This document shows, one piece after another, positions 1 through 15,785 of a DNA stretch of 15,785 bases. The stretch is taken from positions 1-15,785 of the forward strand of contig JAPUJS010000481.1 of assembly GCA_027296045.1 (NCBI GenBank), read 5' to 3'. The notes below the pieces were generated by a model that saw nothing but the letters and a program-made list of their open reading frames with translations, had not been told where the DNA came from and searched no databases. Made by a program: the position numbers and the translations under genes. How positions within the stretch are numbered: the first letter of the stretch is position 1; each line of letters opens with the position of its first letter. This DNA comes from a bacterium. Lineage in GTDB: Bacteria > Latescibacterota > UBA2968.

Positions 1-43
1 GTGTTTACAACAATTAAAAATAAAATAGGCACAATAGACCATC

Positions 44-58
44 TGGCATACGCCTTGC
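44..58 (+). promoter_or_regulatory. Candidate sigma-54 (RpoN) -24/-12 promoter for the pspA operon
   Basis: TGGCAT-acgcc-TTGCG (GG at -24, GC at -12, 5-nt spacer) fits the TGGCAC-N5-TTGCW consensus. It lies about 75 nt upstream of the pspA ATG. An AT-rich tract (11-40) that could be a bending site lies upstream. psp operons in Enterobacteria are sigma-54 dependent. Confidence 0.6.
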
Positions 59-134
59 GAACAAGAGATGGCGTAACCCGTGAATCACCTGACTTGTCAA
101 ATAGAAAAAAGAATCAAAGAGAGAGGAGAACATC

Positions 135-812
135 ATGGCACGTGGAATCTTTTCAAGAATGGCTGACATCATCAGGGCCAATGTCAATGAACTCGTCACC
201 CGGGCGGAAGACCCGGAAAAGATGATCCGACAAATGATTCTGGAAATGGAAGAGGCCGTTAACAAAGCCACCGCCTCGGTCGGAACCGCCGTGGCCAACG
301 AAAAACGTCTGGAACGGCAGCATCTGGAAAAACAAGACCAAATCGAAGCCTGGCAAAGCAAAGCCGAGCTGGCCGTTGAAGCCGGCGAAGACGACCTTGC
401 CCGACGCGCACTGGAACGCAAATCTGCAATTCAGGCTGCTGTCCAGGACCTGGAAGCCGCCCTGGATGAAAGCAAAAAGACGTCGTCCCAGCTCAAACAG
501 CAGCTCACCCAGCTCAAGGGCAAACTCGACGAAGCCCGCACACGCCAGGTCGCCCTCGTTGCACGCCGTCGGGCTGCCGAAGCACGCAAGCAAATCGCCA
601 AGAGTATAACGGGCGTGGGCGACGATGCCTTTTCCAGTTTTGACCGCTTCCGTCAGCGCATTGAAGCCGAAGAGGCCGAAGCCGAAGCCCATCAGGAAAT
701 CGCCGGTGCCGAACCTTCCCTCGACGACGCCTTTGCCAAACTCGAGCGCAAAAGCTCCGTGGAAGACGAACTCAAAGCCCTGAAAGACAAGATGGGAAAG
801 AAAAATGCGTGA
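135..812 (+). CDS. pspA: Phage shock protein A (PspA/IM30 family, ESCRT-III-like membrane remodelling protein)
   Basis: The N-terminus MARGIFSRMADIIRANVNELVTRAEDPEKMIRQMILEMEEAV closely matches the canonical PspA start [40 protein letters not shown]. The protein is 225 aa, helical, coiled-coil rich and charged. An RBS GAGGAG lies 8 nt upstream. Confidence 0.9.
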   Translation: MARGIFSRMADIIRANVNELVTRAEDPEKMIRQMILEMEEAVNKATASVGTAVANEKRLERQHLEKQDQIEAWQSKAELAVEAGEDDLARRALERKSAIQAAVQDLEAALDESKKTSSQLKQQLTQLKGKLDEARTRQVALVARRRAAEARKQIAKSITGVGDDAFSSFDRFRQRIEAEEAEAEAHQEIAGAEPSLDDAFAKLERKSSVEDELKALKDKMGKKNA

Positions 813-1512
813 TCTAGAAAAACTCGCCGACAAGATCGTCTTCGAAGTTGACAGGGCGGTTCGAGAGGTTCAAGATAAAATAGACCGTACGGTCAAACGA
901 GCAGAACAGAAAGTCAGGAAAGCGGAGCGCAGAACACAGCGGGTGTGGGAGTCGCAACCCGACTGGAGTGAATCCCGGACAGTTCGTGACTTCCAGACCG
1001 CTGCCACCAAAATTAAGAAATTCCCCACCCGCATCTCTGACCTGGCCACCGATGGGAGCTGCGCCATGCGATATCTATTTTCCTACTGTCTGAAAGGTTG
1101 GGCTTTCTGCCAGGGATTCGGCGGTCTCATGCTCGTCGCAATCACACTGGCAACCTCTGAACATCCCTGGCGCCAAGAAGAAATCAGTATTGGCCTGGTA
1201 CTCCTTGCCACCTCACAGGTTCTCTGGTGGATCGGTCAGCGCGTGAACAAATCCGCCGACCAGAAAGCCTACGCCCGCGATCAGCATCGCATCTTACGCC
1301 TTGCCCGCGAAAAAGGCGGCAACCTCACCGTCATCGAAGCCGCTACCGACGGACGGATGACCACCGAAAAAGCCGAAGAAATCCTGAGAGAACTGGCTGT
1401 ACAAGGCCACACCGAAGTCCGTGTCACCGACTCGGGCGTGATGGTCTACCACTTCCCAGAAATTTCCCGCTGGGATGAAAAACAGTGGGCCCGACCGGTT
1501 GACGAACTGTAA
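805..1512 (+). CDS. Membrane protein with N-terminal coiled-coil region, two predicted TM helices and a C-terminal winged-helix-like domain. Possible PspA partner or anchor.
   Basis: The start ATGCGTGA overlaps the pspA stop by 8 nt, which suggests translational coupling. Hydrophobic stretches are GFGGLMLVAITLATS and ISIGLVLLATSQVLWWIG. The C-terminus LTVIEAATDGRMTTEKAEEILRELAVQGHTEVRVTDSGVMVYHF has a wH-like pattern. No confident family assignment. Confidence 0.6.
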   Translation: MRDLEKLADKIVFEVDRAVREVQDKIDRTVKRAEQKVRKAERRTQRVWESQPDWSESRTVRDFQTAATKIKKFPTRISDLATDGSCAMRYLFSYCLKGWAFCQGFGGLMLVAITLATSEHPWRQEEISIGLVLLATSQVLWWIGQRVNKSADQKAYARDQHRILRLAREKGGNLTVIEAATDGRMTTEKAEEILRELAVQGHTEVRVTDSGVMVYHFPEISRWDEKQWARPVDEL

Positions 1513-1523
1513 GGGAGAATCCC

Positions 1524-1727
1524 ATGGACATGGACCTGATTTCGATTGGCTTGATGGTCGCCCTGATCATCCTGGCCTCAGCCGTTCACAAATACGTCGA
1601 CCGGCGCACCAAAGGCTCCATCCCCTCCGAAGCGGAAGAACGATTGATGGACCGGATGAATGAACTCGAACGCAGACTCACCGACATTCAAGATGTGATG
1701 CTCACCATTGACGATAAGCTCAATTGA
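1524..1727 (+). CDS. PspB-like small membrane protein, paralog 1 (N-terminal TM, C-terminal conserved helix motif)
   Basis: 67 aa with TM ISIGLMVALIILASAV. The C-terminus SEAEERLMDRMNELERRLTDIQDVMLTIDDKLN resembles the E. coli PspB tail SEQQRLAQLADEAKRMRERIQALESILDAE. RBS AAGGGAG. Confidence 0.7.
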   Translation: MDMDLISIGLMVALIILASAVHKYVDRRTKGSIPSEAEERLMDRMNELERRLTDIQDVMLTIDDKLN

Positions 1728-1744
1728 AGCTAAGGGAGGACACC

Positions 1745-1954
1745 ATGCTTGGCATCACCATGATGATCGTCATCATCATGCTCGCTTCAGCCGCCTGCAA
1801 ATACGTGGACCGGAAAACCCGCCATTTCGGCCCCTCCGAAGCGGAAAAACGACTGATGGACCGAATGGATGAACTCGAACAAAGGCTCACCGATATTCAA
1901 GACATCATGATCGCTATAGATGACAAGATGAGCCGGCCCGAAATGAAAATGTAA
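1745..1954 (+). CDS. PspB-like small membrane protein, paralog 2
   Basis: Start at ATG 1745 (RBS GGGAGGA 6 nt upstream; the track ORF begins at TTG 1724). TM MMIVIIMLASAA. C-terminus SEAEKRLMDRMDELEQRLTDIQDIMIAIDDKM. About 70% identical to paralog 1. Confidence 0.7.
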   Translation: MLGITMMIVIIMLASAACKYVDRKTRHFGPSEAEKRLMDRMDELEQRLTDIQDIMIAIDDKMSRPEMKM

Positions 1955-1979
1955 AAGCGTCTAAAGGAGGGAACCAAGC

Positions 1980-2225
1980 ATGTCACATGAAATTATACGC
2001 ACCGTCTTGGCCGGCATCGTCACGATCATCCTGTCCTCCGGACTTTGTTATTATATCGTCGAGCGTGCAAAATCAAGACCCTGGAAATCCGGCAAAGCCC
2101 CCGACGTGGAAAAACTCGAACAACGCCTCAAATCCTTGGAACAGCGCCTCACTGATATCCAGGACATTGTTCTCTCCATTGACGATCAACTAAAACGCTC
2201 GTCCGGCATTCCCCTTGAGAAATAA
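1980..2225 (+). CDS. PspB-like small membrane protein, paralog 3
   Basis: 81 aa with TM VLAGIVTIILSSGLCYYIV. C-terminus VEKLEQRLKSLEQRLTDIQDIVLSIDDQLKR. RBS AAAGGAGGG. Confidence 0.7.
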   Translation: MSHEIIRTVLAGIVTIILSSGLCYYIVERAKSRPWKSGKAPDVEKLEQRLKSLEQRLTDIQDIVLSIDDQLKRSSGIPLEK

Positions 2226-2237
2226 AGGTCTGATCCC

Positions 2238-3083
2238 ATGAACAAATACCTTCTGTCCATCCTGGGAATCCTGCTCTCCATTTCGCACATCGAAGCCTAC
2301 GAAGGCCTCGACCTGTCGGCCCAAGATATTGCCCAGTTGTCAGCCGTTGGTGTCACTCCCGAATACGTCCAGCAAATTCAACAACTGGGCTACAAAGATA
2401 TCTCTGCCCATGATATTACCCAACTCTATGCCGTTGGTGTGAAACCAGACTACATACGACAAATACGCAAGCTGGGTTATAAAGATATTTCTATCCACGA
2501 CATTACCCAACTCCACGCCGTTGGAGTCAAACCAGACTATGTGAGACAAATCAAAGACCTGGGCTATAAAAACATTTCCATCCACGACATTACCCAACTC
2601 CACGCCGTTGGGGTCAAACCAAACTATGTGAGACAAATCCAAAATCTCGGTTACGACGATATCTCTATCCATGATATCACACAATTTTATGTAACCGGAG
2701 TAACGCCCGACTATATCAAAAAAATGAAGGGCTCAAAAACAAAAATACATATTCCCGAAATCAAAGTGGACGTGCCCAATATCCAGGTTCATATCCCTGA
2801 AATCAAAGTGAATGTCCCACATATTCAGGTTCATGTCTCTGGAGTACAACATACGCGGTCGAACCCATCACGATGGAAAAATGCAGCAAAAATTGCTGGC
2901 TTGAGTTTTCTGGTTCTCGGCATCGGCTTTGCAGTCTATAAACTGAAAGATCCATATCCTGCACCACCCGAAAAACCGGATATAGAATCCCGAATTACCG
3001 AGTTTGAACAACGTGTCACAGACCTTCAGGATATCTTGATCTCCATTGATGACCGATTAAATCGACAATTGAAACATAACTAA
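2238..3083 (+). CDS. Repeat-rich membrane protein: signal peptide, 5x 29-aa tandem repeats, 2x approximately 16-aa repeats, a single TM, and a PspB-like C-terminal motif (paralog 4)
   Basis: The N-terminus MNKYLLSILGILLSISHIEA looks like a signal peptide. The 29-aa repeat DISIHDITQLHAVGVKPDYVRQIKDLGYK occurs five times, and HIPEIKV(D/N)VP(N/H)IQVH occurs twice. TM IAGLSFLVLGIGFAVY. C-terminus RITEFEQRVTDLQDILISIDDRLNRQ. Nucleotide-level tandem repeats span 2390-2690. Confidence 0.75.
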   Translation: MNKYLLSILGILLSISHIEAYEGLDLSAQDIAQLSAVGVTPEYVQQIQQLGYKDISAHDITQLYAVGVKPDYIRQIRKLGYKDISIHDITQLHAVGVKPDYVRQIKDLGYKNISIHDITQLHAVGVKPNYVRQIQNLGYDDISIHDITQFYVTGVTPDYIKKMKGSKTKIHIPEIKVDVPNIQVHIPEIKVNVPHIQVHVSGVQHTRSNPSRWKNAAKIAGLSFLVLGIGFAVYKLKDPYPAPPEKPDIESRITEFEQRVTDLQDILISIDDRLNRQLKHN

Positions 3084-3106
3084 TTTGATCTTTGGAGGGA
3101 CATCCC

Positions 3107-3436
3107 ATGAAATTTCTGTTCCAGCTTGCACTCTGTATCTGTCTGATCATCCTCACGGCAGGAACCATTGGATTTGTTATAGAAGATGGGGACTTTTTTT
3201 CGGGTGGCATCATGCTGATTGTGGTCTGGAGCATTATGTTCGCAATGCTCAAAAGAGCCCTTATTTTTGGTCAATCGGATCAAACCGATTCTGTCAAACA
3301 GGAATGGGCGGACCGCATCACCACCCTTGAAAAACGCCTCACCGACATCCAGGACGTCGTCATCGCGATCGACGATAAGTTGACACGTCAGGAATTCAGA
3401 TCCGATACGACTGTCCGTTCAAAAGAAGAAGCCTGA
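3107..3436 (+). CDS. PspB-like membrane protein, paralog 5 (two TM helices plus the conserved C-terminal motif)
   Basis: Start ATG 3107 with RBS GGAGGGA 6 nt upstream (the track begins at TTG 3092). TMs LALCICLIILTAGTIGFVI and IMLIVVWSIMFAML. C-terminus ADRITTLEKRLTDIQDVVIAIDDKLTRQ. Confidence 0.7.
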   Translation: MKFLFQLALCICLIILTAGTIGFVIEDGDFFSGGIMLIVVWSIMFAMLKRALIFGQSDQTDSVKQEWADRITTLEKRLTDIQDVVIAIDDKLTRQEFRSDTTVRSKEEA

Positions 3437-3498
3437 TACGGGATGGCGCCAAATATACCTCAACATTTACTCTGGCATCAAAGAGAAAGGACCTGTTG

Positions 3499-3669
3499 AT
3501 GCTTATCAAAATTCTCGGCATTGTCTTCATGATCGTCGGAGGTGGCATGGCCCTGGGAATCCTGTTCCCCCTTATTGGCTCCATTTTCGGACTCTTGTGG
3601 CTGGCCCTCAAACTGGCTATCGCCCTCGTCTTCGTCTACGTCGGTCACCGGCTCTTTTCTCAAGACTAA
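3499..3669 (+). CDS. Small (56 aa) two-TM membrane protein, PspG-like. Not in the supplied ORF track, probably because it is under the apparent 61-aa cutoff.
   Basis: ATG 3499 is preceded by AGAAAGGA. The product MLIKILGIVFMIVGGGMALGILFPLIGSIFGLLWLALKLAIALVFVYVGHRLFSQD is entirely hydrophobic with a GGG turn. Its length and pattern loosely resemble E. coli PspG (LLFVIGFFVMLMVTG...LPWLLLAIAVVWVI). It lies inside the psp-like cluster. Confidence 0.5.
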   Translation: MLIKILGIVFMIVGGGMALGILFPLIGSIFGLLWLALKLAIALVFVYVGHRLFSQD

Positions 3670-3758
3670 TTTCGACCCATACCGGTATGGTTGTGTATCT
3701 CACAACCACGTGCAAAGGTGAATCGCGAACACCTTTGCCACACAAATAAGGATGTACC

Positions 3759-4340
3759 ATGTCTCGTTCCAACGACCAAGCCCTCATTCGCAAAGCGCTC
3801 AAAGGCGATCATCAAGCCTTCGAAACGCTTTATAAAGCACACTACCCCCAGATCTATGGGGTCATTGCCCAGCGAGCAAATGATCGCGATCTGATCGATG
3901 ACCTGGTGCAAAACACCTTCATGCGGGCGTTCCGATCGTTGCACACCTTTAAAGGCAACGCCGCTTTCTCAACCTGGCTCACCCAGATCGCCCTCAATGT
4001 GTACCGATCCCATCTTCGGTCCAAACAGGCCCGACAAAACTGGCTGATCGAAACCGAAGACCCCGAGCTTGTCCCGGGCATCATTCGAAACGTTTCTGCC
4101 TTTGACGATCCGGAACAATCCATGCAGAACAAAGAACGCACCGCCCTCATCCGAAAAGGCATCCAGTCTTTGCCCGAACGATATCGAGAAGCCATGTGGT
4201 TGCGCTATGTCAAAGACTGGTCTTACGAAGAAATTACCCATGCCCTTCAGGTGCCTATTGGCACCGTCAAAACCTGGCTTTGCAGAGCCAGGCGTCAACT
4301 GGCCGGAGAATTTCGCAAGATGGGACTCCAACCCGTTTAA
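3759..4340 (+). CDS. ECF-family RNA polymerase sigma-70 factor (sigma-24/RpoE-like)
   Basis: 193 aa. Region 2 is DLVQNTFMRAFRSLHTFKGNAAFSTWLTQIALNVYRSHLR. Region 4 is LPERYREAMWLRYVKDWSYEEITHALQVPIGTVKTWLCRARRQL. Typical ECF architecture. Confidence 0.9.
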   Translation: MSRSNDQALIRKALKGDHQAFETLYKAHYPQIYGVIAQRANDRDLIDDLVQNTFMRAFRSLHTFKGNAAFSTWLTQIALNVYRSHLRSKQARQNWLIETEDPELVPGIIRNVSAFDDPEQSMQNKERTALIRKGIQSLPERYREAMWLRYVKDWSYEEITHALQVPIGTVKTWLCRARRQLAGEFRKMGLQPV

Positions 4341-4395
4341 ACTTGACGGTGGGGTCATTCTGTCCCTATCTTGCCCAATAATAAGGAGGCCGACT

Positions 4396-5001
4396 ATGGA
4401 AGCCTGGTGGGTCGGACTTGCACCCCTGAACCAGATGCTGTATTCTGTCGCCATCTTTTTCAGCATTTTGTTCCTCTGGCAGTTCCTGAGTGCTTTAATT
4501 GGACTGGGCGGCAGTTCGGACTTCGATGTCGCCGAAACCGGTGCCAGTGAACTGGGCCCCGAAGTAGATGACGGATTTCACGAAAGTGGTATTGCCACCT
4601 TCAAATTGCTCTCCGTCCGATCCGTCATCGCCTTTGGGATGCTCTTCGGCTGGGCAAGTGCCCTCTACCTTGAATCGGGCCTGGACCTCTCAGCCGCTGG
4701 ACTTCGGGGCATCTTCTGGGGTACAGCTGGAATGGCGCTGGTTGCCTATTTTTTCTACAAAGTCCAGCGGCTCACCGAAACCGGTAACCTCAAACTGGAA
4801 ACCTGTGTCGGCACCGATGGCGAAGTTTATATCGACATTCCCCAAAACGGAGCCGGTCAAATCCGAGTAATCGAAAGCGGGGTTGTCAACTATGTATCTG
4901 CCCGAAGCAAAGGGGGGAACGCCATCCCGAACAAAACCTCTGTTCGCGTTCTGAAAACCCTCGATATGACCACAGTGGAAGTCGAACCCACCCATTCCTA
5001 A
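4396..5001 (+). CDS. NfeD-like membrane protein (short NfeD/YuaF family; N-terminal TM helices plus C-terminal OB-fold)
   Basis: Start ATG 4396 with RBS AAGGAGG. The TM-rich N-terminus carries the C-terminus GTDGEVYIDIPQNGAGQIRVIESGVVNYVSARSKGGNAIPNKTSVRVLKTLDMTTVEVEP, typical of the NfeD OB domain. It sits immediately upstream of a flotillin gene, as in yuaF-floT operons. Confidence 0.8.
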   Translation: MEAWWVGLAPLNQMLYSVAIFFSILFLWQFLSALIGLGGSSDFDVAETGASELGPEVDDGFHESGIATFKLLSVRSVIAFGMLFGWASALYLESGLDLSAAGLRGIFWGTAGMALVAYFFYKVQRLTETGNLKLETCVGTDGEVYIDIPQNGAGQIRVIESGVVNYVSARSKGGNAIPNKTSVRVLKTLDMTTVEVEPTHS

Positions 5002-5021
5002 ATCCATCTTCGCCCAGCCTT

Positions 5022-5061
5022 CAGCCGTCTGCTCTCCTGGCCTGGCAAGAGCAGACGGCTG
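5022..5061 (+). other. Perfect 14-bp stem-loop between nfeD-like and flotillin genes (intercistronic hairpin, not a canonical terminator)
   Basis: CAGCCGTCTGCTCT - 12-nt loop - AGAGCAGACGGCTG. Followed by GAGCGCTGAGCGCC and a 4-T run; no real U-tract. Confidence 0.5.
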
Positions 5062-5105
5062 AGCGCTGAGCGCCATTTTCTATCCCAATCGGAGGGGAGG
5101 GTCTT

Positions 5106-6755
5106 ATGCCCATCGAGATGATTCTCATCATCGGACTCGCTGCGGTTGTTGTTCTGCTTTTCATTACTTTTATTTCTCGCTACAAACGCTGTCCGTCCAA
5201 TAGAATCCTGGTCATTTATGGCAAAACCGGTACCGGCACAGCGGCCAAATGCATACACGGAGGTGCCGCCTTTGTAATTCCCCTCCTGCAGGACTATGCA
5301 TATCTCGACCTGGAACCCTTTGTGGTTCCCATCGACCTGGACAACGCATTGTCCCAGGAGAACATCCGTGTCTCGGTGCCCACCACCGTTACAGCGGCCA
5401 TCTCCAATCAGCCCGGCATTATGCAAAATGCGGCCGTTCGCCTTTTAGGACTCAGCCGCCAGCAGGTGCAAAGCCAGGCCCAGGACATCATCCTCGGTCA
5501 GATGCGGGCGGTGATTGCCACGATGCAAATTGAGGAAATCAACCGGGACCGCCAGGGCTTTATGAGCAAGGTCAACGAAGCGGTGTCGACCGAGATGGAA
5601 AAAATCGGCCTTACCGTTATCAACGTAAACATCAAAGATATCGATGACGAAAGCGGCTATATCACAGCCATTGGCCGGAAAGCCGCCGCCGAGGCCGTCA
5701 ACCAGGCCGCCATCGATGTGGCCGAACAGGAAAAAATGGGCAAGGTGGGTGTGGCCGAACGGGATCGCGACCGCCGAAAAGCGGTTGCTGCCGCCGAAGC
5801 CAGTGCCGATATTGGCGAATCGGAAGCCGAACGGGAAAGACGTCGACAGGTCGCCGCACTGAACTCCGAAGCAGAAATCGGCGAATCGGAAGCCGAACGG
5901 GAAAAACGCCGACAGGTTGCCGCATTAAACGCCGAAGCAGAAATCGGCGAGGCAGAAGCCGGACGGGACAAACGGCAGCGCGTGGCATCTCTCGAAGCCG
6001 AGGCTGTCCAGACAGAATCCGAAGCGGACGCCAAAAAAGCCGGGTATCTGGCCAACCAGCGTGTGGCCGAGGAAAGTGCCCGACGCAAAAGCGAAGAAGC
6101 CTCCAAAGCGGCTGACGGTGCCATCCGGGTTGCCCAGGAAAATGCGCAAAAAGAAGCCGAAGAAGCCAGAGCGCTTCGCGAAGAAGCCCGTCTGAAAGCC
6201 GAAGTCGTGGTCCAGGCCGAAGCAGAAAAACAGCGTCAGATTGTGGAAGCCGAAGGCGAAAAAGAACAACGACGCCTGGTTGCCGAAGGCGAAGCCGCCG
6301 CCATTCTTGCCCAGAAAGAAGCCGAAGCCAAGGGAACCCAGGCGATCCTGGATGCCAAGGCCGAAGGTTATCGAAAAATGGTCGAAGCCTGCGACCACAA
6401 CGATCAGGCTGCTGCGGCCTTTCTCATTATTGAACGCCTCACCGAAGTCGCCCACATTCAGGCCGAAGCCATCCGCAACCTGCCCATCGAGAAGATCATG
6501 GTCTGGGACAGTGGCAACGGGGAAAGTGGTATGTCCAACCTGGGCCAGCGGTTGATGGGGGCGATTCCCCCAATGCACGATCTGGCTCGCCTGGCCGGAC
6601 TGGAATTGCCCGAATTCCTGGGTAGACTAACCCAGAAAGAAGACGGGGCCACTGGAAATAACCGGACCGGGGAAAAAACAGAAACGCAGGTCGAAAACCA
6701 GGATGCAGCCCAGGATCAGACAGGCGAGACGACAAAAACAGGCGGGGAAGCGTAA
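5106..6755 (+). CDS. Flotillin (SPFH/Band-7 family, FloT/YuaG/YqiK-like)
   Basis: 549 aa. N-terminal TM IIGLAAVVVLLFITFI, then an SPFH domain (RILVIYGKTGTGTAAKCIHGGAAFVIPLLQDYAYLDLEPF...). Long E/A-rich coiled-coil repeats (EAEIGESEAERERRRQVAALN x3) and a conserved C-terminus IIERLTEVAHIQAEAIRNL. RBS GGAGGGGAGGG. Confidence 0.9.
   Translation: MPIEMILIIGLAAVVVLLFITFISRYKRCPSNRILVIYGKTGTGTAAKCIHGGAAFVIPLLQDYAYLDLEPFVVPIDLDNALSQENIRVSVPTTVTAAISNQPGIMQNAAVRLLGLSRQQVQSQAQDIILGQMRAVIATMQIEEINRDRQGFMSKVNEAVSTEMEKIGLTVINVNIKDIDDESGYITAIGRKAAAEAVNQAAIDVAEQEKMGKVGVAERDRDRRKAVAAAEASADIGESEAERERRRQVAALNSEAEIGESEAEREKRRQVAALNAEAEIGEAEAGRDKRQRVASLEAEAVQTESEADAKKAGYLANQRVAEESARRKSEEASKAADGAIRVAQENAQKEAEEARALREEARLKAEVVVQAEAEKQRQIVEAEGEKEQRRLVAEGEAAAILAQKEAEAKGTQAILDAKAEGYRKMVEACDHNDQAAAAFLIIERLTEVAHIQAEAIRNLPIEKIMVWDSGNGESGMSNLGQRLMGAIPPMHDLARLAGLELPEFLGRLTQKEDGATGNNRTGEKTETQVENQDAAQDQTGETTKTGGEA
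5811..6008 (+). repeat. Three tandem approximately 66-nt in-frame repeats inside flotillin (22-aa EA-rich coiled-coil units)
   Basis: ATCGGCGAATCGGAAGCCGAACGGGAAA(G/A)ACG(T/C)CGACAGGT(C/T)GCCGCA... repeated, with the third copy more diverged. Confidence 0.8.
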
Positions 6756-6824
6756 GGCGTGAAACAGATATTGCGCCAATAACTTCTCAACCGCACACCC
6801 ATTTTTAAACAAAAAATCACAAAA

Positions 6825-6916
6825 GGCCACGAAGTCCAACCGCTCCCTTCCGGGAGCAAAGGTGGGTTTCGTGGCCCTTCGTGAAAGGAAAGGGTCGGAG
6901 TCGAGGCCCTTCGTGA
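6825..6916 (+). promoter_or_regulatory. Structured intergenic region upstream of the histidine kinase gene: a hairpin plus reiterated TTCGTG motifs
   Basis: GGCCACGAAG...(nested CTCCCttccGGGAG)...TTTCGTGGCC forms a hairpin with an approximately 10-bp stem. The direct repeats GGCCCTTCGTGA appear at about 6873-6884 and 6905-6916. Confidence 0.4.
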
Positions 6917-6946
6917 TCCCGCTCTTTACCGAATGAATATGTAGCC

Positions 6947-8581
6947 ATGTCCAACCTCAAAACCGAAACCCACCAGCCCCCTCGGCCTTCCGACCAGATC
7001 GAAATTGCTCGGGAACTCCCGGAATCGTCGAACCCCGAAGCAAGTCGGTTTTCCAGACAGGGGGATGTCGCCCTCAAAAACGGGGACCTGTCCGAAGCAG
7101 TCAAAGCCTATCAAAAAGCCGTCAAGGCCGATCGCAACGACCTTCGCTCTCACCACAACCTGGGCGTGGTTTCCTACCAGCAGGAAAACTGGGAAATGGC
7201 GCAATCCTACCTGGACCGCTGCGTTCAACTTGCCCCCGAAGACTCCGATTTGCTCTTCAAACAGGGCCTGTGTGCCTTGAAACAAAATCGACGTGAAGAG
7301 GCATCCAGAGCCTTTTCCAGTGTCCTGAAATTGGACCCCGACCATCTGCGTTCCCGGTTTCAAGTGGCCCTCCTGCACGCCCGTGGAACGGCCACCGTTT
7401 CCAGAGATCGGCAAAAAGCGATTGAAAACCTGGAATACATCCTGGAGGCCTGCGGCCGGGGCGTGTCCTTCCAGAACCTGGACCGCGTCTGTTTTCTTCT
7501 GGGCAGTTTTCTAGACGACCACCCCGACAATCGCGACCAGGCCATTGCCGTCTATCGACGGGGGCTCGATGTAGATCCCTTTTTCGCCCCGGGTCACAAC
7601 AACCTGGGCGTACTTTTGATGCAAGACGGACAAACACTTCCTGCCCTGGGGGCTTTCAAAATCGCTGTCCAGCTCGAACCCGACTACACCCTGCCCTATG
7701 GCAATCTCGCTCGCCTCTTGTTTGACCATATGAGTCCAACCCAGATGGAGCAAGAATTTGGGTCCATCGTAGACGAGTTTGGTATTCAAGCACCGTCTGT
7801 CCTCGTCCAGCTTTCCCTGGAACTCATCGACCTGGGACGCGGGCAGGTCTACGAAAGCCTTTATACCCACGGCCACCGCATCAAAAACTTGATGGGCATG
7901 TCTGGCGCCCGAATGCGGCGTCTGATTCGCGATTTCCCCCAGGATGCGCACGGCCTGGATGAACTTCAAAGCATTGCCCACGACCAGGAACAGATCTTCA
8001 ACCAGTGGGTCGCCTATCTCCGGTCGATGAAACAGGGGACAATGAACCTCACCCTGGTTGACGTGTCCCAACTCGTTCATAAAACCACCGGCGGCCTGTC
8101 TGCCCAGGCCGGATCAAAAACCCTGCACTTTGCATCCGAAACCCGGGTTCCCCAGGTCAAAGCAGATGCCGGTATGCTTCGGGAAGCCGTGACCAACCTC
8201 ACCCTCAATGCCCTGCAAGCCGTAGAGGAAGAAAGCGGCAAAGTCACCGTTCAAGTGGGACACGATCCATTGCGCGCCTCCGTTTATATCGAAGTCGAAG
8301 ACAACGGACCTGGCATCCCTGATGCCCAACAAGCCCGGATCTTCGACCCCGGTTATACCACCCGTCAAAACGGCAACGGCTACGGCTTGAGCATCTGTGC
8401 CCGAATCGCCTCCGCACACCGGGGCCACCTGCGCCTGATCAGCCAGCCGGGAGCCGGAGCAGTCTTTCGCATCGACCTCCCGATCGACTTTGAAGTGTCT
8501 GCCCAGGAAGACACCATTGGTCTCCAGCGTTCTGTTGCAGACGTTTCCACCGATCCGGTGACCGAAGAATTCGTTCTATAA
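6947..8581 (+). CDS. Soluble sensor histidine kinase with an N-terminal TPR-repeat domain and a C-terminal HATPase_c
   Basis: TPR-like repeats (AVKAYQKAVKADRNDLRSHHNLGVV; WEMAQSYLDRCVQLAPEDSDLLFKQGLC). N-box LREAVTNLTLNALQA. G1 VEDNGPGIP. G2 GNGYGLSICARI. No TM segment. Candidate H-site SIAHDQEQIFNQ, which is non-canonical. Confidence 0.8.
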   Translation: MSNLKTETHQPPRPSDQIEIARELPESSNPEASRFSRQGDVALKNGDLSEAVKAYQKAVKADRNDLRSHHNLGVVSYQQENWEMAQSYLDRCVQLAPEDSDLLFKQGLCALKQNRREEASRAFSSVLKLDPDHLRSRFQVALLHARGTATVSRDRQKAIENLEYILEACGRGVSFQNLDRVCFLLGSFLDDHPDNRDQAIAVYRRGLDVDPFFAPGHNNLGVLLMQDGQTLPALGAFKIAVQLEPDYTLPYGNLARLLFDHMSPTQMEQEFGSIVDEFGIQAPSVLVQLSLELIDLGRGQVYESLYTHGHRIKNLMGMSGARMRRLIRDFPQDAHGLDELQSIAHDQEQIFNQWVAYLRSMKQGTMNLTLVDVSQLVHKTTGGLSAQAGSKTLHFASETRVPQVKADAGMLREAVTNLTLNALQAVEEESGKVTVQVGHDPLRASVYIEVEDNGPGIPDAQQARIFDPGYTTRQNGNGYGLSICARIASAHRGHLRLISQPGAGAVFRIDLPIDFEVSAQEDTIGLQRSVADVSTDPVTEEFVL

Positions 8582-8611
8582 TCCTTGCAGGCGTTTCTAC
8601 CGATCCGTTCG
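8536..8611 (+). repeat. Imperfect direct duplication of the histidine-kinase 3' end
   Basis: TTGCAGACGTTTCCACCGATCCGGT...GTTCTATAA (in the gene) versus TTGCAGGCGTTTCTACCGATCCGTTCGTTTTATAA (just downstream). Confidence 0.7.
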
Positions 8612-8641
8612 TTTTATAACCCTATTTGGAAAATTTCATCA

Positions 8642-8693
8642 ATCGATTTATCTTGTATCGATCGACTTGTCTTGTAAATCGACTTATCTTGTT
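8642..8693 (+). promoter_or_regulatory. Three tandem 16-bp direct repeats ending exactly at the response-regulator start codon
   Basis: ATCGATTTATCTTGTA (8642-8657), ATCGACTTGTCTTGTA (8661-8676), ATCGACTTATCTTGTT (8678-8693). The ATG is at 8694. Confidence 0.75.
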
Positions 8694-10103
8694 ATGAATA
8701 AACAAATTCTTGTTGCAGACGACCAGATTGAAGTTCTCGATATGCTCATCCGAAGCCTTCAGGCCGATGAGCGAGACGTCCAGGCCTTTTCCACCGGAAG
8801 GGAAGCCCTCGTCTATCTCCAGCAACACCCATCGGATGTGGACATGGCCATTCTGGATCTGGATTTTGGCCCCGACGAGCCCGATGGCCTGGAGATCTTG
8901 CAGCAAATGCGGGACGAAATCCCCGACCTGCCCGTCATCATCCTCACCGGACAGGGCACCATTGATACGGCCGTGGCTGCCCTGAGACTGGGTGCGGTGG
9001 ACTTTATCGAAAAAGACTTCTATATTGAAGATAAAATCGAGATCAGTCTGGAAAAGCTGGACCGGATGCTCACGGCGCTCCGGGAAAACGCCCGGCTCAA
9101 GGTTGAGGTCCAAAATTTGGACCGGGAAAACCAGCTTTACCGATCGGAATTCGGCAAGCGCTACCGCGTAATCGGCGACAGCCCCCAGTGGCAACAGGTC
9201 CTGCGCCAGGCCGAACAAATTGCGTCCATTCCCCGACCTGCCCTCATCCTGGGCGAGCCCGGCACGGGCAAAGAACTGGTTGCCGCTGCCATTCACTATG
9301 GAGGGGTGCGCAAAGATCGCCCTTTTGTAAAAGTCAACTGCGCCGCCCTGTCCGACCAACTCCTGGCAAGTGAACTCTTCGGGCATGAGAAAGGCGCTTA
9401 CACGGGTGCTACAGAAGCCCGCATCGGCAAATTTGAAGCCGCCAATGGCGGTACGATTTTCCTCGATGAAATAGGAAATACCACCCCGGGATTTCAGCAA
9501 AATATCCTTCGGGCCATCGAATATCAGGAAGTTCAGCGCGTTGGATCGGCAACCCCGGTCTCTGTAGACACCCGGGTGATTGCCGCTACCAACGCCGACC
9601 TGGAAAAAGAAATGGCCGAAGGCCGTTTTCGCCAGGACCTCTACGACCGCCTGCGTTTCGAAGTCATTCGAATGCCCCCCCTCCGAGAACGCCGGGAAGA
9701 CATCGCAGACCTGGCCAATTTCTTTGTTGCACAAATCACCGAGGAAGTCCCCGGACTCCAGGTTCGACCGTTCTCGGATGAGGCCCTGAAAAATCTTCAA
9801 ACCTACCACTGGCCCGGCAATGTACGGGAACTCAAGTTTGCCGCCGAACGAGCCGCCTGTGTGGCCACCGGTTCTCAAATCGAGCCCGGTGATTTGCCGC
9901 CCGAAATCGCCGGCGATGTTCCGATTGTCTCCTCCGGTGAAGGATATGAAGCCCAGATCAGAGCCTTCGAACTGGGCCTGCTCAGACGGTCGTTGAACGA
10001 AACCGTCTGGAACCAGCGGGAGGCGGCCAAAAAACTCAAGCTCAGCTACGACCAGTTCCGGCATCTGTATCGAAAATACAAACTCAATCGTGAGAAACCC
10101 TAA
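8694..10103 (+). CDS. Sigma-54-dependent response regulator (NtrC family: receiver + AAA+ sigma-54 interaction domain + Fis-type HTH)
   Basis: Receiver MNKQILVADDQ...DMAILDLDFG...LTGQGTIDTAVAALRLGAVDFIEKD. Walker A GEPGTGKE. The GAFTGA-type loop ELFGHEKGAYTGA. ESELFG and RERREDI motifs. C-terminal HTH WNQREAAKKLKLSYDQFRHLYRKYKL. Start chosen at 8694; an in-frame ATG at 8667 is also possible. Confidence 0.9.
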   Translation: MNKQILVADDQIEVLDMLIRSLQADERDVQAFSTGREALVYLQQHPSDVDMAILDLDFGPDEPDGLEILQQMRDEIPDLPVIILTGQGTIDTAVAALRLGAVDFIEKDFYIEDKIEISLEKLDRMLTALRENARLKVEVQNLDRENQLYRSEFGKRYRVIGDSPQWQQVLRQAEQIASIPRPALILGEPGTGKELVAAAIHYGGVRKDRPFVKVNCAALSDQLLASELFGHEKGAYTGATEARIGKFEAANGGTIFLDEIGNTTPGFQQNILRAIEYQEVQRVGSATPVSVDTRVIAATNADLEKEMAEGRFRQDLYDRLRFEVIRMPPLRERREDIADLANFFVAQITEEVPGLQVRPFSDEALKNLQTYHWPGNVRELKFAAERAACVATGSQIEPGDLPPEIAGDVPIVSSGEGYEAQIRAFELGLLRRSLNETVWNQREAAKKLKLSYDQFRHLYRKYKLNREKP

Positions 10104-10114
10104 ATAAAAGTATT

Positions 10115-10223
10115 CAGGAGACAGAAGACAGGAGACAGGAGCCGCTCCACTCATCCGCCCAGGAGAAACAAAGGCGGGGTTGGGTGGGGCTCCTGTATTC
10201 TGTCTCCTGTCTCCTGTCTCCTG
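10115..10223 (+). repeat. Long imperfect palindrome built from (CAGGAGACA)n on the left arm and (TGTCTCCTG)n on the right arm. Possible terminator or translational control element.
   Basis: Left arm CAGGAGACAGAAGACAGGAGACAGGAGCC and right arm GGCTCCTGTATTCTGTCTCCTGTCTCCTGTCTCCTG. The approximately 45-nt loop contains a nested CCGCCC/GGCGGG stem. It ends 7 nt before ATG 10231 and is followed by ATTTCTT. Confidence 0.7.
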
Positions 10224-10230
10224 ATTTCTT

Positions 10231-11817
10231 ATGCTACACCCCAAAACCCCCAAACTCAGCCTCCGGACCTGCTTTTTCGACAGCTTCACCTTGTGGGTGA
10301 ACCACATCCCTGTCCTGTTTATCGCCACCTTTCTCACCTTCTTCCTCAGCTCGATTACCTTCACCTTGTTTATGGGCAGTCTCTACGCCGGCTTGCTGAT
10401 GATGCTTTTACAAGGCCTGCGCGGGGAGAAGCCCATTTTACGAGACCTCTTTGGCCAGTTTCGTCGCTTCATCCGCTTTTTCTCCATTACCCTGTTTATC
10501 TTGCTCTTCTTCATTTTCGGGCTTGCCCTCCTGGCCGGACCGCTTTTTTTTCTTTCCAATACCGAAATTCCATCCGAGATCCTCCAGGAAATCGAAGCCG
10601 GGATGCAAGAGGAAGGCATTCACCTTCGCCCCAGAGAAATTCTGCAATTTGTCAAAAACAGCGATTTTCTTGTCCCCGCCATCCTGATCACATTCTGCTT
10701 TATCGTGCTTCCTGGCATTTTTTTTATTGTCAAATGCTTCTACATGTATCTCCTGGCCGCCGACCGGGGCGTTCACCTGGATGAAGCTTATGTCGAAAGC
10801 CGAAAAGCCGTTGAGAGATACGGGTTCCGAAAGCATTTTTTTCTTATTTTTGCCGCCCTGGCCATCTTCTTCGGAAGCGATCTGATGGTTCGCAAAATGA
10901 CCGATGTCCCCATCGCCGAATTTTTTCCGCTCTTTGTCTTCCCCTTTGCCGTGGGCCTGTTTGTTTCGGCCTACCACCAGACCTTAGAAGCTGAAGCCCG
11001 ACAATCTCAGTTTTATCGCGAAGAGTTTGAAGTCATGCGCGACGAACTCCAGACCGCCCATGACATGCAAATGGAGCTGCTTCCCGATGAAAGCCCCGAA
11101 CTCTCCGGGTTCTCCCTGGATGGAACCTGCATCCCGGCCAATAACGTGGGCGGCGATTATTTCGCCTATCGCTGGCTCGATACAGAAAAAACGCGGCTGG
11201 CCATCCTGGTTGCCGATGTCTCCGGAAAGGCGATGGAAGCCGCCGTCACGGCCCTTCGCTTCAACGAAATGCTCCGATATGAATCTCGCGCCCGGATCGA
11301 TCCGGGCGAAATCCTGGATGGATTAAACGATTCGCTGGAAGGACAGATCGACACCGATACCTTTATCACCTGTGTGATTGGCGTCCTGGATATCACAGAC
11401 AATATCATTCACATTGCCAACGCCGGTCACTGTTTCCCCTATCACTACCGGGACCGAGATCAAAAAGCCGTCCCGGTTAATCTCACGGGCTGCCCGCTCG
11501 GCCTGCCCGCCATCATTCGGCCGGAAGAGCCGTATGAAACCCGTCAGGTCAAACTCGAACCGGGTGATATGATCGCCTTCTACTCCGACGGGGTGGTCGA
11601 AGCCCAGAATGCCCGGCACGAACTGTATGAAGATGAGCGCTTTGAAAAACTCCTGGAAACCATTGCGCCGGGAGCAAAACCAGACCGGGTGGTTCGAGCC
11701 GTTGTCCGGGAAGTCAATCAATATATCGGAGATGCCCCACGAACCGACGACGTCACCATTGTGGTTTTAAAACGGGACGGCCAGAGCGGCCCGGCAAACG
11801 ATTCGGAAACACCCTGA
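10231..11817 (+). CDS. Polytopic membrane PP2C-family (SpoIIE/RsbU-type) serine phosphatase
   Basis: An N-terminal hydrophobic domain of about 250 aa with 5 or more TM segments, then a coiled-coil linker. PPM domain motifs: GGDYFAYRWL, LAILVADVSGKAMEAA, ANAGHCFPY, GDMIAFYSDGVVEAQN, DDVTIVVLK. No SD upstream (see the palindrome), so the exact start is uncertain. Confidence 0.8.
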   Translation: MLHPKTPKLSLRTCFFDSFTLWVNHIPVLFIATFLTFFLSSITFTLFMGSLYAGLLMMLLQGLRGEKPILRDLFGQFRRFIRFFSITLFILLFFIFGLALLAGPLFFLSNTEIPSEILQEIEAGMQEEGIHLRPREILQFVKNSDFLVPAILITFCFIVLPGIFFIVKCFYMYLLAADRGVHLDEAYVESRKAVERYGFRKHFFLIFAALAIFFGSDLMVRKMTDVPIAEFFPLFVFPFAVGLFVSAYHQTLEAEARQSQFYREEFEVMRDELQTAHDMQMELLPDESPELSGFSLDGTCIPANNVGGDYFAYRWLDTEKTRLAILVADVSGKAMEAAVTALRFNEMLRYESRARIDPGEILDGLNDSLEGQIDTDTFITCVIGVLDITDNIIHIANAGHCFPYHYRDRDQKAVPVNLTGCPLGLPAIIRPEEPYETRQVKLEPGDMIAFYSDGVVEAQNARHELYEDERFEKLLETIAPGAKPDRVVRAVVREVNQYIGDAPRTDDVTIVVLKRDGQSGPANDSETP

Positions 11818-11842
11818 ACACCCCTGTATTCCAGAGGCATTT

Positions 11843-13012
11843 ATGAACGATACGGAAAACCTGATCCTGATCCACTATCACGAAATCGGCCTGAAGGGGA
11901 AAAATCGAGGCCGATTCGAACGCCAGCTCCAGAGCAATATTAACCGTGCCCTGAAAGGCCTCAGCCGGGGACCGGTCCAACGTCTGTACGGACGTATCAT
12001 CCTGAAGTTGAAACCCGATTCCCCAATCGGCGTGATTCGAGACCGCCTGACTGGCATTTCCGGCATCGCCAATTTTTCCGAAGCCATCCGTGTTCCAAAA
12101 GAGATCGAAATCATCCGGGAAACGGCCTGGGCGGTGGCCCAGAAAGCCACCTTCGAATCCTTTCGAATCACCACCAAGCGGGGCGACAAATCCTTCCCGA
12201 TGCTCTCCGAAGAAGTCAACCGGGATGTGGGCGCTTATATTCAGGAACGTTTAAACGCCCGGGTCCAACTGGTTGGCCCCGACCTGACCTGCTACATTGA
12301 AATCACTCAGGAAGACGTCTTTATCTACGCCGAAAAAGTCTCTGGTCCCGGCGGCTTGCCCGTTGGGACCGGAGAACGCGCCTTAAGCCTCCTTTCTTCG
12401 GGCCTGGACTCGCCGGTCGCCTCCTACAAAATGATCAAGCGGGGAGTGCGCCTCTCCTTCGTCCATTTTCACAGCCAGCCCTATACCAATCGTAACTCCC
12501 AACGCAACACCGAAGAACTGGTTCGACTGCTCACACAGTATCAGTTCAAATCGACACTCTACCTGGTCCCCTTTGTGGAAATCCAGCGTCATATCATGAG
12601 GAACGCCCCGGAGAACTACCGTGTCATCCTCTACCGGCGTTTCATGTTCCGCATTGCCGAAACCCAGGCCAACCAGGAAGGAGCGCTTGCCCTGGTTACC
12701 GGCGAAAGCGTAGGCCAGGTCGCTTCTCAAACCCTCGCTAACATCAAAGCCATCGAGGAAGTCACGCTCCTGCCCGTGTTGCGTCCCTTAGCCGGTGACA
12801 ACAAAGATGAAATCATCGACGAAGCCAGGCGCATTGGCACCTACGACATCTCCATCGAACCCTACGAAGACTGCTGTTCGGTCTTTGTGCCCAAACACCC
12901 CGAAACCCGGGCCGATCTGGAGAAAGTCCATAAAATCGAAGCGGAGCTGGAACTCGATGAAATCTTGCGGCAAACCTTGAGGCAAACAGAGGTCAAAACA
13001 TTTAAGCTTTAA
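11843..13012 (+). CDS. thiI: tRNA 4-thiouridine(8) synthase ThiI (short form without rhodanese domain)
   Basis: N-terminal ferredoxin-like and THUMP region (LILIHYHEIGLKGKNRGRFE). PP-loop LSLLSSGLDSPVASY. 389 aa with no C-terminal rhodanese extension. Confidence 0.85.
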   Translation: MNDTENLILIHYHEIGLKGKNRGRFERQLQSNINRALKGLSRGPVQRLYGRIILKLKPDSPIGVIRDRLTGISGIANFSEAIRVPKEIEIIRETAWAVAQKATFESFRITTKRGDKSFPMLSEEVNRDVGAYIQERLNARVQLVGPDLTCYIEITQEDVFIYAEKVSGPGGLPVGTGERALSLLSSGLDSPVASYKMIKRGVRLSFVHFHSQPYTNRNSQRNTEELVRLLTQYQFKSTLYLVPFVEIQRHIMRNAPENYRVILYRRFMFRIAETQANQEGALALVTGESVGQVASQTLANIKAIEEVTLLPVLRPLAGDNKDEIIDEARRIGTYDISIEPYEDCCSVFVPKHPETRADLEKVHKIEAELELDEILRQTLRQTEVKTFKL

Positions 13013-13023
13013 TCCAGGTGCAG

Positions 13024-13062
13024 AAAAAAATGAGCCCGGAGCACTCACAATGCTCATTTTTT
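13024..13062. terminator. Probable bidirectional intrinsic terminator between convergent thiI and the LysR gene
   Basis: AAAAAAATGAGC - loop - GCTCATTTTTT. The A-run and T-run flank a short GC-poor stem, so it is symmetric for both strands. Confidence 0.5.
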
Positions 13063-13133
13063 GCGTAAAAACCAAATCACTACGCTTCTCCGTCCACAAA
13101 TTCCCTTCGGCTTCGTCGGTGCCAAAAACAAAC

Positions 13134-14060
13134 TCATCCGCTTGTATTGCCTTGAGACTTCTCCCATTTTTCCTTCCCCCCGTAGGCCTCGAAAATCGCC
13201 TCCAGCAAATATCGAATCGCCGGACCGAAATACCGTCCACGGCGCCAGGCTACGCCGATTTCTCGGCTGAATGAAATGCCTGCCACCTTCACTTCCGTCA
13301 ACAGCTCCGATTCCAGAGACTCTTGAACTGCCAGGTGTGGCAAAAACGAAATCCCCACCCCCACTTCTACCAGCTTCCGCATCGCTTCCGGACTTCGCAT
13401 TTCCATCACCACGCCCGGGGACACGCCTGCTTCCGCAAACCGTTCGTCCACCACCTTTCGCGACACAGAATCGGCGTGAAACAGAATCAGAGGTTCCTTC
13501 ACCACCTCTGCAAGCGTGACTCGTTTCCGTTTTGCAAACCCGTGATTTGCCCCGACCACCAGCGGCATCGAATCCCGGTAGATGGAAACTGTCTCCAAAC
13601 GCTCGTGCTCGAATGGTAGTGAGATCACCGCAAATTCTGACCGATTCCACAACAAATCTTCTACCAGATACCGGGTGGGCTCGACCTGTACGGAAAGGGA
13701 CACCTCCGGATAGTCTCGCATATAATCCTTCAAAATATCCGGCAGCAAATACGTCACCGCCGCATCAATTGCGCCAAATTGGAACCCTTCGCCGGGCAAC
13801 ACGTCTCGCCGGTTCAAGTGATGGGTTGCTTCGTCCACCAGATCCTGCACTTGCATTCCATACTTCACCAGCGTCCTTCCCTCCATCGTCAGCGACACCT
13901 GTCGCCCCGACCGATTGAACAGCCGCACTCCCAGCCCTTTCTCCAGCTCGCCGATCCCCGCACTCACCGTTGGCTGTGTCACGTGCATCTCTTCTGCCGC
14001 CCGACTGAAACTTCCTGTCCGGGCCACCGCCAGCAAATACTGCAAATGGTGTAAGGTCAT
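13134..14060 (-). CDS. LysR-family transcriptional regulator
   Basis: N-terminal HTH MTLHHLQYLLAVARTGSFSRAAEEMHVTQPTVSAGIGELEKGLGVRLFNRSGRQVSLT plus a C-terminal substrate-binding domain. 308 aa. Confidence 0.9.
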   Translation of the reverse strand: MTLHHLQYLLAVARTGSFSRAAEEMHVTQPTVSAGIGELEKGLGVRLFNRSGRQVSLTMEGRTLVKYGMQVQDLVDEATHHLNRRDVLPGEGFQFGAIDAAVTYLLPDILKDYMRDYPEVSLSVQVEPTRYLVEDLLWNRSEFAVISLPFEHERLETVSIYRDSMPLVVGANHGFAKRKRVTLAEVVKEPLILFHADSVSRKVVDERFAEAGVSPGVVMEMRSPEAMRKLVEVGVGISFLPHLAVQESLESELLTEVKVAGISFSREIGVAWRRGRYFGPAIRYLLEAIFEAYGGKEKWEKSQGNTSG

Positions 14061-14096
14061 CCCACTCTCCTGGGCAAATCTCCAGCGCCTCGTATT

Positions 14097-14157
14097 ATAT
14101 ATAGAAATTTTCTATATATAATATAGTAATTATTGATTTGATTAATATATAGAAATC
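14097..14157. promoter_or_regulatory. LysR-type operator candidates in the divergent lysR/ino1 intergenic region
   Basis: A perfect 23-bp palindrome ATATATAGAAA-T-TTTCTATATAT (14097-14119) contains a T-N11-A core. A direct half-site copy TATATAGAAAT lies at 14147-14157. A TATAAT hexamer is at 14117-14122. Confidence 0.6.
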
Positions 14158-14341
14158 CTGTTTTTTAAATCCATCCCAGAAAAATTCTCCCAAAACAGCG
14201 GTCCACCCCAAAACCTTCTCGGTAGCAGCAGGCGTCTCTGTCCTGCACCGGTTGTACCCGGAGCACACCGTTTCGTCCTATCACCTATCCAAATCGAAAT
14301 TTTTTGAAACCCTTCCCTTTCATCCACAAGGAGCCATTTTC

Positions 14342-15430
14342 ATGAGCAGATCCAAAGTTCGAGTCGCCATCATCGGCGTGGGCAACTGCGCCTCGTCCCT
14401 TGTCCAGGGCGTTGAGTATTACAGAGAGGCCGCAAAAGACGAATTCGTCCCCGGACTCATGAACGTCGATCTCGGCGGCTATCACATCTCCGACATCGAA
14501 TTCTCGGCCGCCTTCGACATCAACGTTGAAAAAGTGGGCAAAGACCTCTCCGAAGCCATCTTCGCCCATCCCAACAACACCATCAAATTTTCCGACGTGC
14601 CCCACCTGGACGTGCCCGTCCTTCGCGGCATGACCCACGACGGTCTGGGCAAATATCTCAACCAGGTCATCGAAAAGGCCGAAGGCGACACCGTAGACGT
14701 GGCCGAAGTCCTCAAAGCCACACAAACCGACGTGGTCGTCAACTATCTGCCGGTGGGCAGCGAACAGGCCACCAAGTGGTATGTCGAACAAATCCTGCAG
14801 GCCGGATGTGCCTTTGTCAACTGTATCCCCGTCTTCATCGCCAGCGCTGGCCACTGGCCCGAACGCTTTGAAAAACGCGGTCTGCCCATGATCGGCGACG
14901 ACATCAAATCGCAGGTGGGCGCCACCATCACCCACCGCGTGCTCACCCGCCTCTTCCGGGAACGTGGCGTCAAGCTCGAACGCACCTATCAGCTCAACTT
15001 TGGCGGCAACACCGACTTCTACAACATGCTTGAACGCGAACGGCTCGAATCCAAAAAAATCTCCAAAACCAACGCCGTCACCTCTCAGCTTGATTACGAC
15101 CTGGGCGAGGAAAACATCCACGTCGGTCCCTCCGATCATATCCCCTGGCTGGAAGATCGGAAGTGGTGTCACATTCGGATGGAAGGCGAGACCTTCGGCG
15201 GCGTCCCGTTAAACCTGGAGCTCAAACTGGAAGTCTGGGACTCGCCCAACTCGGCCGGCGTGGTCGTCGACGCTGTACGCTTCTGCAAGCTCGGCCTCAA
15301 CCACGGCCTCAAAGGCCCCTTGATGGCTCCGTCGTCTTATCTGATGAAGTCTCCGCCCAAACAATTTAGCGACGATCAGGCTCGGGACATGACAGATGAC
15401 TTCATTCGCCAGTATGGGTTGAAGGACTAG
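14342..15430 (+). CDS. ino1: myo-Inositol-1-phosphate synthase (bacterial/archaeal type)
   Basis: The N-terminus [27 protein letters not shown] is the hallmark NAD-binding start of bacterial Ino1. 363 aa. RBS AAGGAG 7 nt upstream; the track ORF 14252 extension lacks an RBS. Confidence 0.85.
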
Positions 15431-15446
15431 GCCCTCTCCCTATTTT

Positions 15447-15505
15447 ATAAGCGCGGAACGCGCTTATAGAACGGTCCCTCTCCTGCCAGCGGAAGAGGGA
15501 CCGTT
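15447..15505 (+). other. Two consecutive perfect hairpins downstream of ino1
   Basis: ATAAGCGCG-gaa-CGCGCTTAT (9-bp stem, 15447-15467). AACGGTCCCTCT - 12-nt loop - AGAGGGACCGTT (12-bp stem, 15470-15505). Confidence 0.6.
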
Positions 15506-15534
15506 GAAACCCAATCTACGACTGCTTTGTCAAA

Positions 15535-15574
15535 CAGGCAGACGTGAAGCCGGGGCGTCTGCCTGTTTTGCTTT
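15535..15574 (+). terminator. Rho-independent terminator of ino1
   Basis: CAGGCAGACG-tgaagccgggg-CGTCTGCCTG followed by TTTTGCTTT. Confidence 0.75.
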
Positions 15575-15785
15575 CCCGGCTTGATGCCCACCCATCCCGG
15601 TCTTATATTCTGGCATTCGCCGATCTTTTAACAAAGAGAAACTTATGCTGTTTTCCCAACAACACGAAATCTCTCACGCGACTTTCGCCCAGACCATCCT
15701 GGTGGGCAAAGTCTTCCGACAGGGCTTCATTGTGGCCTCCAATAGGGATACGTGTGCCCAAACGTTTCTGAGGAGGCTCGGCTAA

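Follow-up and report, generated by a model that had tools for sequence, protein, structure and literature searches.

The window analyzed, a stretch of 15,785 nucleotides, carried 14 genes between positions 135 and 11817, all on the + strand, with intergenic gaps of -8 to 191 nt within this block (Table 1). An initial annotation had listed at least 11 co-directional genes, in agreement with our count, and had called them tightly spaced, which was true of the first half of the block only. The gene at 805-1512 (235 aa) had gone unmentioned.

Table 1. Features of the locus, with their positions in the window
Feature	Position	Strand	Basis and remarks
sigma-54-type promoter element TGGCATacgccTTGCG (-24 GG, -12 GC)	44..59	+	75 nt 5' of pspA ATG
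pspA (PspA/IM30, ESCRT-III superfamily), 225 aa	135..812	+	PF04012 E = 1.4e-45
unnamed protein (unk2), 235 aa	805..1512	+	start overlaps pspA stop by 8 nt
small paralog 1, 67 aa	1524..1727	+	N-terminal TM helix, one TM; C-terminal motif LERRLTDIQDVMLTIDDKL
small paralog 2, 69 aa from ATG	1745..1954	+	motif alignment, hmmsearch; TTG start at 1724 possible
small paralog 3, 81 aa	1980..2225	+	motif alignment, hmmsearch
paralog 4, 281 aa	2238..3083	+	signal peptide, ~5 extracytoplasmic repeats, TM helix, family C-terminal motif
paralog 5, 109 aa	3107..3436	+	two TM helices and motif
tiny 2-TM protein, 57 aa	3496..3669	+	conserved, immediately 3' of paralog array
ECF-type sigma factor, 193 aa	3759..4340	+	Sigma70_r2 6.4e-17, r4_2 4.6e-16
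sigma-70-like promoter candidate TTGACG-18-TATCTT	4343..4372	+	consensus match only; gap between ECF gene and nfeD
divergent NfeD (YuaF/YqiJ type), 201 aa	4396..5001	+	three TM helices, C-terminal beta (OB-like) domain
flotillin-type SPFH protein, 549 aa	5106..6755	+	Band_7 E = 8.7e-28
soluble TPR histidine kinase, 544 aa	6947..8581	+	TPR and HATPase_c
NtrC-type response regulator / sigma-54 enhancer-binding protein, 469 aa	8694..10103	+	Response_reg, Sigma54_activat, AAA_lid_14
membrane-anchored SpoIIE-type PP2C phosphatase, 528 aa	10231..11817	+	PF07228 2.2e-47
thiI	11843..13012	+	ThiI, THUMP, ThiI_fer domains
terminator-like hairpin and T-run, 3' of thiI	13039..13055	+	consensus scan only

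Among relatives, every distinct upstream region (47/47) contained a GG-N10-GC element equivalent to the sigma-54-type element 56-94 nt 5' of pspA, with no more than two mismatches in 45 of the 47, and it was kept at a fixed distance from pspA though the surrounding DNA diverged. The number of sigma-54-type matches within the window was not above chance, but this conservation upheld the candidate promoter of the initial annotation. Since the contig begins just 43 nt upstream of the element, a binding site for the activator, if any, would lie outside the window, which contained neither such a site nor rpoN. The pspA product matched PF04012 over profile positions 1-217 of 220 and scored 185 bits against TIGR02977, under the equivalog cut-off of 242.95. 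The overlap of pspA with the following gene, unk2, was the same 8 nt in 51/51 loci. In the unk2 protein, a long helix at the N terminus was followed by two hydrophobic helices (peaks at residues 100 and 127), and the C-terminal domain was a winged helix. Pfam and NCBIfam profile searches gave no match for it, and every one of the 135 clusters in its family was unnamed. When its AF2 model (pLDDT 73) was searched with Foldseek, the matches were winged-helix proteins (E from 4e-3 to 3e-2).

The next five genes encoded membrane-protein paralogs with the C-terminal motif LExRLTDIQDxxxxIDDxL in common, which showed 11 invariant columns in the alignment; paralog 1 scored 113 bits by hmmsearch. Paralog 4 contained tandem repeats of 87 nt (3.4 copies) and 42 nt (2.2 copies), and its hydrophobicity peaked at residues 5 and 217; similar long forms were present in three related loci (L025, L027, L028). 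The array was always located between unk2 and the ECF gene and not elsewhere in the 20-kb loci, with a copy number of 0-5, three being commonest and none being detected in two loci. The multiplied PspB-like family described initially was borne out in its five copies and PspB-like architecture, whereas sequence support came down to weak hints. None of the five paralogs matched PspB models at E < 0.1, and paralog 3 weakly matched the C-terminal half of PspC (TIGR02978, E = 9.7e-4). When 128 distant family members were compared with 18,950 NCBIfam models, the commonest weak matches were PspC (12 members, best E = 1.2e-5) and PspB (7 members, best E = 1.8e-4), and hhalign of the small proteins against PspB/PspC gave a probability of 5% in two different registers. 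Homology to PspB or PspC is not established at the level of sequence. The tiny 2-TM gene preceded the ECF gene across Latescibacterota and also lay 3' of the paralogs in L056, L057, and L060. Its product, taken for a PspG-like peptide in the initial annotation, is a conserved 2-TM protein that had no PspG match in profile searches and only insignificant matches to LiaF-TM (E >= 0.25).

Two regulators were encoded further downstream. The TPR kinase carried a conserved H-box (LYTHGHRIKNLMG) and no hydrophobic segment, its maximum hydropathy being 1.23. The activator, the sole one in the locus, had PspF as its best NCBIfam match, under that model's cut-off. Its AAA+ domain was nearest to PspF, with 47% identity to the E. 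coli protein and GAYTGA present, and the position of PspF W56 was occupied by K in the alignment. Between the ECF gene and these regulators lay nfeD and the flotillin gene. The NfeD protein itself had no Pfam or NCBIfam match; its assignment was confirmed through its homologs, 15 of 30 of which weakly matched PF01957, and through its AF2 model, whose top four PDB matches were YuaF (E = 1.8e-5), YbbJ, PH1510-C, and MTH693, all NfeD proteins. The flotillin-type SPFH protein had a TM helix at its N terminus and a long coiled coil rich in charged residues, and its best NCBIfam match was FloT (NF058507; 155 bits, under the cut-off of 700). Elements resembling TTGAC(A/G)...TATCAT were found in the ECF-nfeD gap of relatives (median gap 135 nt). 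The domain searches suggested by the initial annotation returned Pfam or NCBIfam matches for PspA, ECF, SPFH, TPR with HATPase_c, Response_reg with Sigma54_activat, and SpoIIE, and its naming of PspA, an ECF sigma factor, a flotillin, a soluble TPR kinase, a sigma-54 enhancer-binding response regulator and a membrane PP2C phosphatase was borne out in each case.

The phosphatase, with ~8 hydrophobic segments in its N-terminal half, had been described as a partner-switch-type enzyme. In such a scheme, the SpoIIE-type PP2C would dephosphorylate a STAS anti-anti-sigma protein and thereby free the ECF sigma factor. The enzyme is of the SpoIIE/RsbU type, and 13 related species carried a STAS gene inside the paralog array. 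However, neither a STAS gene nor an anti-sigma kinase was present in the window, STAS and PP2C genes never co-occurred in the loci compared, and at least four STAS-bearing species had a different gene of ~600 aa 3' of the activator. Moreover, PP2C was 3' of the activator in 20/36 species and missing in the other 16. We consider partner switching highly improbable, and this part of the initial annotation was not retained.

The order of the entire block was preserved in 46 Latescibacterota species, in line with the synteny proposed initially. Synteny alone proves little, because unrelated flanking housekeeping genes were equally syntenic, both upstream (LysM amidase, heavy-metal ATPase, hisA-like and AIR synthase-like genes) and downstream (thiI, a LysR gene, and ino1). 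Moreover, thiI was packed as tightly as any putative member of the system, including the regulators, its gap to the PP2C gene being 25 nt in the window and between -4 and 8 nt in the majority of relatives, so spacing and synteny over-predict membership; thiI is probably a co-transcribed passenger outside the system. Divergent loci were more informative. With other flanks, L055 and L060 retained pspA followed by an unk2 homolog, 2-3 paralogs, the activator, and a TPR kinase ortholog (43-45% identity) adjoining pspA; L060 retained the tiny protein as well, and both loci were devoid of the ECF, NfeD-flotillin and PP2C genes. A third locus, L057, retained pspA and three proteins bearing the motif, and its tiny protein was duplicated. 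The comparators all appear to be Latescibacterota or metagenome lineages, which limits the independence of these contexts, and a cluster-mate of the L060 PspA carries the label Latescibacteria.

Because divergent loci with different flanks retained just these genes, we take pspA, the winged-helix protein, the small paralogs, the tiny protein, the TPR kinase and the activator as the putative functional core. We count the ECF sigma factor, NfeD-flotillin and PP2C as likely add-ons, and the accessory modules differed between species, nfeD and flotillin being missing together in 7/43. The "super-locus" of the initial annotation does not hold as one indivisible block. Its view of a psp-type envelope-stress locus is supported in the sigma-54 promoter, the locus's own enhancer-binding regulator and the array of small membrane proteins. 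The gene cluster, centred on PspA, a membrane-repair protein, is real and conserved across Latescibacterota. We favor, as a fairly probable reading, that the window holds the Latescibacterota version of the Psp system, a conserved six-part core with lineage-specific modules that works by the mechanism proposed below.

An alternative is that three or four unrelated units are adjacent merely through phylum-wide conservation of gene order. These would be a psp operon, a separate operon for nfeD and flotillin, and a two-component system together with PP2C and thiI, the two-component system controlling something else. The syntenic flanks, the short PP2C-thiI gap, the gain or loss of NfeD-flotillin and PP2C without other changes, and the separate promoter candidate 5' of nfeD are all consistent with this, and it fits NfeD-flotillin, PP2C and thiI reasonably well, although the favored explanation already counts these as add-ons. 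However, L055 and L060, which have other genes on both sides and none of the other modules, still have the kinase and activator next to pspA and the small proteins, and a sigma-54 promoter requires an activator, of which the locus holds just one. We judge the alternative unlikely.

The place of the ECF sigma factor (110.5 bits against TIGR02937, cut-off 42.9) raised a second alternative, that the locus is ECF-centred, with the paralogs, the tiny or the winged-helix protein serving as anti-sigma factors or co-regulators and PspA as one product of the regulon. No canonical anti-sigma gene was recognizable beside the ECF gene, which lay only ~11-31 nt 3' of the tiny gene in several relatives, a spacing that fits co-transcription, and pspA is under ECF sigma control in B. 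subtilis and M. tuberculosis (PMC8144471). Yet the paralogs, the tiny protein and pspA occurred together without the ECF gene in the divergent loci L055, L060, and L057, the conserved promoter 5' of pspA was of the sigma-54 and not the ECF type, and Pfam and NCBIfam searches revealed no anti-sigma domain in any of the proteins. An ECF-centred locus is improbable in our view. The dual transcriptional control proposed initially is inferred and not supported as it was put; no ECF target promoter was found.

For the favored Psp version, we propose that the sigma-54 promoter drives pspA, with unk2 translationally coupled to it and its winged-helix domain presumably cytoplasmic. The small membrane proteins, of which the core has one to five, differ in their membrane and extracytoplasmic parts and would signal membrane damage through their common cytoplasmic helix (RRLTDIQD...IDDKL). 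The TPR kinase would sense this signal by protein-protein contact and then phosphorylate the activator, which would open the sigma-54 promoter. PspA would be produced, and the winged-helix protein and/or the tiny protein may hold it at the membrane. An ECF gene appended to the 3' end of the pspA operon would be turned on at the level of transcription and carry the response over to further genes. The nfeD-flotillin pair, which has a promoter candidate of its own, and the membrane PP2C would be further additions in the lineage, NfeD-flotillin probably being a membrane scaffold alongside PspA.

Known systems share parts of this arrangement. As in pspF-pspABC(DE) of E. coli and Yersinia, a sigma-54 promoter precedes pspA, the genes after it encode small proteins that span the membrane once and have a cytoplasmic helix, and the AAA+ domain of the activator is 47% identical to that of PspF. 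In contrast to that system, the activator here carries a receiver domain, is paired with a soluble TPR kinase, does not have PspF W56, and is encoded co-directionally instead of divergently; there is no PspC domain, the small proteins fall short of PspB models, and the winged-helix membrane protein, tiny 2-TM protein, ECF sigma factor, NfeD-flotillin and PP2C are extra. Bacillus LiaIH-LiaFSR likewise has a PspA homolog whose induction depends on a two-component system and whose anchor is a small membrane protein encoded alongside, as we propose here, but LiaS is a membrane kinase and LiaR a sigma-70-type regulator, and the sole sequence hint toward Lia is the insignificant LiaF-TM match. In the HrpR/HrpS-sigma-54-HrpL cascade of Pseudomonas syringae, sigma-54 activators act on the transcription of an ECF sigma factor that has no anti-sigma factor. 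The output of that cascade is type III secretion, which has nothing to do with membrane stress, so any likeness would be an analogy of wiring only.

The initial annotation had regarded the locus as an undescribed psp architecture. PspA adjoining band-7/flotillin and YuaF-type NfeD proteins has already been described (PMC11237479, PMC9239133), and what stands is a new lineage-specific variant. The operons with YuaF/YqiJ-type 3-TM NfeD reported by Ravi et al. 2024 (PMC11237479) and, in Acidobacteriota, by Popp et al. 2022 (PMC9239133) also combine PspA, NfeD and a flotillin made up of TM, band-7 and coiled-coil parts in one neighborhood, and PspB duplications within psp operons have been reported (PMC11237479). 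Those operons are organized around a pairing of PspA with CesT/Tir, to which an AAA+ ATPase is often added (PMC11237479, PMC9239133), whereas here both CesT/Tir and the ATPase are absent, eight genes separate pspA from the flotillin pair, and the pair is preceded by a promoter candidate of its own and is dispensed with in the seven species mentioned. An ECF sigma factor, PspA, flotillins and NfeD also come together in the B. subtilis sigma-W regulon (pspA-ydjGHI, yuaF-floT, yqeZ-floA), which places pspA and flotillins under ECF control in one functional stress response (PMC8144471) and in which the SPFH protein YdjI connects PspA to the membrane (PMC8581546). The sigma-W genes are scattered and their ECF factor is under the anti-sigma factor RsiW; here the genes are adjacent, no anti-sigma gene is seen, and pspA has a sigma-54 promoter. 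Mycobacterial clgR-pspA-pspM-pspN resembles the locus in encoding a lineage-specific integral membrane partner (PspM) after pspA and in its link to an ECF factor, sigma-E (PMC11237479, PMC8144471), though the regulators differ and no sequence relationship to PspM/PspN was detected. The Latescibacterota cluster is a lineage-specific form of the known phage-shock system, with some partner proteins unnamed, and not a wholly new machine.

The complete 15,785-bp contig belongs to an NCBI metagenome-assembled 'bacterium' (locus tags O7G87_180xx). ORF listing and translation placed fifteen co-directional genes on its + strand, from 135 to 13012, with a LysR gene on the - strand and then ino1 on their 3' side. 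The intergenic gaps were, in order, -8, 11, 17, 25, 12, 23, 59, 89, 55, 104, 191, 112, 127, and 25 nt. Scans of the window for Rfam families and tRNAs gave no matches, and the window PspA had no exact match in the contig index. Pfam and NCBIfam scans confirmed the initial annotation for PspA, the ECF sigma factor, the Band_7/flotillin protein, the TPR and HATPase_c kinase, the sigma-54 activator, and the SpoIIE-type PP2C phosphatase. Relatives were collected with a profile of the unk2 family, the winged-helix membrane protein encoded after pspA, which yielded 46 species-level loci in Latescibacterota; the relatives of the window all carried the label Latescibacterota, except for a few with the label Gemmatimonadota.

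Positions of genes and sequence features along the contig
Position	Strand	Feature	Remark
44-59		TGGCATacgccTTGCG	sigma-54-type GG-N10-GC element
135-812	+	pspA	
805-1512	+	unk2	235 aa
1524-1727	+	small paralog 1	
1745-1954	+	small paralog 2	
1980-2225	+	small paralog 3	
2238-3083	+	small paralog 4	
3107-3436	+	small paralog 5	
3496-3669	+	tiny gene	conserved 2-TM protein
3670-3758		tiny-ECF spacer, 89 nt	two short inverted repeats, GGTTGTG..CACAACC and AAAGGTG..CACCTTT
3759-4340	+	ECF sigma gene	
4343-4372		TTGACG-18-TATCTT	sigma-70-like promoter candidate in the ECF-nfeD gap; sequence match
4396-5001	+	nfeD	
5106-6755	+	flotillin gene	
5814-6001		66-nt (22-aa) tandem repeat AEIGESEAEREKRRQVAALNAE	flotillin coiled coil; 2.4-2.8 copies
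6947-8581	+	TPR kinase gene	
8622-10364	-	580-aa antisense ORF	covers the activator gene from end to end
8638-8692		19-nt unit ATCAATCGACTTATCTTGT, three copies	112-nt kinase-activator spacer; 3-22 nt in most relatives
8694-10103	+	activator gene	
10190-10223		7-nt unit CTCCTGT, about five copies	activator-PP2C spacer; 5 nt in most relatives
10231-11817	+	PP2C gene	
11843-13012	+	thiI	
13039-13055		terminator-like hairpin	after thiI, end of proposed unit 2

The window PspA matched PF04012 with 156 bits against a Pfam gathering cut-off of 33.9, over profile positions 1-217 of 220. Because its score against the TIGR02977 equivalog (185 bits) was below the cut-off of 242.95, profile scoring classes it as a PspA/IM30 family member outside the proteobacterial ortholog group. 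The next gene, unk2, was absent from the initial annotation. It overlapped the pspA stop by 8 nt, an overlap that was invariant in 51/51 loci. The unk2 model began with a long helix, continued with a hydrophobic hairpin of two helices, and ended in a winged-helix domain; no family name was found for the protein. Foldseek returned generic winged-helix matches with two ESCRT-II chains in the top four; all E-values exceeded 1e-3 and therefore gave no evidence of homology to ESCRT-II.

A candidate sigma-54 promoter had been proposed ahead of pspA. Counting sites could not support it, as 5 sigma-54-like sites were observed in the window against 7.2 expected by chance, and the argument therefore rests on conservation. 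The GG-N10-GC element was found 56-94 nt before the pspA start in all 47 distinct upstream regions of relatives, 45 of which had ≤2 mismatches to the sigma-54 consensus, and the surrounding sequence had diverged. By our own estimate, such a match would arise by chance in ~2% of 400-nt regions. We consider this candidate sigma-54 promoter upstream of pspA well supported on computational grounds. A second conserved motif, ATTTT(C/T)ACCAACTT, also written ATTTTCACCAACTT, was observed ~160-230 nt upstream of pspA in the related loci L001-L052; in 27/47 distinct upstream regions it preceded the sigma-54 element by ~100 nt. The window contig begins 43 nt before the sigma-54 element, which places this motif outside it; the motif may be bound by the activator or by IHF.

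The five paralogs following unk2 shared the motif R..LE.R.TD.QD....IDD in alignment, and the family architecture placed a single N-terminal TM ahead of basic residues and the helical motif. The array came directly after pspA-unk2 in all paralog-bearing loci (none was detected in two loci), and copies occurred at that position only. Copy number ranged from 0 to 5 and was most often 3, the window having the maximum. An exhaustive profile search gave 215 clusters at 50% identity, and the family has no Pfam entry. We examined the initial description of these proteins as a multiplied PspB-like family. The five window paralogs gave no match to PspB (PF06667/TIGR02976) at E < 0.1 in Pfam and NCBIfam scans. 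Among 128 distant relatives, PF06667 was matched by 4 (best 1e-3) and TIGR02976 by 7 (best 1.8e-4), and hhalign of two family alignments to E. coli PspB gave a probability of 5% and P ~0.008 in two different registers. For PspC, no Pfam match (PF04024) was found; TIGR02978 was matched weakly, through the C-terminal TM and zipper part only, by paralog 3 (E = 9.7e-4) and by 12 of the 128 distant relatives (best E = 1.2e-5). Among all NCBIfam models, PspC and then PspB were the most recurrent weak matches of distant members. We treat the PspB similarity as probably lying at the coiled-coil level. The multiplication stood, with five real paralogs of PspB-like architecture and position, while no PspB model was reached; the family appears PspB/PspC-like in form, with weak sequence evidence.

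Longer members of the family were also observed. Paralog 4 carried a signal peptide, about five extracytoplasmic repeats DIS.HDITQL.AVGVKPDY.RQI..LGY, and then a short repeat IHIPEIKV.VP.IQVH; it matched the XAC0231 family (4.5e-7) and Post_transc_reg weakly, and long forms resembling it were present in other species. In P0382, an 1854-aa protein from the small-family profile search, nine separate stretches matched the motif profile, and this protein may be a repeat protein built from the motif helix. In one species (loci L006/L030, 10772-13309), two transposase genes of ISL3 and ISAZ013 types lay between unk2 and the array, splitting the presumed operon.

The tiny gene that follows the array had been read as encoding a PspG-like peptide. 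Neither the window protein nor any of 13 homologs matched PspG (PF09583), even with the threshold relaxed to E ≤ 1, so that this identity was rejected and the product is simply a conserved 2-TM protein. In the most divergent pspA context (L057, 11328-11690), the tiny protein occurred as a tandem internal duplication of 120 aa.

The kinase combined TPRs with a HATPase_c domain (84 bits) and had no hydrophobic segment. Its H-box, GH(R/Q)(I/L)KN, was conserved in six orthologs, and the Pfam HisKA model did not match it. The activator carried a Sigma54_activat domain (211 bits) with the GAYTGA loop and a receiver domain (70 bits); HTH_8 was matched weakly, and in a relative only. Its AAA+ domain was 47% identical to that of E. 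coli PspF. The activator did not qualify as PspF itself, which lacks a regulatory domain and binds PspA through a surface that includes W56: it had a receiver domain, scored 341 bits against the TIGR02974 cut-off of 443.55, and had K at the position of PspF W56. The antisense ORF over the activator gene, which had a 675-aa equivalent in the related locus L048, probably results from codon composition and does not encode a protein.

The ECF sigma factor consisted of sigma-2 and sigma-4 regions only and scored above the cut-off of TIGR02937. No anti-sigma domain was found in any protein neighbouring its gene by Pfam and NCBIfam scans, and inspection of the tiny-ECF and ECF-nfeD gaps across loci revealed no convincing ECF-type promoter. 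Downstream of the ECF gene lay nfeD or, in other species, the kinase gene. The window NfeD protein had no profile match of its own, yet 15 of 30 homologs matched PF01957 weakly, several homologs were named in JGI by the NfeD COG description, and the sole PDB sequence match of the family profile was YuaF. The AF2 model showed three TM helices and a five-stranded C-terminal domain with strands at residues 141-198, and its top four Foldseek PDB matches were all NfeD: 2k14 (1.8e-5), 8z5g, 3wwv (TM 0.82), and 2k5h. These matches and the predicted fold support the original assignment as an NfeD of YuaF/YqiJ type with a C-terminal OB-like beta domain. The nfeD gene was directly upstream of the Band_7 gene, with a 104-nt gap, and both genes were gained and lost together. 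The flotillin matched PF01145 with 98 bits (cut-off 23.6). Its TM helix lay at residue 1, it had a long coiled coil, and it scored 155 against the FloT equivalog, below the cut-off of 700.

The last regulator, the SpoIIE-type PP2C, had a hydrophobic N-terminal half and had been described as a partner-switch phosphatase. No STAS or HATPase_c_2 partner was encoded in the window; a STAS gene lay inside the array in 13 related species, and never together with PP2C in the related loci. A partner-switching module is therefore unsupported. The 124-aa STAS protein was encoded within the array of one Latescibacterota clade (loci L004, L033-L049). In at least 4 STAS-bearing species (L004/L043, L047, L048), an unrelated ~600-aa helical protein, without a domain match on record, replaced PP2C after the activator (L048, 17707-19620); no PP2C was detected in the other species of that clade.

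The fifteen genes are likely to form two transcription units. Unit 1 would start at the sigma-54 promoter and take in every gene from pspA to ECF; the spacer between the tiny and ECF genes was 89 nt in the window versus ~11-31 nt in several relatives. Unit 2 would begin at the sigma-70-like element, comprise nfeD, flotillin, kinase, activator, PP2C, and thiI, and end at the terminator-like hairpin. The ECF-nfeD gap was consistently long in relatives (median 135 nt), with similar sigma-70-like elements there. Co-transcription of thiI with the regulators, for no evident reason, is probable because only -4 to 8 nt separated it from PP2C in most relatives (window, 25 nt), and because thiI directly followed the activator in L023, a related locus in which PP2C was missing.

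The gene order among relatives was pspA-unk2-small paralogs-tiny 2-TM-ECF-[nfeD-flotillin]-TPR kinase-activator-[PP2C]-thiI. NfeD and flotillin were jointly absent in 7 of 43 species; PP2C was absent in 16 of the 36 species with sequence extending far enough. Unrelated flanking genes were as syntenic as the cluster genes, and so was thiI. Synteny within the phylum cannot therefore show common function alone, and we rejected it as sufficient proof. We looked up distant small-family members, which gave three informative contexts with different flanks; three more lay on ~1-kb contigs and were uninformative. The divergent loci L055 and L060 had pspA, an unk2 homolog (37-43% identity), two or three paralogs, TPR kinase (43-45%), and activator (57-58%), and lacked ECF, NfeD-flotillin, and PP2C. 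The tiny 2-TM gene was also present in L060, between paralogs and kinase. The divergent L057/L058 context contained pspA, a TM2 domain fused to the motif, a 439-aa protein (CBM9-like ectodomain, TM helix, and motif), a 333-aa protein (ectodomain, TM helix, and motif), and the tandem-duplicated tiny protein, with no two-component system nearby. The small family and tiny protein thus travel with pspA, accompanied by the TPR kinase and activator in 2 of 3 contexts. These co-travelling genes are in our view the functional core, and ECF sigma, NfeD-flotillin, and PP2C later, optional additions. That optional character tempers the idea of a single super-machine. Apart from the names PspB and PspG, the initial observations largely held, and the initial interpretation held in part: of the combined system first envisaged, a coherent psp-type stress locus holds, as a core with optional modules.

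We infer a mechanism in which the small proteins would sense membrane perturbation and their common cytoplasmic helix would be read by the soluble TPR kinase. The kinase would phosphorylate the activator, which would open the sigma-54 promoter. Newly made PspA would then be docked at the membrane by the winged-helix protein translated along with it, by the tiny protein, or by both. With no anti-sigma partner, the ECF sigma factor, encoded in the same proposed unit, could widen the response, and NfeD-flotillin may be a membrane scaffold, a role documented alongside PspA in another system (PMC8581546). A wider joint reading, which we put forward tentatively and hold to be rather doubtful, is that the three unnamed families ('RRLTDxQD' small membrane proteins, tiny 2-TM, and 2-TM winged-helix protein) are new dedicated PspA partners replacing PspB/PspC. 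The array would be a multi-input membrane sensor whose ectodomain and membrane parts differ (single TM, double TM, repeat ectodomain, CBM9-like ectodomain) around one common cytoplasmic helix captured by the TPR kinase, and membrane-tethered unk2, translationally coupled to the ESCRT-III homolog PspA, would be its membrane receptor. This would be loosely reminiscent of ESCRT-II, a winged-helix complex that recruits ESCRT-III.

Membrane-damage sensing by PspA-type (bacterial ESCRT-III) systems is poorly understood beyond a few model bacteria, and three conserved partner families here have neither name nor Pfam model. If the joint reading is true, this would be a previously undescribed mode of signal entry into the sigma-54 psp response, and if the array feeds the TPR kinase, the locus would offer a tractable case in which one cytoplasmic kinase collects input from several membrane sensors. 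Latescibacterota are uncultured, so tests need heterologous reconstitution.

The psp architecture had initially been considered undescribed. PspA adjoining band-7/flotillin and a YuaF/YqiJ-type protein was already published (PMC11237479), as were PspA with band 7, FloT, and NfeD in Acidobacteriota (PMC9239133) and PspB duplication within psp operons (PMC11237479). In B. subtilis, pspA, floA, and floT are under ECF control in a dispersed regulon, and in E. coli control is by sigma-54/PspF (PMC8144471). The term ECF is absent from both surveys (PMC11237479, PMC9239133) and 'Latescibacter' from PMC11237479, and our literature search found no paper combining Latescibacter with 'phage shock'. The novelty lies in three partner families without a name, in a soluble TPR kinase with a receiver-type activator as psp regulator, and in the embedded ECF gene. 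Whereas PspF is restrained by PspA in the known psp system, this locus appears to be a phylum-wide, well-delimited alternative wiring through a soluble TPR kinase and an NtrC-type activator.

Follow-up and report, generated by a model that had tools for sequence, protein, structure and literature searches.

The sequence TGGCATACGCCTTGCG, read directly from positions 44–59 (+) of the window (the whole 15,785-nt stretch analysed here), is best explained as an RpoN promoter that serves a psp-like operon of the Latescibacterota and is activated by a REC–AAA+–HTH regulator together with a TPR-domain histidine kinase, an interpretation to which a probability of about 0.8 is attached. The locus appears to be a two-component form of the E. 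coli PspF–pspA circuit. Sigma-54 usage, the start site, the bound activator, the phosphorylation switch and the length of the transcript are all points that we infer from sequence comparison. The promoter region contains the following features:

1–43, + strand: A+T-rich tract (73% A+T) directly 5′ of the −24 element, from composition, with the same tract in orthologues
44–59, + strand: predicted sigma-54 promoter core, TGGCAT-ACGCC-TTGCG, from sequence, top score, and GG, A and TTGC invariant in 16 loci
68–72, + strand: predicted transcription start (~70), placed from the −12 position
124–128, + strand: ribosome-binding site AGGAG, 6 nt before the pspA ATG, from sequence, with GGAG conserved in the orthologue alignment

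A sequence-only reading of this DNA had proposed a near-consensus RpoN promoter with GG/GC spacing at 44–58, lying downstream of an AT-rich tract and about 75 nt before pspA, and each of these points stands. The −24 GG occupies 45–46 and the −12 GC 57–58, with 12 nt from the first G to the G of GC, which is the canonical −24/−12 spacing; the two dinucleotides are exactly 10 nt apart, as expected of a sigma-54 site. The core, flanked by CATC just 5′ and AACA just 3′, carries all of the invariant GG and TTGC of the consensus YTGGCACGrNNNTTGCW, and departs from it at −21 (T in place of C), −20 (A in place of G) and −11 (G in place of W), all of them positions that tolerate change. The end of the motif lies 76 nt from the pspA ATG (135). 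Upstream, the A+T content of positions 1–43 contrasts with 46% for the whole window, and this tract is likely to be a bendable or IHF-type spacer between enhancer and promoter. Transcription is predicted to start at ~70, giving a predicted 5′ UTR of ~65 nt that shows no notable structure (the fold of 68–140 has z = −0.23), and the 5′ leader returned no Rfam matches.

A consensus-weighted scan, one of the checks that the earlier reading had suggested, gave 44–59 the highest score in the window, and no other high scorer is both intergenic and aimed at a gene. The other high-scoring sigma-54-like sites were rejected as being inside ORFs, lacking the GC or pointing at nothing; TGGCATGGCCCTGGGA at 3543, for example, lies within a 56-aa ORF and has no GC. 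By numbers the motif is less distinctive. The expected number of exact TGGCAY-N5-TTGC matches, counting both strands, is 0.07 per window, and at least one match occurred in 13 of 200 shuffles (6.5%). With two mismatches allowed, the pattern was not enriched in the window (11 found, 13 expected), so that the motif by sequence alone is only suggestive.

Comparison with related loci is what gives it weight. Searches with PspA yielded 11 Latescibacterota genome loci (L001–L010 and L015), in which PspA is 73–83% identical, and two metagenome loci (L016 and L017), Latescibacterota MAGs being the nearest relatives; the pieces of related genomes compared were 20 kb each. A −24/−12 motif was found upstream of pspA in 13/13 of these Latescibacterota-type orthologous loci, with a distance from GG to ATG that varies between 73 and 108 nt, so its conservation is no by-product of the coding sequence. 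When the 140 nt 5′ of pspA are aligned, the sequences have diverged nearly beyond alignment; what they keep is the ribosome-binding site and, at constant spacing, GG, A and TTGC. Anchoring the 14 Latescibacterota-type sequences on the motif gave seven invariant columns (GG, A and TTGC, 2 bits each), all of them sigma-54 contact positions, against a mean of 0.49 bit and no invariant column among 89 flanking columns. Two distant lineages (L019 and L022), reached through activator homologues that are 56–61% identical, and including a cluster named ‘Gemmatimonadetes bacterium’ by NCBI, bring the total to 16 loci; their motifs, perfect or nearly so, are TGGCAC-ACCGC-TTGCA and TGGCAT-GGTCC-TTGCA, 95 and 64 nt respectively before their own pspA. 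A footprint restricted to contact bases excludes chance, and is the pattern expected from selection on a −24/−12 promoter. On this comparative evidence, 44–59 is judged to be a genuine sigma-54 promoter, with nothing out of the ordinary for its class.

A search for upstream activator sites, which had also been suggested, succeeded in the orthologues. An inverted repeat, TTGGTG-N5-CACCAA, is found in all Latescibacterota-type orthologues, centred 108–133 nt upstream of the predicted start, and thus at enhancer distance. It is perfect in L015, has one mismatch in L008, L009, L010, L016 and L017, and is degenerate in L002–L005 and L007, which have only copies with 3–4 mismatches. With no more than two mismatches the palindrome is present in 8/13 orthologous loci, and has hardly any other match within each 20-kb locus. 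Most orthologues have a weaker second copy 21–22 bp further upstream, equivalent to two helical turns; in L006–L010 no second copy was detected. The distant lineages follow the same arrangement with TGGY-N7-RCCA sites, two of them 21 bp apart in L022 (centred at −132 and −111), and one in L019 at −123, accompanied by a one-mismatch copy 22 bp upstream that was recognised by inspection. Between these sites and the promoter, the spacer at −60 to −3 of the GG is 61–84% A+T in 14/14 orthologous regions, compared with 38–52% locus-wide, and the same holds in the distant lineages. Taken together, the tandem sites, the A+T-rich spacer and the −24/−12 core of the orthologues form what is, from its layout, a textbook enhancer architecture.

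Within the window itself, the only match to the palindrome has two mismatches and lies inside the gene g6. The activator has an exact database match on a contig of 15,785 bp, so that the window is a whole contig, and PspA has no exact match on record. Only 43 nt of the contig precede the GG, which places the enhancer region outside the available sequence of this genome; the enhancer would lie ~38–63 nt before position 1, beyond the contig end.

The protein presumed to bind such an enhancer is encoded further along the same strand, next to its presumed sensor:

6947–8581, + strand: TPR-domain histidine kinase, presumed cognate sensor of the activator (HATPase_c, E 1.3e-23; H-box)
8694–10103, + strand: REC–AAA+(GAYTGA)–HTH enhancer-binding response regulator, 469 aa, presumed activator of the 44–59 promoter, from domain matches and alignment

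The assignment of an NtrC-type activator to 8694–10103 was borne out by a complete receiver (Response_reg, E 2e-19), a Sigma54_activat domain (E 1e-62) with Walker A and B motifs, an AAA lid and a probable C-terminal Fis-type HTH. The last of these matched PF02954 (HTH_8) at E 4.4e-4 and 20.4 bits, just under the cut-off of 22; the same model is called in several activator orthologues, and the recognition helix, WNQR.AA..L.LSYDQFRH.YRK, is conserved among them. An alignment of 12 activator orthologues showed D9, D10, D55, T85, K107, the Walker A and B motifs, the arginine fingers and the HTH recognition helix to be invariant, in agreement with the earlier description of this protein as a phosphorylatable response regulator. 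The sigma-54 contact loop reads GAYTGA in the window genome and in L002–L005, and GAFTGA in the other orthologues; GAYTGA occurs naturally in HrpS, an active EBP (PMC3105312).

The likeness to enterobacterial pspA–PspF drawn by the sequence-only reading is also upheld, since the AAA+ core aligns without gaps to residues 8–237 of E. coli PspF at 47% identity (the coordinates of the PspF sequence used agree with the PDB match). The top structural and sequence matches are ZraR and NtrC1, and the best NCBIfam model is PspF at 341 bits, a score below that model's cut-off, with NtrC next at 335 bits. In E. coli, PspA docks on and inhibits PspF through the YLW patch of Y51, L52 and W56 (PMC3791423). 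The equivalent residues here are Y202, G203 and K207, position 207 being K, R or S in orthologues, and by this comparison the activator lacks the PspA-docking patch, and would not be expected to bind PspA. The receiver features and the AAA+ core together give the activator a PspF-like motor under NtrC-like control.

A sigma-54 promoter presupposes the sigma factor. No RpoN box was found in the 15.8-kb window or in any 20-kb related locus, and no literature linking the Latescibacterota with sigma-54 or rpoN was found. Sigma-54 promoters and EBPs require one another (PMC4641369), and from this mutual need and the conserved, intact EBP we infer that rpoN is present.

The REC-EBP at 8694–10103 most likely drives the 44–59 promoter, an assignment made because promoter, enhancer, kinase and activator are co-inherited across lineages. 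The TPR histidine kinase gene is directly upstream of the REC-EBP gene in every locus, and the order pspA … TPR kinase, REC-EBP is kept in 13/13 longer loci, including those without the ECF and flotillin genes. In the distant lineages, which lack the ECF sigma factor, NfeD and flotillin, tightly packed genes on one strand retain pspA, a homologue of the second gene (g2), 2–4 small zipper proteins, the TPR kinase and the REC-EBP. The association of pspA, kinase and REC-EBP on one strand extends across lineages whose activators are 56–100% identical.

The alternative that survives best is that the promoter is real but responds to another EBP encoded elsewhere in the genome, such as a receiver-less PspF, while the kinase and REC-EBP of the cluster control other targets. 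This is unlikely, because pspA, the kinase and the REC-EBP stay together even where the other accessory genes all differ, each locus has a single EBP gene, always within the cluster, with no other within 10 kb on either side, and conservation extends to both the enhancer palindrome and the HTH recognition helix. The narrow preference of the activator for the PspF model, noted above with its sub-threshold score, points the same way. In favour of a second EBP, co-inheritance is what pairs activator and site, the window itself has no enhancer, the EBP search spanned 20 kb per genome, and the psp activators of E. coli and D. vulgaris have no N-terminal domains. In contrast to the Latescibacterota-type loci, proteobacterial loci recovered in the same search (L011–L013) have the classical arrangement, a receiver-less EBP divergent from pspA.

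With the cluster's own REC-EBP as activator, the following mechanism can be proposed. RNA polymerase–sigma-54 would form a closed complex on the −24 GG and −12 GC, and would initiate near 70 only after remodelling of that complex by the AAA+ activator. The adjacent TPR kinase, which has no evident TM segments and is predicted to be soluble, would phosphorylate D55 of the activator, which would then oligomerise on the tandem TTGGTG-N5-CACCAA sites, 21–22 bp apart and centred at about −110 to −155, and reach the promoter through DNA looping across the A+T-rich spacer.

How far such a promoter would reach depends on the array downstream, in which every gene from pspA through ThiI lies on the + strand; a LysR gene on the − strand and then inositol-1-phosphate synthase come next. 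Besides the kinase and activator genes, the array comprises:

135–812, + strand: pspA, 225 aa, first gene of the operon (PspA_IM30, PF04012, E 1.4e-45)
805–1512, + strand: g2, 235 aa, with a coiled coil, 2 TM segments and a winged-helix-like C-terminus, overlapping pspA by 8 nt
1524–2225, + strand: three tandem genes for small single-TM proteins with the C-terminal zipper RL.ELE(R/Q)RLTDIQD, from family comparison
2238–3083, + strand: g6, tightly packed, putative operon gene
3092–3436, + strand: g7, tightly packed, putative operon gene
3499–3669, + strand: 56-aa membrane ORF, packed behind g7
3759–4340, + strand: ECF sigma factor, from the gene map
4396–5001, + strand: NfeD/YuaF-like membrane protein, from the gene map
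5106–6755, + strand: FloT-like flotillin, from the gene map
10231–11817, + strand: SpoIIE-type phosphatase, followed by ThiI, from the gene map

The first gene also matches the PspA model TIGR02977 (E 1.5e-54, 185 bits), at a score below the equivalog cut-off of 243. Its 8-nt overlap with g2 is conserved in orthologues, and the distant locus L019 has as its second gene a g2 homologue with 43% identity across 127 residues (E 4e-34). The small zipper proteins, of which there are 2–4 copies per locus, resemble PspB and PspC in their predicted architecture of one TM segment and a zipper. Assignment to the PspB or PspC families gained no firm support: there were no matches to the Pfam PspB or PspC models at E ≤ 5, BLASTP against E. 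coli PspB gave no alignment, and the one NCBIfam match, to the C-terminus of PspC, was weak (E 9.7e-4, 19 bits against a cut-off of 104).

The claim that the promoter controls the whole array is plausible, with support in its proximal part only. Gaps from pspA to g7 range from −8 to +25 nt, with 62 nt to the small membrane ORF, and this tight packing looks like one operon; a single operon is predicted to cover at least 135–3436, and probably extends to 3669. Further downstream, the intergenic gaps widen to 89–191 nt, two hairpins (z = −2.9) occupy 3688–3738, and long stems are found at 5011–5072 and 6817–6884. These features speak for separate units, in which the ECF sigma, flotillin, kinase and activator genes may be served by promoters of their own. 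Only 12–60 nt separate the small membrane ORF from the ECF sigma gene in orthologues. Read-through beyond 3669 is put at roughly even odds. The whole array through the activator is compact in L001, L003, L015, L019 and L022, and, so arranged, the locus would be under positive autoregulation. Behind the activator gene of the window, 10108–10230 hold a very long inverted repeat.

The ECF sigma gene within the array, together with the NfeD-like/flotillin pair, raises the possibility that pspA is expressed mainly from an ECF-sigma or sigma-70 promoter, in the manner of B. subtilis sigma-W, with the −24/−12 motif secondary or vestigial; an additional sigma-70 promoter is indeed found in Yersinia psp. 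Such a reading is decidedly improbable here, as among the 14 orthologous sequences no conserved block that could represent a sigma-70 or ECF-type element is found between the −12 element and the ribosome-binding site, nor any other block in the 44 nt upstream, a sigma-70 scan upstream of pspA was negative, and the distant lineages keep the sigma-54 motif with the kinase and activator in loci that have no ECF gene.

That the motif is a chance match, or the site of an unrelated factor, draws on the shuffling figures given above, and is effectively refuted by the comparative data, in which only sigma-54 contact bases are conserved, at fixed spacing, across 16 loci with otherwise unalignable flanks, at a constant position and strand relative to pspA, and in the company of an enhancer and an EBP.

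The preferred reading, an RpoN promoter under the two-component regulator, can be set beside several known systems. Sigma-54-dependent control of pspA is the textbook case in which the activator has no sensory domain and PspA, its own target, regulates it in trans. As in the pspA–PspF systems of E. coli and Yersinia, a −24/−12 promoter lies directly before pspA, two upstream activator sites are found (here in the orthologues) ~80–130 bp from the start across a bendable spacer (IHF-bound in E. coli), and the operon continues after pspA with small single-TM zipper proteins. In E. coli, however, PspF is without a regulatory domain and PspA controls it in trans, whereas the activator here has a full receiver and is paired with a TPR kinase; pspF is divergent from pspA, whereas the present gene is 7.9 kb downstream on the same strand; and the E. 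coli small membrane proteins are PspB and PspC, to whose Pfam models those encoded here have no match. The −12 element also has the canonical GC, compared with the GT common in enterobacteria (PMC3041696).

Control of pspA by sigma-54 and PspF is established in enterobacteria, and predicted in other Proteobacteria (PMC3041696, PMC4641369). Outside the Gammaproteobacteria, D. vulgaris has a predicted sigma-54/EBP-controlled psp operon in which the PspF-like DVU2989 accompanies DVU2988–2986 (PMC4641369). DVU2989 has no N-terminal domain and is a single-component EBP, while the EBP described here is a two-component response regulator.

In its control module the locus is closer to NtrB/NtrC, ZraS/ZraR and AtoS/AtoC, with which it shares the REC–AAA+–HTH architecture (the HTH probably of Fis type), an adjacent kinase and, in its orthologues, tandem palindromic enhancer sites. 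It differs in that the target is a pspA membrane-stress operon, and that its kinase, predicted to be soluble, carries a TPR array at the N-terminus. The half-sites also run in opposite orientation, GGTG..CACC in the orthologues and CACC..GGTG for NtrC.

Psp regulation outside the Proteobacteria has been described as sigma-70-type (Lia, ClgR and sigma-W). The locus resembles B. subtilis LiaFSR–liaIH in having a PspA homologue under two-component control, and sigma-W–pspA/yuaF–floT in linking pspA, NfeD and flotillin genes to an ECF sigma factor (sigma-W in B. subtilis); it differs from both in that they use sigma-70-family promoters and REC–HTH regulators, and here the promoter is of sigma-54 type and the regulator an AAA+ EBP. 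Associations of PspA with band-7 proteins and two-component systems have been catalogued (PMC11237479), and a survey of PSP systems lists, among the contexts of PspA, PspF, NtrC-like factors with ACT or PAS domains, REC–HTH two-component systems, and band-7/flotillin and YuaF. No literature description of a REC-domain, PspF-like EBP and a TPR kinase governing pspA was found.

A broader proposal, tentative and held at somewhat less than even odds, is that a phosphorelay-controlled Psp system is widespread in uncultured Latescibacterota and Gemmatimonadota-like lineages. In such a system the PspB/C-like zipper proteins, PspA, or both would report membrane damage to the soluble TPR kinase, which would signal through the REC-EBP, lacking the YLW patch, to the sigma-54 promoter, with positive feedback on kinase and activator in the compact loci, and a cascade through the ECF sigma factor and NfeD/flotillin in the Latescibacterota. 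If this is true, a two-component switch would replace the anti-activation logic of PspA and PspF.

As both ingredients of the circuit are well known, it holds no conceptual surprise; it would extend Psp regulation to little-known phyla in a way that should not surprise a specialist. With its clean, conserved cis-architecture the circuit lends itself to direct testing in a heterologous host, and the comparison yields a working sigma-54 motif, along with one enhancer motif, for the annotation of Latescibacterota genomes. For the Psp family, the locus would represent a third solution to the control of the response, found in poorly known phyla, in which the promoter class and the PspF-like motor have been kept, and a receiver fed by a TPR kinase provides the input.

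Downstream of pspA, three tandem paralogous genes (window 1524-2225) encode 67-81-aa proteins with a single transmembrane segment (TM) and, at the C-terminus, the conserved motif RL.E(L/I)E(R/Q)RLTD(I/V)QD(V/I). This single-TM zipper family is found in one to four copies 3' of pspA in all related loci, distant lineages included, with members in the latter at 7306-8412 (L019) and 8033-8614 (L022). Pfam holds no family for these small proteins, and their likeness to PspB and to the C-terminus of PspC is one of architecture only.

The gene that follows pspA directly, g2 (805-1512), also has no Pfam match, and looks like a conserved, unnamed partner of PspA. Its 8-nt overlap with pspA is kept in every orthologous locus in which g2 is called, the gene not being called in one Latescibacterota locus (L015) and one metagenome locus (L016). 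The half of g2 that carries two TMs and a C-terminal winged-helix-like region matches the second gene of L019, a Gemmatimonadota-like locus, at 43% identity over 127 residues (E 4e-34).

Repeated and palindromic elements, and a further sigma-54-like site, are spread along the window, as follows.

2321-2668, three 87-nt tandem repeats in g6, called with a unit of 174 nt at 71-74% identity
2748-2831, two 42-nt repeats in g6
2918-2933, + strand, sigma-54-like site CGGCATCGGCTTTGCA, the second-best in the window, inside g6 and 174 nt before g7
within 3688-3738, first hairpin, GGTTGTG-N5-CACAACC
within 3688-3738, second hairpin, GCAAAGGTG-N9-CACCTTTGC
5805-6002, three 66-nt in-frame tandem repeats in the flotillin gene
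8641-8692, three direct repeats AATCGAYTTRTCTTGT, spaced by 19 and 17 nt and ending 2 nt before the activator start codon
10108-10230, long imperfect inverted repeat made up of GGAGACA/TGTCTCC heptamers, its arms 85-95% complementary and at most 34 nt long
14093-14123, perfect 15-nt A+T palindrome TATTATATATAGAAA-T-TTTCTATATATAATA, between the divergent LysR and inositol-1-phosphate synthase genes

The g6 product (281 aa, with a signal-peptide-like N-terminus) is a poorly conserved repeat protein present in only a few related loci, and the sigma-54-like match inside its gene is probably due to chance. Reverse-complemented, the core of the direct repeats before the activator gene, CTTGTCTT, gives AAGACAAG, a block that orthologues conserve some 150-180 nt 5' of the -24 element. 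As the kinase-activator gap measures only 3-27 nt in orthologues, these repeats are specific to the window's genome. On the other side of the activator gene, the inverted repeat fills the gap that precedes the SpoIIE-type phosphatase gene, and could act as a terminator or represent a repetitive extragenic element. The A+T palindrome is a likely candidate for a LysR-type operator.

Three loci from Alphaproteobacteria/Pseudomonadota (L011-L013, about 8600-10000), recovered with the same PspA query as the Latescibacterota loci, display the classical arrangement: the enhancer-binding protein lacks a receiver, is encoded divergently from pspA, and is matched only from query residue 159 onwards. In L012, the region separating the two divergent genes contains a GGYAY-N5-TTGC match.

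The two adjoining hairpins at 3688-3738 (fold z = -2.9) are located in the gap that separates the small membrane ORF from the ECF sigma gene; orthologues have no such hairpins, the corresponding gap there being just 12-60 nt. The first hairpin resembles the enhancer palindrome, GTTGGTG-N5-CACCAAC. From here the block at 3759-6755 runs from the ECF sigma factor, for which no anti-sigma gene is recognisable, through a membrane protein resembling NfeD/YuaF (4396-5001), which has no Pfam match, to a FloT-like flotillin. It is absent from the distant lineages and occurs in most Latescibacterota loci, that of L001 being without flotillin. In B. subtilis, yuaF-floT and pspA are under sigma-W control, and the ECF/NfeD-like/flotillin set of the window is reminiscent of that system.

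Follow-up and report, generated by a model that had tools for sequence, protein, structure and literature searches.

Within the phage-shock response, PspB and PspC are the components that are understood least. PspB is a protein of about 65–80 aa that possesses a single N-terminal transmembrane (TM) helix and a C-in orientation, carries a cytoplasmic helix with a leucine-zipper heptad, is encoded downstream of pspA in a sigma-54-driven operon, and, working with an adjacent PspC protein, signals to PspA/PspF under membrane stress. It self-associates (PMC3068692, PMC5596341), and in E. coli neither contact with the kinase ArcB nor signal transduction proceeds without its zipper (PMC3068692). PspA itself is bound, in the classical system, by the C-terminal leucine zipper of PspC (PMC3068692, PMC5596341), and the C-terminal half of PspC has been described as a divergent PspB-like domain fused to PspC (Ravi et al. 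2024). PspB is reported to be rare outside Proteobacteria, and psp operons with duplicated PspB genes are on record (PMC11237479); the view that PspB normally exists as a single copy, taken in the preliminary description of the DNA analyzed here, is not strictly correct. In Firmicutes, one finds LiaI/LiaF-type anchors, small membrane proteins encoded beside the PspA homologue LiaH together with a dedicated two-component system.

The window, that is, the whole stretch of 15,785 nt that was analyzed, carries a pspA operon from the phylum Latescibacterota (Table 1). Positions 1524–3436 hold five consecutive genes (W1–W5) on the forward strand, and every one of the encoded proteins ends, after a membrane helix, in the same C-terminal motif, just as had been proposed.

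Table 1. Features of the pspA locus in the window (positions in nt)
Feature	Position	Strand	Description and evidence
Sigma-54-type -24/-12 promoter element TGGCATACGCCTTGCG	44-59	+	92 nt before the pspA ATG
pspA	135-812	+	225 aa; PF04012 E 1.4e-45; TIGR02977 E 1.5e-54, below the equivalog cut-off
p235	805-1512	+	Long N-terminal helix, two hydrophobic helices, C-terminal winged-helix domain (residues 160-235)
W1	1524-1727	+	67 aa; canonical family member, one TM plus motif helix; core RLTDIQD at 1674-1694
W2	1745-1954	+	69 aa from ATG; W1-like duplicate; motif core at 1883-1903
W3	1980-2225	+	81 aa; one TM, longer linker, IDDQLKR-type tail; motif core at 2145-2165
W4	2238-3083	+	281 aa; signal-like N-terminus, ~190-aa repeat region, one TM; motif core at 3012-3032
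W5	3107-3436	+	109 aa from ATG; two TMs; motif core at 3335-3355
p57	3499-3669	+	56-57 aa, two TMs, conserved; closes the array in almost every locus
ECF-type sigma factor	3759-4340	+	193 aa; Sigma70_r2 E 6e-17, Sigma70_r4_2 E 5e-16; syntenic across loci
Membrane protein (putatively NfeD-like)	4396-5001	+	~200 aa; TM segments; syntenic before flotillin, in the position of the NfeD/YqiJ-type flotillin partner
Flotillin/Band-7 protein	5106-6755	+	549 aa; NF058507 FloT E 3e-45, below cut-off; PF01145 in homologues
Soluble TPR-domain histidine kinase	6947-8581	+	544 aa; TPR region 6947 to about 7900; homologues with TPR and HATPase_c; no hydrophobic segment; syntenic
Response regulator with sigma-54 activator domain (REC-AAA+)	8667-10103	+	Homologues with PF00072 and PF00158; syntenic
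SpoIIE/PP2C phosphatase	10231-11817	+	Multi-TM; PF07228 in homologues; TM segments

W1–W3 are close to PspB in size (67–81 aa) and in topology, with a single N-terminal TM helix and a C-flank rich in K/R (TM and hydrophobicity analysis); W4 and W5 are the same module with N-terminal parts added. The array is likewise encoded downstream of pspA in a sigma-54-driven operon, the modeled W1 structure has two helices with a predicted heptad pattern, and sequence similarity to PspB is weak but repeated. Unlike PspB, however, the family shares an invariant RLTDIQD...IDEK core, occurs in up to five copies with no PspC partner in the locus, includes members that bear extra TMs or else ectodomains (helical repeats, CBM9, TM2), features undescribed for PspB, and belongs to Latescibacterota rather than Proteobacteria. 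The C-terminal half of PspC offers a second comparison: it provides the PspA-binding zipper in E. coli (PMC3068692), the PspC model is the most often matched in NCBIfam, and family and Aeromonas PspC share a register, but the family is without the defining N-terminal PspC domain (PF04024; a cytoplasmic stretch and a TM that has the conserved Gly) and its best score is 19 bits against a cut-off of 104. LiaI/LiaF-type anchors have no sequence relation to the five paralogues, although their membrane-anchor role for PspA would be analogous to the one proposed below.

Each of the five ATG codons is preceded at 6–9 nt by a GGAG-type Shine–Dalgarno (SD) sequence, with intergenic gaps of 11–25 nt in the array. 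All five ORFs of the preliminary description exist, but two starts had to be corrected: for W2 the ATG (69 aa) is preferred to an alternative TTG at 1724 (76 aa) that has no SD, and W5, as in the NCBI annotation, starts at an ATG that yields 109 aa and not 114 aa. The topology it gave, of one or two TMs behind differing N-termini, is correct, with one TM in W1–W3, a repeat region and one TM in W4, and two TMs in W5. The W4 repeat region comprises five helical repeats of ~29 aa (DNA repeat at 2373–2671, period 87) and a short 14-aa repeat (2748–2841); its sole match among PDB sequences, a de novo designed helical repeat protein, is uninformative on function.

The same five genes are found, with their order kept, on a TARA Oceans contig, where the products are 73–91% identical to W1–W5 (88% for W2). 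Purifying selection acts on all of them, dN/dS against this contig being 0.13, 0.47, 0.43, 0.17, and 0.20 for W1 to W5, respectively. Further afield, W1 shares 65–81% identity with the gene that opens the array in Latescibacterota loci, W3 has orthologues in loci L012, L015, and L049 (47–49% identity), and W4 has orthologues of 278–299 aa in L012, L015, and L016 (37–42% identity). A gene of the W5 type is always the last of the array, before p57.

Clustered at 50% identity, the family as a whole falls into at least 235 clusters, which come almost entirely from metagenome-assembled genomes of Candidatus Latescibacterota; the genome scan gave one locus per genome (47 loci on 47 contigs), and the full family alignment holds roughly 270 modules. 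Neither Pfam nor NCBIfam has a model for the family, whose members carry the annotation "hypothetical." The membrane-helix-plus-motif module is always C-terminal in proteins of 65 to 446 aa, and what precedes it may be nothing, extra membrane helices, helical repeats, or a TM2 or CBM9 domain (CBM9_1 E 5e-9), so that the pairing of one shared C-terminal helix with varied N-termini holds for the family and not for the window alone. Related genomes carry 1–5 copies per locus, and decayed copies also occur. Array order is conserved, with the W1 type first and the W5 type last; L012 and L015, for instance, carry W1-W3-W4-W5.

The motif common to W1–W5 reads R-[LV]-T-D-[IL]-Q-D...I-D-D, and the residues invariant among the five are R..E.R.TD.QD....IDD. 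When all six frames of the window were scanned with the pattern [RK][LVIM][TS][DE][LIVM][QE][DE], exactly five matches were returned, one per ORF, at 1674, 1883, 2145, 3012, and 3335. Kinship of the motif with the N-terminal helix of p235, or with any other protein in the window, was considered and ruled out: scores in this comparison are 7 bits or less, and with the family HMM no further window protein exceeds 3 bits. The AF2 model of W1 (pLDDT 79) places a TM helix at residues 2–29 and a second helix at 35–66, whose predicted heptad core (W1 numbering) is L41, M45, L48, L52, I55, M59, I62, and L66, with charged e/g positions R44/E49 and R51/Q56. Because this core is clean, the paralogues most likely pair through the cytoplasmic helix of ~26 residues as parallel homo- or hetero-dimers. 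A search of PDB sequences with the family profile returned only generic coiled coils (E ≥ 0.16).

Does the motif belong to PspB? None of the five window proteins matches PF06667 or TIGR02976 at E ≤ 1. Among 147 family representatives, which were scanned against Pfam and 18,950 NCBIfam models, PF06667 is matched by three (best E 1e-3), the PspB model TIGR02976 by six (best E 1.8e-4 at about 15 bits, where the cut-off is 51.7), and the PspC model TIGR02978 by eight (best E 1.2e-5), with weak matches from W3 and W5 as well. PspC and PspB are the two most often matched NCBIfam models, all far below the curated cut-offs; the PspC matches span only positions ~40–116, that is, the TM and C-terminal zipper, at 13–19 bits. 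In Pfam, DUF7310, a generic coiled coil, is matched by 11 of the 147 at a similar level. PF04024 was matched neither by the window proteins scanned nor by the 147 relatives.

Profile–profile comparison is a weak test here. With hhalign, RMRERIQALES is aligned with RLxxRLxELER over 11 columns at a probability of 22–52%, the PspB alignment being shallow (Neff 1.4–1.7). The score of 20.8 compares with 11.4 +/- 2.6 for a column-permuted null, 2 of 300 permutations reaching 20.8, with an ambiguous register and the same shallow PspB alignment. Probabilities are low overall (2–52%), two registers compete, and the PspB alignment is without diversity: the matches listed in the E. coli PspB search (at least 120) were all enterobacterial at ≥72% identity, plasmid sequences searched by tblastn contributed only Aeromonas PspB and PspC to the PspB/PspC set, and a metagenome scan with the PspB alignment yielded 80 near-identical E. 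coli loci. Against Aeromonas PspC, LEPRVQRIEKLVTS is aligned with LERRLTDIQDVMIT, and the register LE.R[LV]..I[EQ]..[VM].[TS] is common to both. In a ranking of 6,930 background ORFs, E. coli PspB came 5th, E. coli PspC 7th (its sequence being approximate), and Aeromonas PspB 8th; of the four non-family ORFs ranked above these, three map to the array region. A subfamily with the sequence ALSEKxDRWE was tried as a bridge to PspB and rejected, as ten members scanned gave no PspB match.

Since no window protein matches, the family scores fall below the cut-offs, and the register is ambiguous, membership in PspB stays at the level of a suggestion. The resemblance to the PspB C-terminal coiled coil noted in the preliminary description is thus borne out to the extent that PspC and PspB are the top NCBIfam matches and that hhalign selects RMRERIQALES, the PspB segment named there, but no curated profile is reached. 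Its further premise, that PspB pairs with PspC to capture PspA, fits this locus less well: a PspC-domain protein was found neither among ten window proteins scanned nor in Pfam annotations already computed for the syntenic loci, and the classical PspA binder is the PspC zipper (PMC3068692).

In all 53 loci that reach far enough upstream (50 from the genome scan and look-up, plus the three distant locus types L052, L054, and L139), pspA lies just upstream of one to five family copies. The array had been said to stand behind pspA; the link is kept in every locus examined, but the two are not directly adjacent, as the 235-aa gene intervenes. The usual order is sigma-54 promoter, pspA, the two-helix/winged-helix protein, the array, the 57-aa membrane protein, ECF sigma factor, NfeD-like protein, flotillin, soluble TPR histidine kinase, and sigma-54 response regulator. 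The NfeD-like label is putative, from position and a reading of the sequence; the protein in the window has no Pfam or NCBIfam match. L054 possesses pspA and three family members with neither p235 nor, within 6 kb downstream, the TPR kinase, and pspA is therefore the only invariant neighbor of the family.

The promoter element TGGCATACGCCTTGCG is the only strict sigma-54 match on the forward strand of the window, and 48 of 49 related loci have a strict or relaxed (xGG[CT]AC-N5-TTGC) element 75–111 nt ahead of pspA. The response regulator encoded in the window is likely the activator of this promoter. The p235 start overlaps the pspA stop by 8 nt, and nearly all loci have p235 in this place, separating pspA from the array. 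It has no Pfam or NCBIfam family, and its 135 homologues are all unnamed; its AF2 model (pLDDT 84.5) has Foldseek matches only to winged-helix folds (E about 2e-3 to 2e-2).

We favor, at a probability of about 0.5 for the explanation as a whole, a reading in which W1–W5 are diverged, long-standing paralogues of an unnamed small inner-membrane protein family that act as PspB-like input adaptors sharing one coiled-coil docking helix, and are the Latescibacterota counterpart of PspB plus the C-terminal half of PspC. Each protein would expose a variable part outside or within the membrane, followed by one TM and the common helix, and the paralogues would serve as alternative inputs or anchors that couple different envelope conditions to one cytoplasmic Psp partner. 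That the N-termini sense anything is inferred only from their diversity. The invariant, exposed T53-D54..D57 patch and the invariant R44, R51, Q56, and D63 may form a common docking surface, for which PspA itself is ranked the most likely candidate by analogy with the PspC zipper, the TPR kinase and the paralogues themselves being the other candidate partners. The outcome would be control of PspA recruitment to the membrane and/or of expression of the sigma-54-driven pspA operon; as the response regulator has a receiver domain, phosphorylation may be the route of control instead of sequestration of PspA.

Alternatively, the soluble histidine kinase encoded six genes downstream could take the common helix as the ligand of its TPR domain, so that several inputs at the membrane would converge on a kinase that would phosphorylate the REC-sigma-54 activator and so fire the pspA promoter. 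This is a real possibility, if not a likely one. A kinase with TPR repeats and no TM segment needs protein input; kinase and regulator stay syntenic with the array in almost every locus, the distant L052, L139, and L141 among them; a conserved sigma-54 promoter precedes pspA; and the zipper of E. coli PspB is required for ArcB contact (PMC3068692). L054, however, keeps pspA and three family members with no kinase within 6 kb downstream. TPR domains, moreover, usually bind extended peptides or short helices.

We regard it as unlikely that the helix is simply a zipper tying the paralogues into a hetero-oligomeric complex, one that organizes, perhaps together with p235 and p57, a membrane patch of flotillin and PspA, and whose N-termini have no sensing role. 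The perfect heptad and the charged e/g positions do fit a parallel coiled coil, the fixed order of paralogue types hints at stoichiometric co-assembly, and flotillin and the NfeD-like protein are syntenic with the array. Zipper formation alone, however, does not require the 84–100% conservation of T53, D54, and D57, which face outward at positions b, c, and f; variable copy number and decayed copies fit accessory inputs better than a fixed complex; and the CBM9 and TM2 ectodomains resemble modules for ligand binding or sensing.

It is very improbable that the proteins are unorthodox anti-sigma factors whose helix tethers the neighboring ECF sigma factor to the membrane and frees it in response to an envelope signal. 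Although nearly every locus has the ECF sigma gene after the array and p57, and no recognizable anti-sigma gene adjoins it, Pfam revealed no zf-HC2/RsiW-type domain in W1–W5 or the 147 relatives, the orientation (N-out, with the binding part C-terminal to the TM) is the reverse of classical anti-sigmas, and L052, L054, and L139 have arrays with no ECF sigma gene nearby. That the ORFs arose by chance, or by a recent, functionless selfish duplication, is favored only by the small size of three of them; the SD sites speak against it, and it is already refuted by dN/dS below 1 in five of five genes, orthologues of each paralogue type across genomes, and the 235 family clusters.

An uncultured phylum here possesses a PspB-like module in 1–5 copies per locus, with recognizable and exchangeable outward parts (CBM9, TM2, helical repeats) and an invariant inward helix, within a conserved supercluster of about 14 genes that includes PspA, flotillin/NfeD, an ECF sigma factor, a sigma-54 two-component system, and a PP2C phosphatase. 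Such arrays offer a natural dissection of input and output, in which the ectodomains point to candidate signals and the helix is a 26-residue peptide with PspA, the TPR kinase, and p235 as candidate partners. A bolder reading, which we hold tentatively and consider rather unlikely, is that these are an unrecognized class of modular input adaptors, with interchangeable ectodomain/TM sensors in ordered arrays that report through one invariant helix to a single soluble receiver (the TPR histidine kinase or the ESCRT-III-like PspA), a many-sensors-to-one-output design that would be undescribed for Psp systems, and that the translationally coupled p235 is a membrane-anchored, ESCRT-II-like winged-helix nucleator for PspA.

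A new family profile would improve the annotation of members now recorded as hypothetical. The small p57, for which no Pfam or NCBIfam family was found, recalls LiaI/LiaF by eye, and 1 of its 19 homologues has a weak LiaF-TM match (E 0.035).

The five consecutive ORFs reported in the preliminary description as sharing a C-terminal motif (W1–W5) are real genes. The ORF list and alignments place R..E.R.TD.QD....IDD after a hydrophobic segment in all five, in a six-frame pattern scan of the window the core [RK][LV]TD[IL]QD occurs exactly five times, with one match in each ORF, and all other window proteins score 3 bits or less with an HMM of the family (unnamed proteins with a C-terminal TM-plus-helix module). 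Their number stands, and all lie on the + strand, but two starts had to be moved: W2 begins at the ATG at 1745 (69 aa) and W5 at the ATG at 3107 (109 aa), the latter in agreement with NCBI protein P0028 (contig locus tags O7G87_18065 onward). A GGAG-type Shine–Dalgarno sequence precedes each of the five ATGs, the gaps between the genes are 11–25 nt, and pspA overlaps the next gene (p235, encoding 235 aa) by 8 nt; the region therefore reads as one operon.

The window is itself a MAG contig, 15,785 bp long; its closest relatives are TARA Oceans metagenome contigs and Candidatus Latescibacterota MAGs. In one TARA contig (L142) all five genes recur in unchanged order, with the 56-aa gene (p57) again next in line. 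Between the two, dN/dS is 0.13 for W1, 0.47 for W2, 0.43 for W3, 0.17 for W4, and 0.20 for W5; in each of the five genes the motif is unchanged between the two contigs, and the changes in W2 and W3 are concentrated in their N-terminal parts.

Features of the window and of related loci (L-numbers), with coordinates on the respective contig
Feature	Position	Strand	Remarks
TGGCATACGCCTTGCG	44–59	+	Textbook sigma-54 −24/−12 element, 92 nt before pspA ATG
p235	805–1512		Start overlaps pspA stop codon; between pspA and array in nearly all loci
W1–W5	1524–3436	+	Five consecutive ORFs
W4 87-bp tandem repeat	2373–2671	+	3.4 copies, 79% matches
W4 42-bp repeat	2748–2841	+	Encodes IHIPEIKVxVPxIQV; membrane-proximal
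p57	3499–3669		56-aa two-TM protein closing array in almost every locus
ECF sigma factor	3759–4340
ORF before flotillin	4069–5001		Likely start 4396; 2–3 TM segments
Flotillin	5106–6755		Near-identical tandem peptide repeats at about residues 225–300
TPR histidine kinase	6947–8581		No TM segment
REC-sigma-54 activator	8667–10103
SpoIIE/PP2C phosphatase	10231–11817		Multi-TM
Module fused to TM2 (PF05154) or CBM9-like ectodomain (PF06452)	L054 5660–8324; L004 9116–9475		Three fusions in L054
Sub-threshold or fused ORFs in array position	L002 8213–8884; L033 7042–7269; L013 7449–7649; L046 7712–7918

One or two TM helices had been proposed ahead of the motif, and hydropathy predicts the same: W1–W3 have a single TM whose C-flank is rich in K/R (C-in), W4 has one TM at 216–234 behind a signal-like N-terminus, and W5 has two TMs. 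The AF2 model of W1, built on a 35-sequence alignment (pLDDT 79), consists of a TM helix (2–29), a short loop, and a 32-residue helix (35–66). The 87-bp repeat of W4 encodes 29-aa helical repeats (DISIHDITQLHAVGVKPDYVRQIxxLGY), a type also carried by W4-type relatives; the only PDB sequence that the repeat region matches belongs to a helical repeat protein designed de novo.

In a set of 5.8 billion proteins, at least 250 match a profile of the five modules at E ≤ 0.01; these are mostly 65–73 aa, all are named "hypothetical", and none has a Pfam domain. Searching genomes and metagenomes with the motif profile, as had been proposed, bore out a common C-terminus on varied N-termini: HMMER, run exhaustively over 1.84 billion cluster representatives, returned 235 clusters at E ≤ 1e-3, with the TM-plus-helix module C-terminal in every one. 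The N-terminal part may be absent (65–90 aa) or consist of one extra TM hairpin (about 100–125 aa, the W5 type), a further TM with a coiled coil (about 150–195 aa), 29-aa helical repeats (about 250–290 aa, the W4 type), a CBM9-like domain (PF06452, E 5e-9; about 330–446 aa), or a TM2 domain (PF05154). The canonical member, represented by W1, is strongly conserved, with the consensus MxxIGxMVAIIILASAVHKYxDRRTKGSIPSDAEERLxARMDELDRRLTDIQDVMITIDEKLSRK. In W1 numbering, R44 is conserved at 99%, R51 at 98%, D54 at 100%, Q56 at 98%, D57 at 91%, and T53 at 84% of a 264-sequence alignment, percentages to be read with the knowledge that these sequences were chosen partly by the motif itself.

The likeness to PspB noted previously holds for architecture and genomic context but not for curated profiles. 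None of W1–W5 matches PF06667 or TIGR02976 at E ≤ 1, and the family lacks a match at curated PspB thresholds, by which it is not PspB. W3 (19 bits) and W5 (14 bits) do match TIGR02978 (PspC), but solely in its C-terminal half. Among 147 family representatives, three match PF06667 (best E 1e-3), and generic coiled-coil families in Pfam score similarly; the most often matched of 18,950 NCBIfam models are PspC (8 of 147, best 1.2e-5) and then PspB (6 of 147, best 1.8e-4). Neither Pfam nor NCBIfam has a model for the family.

When hhalign compares the family with PspB of enterobacteria, whether or not Aeromonas PspB is included, RLxxRLxELER pairs with RMRERIQALES at a probability of 22–52%; the score of 20.8 compares with 11.4 ± 2.6 under permutation of the cytoplasmic columns and was reached by 2 of 300 permutations. 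HMMER with PspB models favours a second, collinear register (LKYVERRSKGGISDSAEQRL against LHYSNRSSRSELSQSEQQRL), which leaves the register ambiguous. In a ranking with 6,930 background ORFs taken from the loci, E. coli PspB (its sequence confirmed by protein search) is 5th, Aeromonas PspB 8th, and E. coli PspC, represented by a possibly inexact sequence, 7th. Of the four non-family ORFs that rank higher, three are in the array region and one is upstream of it on the opposite strand; the coiled-coil-rich PspA, flotillin, and p235 score below these PspB and PspC proteins. With Aeromonas PspC, hhalign pairs GSIPSEAEERLMDRMNELERRLTDIQDVMLTI with GVTPHQALVRIGQELDALEPRVQRIEKLVTSK (E 0.024). On these comparisons, a remote kinship of the family with PspB and with the PspC C-terminus is plausible. 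PspB is rare outside Proteobacteria, is duplicated in some operons, and has a divergent counterpart as a C-terminal domain of some PspC proteins (Ravi et al. 2024, PMC11237479).

Scanning GTDB with a single genome for each species gave 47 loci on 47 contigs, one per genome, nearly all from Candidatus Latescibacterota, with a few labelled Gemmatimonadota and one Handelsmanbacteria. Gene order was read by local phmmer/hmmsearch over these and four look-up loci, plus precomputed Pfam. The conserved order is pspA, the p235 homologue, one to five family members, p57, ECF sigma, NfeD-like protein, flotillin, TPR histidine kinase, REC-sigma-54 activator, and SpoIIE phosphatase, the last three lying downstream of flotillin in most related loci. 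All 50 loci that reach beyond the upstream side of the array have pspA there. Eight loci have one family copy, 12 have two, 26 three, and five four; the maximum, five, is seen in the window and its TARA relative. In our reading, a PspB-like module has here become modular and multi-copy, embedded in a Psp/flotillin/sigma-54/ECF supercluster that is conserved in this uncultured phylum. Latescibacteria go unmentioned in the two large comparative studies of Psp (neither is among the papers containing the term, and PMC11237479 was also checked for it directly), and our literature search found no paper pairing Latescibacteria with phage shock.

Arrays are ordered, with a W1-type gene first and a W5-type gene last. 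Since this order is kept (W1-W3-W4-W5 in L012 and L015, W1-W4-W5 in L016, W3-W4-W5 in L049), the paralogues are old and have orthologues in different genomes; W2 arose later, as a duplicate of W1. Four ORFs in array position (L002, L033, L013, L046) score 9–21 bits with the family HMM and look like decayed or frameshifted members, pointing to copy gain and loss. The more distant subfamilies, with an ALSEKxDRWE tail or with CBM9 and TM2 fusions, are likewise found close behind pspA, in arrays of three. L052 has pspA, p235, three family members, TPR kinase, and sigma-54 regulator, and L139 the same plus p57. In L054, pspA is followed directly by one TM2 fusion and two CBM9 fusions, and then by a 4-TM, tandem version of p57, with no p235, ECF sigma, or flotillin and no kinase within 6 kb, so that pspA is the only neighbour present in every locus.

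In 48 of 49 related loci, a strict or slightly relaxed sigma-54 element precedes the pspA ATG by 75–111 nt; most 14–16 kb loci with the strict pattern have a single strict match on the + strand. The REC-sigma-54 protein is the obvious candidate activator of this promoter; it would then be a PspF-like protein controlled by phosphorylation instead of, or besides, PspA sequestration.

The helix hydrophobics (L41, M45, L48, L52, I55, M59, I62, L66) have perfect 4-3 heptad spacing, with R44/E49 and R51/Q56 at g/e positions. This pattern fits a parallel coiled coil, through which the five paralogues could homo- or hetero-dimerise. T53, D54, and D57 sit at b, c, and f positions; that these outward-facing residues hardly vary points to a docking partner shared by the paralogues. 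In E. coli, PspA binding depends on the leucine zipper of PspC, and PspB self-associates, its zipper being needed for ArcB kinase contact and signalling (PMC3068692). Given this analogy and the invariance of pspA as a neighbour, we favour PspA as the partner; the varied N-termini would provide alternative inputs or anchors. Its strongest rival for this role, the TPR histidine kinase, lacks a TM segment, depends on a protein input, and keeps its synteny in every locus type but one. The array might instead form a purely structural hetero-oligomer. Unorthodox anti-sigma factors are disfavoured: no anti-sigma domain was found in the array proteins, and arrays exist without an ECF sigma nearby. A point on the side of this reading is that no recognisable anti-sigma gene flanks the ECF sigma gene on either side.

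The 135 homologues of p235 are all unnamed. Its AF2 model (pLDDT 84.5) starts with a helix of 50 residues, continues with two long hydrophobic helices, and ends in a winged helix, and Foldseek against PDB returns only winged-helix proteins (E about 2e-3 to 2e-2), including MarR-type regulators, TFE, and human ESCRT-II EAP30/VPS22 (3cuq_A; 60 columns, 1.5 Å, 32% identity, E 5e-3). PspA is a member of the ESCRT-III superfamily, which makes the predicted ESCRT-II likeness suggestive, though statistically it is no better than the MarR-type or other winged-helix matches.

The p57 protein ends with a conserved ..Y.G[YW]RL and has no family assignment that we could find. By eye it recalls the LiaI/LiaF-TM PspA anchors; the LiaF-TM Pfam match is weak and occurs in 1 of 19 homologues (E 0.035). 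The ORF before flotillin, without a Pfam or NCBIfam match, is probably too long as listed (310 aa from a TTG), and overlaps the ECF sigma gene; its C-terminus is beta-rich by eye, like NfeD/YqiJ flotillin partners. In the translated flotillin, the coiled-coil region repeats SEAEIGESEAEREKRRQVAALN in about three copies.

Follow-up and report, generated by a model that had tools for sequence, protein, structure and literature searches.

A candidate membrane partner of PspA with a 29-residue repeat ectodomain in Candidatus Latescibacterota

Only in a few model systems, namely PspBC, LiaI and PspM, is it known how PspA/IM30/Vipp1 polymers are targeted to damaged membrane. PspB and PspC are thought to couple the state of the membrane or envelope to PspA. 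LiaI in Bacillus and PspM in Mycobacterium are non-homologous, lineage-restricted membrane proteins, which are encoded beside pspA and anchor or regulate the PspA homologs of these bacteria. Duplications of PspB inside psp operons are known (PMC11237479), and PspC fused to a divergent C-terminal PspB domain has been described by Ravi et al. 2024 (PMC11237479). Here we analysed a stretch of 15,785 nt from a bacterium of the Latescibacterota, referred to below as the window, in which a pspA operon encodes several membrane proteins that end in the same C-terminal motif (the motif proteins), and we focused on the one among them that carries 29-residue repeats. The features of the operon are collected in Table 1. 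The motif proteins resemble PspB and the cytoplasmic C-terminal region of PspC of Enterobacteria in that some of them are small, cross the inner membrane once and have a cytoplasmic helix, and in that their genes follow pspA directly, in a locus that appears to be sigma-54-controlled. They differ in having an invariant motif of their own, and PspB has no ectodomain, whereas the repeat protein of the window has an exported part of about 195 residues. With LiaI and PspM the likeness is a functional analogy (see also PMC11237479); the folds and topologies differ, and neither a modular set of ectodomains nor several paralogs with one cytoplasmic helix are known from those systems.

Table 1. Features of the pspA operon in the window and of the repeat protein encoded in it
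Feature	Position	Strand	Description	Basis
Sigma-54-type -24/-12 element	44..58	+	TGGCATACGCCTTGC, upstream of pspA	one mismatch to TGGCAC-N5-TTGC
pspA	135..812	+	PspA/IM30, first gene of the operon	Pfam PF04012, E 1.4e-45
Conserved membrane protein	805..1512	+	235 aa, overlaps the pspA stop	synteny; no Pfam family matches
Paralog 1	1524..1727	+	67 aa, N-terminal TM + motif	
Paralog 2	1745..1954	+	69 aa from ATG 1745 (frame open from 1724), TM + motif	
Paralog 3	1980..2225	+	81 aa, TM + motif	
Repeat protein, whole gene	2238..3083	+	281-aa type-I bitopic membrane protein, predicted N-out/C-in	ORF list, sequence, ortholog architecture
Signal peptide, predicted	2238..2297	+	aa 1-20, cleavage after HIEA	n-/h-region and AxA sites of orthologs
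Repeat ectodomain	2313..2747	+	five 29-aa (87-nt) helix-hairpin-helix repeats, predicted alpha-solenoid (aa 26-170)	unit mapping, TRF, AF2
Stalk	2748..2882	+	two 14-aa HIPEIKVxVPxIQV repeats (2748-2831) and linker, Pro/His-rich	TRF, second repeat scan, AF2
TM helix	2883..2939	+	aa 216-234	hydropathy peak and AF2 helix
C-terminal amphipathic helix, predicted cytoplasmic	2982..3077	+	family motif RITEFEQRVTDLQDILISIDDRLNR (aa 249-280)	AF2 helix, ortholog and paralog conservation
Paralog 5	3107..3436	+	109 aa from ATG 3107, two hydrophobic segments + motif	

The window is syntenic with MAGs of Candidatus Latescibacterota in several independent contigs, and the link to a Psp-like system proposed in a first-pass annotation of this DNA stands in so far as the gene lies in a pspA operon with this conserved order. 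The shared order begins with pspA, a membrane protein of about 215-235 aa, one or more small motif proteins and the repeat protein; it continues with a motif protein with two transmembrane (TM) segments, a membrane protein of about 57 aa, an ECF sigma factor (3759-4340 in the window) and a TPR histidine kinase; and it ends with a sigma-54 response regulator, a SpoIIE phosphatase, ThiI, LysR and inositol-phosphate synthase. Operons of this kind, which we named type 1, were found in the window and in the loci L001/L011, L004, L006, L010, L013, L023-25 and L029. In the type-2 operons (L022 and L026-28), which are unrelated to type 1, a divergent PspA is followed by TM2 and then by one or two CBM9/motif proteins, and no ECF sigma factor, kinase or sigma-54 regulator was found in them. 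Since the motif proteins occur in type-2 operons without the ECF sigma factor, the motif tracks pspA and not the sigma factor. An operon contains between 3 and 8 motif paralogs. About a dozen independent loci were inspected, against the approximately 207 clusters described below, and wherever the upstream sequence was long enough the motif genes came directly after pspA; as a pattern of gene order this is an association, not a mechanism.

The sigma-54-type element upstream of pspA is, taken alone, not above chance within the window. In L001 and L004 the same pattern precedes pspA by 73-90 nt, and L010 and L013 contain it as well. In L029, a contig of 8 Mb, a window-like operon with NfeD-like and flotillin genes has no repeat protein; a duplicated module and a TM2/motif protein stand in its place, which makes the repeat-type member optional, or dispensable. 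Full-length orthologs of the repeat protein were found in at least four genomes, all of Latescibacterota, among 185,579 species representatives; because the scan was pattern-based, this count is a lower bound. L001, which does encode the repeat protein, lacks the NfeD and flotillin genes that are present in the window and in L029.

The repeat protein and four neighbouring ORFs of the window have the TM-plus-motif module in common, as expected from the paralogy assigned to them in the first-pass annotation. The small paralogs (67-81 aa) consist of one N-terminal hydrophobic segment, a basic cluster and the helix, and the position of paralog 5 is kept in all type-1 operons. Across the five paralogs of the window R, E, R, T, D, Q, D, I, D and D are invariant. 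The tail of the repeat protein ends in RITEFEQRVTDLQDILISIDDRLNRQLKHN, and the columns R252, F256, R259, D262, L263, Q264, I266, L267, S269, I270, R273 and R276 are invariant among its orthologs. The near-invariant motif of the family is R-[LV]-[TN]-D-[IL]-Q-D-[IV]-x-[IL]-[ST]-I-D. An a/d heptad spacing can be read from the sequence over four heptads (I253-F256-V260-L263-L267-I270-L274), and several invariant polar residues lie off the a/d face, which suggests a specific partner and not a generic zipper. The resemblance between FExR[VI] of this helix and FDRFRQRI of PspA raised the idea that the helix mimics a PspA helix; this was rejected, as hhalign gave a probability of 0.6%.

The family was defined by a TM helix and, after it, a C-terminal helix that carries R-[LV]-[TN]-D-[ILT]-Q-D...[IL]-[DS]. 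A profile of the five window paralogs matched 207 clusters (50% identity) at E<=1e-3 among 1.84 billion representatives. Most of these are 63-126 aa in length, and about 15 are longer (more than about 150 aa), with the motif at or near the C-terminus. The ectodomains on the longer TM-plus-motif proteins comprise the 29-residue solenoid, a diverged second solenoid and a duplicated module; CBM9_1 was above the Pfam cut-off in four motif proteins, and a CBM6-like domain (Pfam CBM_6, E 0.006, sub-threshold) was also seen. TM2 (PF05154) proteins with the motif also occur, while some motif proteins have no ectodomain and others have two TM segments.

The gene of the repeat protein is one ATG-to-stop frame, which starts 12 nt past the stop of the preceding small gene. 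From the N-terminus the protein is made up of a signal-peptide-like segment, five 29-aa units, two 14-aa units, a linker, a TM helix and a tail, and the same architecture was found in 14 full-length orthologs. The N-terminus reads MNK, LLSILGILLSI and SHIEA/YEG (the slash marks the predicted cleavage), with MNK as the n-region. The h-region of 11 residues (KD 2.77) is too short for a TM helix and is therefore signal-peptide-like; signal peptides of orthologs have clearer AxA sites, for example CNAFA/DQY and VPASA/QGY. The TM segment has a Kyte-Doolittle maximum of 1.81, and the helix in the AlphaFold2 (AF2) model spans residues 213-236. Directly past it, most orthologs have an RKR, KKR or RRR cluster. 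By simple rules (positive-inside, h-region length), the signal peptide together with the K/R cluster of the orthologs puts the tail in the cytoplasm and the repeats outside it, so that the extracytoplasmic position given to the repeats earlier is also the one predicted here, and the signal peptide, the single TM helix and the shared C-terminal motif listed with it are all present in the ORF. Some orthologs show A-C-N in the signal peptide, and a lipoprotein was considered; this reading was rejected, the window protein having no Cys and the -3 residue being Phe.

Between the ectodomain and the membrane lie the two units of the HIPEIKVxVPxIQVH type that had been noticed before, HIPEIKVDVPNIQV and HIPEIKVNVPHIQV, each of 14 aa or 42 nt (aa 171-198, nt 2748-2831), with a DNA identity of 81%. 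Tandem Repeats Finder (TRF) reported a period-42 array at 2748-2841, and the 42-nt spacing was confirmed by a second repeat scan. The stalk is predicted to be non-globular (AF2 pLDDT <50 for aa 173-216), and in orthologs it contains 2-5 HIPEI pentapeptides.

The five units of the ectodomain are each exactly 29 aa (87 nt) in length and in register. TRF found an 87-nt tandem array at 2373-2671 (period 87, 3.4 copies, 79% matches, score 338), and the second repeat scan also returned the 87-nt spacing. The units had been described as near-identical; this is true of units 2-4 only, which are 76-83% identical in amino acids, and units 1 and 5 have 34-66% identity to the other units. At the DNA level units 3 and 4 are 85% identical (third-codon-position identity 0.72), and the remaining pairs are 48-75% identical with third-codon-position identities mostly of 0.2-0.55. 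Such low third-position identity indicates that most units arose by old duplication and have since been kept alike at the protein level, and rapid copy-number change of the slippage type is not implied. Of the earlier suggestion that the 87-nt tandem copies are prone to copy-number variation, the period and a variation of 3-6 units among orthologs are thus borne out, but only units 3 and 4 are close in DNA. The first and last units keep their positions in the orthologs and the internal number varies.

The AF2 model of the repeat protein was built from 14 orthologs and has a pLDDT of 84-95 across aa 30-160 (about 90 per unit). In this model each unit consists of two helices of 8-10 residues that meet at a G-V-x-P hairpin, and the units stack into an alpha-solenoid. 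The consensus of the repeat is x-S-x-x-D-x-x-x-L-x-x-x-G-V-x-P-x-Y-I-x-x-x-x-x-L-G-Y, in which the conserved positions are all structural, namely the S-x-x-D helix cap, the G-V-x-P hairpin, and the Y and LGY of the core. The pI of the ectodomain ranges from 4.4 to 9.8 among relatives. This range and the purely structural conservation leave no conserved candidate ligand site or charge signature; with such a range of pI, binding of a polyanion (DNA or LPS) by a solenoid resembling helix-hairpin-helix proteins was rejected as unsupported.

The repeat had been reported as not recognisable as a known domain, and we found the same: searches of Pfam-A and NCBIfam gave nothing above the curated thresholds, and searches of the PDB by sequence and by Foldseek gave no natural structure. 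The only PDB match was 8v2d_J, a component of a designed helical-repeat cage (E 2.3e-11 and 2.8e-5 in the sequence and Foldseek searches). Sub-threshold Pfam matches to Post_transc_reg, LYRM_2, DUF2857, UBA and HTH_68 were scattered and inconsistent between relatives, and were set aside as repeat-driven noise. The helix-hairpin-helix families PF00633, PF14520 and PF12836 had no match at E<=1 in the window protein; in one relative (P0026) HHH_5 scored 26.6 bits, just under the cut-off of 27 bits. The nearest kind of structure is the alpha-solenoid of two-helix repeats, as in designed helical-repeat proteins (8v2d_J), mTERF repeats and helix-hairpin-helix motifs. In the literature we found nothing on the 29-aa repeat or on helical repeats of M56 proteins, and nothing relevant on phage shock in Latescibacteria or on XAC0231.

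Unnamed as it is, the repeat is not unique to this protein. It was also found in Acidobacteriota/Thermoanaerobaculia and in an Eisenbacteria MAG, in secreted proteins of about 330 aa, and in Bacteroidota-like proteins of 370-410 aa. In four Peptidase_M56 (BlaR1-type) proteins (P0040, P0045, P0046 and P0048, all carrying PF05569) it is fused at the extracytoplasmic C-terminus, and the window protein matches these four with E 4.6e-17 to 1.2e-11. In another locus (L031), a secreted repeat protein (P0017) is encoded right after the genes of a blaI-type Penicillinase_R and a Peptidase_M56. The same type of repeat is therefore a recurring outward-facing module of membrane signalling proteins, located on a subset of BlaR1/M56 transducers or, beside them, in secreted proteins encoded after blaI-M56 genes. 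The repeat module is all that the window protein has in common with the M56 proteins: it lacks an M56 protease domain (no PF05569 match in the Pfam search), no BlaI repressor is encoded near it, and its output end is a short helix, whereas that of the BlaR1/M56 transducers is a protease. The matches to a 58-column profile of the repeat were all short (47-101 aa), being fragments or truncated gene calls, and a convincing Pfam domain was found in none of them; judged by its matches in this search, the repeat is widespread and unnamed.

The reading that we favour, tentatively, places the 281-aa protein in an undescribed family of bitopic proteins of the inner membrane that work with PspA (IM30/ESCRT-III), as an accessory member with an ectodomain. 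A Sec signal peptide would export the N-terminus, the five helix-hairpin-helix units would stack into an alpha-solenoid of about 145 residues, and the Pro/His-rich stalk of about 45 residues would space the solenoid from the membrane. Past the TM helix, about 45 cytoplasmic residues would end in the four-heptad amphipathic helix with the motif. Because this cytoplasmic helix is the same in all paralogs, it would dock on one common cytoplasmic partner. PspA would be the most likely one, and we infer that the motif proteins bind it; alternative partners would be the co-conserved 235-aa membrane protein, or the paralogs themselves in a hetero-oligomeric coiled coil. The ectodomain would set where or when docking occurs by engaging an envelope component, which may be a polymer of the cell wall or periplasm, or else a protein, and the solenoid might either sense a signal or simply anchor and position the complex.

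Several lines of evidence point to such an accessory partner of PspA: the paralogy and the retention of the motif across very different N-termini; the linkage to pspA in two operon types; the modular ectodomains on one TM-plus-motif module; the dispensability of the repeat member, which is missing from L029; the predicted extracytoplasmic placement of the repeats; the occurrence of the same repeat on M56/BlaR1 transducers; and the conserved sigma-54-type element with a sigma-54 activator, which parallels classical psp regulation. A sensor role for the 29-aa repeats would fit into this reading and is modestly strengthened by the M56 linkage and by the carbohydrate-binding-type ectodomains of sister proteins.

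The first-pass annotation called the protein PspB-like, and a true but highly diverged PspB would be one alternative. Like the PspB of Enterobacteria, it would then signal membrane stress together with a PspC-like partner and free PspA from the sigma-54 activator, and the repeats would be an added periplasmic input. The PspB-type layout of an N-terminal TM helix and a cytoplasmic C-terminal helix is seen, by the positive-inside rule, in the small paralogs, which are 65-81 aa, N-out/C-in and bitopic and follow pspA as PspB does; the 281-aa protein has this TM-plus-helix module and, in addition, an ectodomain and a signal peptide. The locus also has a sigma-54 element and an activator of sigma-54, but unlike PspF this activator is a complete response regulator, paired with a kinase of its own. 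In sequence, none of the five window paralogs matched Pfam PF06667 (PspB) at E<=1, whereas one of 101 motif-family members did, with E 1e-3. Alignment of the family with enterobacterial PspB by hhalign gave 6% with 10 sequences and 20% with 101 sequences, over 14-15 columns and against a PspB alignment of low diversity (72-99% identity), and family members scored at most 10 bits with the PspB HMM. In every hhalign alignment the start of the family helix was paired with the PspB helix RMRERIQALE, but the aligned columns leave out the hallmark motif, and TDIQD...IDD, the strongest motif of the family, has no counterpart in PspB; no similarity of the motif to PspB, to the PspC C-terminus or to PspA was detectable. 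Two paralogs weakly matched the C-terminal part of the NCBIfam PspC model TIGR02978, far below its cut-off (E 1e-3 for the one at 1980..2225, and 0.04), and if this is put together with the PspC-PspB fusions (PMC11237479), a very remote relationship to PspB is conceivable. None of the gene products between pspA and the ECF sigma gene matched the PspC Pfam domain. We therefore did not retain "PspB-like" in the sense of homology; the likeness is one of architecture and gene position only, and we consider a diverged PspB quite unlikely.

A different output is proposed if the motif proteins are unconventional, anti-sigma-like membrane regulators of the ECF sigma factor, with the ectodomains as inputs and PspA merely co-regulated. 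The ECF sigma gene is kept a few genes downstream in all type-1 operons and no canonical anti-sigma gene was recognised beside it, yet type-2 operons hold pspA and motif proteins without any ECF sigma factor, and 3-8 paralogs per operon would be unusual for a 1:1 pair of sigma and anti-sigma factors. Classical anti-sigma domains are N-terminal and about 80 residues in length, whereas the cytoplasmic part of the motif proteins is C-terminal, about 45 residues long and without HxxxCxxC. In the window protein the exported part is N-terminal, which is the opposite topology, and neither a Cys/His motif nor an anti-sigma Pfam match was found in it. These observations make regulation of the sigma factor very improbable. 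The shared helix might instead serve self-assembly only, as a coiled coil in a hetero-oligomeric envelope scaffold that links inner membrane and cell wall by way of carbohydrate-binding or solenoid ectodomains, in a structural role and without direct PspA binding. The clean a/d hydrophobic pattern read from the four heptads, the several paralogs in each operon, the CBM9 and CBM6-like ectodomains of sister proteins, the long non-globular stalk between solenoid and membrane and the NfeD and flotillin genes of the window and L029 would all suit a scaffold. It would leave the strict adjacency to pspA in two operon types unexplained, however; the invariant T/N, D, Q, D, D, D and R on the non-core faces of the helix favour a specific external partner, and L001 keeps the repeat protein yet has no NfeD or flotillin gene. 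We regard a purely structural scaffold as unlikely, less so than a diverged PspB.

The favoured reading, accessory partners of PspA, can be extended to a bolder one, which we consider possible but more doubtful. The motif proteins would then form a new class of partners of PspA, the bacterial ESCRT-III, with one cytoplasmic docking helix and interchangeable periplasmic modules (the 29-aa solenoid, CBM9, CBM6-like and TM2), and the several members of an operon would act as a combinatorial array that informs the repair machinery of the place or the time of a disturbance in the cell wall or periplasm. As a general, unnamed extracytoplasmic input module, the solenoid would also serve BlaR1/M56 transducers. 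A lineage-specific membrane partner of PspA is a known kind of protein; the motif family, the motif and the solenoid are new. In large comparative-genomics studies of Psp systems (including PMC11237479), the motif family and its ectodomains do not appear to be described. One conserved helix with swappable exported domains would make a simple model that can be tested, and the ectodomains of carbohydrate-binding type suggest that an ESCRT-III-type repair system is linked to the state of the cell wall or periplasm. Candidatus Latescibacterota and the other host lineages are uncultured and intractable, and function is read here from genomes. A widespread and unnamed extracytoplasmic repeat of 29 residues, which recurs on sensors of the BlaR1/M56 type, merits a family definition and a structure.

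A comparison with the closest relative of the window protein (P0001, 85% identical) bears on the history of the repeats. Both proteins have five units, and the N-terminal half of unit 4 resembles unit 3 in the window protein and unit 2 in the relative; this mismatch is consistent with occasional exchange between units.

The gene directly following pspA in the window encodes a 235-aa protein, and it is conserved at this position in every type-1 operon (55-61% identity). It comprises an N-terminal charged helix, two hydrophobic segments and a C-terminal winged-helix-like region, the last of which is very conserved, and comparison with Pfam and NCBIfam gave no family match. In these bacteria, the protein is a candidate for a core partner of PspA. 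The positions of this and the other features are given in the table.

In the window and in the related type-1 loci L001 and L004, the pspA start is preceded, at a distance of about 75-90 nt, by a sigma-54-type -24/-12 element. The pattern was also detected in two further type-1 loci, L010 and L013; its spacing to pspA was measured in the window, L001 and L004. Although the single occurrence within the window is not above chance, its conserved position suggests that pspA is under sigma-54 control, which would resemble the sigma-54 control of classical psp operons.

Features of the Psp-like operons and related loci
Feature	Locus	Position (nt)	Remarks
Sigma-54-type element	window	44-58	TGGCAT-N5-TTGC
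Sigma-54-type element	L001	8305-8319	TGGCAT-N5-TTGC
Sigma-54-type element	L004	322-336	TGGCAT-N5-TTGC
Sigma-54-type element	L010	6444-6458	TGGCAT-N5-TTGC
Sigma-54-type element	L013	514-528	TGGCAT-N5-TTGC
235-aa ORF	window	805-1512	8-nt overlap with pspA stop codon
114-aa antisense ORF	window	2340-2684	minus strand; wholly within 29-aa repeat array
Stalk of repeat protein	window	2748-2882	
NfeD-like and flotillin (Band_7) genes	window	4381-6755	inserted between ECF sigma and TPR kinase genes
66-nt tandem repeat	window	5814-6001	in flotillin gene
19-nt tandem repeat	window	8638-8692	ATCAATCGACTTATCTTGT; 3 copies, 81% matches
Inverted 7-nt-unit arrays	window	10114-10224	CAGGAGA x3.9 (10115-10141); CTCCTGT x4.9 (10190-10223)
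Motif proteins	L004	3220-4176; 4296-5078	
Motif protein	L006	2153-2533	
Motif protein	L026	9323-10324	
Penicillinase_R, M56 and repeat-protein genes	L031	2924-6149	head to tail

The window, L004 and the type-1 locus L029 all have the NfeD-like and flotillin genes, which L001 lacks. Repeated AEIGESEAERE(K/R)RRQVAALN segments of the flotillin are encoded by the 66-nt tandem repeat. The 19-nt repeat is located immediately upstream of the point where the sigma-54 response-regulator gene is called to start, which it partly overlaps, and may be an array of regulator-binding sites. In the gap between the stop codon of this gene and the SpoIIE phosphatase start, both 7-nt arrays pair as a single long hairpin (-74.7 kcal/mol, z -9.4), and none of 200 shuffles folded equally well; the hairpin may act as a terminator or attenuator, or may be a repeat element.

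Further motif proteins were found in the related operons L004, L006 and L026, the last of type 2. They are a second solenoid, strongly diverged and built of LRNFD-type units, one protein with a CBM6-like ectodomain, another with a TM2 domain, and two CBM9-like paralogs in succession.

Within the repeat-protein gene itself, the translation of the antisense ORF is repetitive, a shadow of the sense-strand repeats, and it is therefore very unlikely to be a real gene. The stalk, in the window protein as in the orthologs P0002, P0005, P0008 and P0009, consists of His-Ile-Pro-Glu-Ile pentapeptides, with 2-5 copies in the orthologs; that their regular His/Glu spacing could let the stalk respond to pH or metal ions is pure speculation.

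In a relative of 233 aa (P0004, from a 2.5-kb ENA contig), a thiolase-like N-terminal segment (Pfam PF22691) takes the place of the signal peptide ahead of the repeat array; this combination probably stems from a chimeric assembly or from a frameshift in the gene call. On the Bacteroidota-like contig L031, a secreted 382-aa protein carries 5-6 units of the 29-aa repeat. Since its gene is arranged head to tail with those for Penicillinase_R (a BlaI-type repressor) and an M56 peptidase, the arrangement suggests that it serves as an accessory of this signalling pair.

Follow-up and report, generated by a model that had tools for sequence, protein, structure and literature searches.

An ECF sigma factor in a Psp-type envelope-stress cluster of uncultured Latescibacterota, next to an NfeD-flotillin module

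The DNA analyzed here (the window, 15.8 kb in its entirety) comes from Candidatus Latescibacterota and carries, all on one strand, the genes and signals collected in Table 1. It was compared with 20 related Latescibacterota loci that contain the same cluster, within a total of 89 loci including those of paralogous ECF sigma factors. The interval singled out in an earlier note on this DNA begins exactly at the start of the sigma gene (3759) and ends exactly at the flotillin stop (6755).

Table 1. Genes and predicted signals of the cluster (coordinates within the window)
Feature	Position	Strand	Remarks
Sigma-54-type promoter	44..58	+	TGGCATACGCCTTGC; cluster head, 90 bp upstream of pspA
pspA (PspA/IM30 family)	135..812	+	Pfam PF04012, E 1.4e-45; in 20/20 loci
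PspA-coupled protein, PspAA-like	805..1512	+	AF2 pLDDT 84; in 20/20 loci
Five PspB/PspC-like genes	1524-1727, 1724-1954, 1980-2225, 2238-3083, 3092-3436	+	Common module
tm56	3499..3669	+	56-aa two-TM protein; directly upstream of the sigma gene, conserved
ECF sigma factor, RpoE/AlgU/SigW-like	3759..4340	+	193 aa; Pfam, NCBIfam and structure-database profile matches
Sigma-70-like promoter of the NfeD-flotillin pair	4343..4372	+	TTGACG-18-TATCTT
NfeD-like protein, 3 TM, YuaF/YqiJ type	4396..5001	+	201 aa; C-terminal OB-fold (AF2 and Foldseek)
Hairpin between the NfeD-like and flotillin genes	5011..5072	+	25-nt arms; folding z-score -3.9
Flotillin, FloT/YqiK-like	5106..6755	+	549 aa; SPFH/Band_7 and EA-rich coiled coil
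Terminator-like hairpin closing the NfeD-flotillin unit	6817..6884	+	Folding z-score -5.3
TPR histidine kinase, cytoplasmic	6947..8581	+	NtrB-type H-box, GHRIKN at residue 310; in 20/20 loci
Response regulator, REC and sigma-54 AAA+	8667..10103	+	GAYTGA at residue 243; in 20/20 loci
PP2C (SpoIIE-type) phosphatase, multi-TM	10231..11817	+	Pfam; optional, in about half of the related clusters

The sigma factor is a member of the ECF (group 4) sigma-70 factors: it consists of Sigma70_r2 (E 6e-17) and Sigma70_r4_2 (E 5e-16), with no region 3 found by Pfam, and scores 110.5 bits against the NCBIfam sigma70-ECF model TIGR02937 (cut-off 42.9). Profile matches to AlgU, RpoE and SigW extend over the full length (E 1e-33 to 1e-43; SigW, 8.5e-33), the nearest solved structures being those of AlgU (6in7, E 3e-43), RpoE (1or7) and SigW (5wuq), whereas the RpoE equivalog model of NCBIfam, TIGR02939, is not passed (127.8 bits against a cut-off of 236.15). 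Among known pairs, the best full-length sequence matches are the ECF02 proteins of Escherichia coli RpoE-RseA and Pseudomonas aeruginosa AlgU-MucA; in contrast to these, no RseA/MucA-type anti-sigma (or RseB) gene lies downstream of the sigma gene, the +1 position being occupied by the NfeD-like gene here and by the TPR kinase gene in some relatives. ECF234 was also considered as the group of this sigma and was rejected because it is restricted to Firmicutes.

No ORF of the cluster matches an anti-sigma family, RseA_N included, in Pfam or NCBIfam, in agreement with the earlier note, which had seen no cognate anti-sigma after the sigma gene. The local search covered the ORFs of the window and the related loci, and no anti-sigma gene adjoins the sigma gene in the 20 loci of this sigma or in 11 loci of its paralogs in the same phylum, which suggests clade-wide loss rather than a local rearrangement. 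Such an arrangement has precedents, given that in 43 of the 157 ECF groups no anti-sigma is encoded alongside the sigma (PMC7826278). Since the nearest characterized relatives, AlgU, RpoE and SigW, are all held by membrane anti-sigmas (MucA, RseA and RsiW, respectively), a distally encoded anti-sigma is plausible for this sigma factor as well, the more so as the window spans only 15.8 kb. Anti-sigma genes are, however, typically found at +1 (PMC7826278), and we consider a distal one unlikely; the genome presumably encodes no anti-sigma elsewhere.

The sigma factor is a fixed component of a Psp-type (phage-shock-type) envelope-stress cluster. In all 20 related loci, the same order is observed, namely sigma-54 promoter, pspA, PspA-associated protein, PspB/C-like genes, tm56, sigma, TPR kinase and PspF-like regulator. 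As in sigma-54-dependent Psp systems, pspA is preceded by a -24/-12 promoter: all 20 loci carry the element GG[CT]A[CT]-N5-TTGC 73-108 bp before the pspA gene, compared with a chance expectation, by our own estimate under uniform base frequencies, of ~0.003 per 200 bp. No sigma-54 promoter was found upstream of the sigma gene or the NfeD-like gene, or directly before tm56. The PspAA-like gene overlaps the stop of pspA by 8 nt, and in the AF2 model its product begins with a long helix, continues with a helical hairpin and ends in a winged helix; an anti-sigma domain was considered for this protein and rejected, as Foldseek retrieves winged-helix domains and no anti-sigma structure. The five PspB/C-like genes share a module of a TM helix followed by an LExRLTDIQDIxxxIDDKL helix, and their small products show weak similarity to the C-terminal zipper of PspC (TIGR02978, E 1e-3 and 0.04).

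The gaps from pspA to p114 range from -8 to 25 bp, followed by 62 bp to tm56 and 89 bp to the sigma gene. Because these gaps are short, the operon probably continues from pspA to the sigma gene. Since eight genes and 3.7 kb separate the promoter from the sigma gene, and since the 89-bp spacer between tm56 and sigma folds into hairpins (z -2.5), we only infer that the sigma gene is co-transcribed with pspA, through read-through from the sigma-54 promoter.

The response regulator, for which ATG 8694 is the likely true start, is complete as a sigma-54 enhancer-binding protein (AAA+, GAYTGA and HTH); its best NCBIfam model is PspF (TIGR02974, 341 bits, below the cut-off), to which it adds a receiver domain. 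Features in common with the proteobacterial pspF-pspABC system are the sigma-54 promoter before pspA, an AAA+ activator similar to PspF, and small proteins that combine a TM segment with a zipper and resemble PspB/PspC. Unlike in that system, the activator here contains a receiver domain and has a cytoplasmic TPR histidine kinase as its partner, there are five PspB/C-like paralogs, and the cluster includes an ECF sigma factor and tm56.

The kinase and regulator genes are adjacent and accompany the sigma gene in 20/20 loci, a two-component context of the kind seen in the ECF32 and ECF39 modes, and in basal lineages the kinase gene directly follows the sigma gene. The two-component system might accordingly act on the sigma protein itself, with the regulator stabilizing or recruiting it or the TPR domain of the kinase sequestering it, and PorX-SigP of Porphyromonas (ECF228), from the related FCB group, provides a precedent (PMC7826278). 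However, the cluster contains both the regulator and a conserved sigma-54 promoter, and the combination of a complete enhancer-binding protein with a matching promoter already explains the presence of the regulator; direct action on the sigma protein appears distinctly improbable.

The only invariant neighbor specific to the sigma gene is tm56. A family HMM of this protein matches just before the sigma gene in 20/20 cluster loci, at a spacing of roughly 13-90 bp, and nowhere else among the 89 loci. It could be a dedicated membrane partner of the sigma factor, whether a minimal tether or anti-sigma or a sensor that sets the sigma free upon stress, and its conserved C-terminal G-Y-R-L tail fits this role. 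On the other hand, tm56 is almost wholly embedded in the membrane, and its soluble part, at most about 8 residues, is far below any known anti-sigma domain of classes I-III; furthermore, profile searches gave no family match, and the protein is equally readable as an effector like PspG or LiaI that is co-transcribed with the sigma. We therefore regard the partner role of tm56 as unlikely.

Downstream of the sigma gene, after a gap of 55 bp, lies the NfeD-like gene. Its start was assigned to ATG 4396, preceded by the ribosome-binding site AGGAGG (4385-4390), in preference to TTG 4069 of the mechanically called ORF. The OB-fold of the product is invisible to sequence profiles, with no match to any Pfam or NCBIfam model, those of NfeD and YqiJ included, even at E=10, and the sole sequence-profile match in PDB is YuaF (E 0.25). 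An AF2 model built from 39 homologs, of moderate quality (mean pLDDT 68.5; ~53-76 over the barrel), has helices at 10-38, 64-93 and 98-128 and a five-strand C-terminal barrel, and its top four Foldseek matches in PDB are all NfeD domains (E 1.9e-5 to 1.1e-3, probability 1.00): YuaF (2k14, E 1.9e-5), YbbJ in the QmcA-YbbJ complex (8z5g), PH1510-C (3wwv) and MTH693 (2k5h). The OB-fold, the N-terminal TM helices and the adjacent SPFH gene are those of the NfeD family of the short YuaF/YqiJ type. A class I anti-sigma would have an N-terminal cytoplasmic helical domain (ASD) of ~80 aa before the membrane segment; no such domain is present here, the first TM helix beginning at residue 10, and zf-HC2, RskA and RseA_N gave no match in Pfam or NCBIfam. 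The only folded soluble domain in the AF2 model is the C-terminal beta-barrel, and the loop between residues 38 and 64 is acidic, variable and predicted to be disordered.

The next gene encodes a flotillin with the typical SPFH organization, i.e., an N-terminal membrane hairpin (residues 1-27 are hydrophobic), a Band_7/SPFH domain (Pfam, E 8.7e-28) and a coiled coil. Among the NCBIfam models, FloT scores best, but its equivalog cut-off is not reached (155 against 700). The EA-rich coiled coil contains a 66-bp internal repeat. The earlier note had thus correctly described the downstream protein as one that starts with TM helices, ends in an NfeD OB-fold and lacks anti-sigma architecture, and correctly placed a flotillin after it. 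Together, the two genes form a standard YuaF/YqiJ-FloT/YqiK module that has a predicted promoter of its own, whose -35 element TTGAC(G/A/T) is kept at this place in L006 and L012-L018, and with flanking hairpins. In YuaF-FloT of Bacillus subtilis and YqiJ-YqiK of E. coli, a 3-TM protein ending in an NfeD OB-fold is likewise followed at once by a flotillin made up of a TM hairpin, Band_7 and a coiled coil, and both the structural match to YuaF and YbbJ and the constant pairing agree with this likeness; by comparison, the sequence here is too diverged for the Pfam and NCBIfam NfeD/YqiJ models, and the pair has a sigma gene on one side and a kinase gene on the other. Operons of 3-TM YqiJ/YuaF with band-7/flotillin proteins are known both as partners of PspA and as widespread stand-alone pairs (PMC11237479, PMC9239133).

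The distribution of the pair is independent of that of the sigma factor. It is inserted between the sigma and kinase genes in 14/20 loci, which excludes chance adjacency in one genome. In L007, L019, L020, L088, L089 and the contig of P0141, the TPR kinase gene directly follows the sigma gene, with no NfeD or flotillin gene, whereas the contig of P0180 has a different, 407-aa gene at this site; altogether, the sigma occurs without an NfeD-like gene in 6/20 loci and 2 further contigs. Sigma orthologs from clusters that lack the pair are 48-71% identical to the one in the window, and the most similar of all, that of L007 (71%), is yet without it. When four cluster proteins are placed in a midpoint-rooted NJ tree, lineages that lack the pair branch off basally, L007 is a nested loss, and two deep clades retain the pair at one and the same position. 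Conversely, distant NfeD-like homologs (41-50% identity) occur without a sigma gene in three independent and unrelated contexts (L003/L004, L086 and L087), and in every context examined, the next gene encodes a Band_7 protein.

A role of the NfeD-like protein as a novel anti-sigma within its subclade, possibly in conjunction with the flotillin scaffold, would be in line with the adjacency to the sigma gene and with its topology: the protein is membrane-bound, and the acidic loop and the OB domain are both cytoplasmic and in principle could bind a protein. A cognate anti-sigma would be expected to co-occur with its sigma, which is not the case across the orthologs of this sigma factor; instead, the homologs are invariably paired with flotillins. 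Furthermore, the protein lacks an N-terminal cytoplasmic domain, its loop is variable and predicted to be disordered, NfeD OB domains bind SPFH partners, as in the structure 8z5g, and the pair has promoter and terminator-like elements of its own. The NfeD-flotillin pair is very probably not the cognate regulator of the sigma factor, and co-option of the NfeD-like protein is highly improbable.

The phosphatase encoded at the end of the cluster could suggest control of the sigma by PP2C, with either Ser/Thr phosphorylation of the sigma itself or a partner switch of the RsbU/RsbV type as the mechanism, and STAS-domain genes are indeed found in some related clusters (L002 and the contig of P0141). 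Nevertheless, only about half of the clusters contain the PP2C gene, and most, including the window, have no STAS gene; no Ser/Thr kinase or RsbW-type kinase was found in the cluster, where the HATPase protein has the H-box of a histidine kinase. Unlike in phosphorylation-dependent ECFs such as ECF43/EcfP, the acidic residues of region 2 are intact in the present sigma, with D42, D44 and D48 invariant. Control by PP2C is thus very improbable. Of the proposals in the earlier note, the gene arrangement and the missing adjacent anti-sigma stand, whereas co-option of the NfeD-like protein and control by PP2C or phosphorylation find no support.

Synthesis of HrpL is driven by sigma-54 enhancer-binding proteins, and the mode proposed here for the sigma factor would parallel that of HrpL (ECF32) and of SigE-CseBC (ECF39). 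HrpL and Streptomyces SigE-CseABC likewise combine a two-component context with the lack of a co-encoded anti-sigma, which is a feature of ECF32, ECF39 (subgroups 1-3) and ECF234, and ECF32 belongs to the same clade as the RpoE-type ECF02 (PMC7826278). The difference is that the candidate sigma-54 promoter here heads an eight-gene psp operon instead of being located directly upstream of the sigma gene. Another relevant system is B. subtilis sigma-W (ECF30), similarly an envelope-stress ECF sigma tied to these genes, which drives floA, floT (with yuaF) and pspA-ydjGHI (PMC8581546); sigma-W, however, is held by the anti-sigma RsiW, whose gene is at +1, and has targets scattered over the genome, whereas here the genes are clustered and no RsiW-like gene is present. 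Neither an ECF-type target promoter nor one of the sigma-W type (TGAAAC-N16-CGTA) was found in promoter searches. A survey of PspA neighborhoods (PMC11237479) makes no mention of the term ECF.

On balance, the locus probably consists of two neighboring units that differ in origin, a fixed ECF sigma gene in a Psp-type cluster and an ordinary NfeD-flotillin module that was inserted later. For the sigma factor, which has no co-encoded anti-sigma, the most likely level of control is transcription, driven by the sigma-54 psp promoter. Under this scheme, the TPR kinase would serve to sense membrane stress and would phosphorylate the enhancer-binding response regulator; the regulator would then activate the sigma-54 promoter in front of pspA, from which the closely spaced, co-directional genes as far as tm56 and sigma would be transcribed. 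Controlled via its synthesis, the ECF sigma would then act, through its presumed regulon, as the second tier of the response. In one subclade, the NfeD-flotillin pair would have entered the cluster after the sigma gene and before the kinase gene; there it might form a membrane scaffold of flotillin working together with PspA, and the partner of the NfeD-like protein would be the flotillin, not the sigma. On the other hand, the persistence of the pair in precisely this position in two deep clades might be a sign that it is functionally coupled to the sigma factor.

A bolder version, which we consider quite unlikely, is that an RpoE-like ECF sigma lost its classical anti-sigma and was made, as a tier driven by sigma-54, an integral part of a membrane-repair cluster of the Psp (bacterial ESCRT-III) kind, its activity being gated at the membrane by tm56, perhaps with assistance from the NfeD-flotillin scaffold in the subclade that acquired it; if so, tm56 would represent a minimal, nearly all-membrane sigma tether of a kind not described before.

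Comparison of 20 loci (the window, L001, L002/L018, L006–L017, L019, L020 and L088/L089) shows that the ECF sigma factor gene belongs to a conserved Psp-type cluster; a sigma-alignment scan of species-representative genomes assigned the locus to Candidatus Latescibacterota. Complete Latescibacterota chromosomes with this cluster are OZ241986.1, OZ220741.1, OZ252228.1 and OZ242358.1. In all 20 loci, the core genes appear in the same order: pspA, a gene for a protein of 210–235 aa that overlaps the pspA stop codon, one to several genes for small TM-coiled-coil proteins, a gene for a two-TM protein of 56–60 aa (hereafter tm56), the sigma factor, a TPR-HATPase kinase and a REC-sigma-54-AAA+ regulator. 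The genes in the window form a co-directional run, in which the order of ECF sigma, NfeD and flotillin genes that the earlier note had described at 3759–6755 is real, with exact coordinates.

Features of the ECF sigma locus in the window
Feature	Position	Strand	Details
tm56	3499–3669	+	56 aa; conserved C-terminal GYRL tail
ECF sigma factor	3759–4340	+	193 aa; Sigma70_r2 and Sigma70_r4_2, no further domain (Pfam)
NfeD-like gene	4396–5001	+	201 aa; ATG at 4396 preceded by AGGAGG
Hairpin between NfeD-like and flotillin genes	5011–5072		25-nt arms; z −3.9 versus shuffled
Flotillin	5106–6755	+	549 aa; Band_7; nearest family FloT
Hairpin after flotillin gene	6817–6884		22-nt arms; z −5.3 versus shuffled
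Kinase	6947–8581	+	TPR histidine kinase
Regulator	8667–10103	+	REC and sigma-54 AAA+
PP2C	10231–11817	+	

The cluster appears to be a Psp system that depends on sigma-54. A sigma-54-type promoter, GG(C/T)A(C/T)-N5-TTGC, is located at 44–58 (TGGCATACGCCTTGC), and this element lies 73–108 bp upstream of pspA in 20 of 20 loci, the chance expectation being about 0.003 per 200 bp under uniform base frequencies. Other matches to the element in these loci are intragenic, at homologous positions, and no sigma-54 promoter was found immediately ahead of the genes for sigma, tm56, NfeD or the kinase. Inverted-repeat boxes of the form TTTT(N)ACCAAC (TTTYACCAAC), present in the relatives roughly 80–130 bp upstream of the sigma-54 promoter, are likely enhancer sites; the window starts 43 bp before the promoter, beyond the reach of these boxes. 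Besides a receiver domain, the regulator carries a GAYTGA motif and ends in an HTH; the best-scoring model for its AAA+ domain is that of PspF, below the cut-off. At residue 310 the kinase has an H-box like that of NtrB, and it resembles AtoS and ZraS, which are partners of sigma-54 regulators. Between the kinase gene and the regulator gene, a 19-bp unit (ATCAATCGACTTATCTTGT) is repeated 3.0 times at 8638–8692, extending into the annotated 5' end of the regulator gene, and could represent a regulator-binding array.

Five ORFs of the window (1524–1727, 1724–1954, 1980–2225, the C-terminus of 2238–3083, and 3092–3436) share an N-terminal TM helix followed by the motif LExRLTDIQDIxxxIDDKL, and two of the five give weak matches to the zipper at the C-terminus of PspC. 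These modules appear to be an expanded PspB/PspC-like family encoded beside pspA. The product of 2238–3083 is a secreted repeat protein, in which a signal peptide and repeats precede the TM helix and the PspB/C-like helix. An 87-bp unit is present in 3.4 copies (2373–2671), encoding units of about 29 aa such as DISIHDITQLHAVGVKPDYVRQI..LGYK, and a second, 42-bp unit in 2.2 copies (2748–2841); a homologue of this protein was detected only in L007.

For the 235-aa protein encoded at 805–1512, the gene of which has an 8-nt overlap with the end of pspA, AF2 confidently predicts (pLDDT 84) one 50-residue helix followed by a helical hairpin and, at the C-terminus, a winged helix. Foldseek matched it to MarR-type winged helix domains and to human ESCRT-II EAP30 (3cuq_A; 60 aa, 32% identity, rmsd 1.6 Å, E 5e-3). 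The resemblance to EAP30 next to an ESCRT-III homologue is intriguing, though not significant by itself; the modelled fold agrees with the published 'PspAA' domain of PspA-associated proteins. The same protein was considered as a hidden anti-sigma factor, with a soluble N-terminus before hydrophobic helices, and was rejected given that AF2 and Foldseek show no anti-sigma domain.

The sigma factor itself is conventional, with no terminal extension and with invariant acidic residues in region 2. It scores above the threshold of the generic ECF model TIGR02937 (NCBIfam) and under the cut-off of each specific NCBIfam model, the top ones being of the RpoE, SigY and SigW types; its NCBIfam classification reaches the generic ECF model only. 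The nearest characterized relatives are AlgU, RpoE and SigW, each of which is under anti-sigma control. That a canonical anti-sigma for the present factor is encoded distally, outside the 15.8-kb window, appears unlikely. Profile searches detected no anti-sigma domain in any gene of the cluster, which bears out the earlier observation that this sigma factor has no anti-sigma next to it. Eleven paralogous ECFs of Latescibacterota (L021–L031), 40–49% identical to the sigma factor, also have no recognizable anti-sigma as the next gene; their neighbors encode a cupin (L021–L025), an HlyD-type adaptor and an ABC ATPase (L026–L029), or FtsX/MacB-like permeases (L030). The 157 ECF groups include 114 with an anti-sigma encoded alongside, so that its lack is not rare; in ECF32, ECF39 (subgroups 1–3) and ECF234, a two-component system is present and an anti-sigma is not (PMC7826278). 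Assignment to ECF234, the context of which includes a two-component system and an ABC transporter, was rejected because this group is restricted to Firmicutes.

We infer, as the most economical model, that synthesis of the sigma factor is controlled by the kinase/regulator pair via sigma-54, given the strongly conserved sigma-54 promoter with which the cluster opens, the short gaps between the genes (−8 to 25 bp down to the small gene that precedes tm56, then 62 bp to tm56 and 89 bp to sigma) and the presence of an enhancer-binding regulator within the cluster. The kinase and the regulator would then drive expression of sigma through sigma-54, and the result would be a sigma-54-to-ECF cascade resembling that of HrpL. 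A point against read-through into sigma is that the 89-bp spacer before it folds into hairpins. It is very unlikely that the regulator, or the kinase through its TPR domain, acts directly on the sigma protein. Searches for RpoE-type (GAACTT-N16-TCxxA), SigW-type (TGAAAC-N16-CGTA) and generic GAAC...CGT promoters yielded only scattered intragenic matches, none of them positionally conserved, and no ECF-type promoter was found that could serve sigma autoregulation or lie upstream of the NfeD-like gene.

According to an HMM search, tm56 is encoded directly upstream of sigma in 20 of 20 loci and nowhere else among the 89 loci compared; it has no protein-family match. Being the sole invariant sigma-specific neighbor, tm56 would be the first choice for a local membrane partner of the sigma factor, should there be one. 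However, it has almost no soluble residues, and such a role seems quite unlikely.

The middle gene, for which a mechanically called 310-aa ORF with a TTG start was replaced by the start given in the table, encodes a protein without a match in Pfam or NCBIfam at E up to 10; it was identified through structure alone. Its homologues form 61 clusters at 41–93% identity (a few truncated entries aside) and are mostly unnamed, a few carrying the JGI label 'membrane protein implicated in regulation of membrane protease activity'. A profile of 39 homologues retrieved a single match among PDB sequences, the soluble domain of Bacillus subtilis YuaF (E 0.25). The AF2 model (mean pLDDT 68.5, low only in loops 38–64 and 126–133) has three long helices and, C-terminal to them, a barrel of five strands, and the four best Foldseek matches in the PDB, the only clearly significant ones, are YuaF (2k14), Escherichia coli YbbJ (8z5g, the QmcA-YbbJ SPFH-NfeD complex), Pyrococcus horikoshii 1510-C (3wwv) and MTH693 (2k5h), with generic OB folds next (E>0.03). 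Judging from the modelled fold and these matches, the middle protein is a diverged 3-TM member of the YuaF/YqiJ-type NfeD family, and the OB-fold previously attributed to it is thus supported. The protein lacks a cytoplasmic domain at its N-terminus, the first helix starting at residue 10, and helices 1 and 2 are joined by an acidic loop of variable length and sequence for which disorder is predicted. In the adjacent flotillin gene, a 66-bp unit is repeated 2.8 times (5814–6001), encoding AEIGESEAERE(K/R)RRQVAALN repeats in the coiled-coil region.

Fourteen of the 20 loci have the NfeD/flotillin pair between the sigma gene and that of the kinase. L019, L020 and L088/L089 lack it and branch basally in a tree built from the concatenated sequences of four proteins (PspA, sigma, kinase and regulator); it is also missing from L007, which is nested among pair-bearing lineages and has the sigma factor closest to that of the window (71% identity). 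In one JGI contig (P0141; sigma 62% identical), the kinase gene directly follows sigma; in another (P0180), an unrelated 407-aa gene, overlapping the stop codon of sigma, occupies the site of the pair, and in L007 there is a 225-bp spacer (8561–8786). The sigma-kinase junction looks like an insertion hot spot, filled in most lineages by the pair and otherwise by the 407-aa gene (one lineage) or a spacer (L007). The 407-aa gene was rejected as an ancestral anti-sigma because the sister locus L088/L089 has no such gene. Conversely, NfeD-like homologues with 41–50% identity occur in three unrelated contexts, always with a Band_7 gene next and never with sigma nearby. The 55-bp gap between sigma and the NfeD-like gene contains a sigma-70-like element, TTGACG-18-TATCTT (4343–4372); a TTGAC(G/A/T) −35 element is found at the same place in L006 and L012–L018, the rest of the spacer being diverged, and a sigma-70-like −10 element precedes the stand-alone pair in L003. 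Neither of the two hairpins flanking the flotillin gene has a clear U-tract, and the NfeD-flotillin spacer varies from roughly 20 to 220 bp among the relatives. Given the promoter, the hairpins and the phyletic pattern, the pair looks like a self-contained two-gene cassette inserted after sigma. This distribution, with sigma clusters without the pair and pairs without sigma, is at odds with the proposal of the earlier note that the NfeD-like protein was co-opted as an anti-sigma, which is hardly credible; the idea that NfeD represents a novel anti-sigma class can largely be dismissed, which spares follow-up effort. A 3-TM NfeD/flotillin-type pair has been described within PspA operons and also as a widespread abbreviated operon (PMC11237479), and such a pair neighbors PspA in Acidobacteriota (PMC9239133).

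Each component is of a known kind: an ECF sigma factor, a YuaF/YqiJ-FloT/YqiK pair, a sigma-54-dependent psp operon, and anti-sigma-less ECFs linked to two-component systems. What differs from the described systems is the combination, i.e., a receiver-bearing PspF-like activator with a cytoplasmic TPR kinase and several PspB/C-like modules, together with an RpoE-like ECF and a conserved mini-membrane protein inside a psp cluster. The word 'ECF' is absent from a broad survey of PspA neighborhoods (PMC11237479), and none of the papers searched ties Latescibacteria to the cluster terms. In Bacillus, sigma-W drives yuaF-floT, floA and pspA (PMC8581546); there the ECF sigma, PspA and flotillin are linked only via the sigma-W regulon, whereas here they are physically clustered. 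Although the headline hypothesis is unsupported, the cluster is clean, well conserved and worth a note, as an envelope-stress cluster of Psp type from an uncultured phylum that unites, over 20 loci, a sigma-54 psp promoter, a PspF-like activator and TPR kinase, PspB/C-like modules, an ECF sigma and an optional scaffold. Clusters with and without the flotillin module form a natural series for studying ECF control without anti-sigmas and for asking how PspA and flotillin cooperate.

Control of the sigma factor by the PP2C, also suggested in the earlier note, is at odds with the distribution data, since roughly half of the clusters lack the PP2C gene, and is highly improbable; PP2C or partner-switching control was rejected because the components are patchy among the clusters. 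STAS-domain genes, which resemble anti-sigma antagonists, are found in only a few related clusters (L002, 3403–3777, and the P0141 contig), where they sit among the small psp genes, with none in the window; with the optional PP2C, they hint that some lineages may have partner switching as an accessory layer. The regulator and PP2C genes are 127 bp apart, and this gap contains a long inverted repeat (10108–10230) with arms of up to 34 nt, composed of CAGGAGA/CTCCTGT heptads, which is probably a terminator or processing site.

Follow-up and report, generated by a model that had tools for sequence, protein, structure and literature searches.

Membrane repair by the Psp/IM30/ESCRT-III proteins is universal. 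To our knowledge, the regulation of Psp is understood in three model wirings only, namely PspF, LiaFSR and ClgR. In E. coli and Yersinia, pspA is controlled by PspF, a sigma-54 activator that consists of AAA+ and HTH domains only and is inhibited through direct contact with PspA. The hydrophobic residues Y51, L52 and W56 of PspF form the PspA-docking patch, in which Y51 is the primary PspA contact, and L52C or W56C, each singly, frees PspF from PspA inhibition (PMC3791423). In Bacillus subtilis, the PspA-family effector of LiaFSR-LiaIH is induced by a two-component system. In the nitrogen system, the soluble kinase NtrB is switched by a protein ligand, PII. Cytoplasmic TPR superhelices also serve as the ligand-binding modules of signalling proteins, and CheR-TPR binds the C-terminal pentapeptides of receptors (PMC3447774).

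Here we analyzed a 15,785-nt window, which is a whole contig from Latescibacterota, and compared its locus across 80 species-level genomes, nearly all from Candidatus Latescibacterota; every organism is an uncultured MAG. We describe what appears to be a new arrangement, in which pspA is seemingly switched by a soluble TPR kinase and a phosphorylatable sigma-54 activator rather than by a PspA-inhibited PspF. Two large comparative Psp surveys mention neither this arrangement nor Latescibacterota, and a literature search revealed no paper tying Latescibacteria to phage shock. The reading that we favor with moderate confidence is that the kinase and the activator form a two-component regulator dedicated to a psp-like operon that is specific to Latescibacterota, with the output described below and a TPR domain as its input.

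Organization of the psp-like operon

All features described here lie on the forward strand. The first operon gene, pspA (135..812), encodes a 225-aa PspA/IM30 family protein (Pfam PF04012, E 1.4e-45), which scored 185 bits on TIGR02977, under the cut-off; it is presumably the target of the activator. The next gene (805..1512) overlaps the pspA stop codon and adjoins pspA in most loci. It encodes a 235-aa partner protein, and its AlphaFold2 model (pLDDT 83) revealed a long helix at the N terminus, a helical hairpin that spans the membrane and a winged-helix-like domain at the C terminus. The fold matches, to MarR and ESCRT-II winged-helix domains, were weak; Pfam gave no match, and the family was found in this clade only. 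This protein may anchor PspA or transmit the signal.

Five paralogous small membrane proteins follow (1524-1727, 1724-1954, 1980-2225, 2238-3083 and 3092-3436), and all five end in the cytoplasmic motif R-L-T-D-I-Q-D-x-x-I-x-I-D-D-K-L. Orthologous operons contain one to five copies, and the 244 members of the family all fall within the clade. A reading of this DNA from its sequence alone had called these tails PspB-like. PspB (PF06667) gave no match to the small tail proteins even at E <= 10, so by Pfam they are not PspB members, and the likeness is one of architecture only, with one transmembrane segment and a cytoplasmic heptad helix. They may serve as sensors or as TPR ligands. A search beyond the clade for members of the tail or partner-protein families, made in order to separate PspA binding from TPR binding, found none.

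A 57-aa protein (3496..3669) contains two transmembrane segments by hydropathy and has orthologues in both operon types. Three accessory genes lie between it and the kinase gene: an ECF-type sigma-70 factor (3759..4340; Pfam Sigma70_r2 and r4_2), which is missing from the minimal operon type, and an NfeD/YuaF-like membrane protein (4396-5001; assigned by architecture only) and a flotillin (5106-6755; Pfam Band_7, NCBIfam FloT), which together make up a module present in only part of the clade. The ECF sigma gene adjoins the kinase gene directly in many of the loci. The kinase gene (6947..8581) and the activator gene (8694..10103) are separated in the window by an atypical 112-nt spacer holding three direct repeats; the distance is 3-55 nt in the orthologues. 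Directly 3' of the activator gene, we found a long imperfect inverted repeat (10108..10230) with 31-34 nt arms of GGAGACAG units, where the transcription unit probably ends. An Rfam scan of the whole window gave no match.

Structure of the TPR histidine kinase

The kinase (544 aa) was characterized by Pfam, NCBIfam, hydropathy, alignment, AlphaFold2 and Foldseek. Pfam identified HATPase_c at residues 407-513 (E 1.3e-23) and several TPR families above cut-off, including TPR_1, TPR_2, TPR_8 and TPR_11, and did not detect HisKA. The hydropathy maximum was 1.23, compared with the Kyte-Doolittle mean of 1.6 over a 19-residue window needed for a membrane segment, and no transmembrane segment was found. 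The AlphaFold2 model (pLDDT 80) revealed 13 TPR-type helices at residues 30-261 (7034-7729), which continue directly into one long helix (residues 264-329) with the H-box 'GH310RIKNLMG'. This helix and a second DHp helix form a helical hairpin (residues 264-359; His310 codon, 7874-7876), which is followed by an alpha/beta CA domain (residues 369-512). Foldseek matched the N-terminal half to consensus TPR and OGT TPR superhelices and the C-terminal half to the DHp-CA of ZraS and HK853. The tandem 34-residue helix-turn-helix repeats, which build a superhelix by Pfam, AlphaFold2 and Foldseek, identify the kinase as a TPR repeat protein, and the DHp hairpin with its H-box histidine and the CA boxes are those of a predicted Class I (HisKA-type) sensor kinase. 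The earlier description of a kinase lacking a membrane segment, with TPRs as its entire sensor, was borne out: the sensor is an all-TPR solenoid only, without any membrane or small-molecule domain.

Upon alignment of 24 kinase orthologues, we found His310 and the N, G1, F and G2 boxes to be invariant, the invariant CA residues being N417/N421, D452-G454-G456, F466 and G476-G478-G480. The NtrB profile alignment begins at residue 309. The best NCBIfam matches of the kinase were AtoS and ZraS, with scores far under the family cut-offs. The TPR region contains two invariant asparagines, Asn218 and Asn253, and has 'HNLG' at TPR position 6; we take these asparagines to be counterparts of the groove asparagines of OGT. 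Because the kinase contains no membrane or small-molecule domain and senses solely through a TPR superhelix whose groove asparagines are conserved, its ligand is most likely a protein or peptide, which would come from its own operon. Free PspA, the cytoplasmic tail common to the small membrane proteins and the winged helix of the 235-aa protein could each fill this role. The genes that always accompany the kinase are only pspA, the partner protein and the tail proteins, and since these co-occur with it everywhere, phyletic patterns cannot separate them as ligands.

It is in our judgment unlikely that the pair drives pspA while the TPR domain reads no operon-encoded Psp partner and instead receives a general cytoplasmic cue, for instance unexported pre-proteins that accumulate, the upstream ECF sigma factor or the kinase's own acidic tail, or acts as a scaffold for dimerisation or localisation. 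TPR domains are generic binders of proteins, and the ECF sigma gene is an immediate neighbor in many loci. The disordered, acidic C-terminal tail of the kinase (by AlphaFold2 and alignment) ends in a conserved P-x-(A/T)-E-E-F-(I/V) motif that, as P-x-A-E-E-F-(I/V)-E, recalls EEVD-type TPR ligands. However, both the ECF sigma factor and the acidic tail are missing from the minimal-operon clade, whose kinases keep the best conserved part of the TPR domain, its core (residues 135-300), and the constant companions of the kinase are those three Psp components only. An EEVD-like clamp, in which the acidic tail would co-vary with the N-terminal TPRs, was rejected, as short kinases without those TPRs retain the tail.

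Receiver-AAA+-HTH activator and its relationship to PspF

By Pfam, NCBIfam and alignment, the activator (ORF 8667-10103) is a response regulator with a receiver, a sigma-54 AAA+ domain and a Fis-type HTH. The orthologues begin with MNKQILVADD, which makes the ATG at 8694 the likely start of the activator. Pfam identified Response_reg (residues 14-121 of the ORF), Sigma54_activat (E 1.1e-62) and AAA_lid_14, and the protein contains the motifs GEPGTGKE (Walker A), GAYTGA (residues 234-239) and DEIG (Walker B). In the alignment of 84 activator orthologues, the receiver residues D9, D10, D55, T85 and K107 are invariant or missing from one sequence only, Asp55 (codon 8856-8858) being the aligned phospho-acceptor; the arginine fingers R313 and R319 are invariant, and the aromatic position of the GAFTGA loop is F in 65 sequences and Y in 19. 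The HTH recognition helix (LSYDQFRHLYRKY, residues 450-462) is nearly invariant, and the alignments to ZraR and GlrR extend to residues 450-464. HTH_8 matched weakly in orthologues and was not reported for the window activator at the threshold of E <= 0.01. With its receiver pocket, AAA+ core and C-terminal Fis-type HTH, the protein has the architecture of the NtrC class. The window encodes no other sigma-54 activator, and the earlier claim that this sole activator carries a full receiver with the conserved Asp agreed with the Response_reg match and the near-invariant D55. The Pfam scan proposed at that time as a check thus recovered TPR, HATPase_c, Response_reg, Sigma54_activat and AAA_lid_14.

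We compared the activator with PspF and with the receiver-type families. It scored 341 bits on the PspF model TIGR02974 (cut-off, 443.55), covering profile positions 1-231 of 336, and 280 bits on PRK11608, where 529 are needed; the true PspF proteins P0422 and P0443 reach 464 bits on TIGR02974, above the cut-off. None of the receiver-type equivalog cut-offs was reached either (NtrC, 335 vs 558.6 bits; AtoC, 323 vs 714; ZraR, 308 vs 760; GlrR, 272 vs 763), and the likeness to NtrC, AtoC and ZraR was about equal. When the AAA+-HTH part alone was used in an exhaustive search, bona fide PspF scored 261-265 bits and anonymous receiver-type activators 302-338 bits. PspF ancestry, suggested by PspF being the best NCBIfam match, was rejected, as generic receiver-type activators also give the PspF model as their top match and true PspF falls below the receiver-type relatives in the AAA+-HTH search. 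These scores, the receiver domain and the altered docking patch described below set the activator apart from PspF orthologues, and its nearest relatives are receiver-type activators. On the suggested check of whether it clusters with PspF or with NtrC/AtoC, the scores disfavor PspF and favor receiver-type relatives, and they lie under the NtrC and AtoC equivalog cut-offs. The proposal of a PspF replacement would hold in the functional sense only, and the sequence comparison points away from specific descent from PspF.

The sequence-only reading had also proposed control unlike the canonical PspF-PspA contact, and the docking patch was consistent with this. The equivalents of the YLW patch in the window activator are Y202, G203 and K207; across the 84 orthologues, the positions are Y in 80, G in 78 and R/K in 72, and W occurs in none. 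It is quite improbable, in our estimation, that control is dual, with the receiver phosphorylated, PspA still acting directly on the AAA+ domain as an anti-activator and the TPR kinase providing a second input. Such control would agree with the conservation of Tyr202, the equivalent of the primary PspA contact Y51 (PMC3791423), and with the AAA+ domain aligning gaplessly with that of PspF and having the IEY and DRL-F-V signatures in common with it. The window PspA would fit as well, its N-terminal region being very similar to that of E. coli PspA. In contrast, with Gly and Lys/Arg at the other two positions, the patch has become basic instead of hydrophobic, and NifA also has a Tyr at the Y51-equivalent position. 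Moreover, L52C and W56C each suffice for PspF to escape PspA inhibition (PMC3791423). A phosphorelay without direct PspA control of the AAA+ domain is the reading that we retain.

Promoter and enhancer of pspA

A sigma-54 (-24/-12) promoter, TGGCATACGCCTTGC, lies at 44..58, 90 nt before the pspA ATG. Its TGGCAT-N5-TTGC is the sole exact match to TGGCA-N6-TTGC in the window, where 0.17 are expected by chance, and 82 of the 83 pspA upstream regions compared contain a single GG-N8-TTGC, at 62-138 nt ahead of the ATG. The promoter proposed at this position from the sequence alone is thus conserved in place. Tandem inverted repeats, TGGyG-N5-CrCCA, spaced 21-22 bp centre to centre, were found in all 80 upstream regions with enough sequence for scoring. 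The tandem-site score was at least 15 of 20 in 80/80 regions and at least 17 in 64/80, compared with 3% and 0.6% of random windows. This enhancer lies either 112-115 bp or 122-128 bp from the -24 element, and the two classes of distance differ by about one helical turn.

In about 1.7 Mb of locus sequence (20-kb loci, both strands), the enhancer and promoter composite was nearly confined to pspA; in locus L004, it also precedes a second pspA, downstream of the activator. One off-target match, in L021, has no gene downstream and was set aside as probably due to chance. The window contig begins 43 bp upstream of the -24 element, so its enhancer position falls beyond the contig end. Within the window, the enhancer motif gave chance-level matches inside genes only, and an exact-sequence look-up of the window PspA, made for upstream DNA, returned no record. 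The conservation of the recognition helix would match that of the enhancer half-sites, and by adjacency only the activator is the candidate DNA-binding protein of the pspA enhancer.

Linkage of the kinase-activator pair to pspA

The kinase gene is followed directly by the activator gene in 78/80 loci and is preceded by pspA, in the same orientation, in 77/80; the remaining two and three loci, respectively, are cut by contig ends. Linkage of the pair to pspA is thus 100% wherever the contig allows the test, across 80 species, two operon architectures and unrelated flanks. In the minimal operon, the order is pspA, partner protein, tail protein, 2-TM protein, kinase and activator, with flanks unlike those of the window. 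Comparative genomics strongly supports the link to pspA, as do the conserved promoter and tandem enhancer, and a pair dedicated to pspA rather than, for instance, to nitrogen is in keeping with the earlier proposal of a PspF replacement.

We consider it very improbable that the pair is a mere neighbor with another regulon (nitrogen, acetoacetate, metal or polysaccharide), pspA being served by another activator such as a true PspF: the AtoS and ZraS matches of the kinase, the even likeness of the activator to NtrC, AtoC and ZraR, the surroundings of P0375, which at 52% identity is the nearest non-orthologous activator and has polysaccharide genes but no pspA around it, and the confinement of the comparison to loci, which places activators elsewhere in each genome outside it, would all allow this, but every specific family score is far under its cut-off, the linkage survives complete flank turnover, no other sigma-54 promoter and enhancer composite occurs in the 20-kb loci, and the pair is packed inside the pspA transcription unit in compact operons. 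The contigs of the other nearest outgroup activators are too short for their gene context to be informative.

Proposed mechanism

In the dedicated two-component regulator that we favor, the output side is well supported, and the input side is deduced from the TPR sensor. The soluble kinase would autophosphorylate on His310 and pass the phosphate to Asp55 of the activator. Activator dimers would then bind the two inverted repeats that precede the pspA -24/-12 promoter by about 112-128 bp, and oligomerise, and ATP and the GAF/YTGA loop would open the sigma-54 promoter complex. This would induce pspA and its membrane partners and, in compact operons, also the kinase and activator, giving positive feedback. 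On the input side, membrane damage may alter the availability of the TPR ligand. Control would thereby have shifted from the PspA-activator contact of E. coli PspF to a phosphorelay.

A more specific and doubtful extension is that the TPR kinase is a hub for the shared tail code of the small membrane proteins. The TPR groove, possibly with PspA in competition, would bind the R-L-T-D-I-Q-D-x-x-I-x-I-D-D-K-L helix. The tail proteins differ in their membrane or periplasmic parts, so that many envelope sensors could converge on one kinase, and PspA recruited to damaged membrane would free or occupy tails and so set kinase activity. If true, a protein-ligand-gated, membrane-recruited soluble kinase would replace the PspBC-PspA-PspF logic.

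Comparison with known systems

The locus would represent a fourth, phylum-wide Psp wiring that keeps sigma-54 and the enhancer and places control in a phosphorelay headed by an all-TPR soluble kinase. It also offers a compact model for the unsolved question of signal reception by TPR-only sensor kinases, as the plausible ligands are few and all operon-encoded, and its output parts (promoter, enhancer sites and phospho-sites) are defined precisely enough for rebuilding in E. coli.

As in the E. coli and Yersinia PspF-PspA system, pspA is first in an operon with a -24/-12 sigma-54 promoter and an upstream enhancer of two activator sites with an AT-rich spacer; an activator with AAA+ and a Fis-type HTH is encoded beside its target (here the presumed one), and small membrane proteins follow pspA. 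Unlike PspF, which has no regulatory domain and is encoded divergently, the activator carries a full receiver with the invariant Asp55, is co-directional at the operon 3' end, has a cognate kinase and Y-G-K in place of the YLW patch, and stays under the TIGR02974 cut-off; the small membrane proteins match neither PspB nor PspC in Pfam. The likeness to B. subtilis LiaFSR-LiaIH is that a PspA-family effector and membrane partners are induced, or here would be induced, by a two-component system of the same locus, probably with autoregulation. LiaS, however, is an intramembrane-sensing kinase with HAMP, whereas this kinase is soluble, has no membrane segment and senses through TPRs, and LiaR is a receiver-HTH protein at a sigma-70 (SigA-type) promoter, whereas this regulator is a sigma-54 AAA+ activator; the locus is thus not of the LiaFSR type.

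The regulator shares its architecture with those of NtrB-NtrC with PII, ZraS-ZraR and AtoS-AtoC, which likewise comprise a receiver, AAA+ and a Fis-type HTH, and the enhancer likewise has tandem palindromic sites; ZraS and AtoS are most similar to the kinase DHp-CA, and NtrB is also a soluble kinase, switched by a protein as is proposed here. The sensor is nevertheless a TPR solenoid rather than a PAS or periplasmic domain, the target is pspA, the half-sites TGGyG/CrCCA differ from the NtrC consensus, and the scores are far under the NtrC, AtoC, ZraR and GlrR equivalog cut-offs. Finally, as in RRNPP proteins (Rap/NprR/PlcR), CheR-TPR and OGT, a cytoplasmic TPR superhelix is the predicted ligand-binding module of a signalling protein, and the Foldseek fold match and conserved groove asparagines resemble the asparagine-ladder TPR of OGT; unlike in those TPR peptide sensors, the superhelix runs straight into the DHp-CA core of a kinase.

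Conservation of the kinase-activator pair with pspA

The soluble TPR histidine kinase (6947-8581) belonged to a tight family of approximately 100 database clusters with 40-70% identity. One genome per species was scanned, which revealed 105 relatives and yielded 80 loci that were kept; all of the organisms compared were uncultured and represented by MAGs. Upon tblastn comparison of the 80 loci with the proteins of the window, the gene for the activator, a receiver, sigma-54 AAA+ and HTH protein (ORF 8667-10103), was found directly 3' of the kinase gene in 78 loci, and the remaining two stopped at a contig edge. The pspA gene was located upstream of the kinase gene on the same strand in 77 loci, and the remaining three were cut upstream. 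Judged from this gene order, the genetic linkage of the pair to pspA was shown to be obligatory.

Nearly all of the 80 loci came from Candidatus Latescibacterota. The few MAGs labelled Gemmatimonadota or Planctomycetota (orthologous loci L009, L020, L022, L047, L058, L067 and others) carried the same operon at a Latescibacterota level of identity, and their taxonomic labels may be wrong. We found two operon types. The long type resembled the window, the ECF, NfeD-flotillin and PP2C modules being present in some loci and not in others, while the minimal type comprised pspA, the partner protein, a tail protein, a 2-TM protein, the kinase and the activator. The minimal-type kinase was only 41-47% identical to that of the window, and the flanking genes were unrelated. 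Since the two types have a common core, the constant set is pspA, the membrane partners and the two-component pair. The tail-protein and partner-protein families were restricted to the same clade as the kinase.

Genes accompanying pspA in the window

Every gene from 135 to 13012 of the window lay on the + strand. The pspA gene (135-812) was preceded by a sigma-54 promoter at 44-58, the sole exact TGGCA-N6-TTGC of the window, and its stop codon was overlapped by the gene for the 235-aa partner protein (805-1512), which was translationally coupled to pspA. In the model of the partner protein (pLDDT 83), a long helix at the N-terminus was followed by a transmembrane hairpin, and the C-terminal domain was winged-helix-like. 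The protein may be equivalent to the 'PspAA' partner domain of the literature. ESCRT-II winged-helix subunits were among its weak fold matches, a suggestive result given that PspA is a member of the ESCRT-III superfamily and that ESCRT-III is nucleated by the winged helices of ESCRT-II. Insertions next to this gene were seen in two orthologous loci: a STAS-domain (anti-sigma-antagonist-like) gene after the partner protein in L002 (7285-7647), and two IS transposases between the partner and tail proteins in L003 (6046-8583).

The five tail proteins (1524-3436) were small membrane proteins encoded by adjacent paralogues on the + strand. All five ended in the cytoplasmic C-terminal motif R-L-T-D-I-Q-D-x-x-I-x-I-D-D-K-L, while their membrane and periplasmic parts varied; orthologous operons contained one to five copies. 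The family had 244 database matches, all within this clade, and no Pfam model. These proteins had been described as PspB-like from the sequence alone; none matched PspB in Pfam. In the tail-motif protein at 2238-3083, we noted a signal peptide and a periplasmic array of five tandem 33-residue repeats (ISxHDITQLxAVGVKPDYxRQIxxLGY), after which short IPEIKV/NIQVH repeats occurred; a similar repeat domain formed a separate ORF in L002 (8061-8465).

The tail-protein genes were followed by a gene for a 57-aa protein containing two transmembrane segments and by those for an ECF sigma factor, an NfeD-like membrane protein and flotillin, and then by the kinase and activator genes, a long inverted repeat and a membrane PP2C phosphatase. 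This SpoIIE/PP2C phosphatase (10231-11817), with approximately seven N-terminal transmembrane segments, also followed the activator in many long-type loci. The phosphatase and the ECF sigma factor, together with the STAS protein in L002, give a hint of partner switching as a further branch alongside the two-component one. Additionally, long imperfect inverted repeats were present in three intergenic spacers, located after the NfeD-like gene (5011-5072), after the flotillin gene (6817-6884) and after the activator gene (10108-10230); the last was composed of GGAGACAG units with arms of 31-34 nt. None of the three matched an Rfam family; they may act in termination, attenuation or processing and thereby divide the operon into parts.

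Structure of the kinase

The kinase ORF encodes a 544-aa protein, for which the only Pfam matches were several TPR families, each exceeding its cut-off, and HATPase_c at the C-terminus. No transmembrane segment was found, the highest Kyte-Doolittle mean in 19-residue windows being 1.23, which agrees with the sequence-only reading of a TM-less kinase whose entire sensor is a TPR scaffold. In the AlphaFold2 model, built from 24 orthologues with a mean pLDDT of 80, residues 30-261 formed 13 TPR-type helices. With no linker domain in between, a helix of 66 residues (264-329) came next, after which the chain turned back in a second helix (337-359) and entered an alpha/beta ATP-binding domain. Foldseek revealed that the N-terminal half resembled consensus-TPR and OGT superhelices and that the C-terminal half resembled the DHp-CA structures of ZraS and HK853. 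The motif GH310RIKNLMG was positioned on the long helix, and H310 and the N, G1, F and G2 boxes showed no variation across the 24 orthologues. HisKA was not matched in Pfam; the NtrB profile aligned to the kinase from residue 309. By its sequence and conserved motifs, the kinase is shown to be catalytically complete.

We also observed that residues 515-544 (8489-8578) formed a disordered tail that closed with the conserved motif P-x-(A/T)-E-E-F-(I/V)-(E). Such an ending is uncommon behind a CA domain and is reminiscent of TPR ligands of the EEVD type. This tail was found in the long-operon clade, including its short kinases, and was missing in the minimal-operon clade.

Structure and origin of the activator

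The activator most likely starts with the ATG at 8694, given that its orthologues open with MNKQILVADD. The protein contained receiver, Sigma54_activat and AAA lid domains in Pfam, and Walker A and B motifs, a GAYTGA loop and a C-terminal Fis-like helix-turn-helix were evident in its sequence. Among 84 orthologues, receiver residues D9, D10, D55, T85 and K107 were invariant or nearly so, as were the ATPase motifs and the recognition helix; the loop was GAFTGA in 65 and GAYTGA in 19. The full receiver with its conserved Asp, noted earlier, was thereby upheld, and the conserved residues show a complete receiver-activator. Immediately before the ATG, three direct repeats of approximately 17-19 bp (ATCGAyTTrTCTTGT; 8638-8692) occupied an unusually long kinase-activator spacer of 112 nt. 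This element appears specific to the genome of the window, since the corresponding gap is only 3-55 nt in the orthologues.

The NCBIfam PspF model ranked first for the activator (341 bits, AAA+ core alone, against a cut-off of 443.55), with NtrC, NifA and AtoC close behind and all below their cut-offs; this rank is non-specific because anonymous receiver-type activators also match the PspF model best. Against solved structures, the AAA+ domain was equidistant from NifA, ZraR and PspF (239, 237 and 234 bits). The AAA+-HTH part alone was also used in an exhaustive search against 1.8 billion representatives. The best single-domain relatives were receiver-type proteins of 459-476 aa (302-338 bits), followed by receiver-less proteins of 322-344 aa (293-299 bits), while genuine PspF proteins that passed the cut-off reached only 261-265 bits. 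The nearest outgroup activator with a readable context was located among polysaccharide genes. The PspF patch that docks PspA consists of Y51, L52 and W56 (PMC3791423), which align to Y202, G203 and K207 of the activator; the Trp position was Arg or Lys in 72 of the 84 orthologues and Trp in none. As receiver-type relatives outscore true PspF and the patch is not kept, the activator is best read from sequence as a receiver-type bEBP recruited to pspA rather than PspF with an added receiver, and PspA inhibition in the same form as in E. coli is unlikely. The proposal that the pair replaces PspF is supported as to its linkage to a pspA with a predicted sigma-54 promoter (77 of 80 loci) but not as to descent from PspF, and on the question of clustering with PspF or with NtrC/AtoC, receiver-type proteins scored above PspF, with the NtrC and AtoC models below cut-off.

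The pspA promoter and enhancer

Of 83 regions upstream of pspA, 82 contained exactly one GG-N8-TTGC, located 62-138 nt ahead of the ATG; the 83rd region ended with its contig. Two inverted repeats, TGGyG-N5-CrCCA, offset by 21-22 bp, were found upstream of the promoter in all 80 sufficiently long regions. The tandem-site score was at least 15 of 20 in 80/80 and at least 17 in 64/80, compared with 3% and 0.6%, respectively, of 3000 stretches drawn at random from these loci. Measured to the -24 GG, the first repeat lay 112-115 bp away in 43 loci and 122-128 bp away in 35; the two classes differ by approximately one turn of the helix, as would be expected if looping depends on the helix face. An AT-rich stretch, possibly IHF-type, lay between enhancer and promoter. 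The enhancer is absent from the window only because no more than 43 bp of the contig precede the -24 element.

All loci were scanned on both strands at a strict threshold for a tandem site and a sigma-54 promoter within 220 nt. This composite preceded pspA in 58 loci and had only four other matches, two of which were the same palindromes read backwards; another had no gene downstream and is probably due to chance. The motifs show pspA as carrying a predicted sigma-54 promoter and tandem enhancer. In L004, a minimal-operon locus, a second, more divergent pspA (13341-14069) lay directly 3' of the activator, preceded by a tandem enhancer and a sigma-54 promoter of its own (13169-13346).

Proposed signal flow

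Based on established knowledge of two-component systems and bEBPs, phosphate would pass from His310 of the kinase to Asp55 of the activator, and the phosphorylated activator would oligomerise at the enhancer and drive ATP-dependent opening of the sigma-54 closed complex. Positive feedback would arise where the pair belongs to the pspA operon. We consider this output side highly probable.

On the input side, the most conserved part of the TPR spanned residues 135-300, whereas the three N-terminal repeats were variable, or missing in short forms. Asn218 and Asn253 were invariant and occupy what we take to be the groove position at which OGT-type TPRs hold peptides in extended form. With the TPR superhelix as the only sensor and these groove residues invariant, a protein or peptide ligand is likely by analogy, in line with the earlier suggestion that the signal arrives through protein binding to the TPR. 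That this ligand is one of the Psp-associated proteins of the operon is a tentative proposal, to which we give somewhat less than an even chance. PspA, the tail motif and the winged-helix partner protein were all always present with the kinase, and for this reason phyletic patterns do not choose among them.

Comparison with known Psp regulation

Two modes of control are well established: pspA is regulated by PspF, a sigma-54 activator, and a PspA homologue is regulated by LiaFSR, a two-component system. Our literature search found no link between Latescibacteria and phage shock. Two comprehensive comparative Psp studies described membrane-bound kinases with receiver-HTH regulators, PspF, and NtrC-like factors with ACT and PAS domains, and a receiver-type sigma-54 activator with a soluble TPR kinase for pspA was absent from both. 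This arrangement was also absent from the Desulfovibrio sigma-54 regulome, in which the psp activator has no N-terminal domain. In contrast to PspF and LiaFSR, the locus described here combines a receiver-type sigma-54 activator with a soluble TPR kinase.
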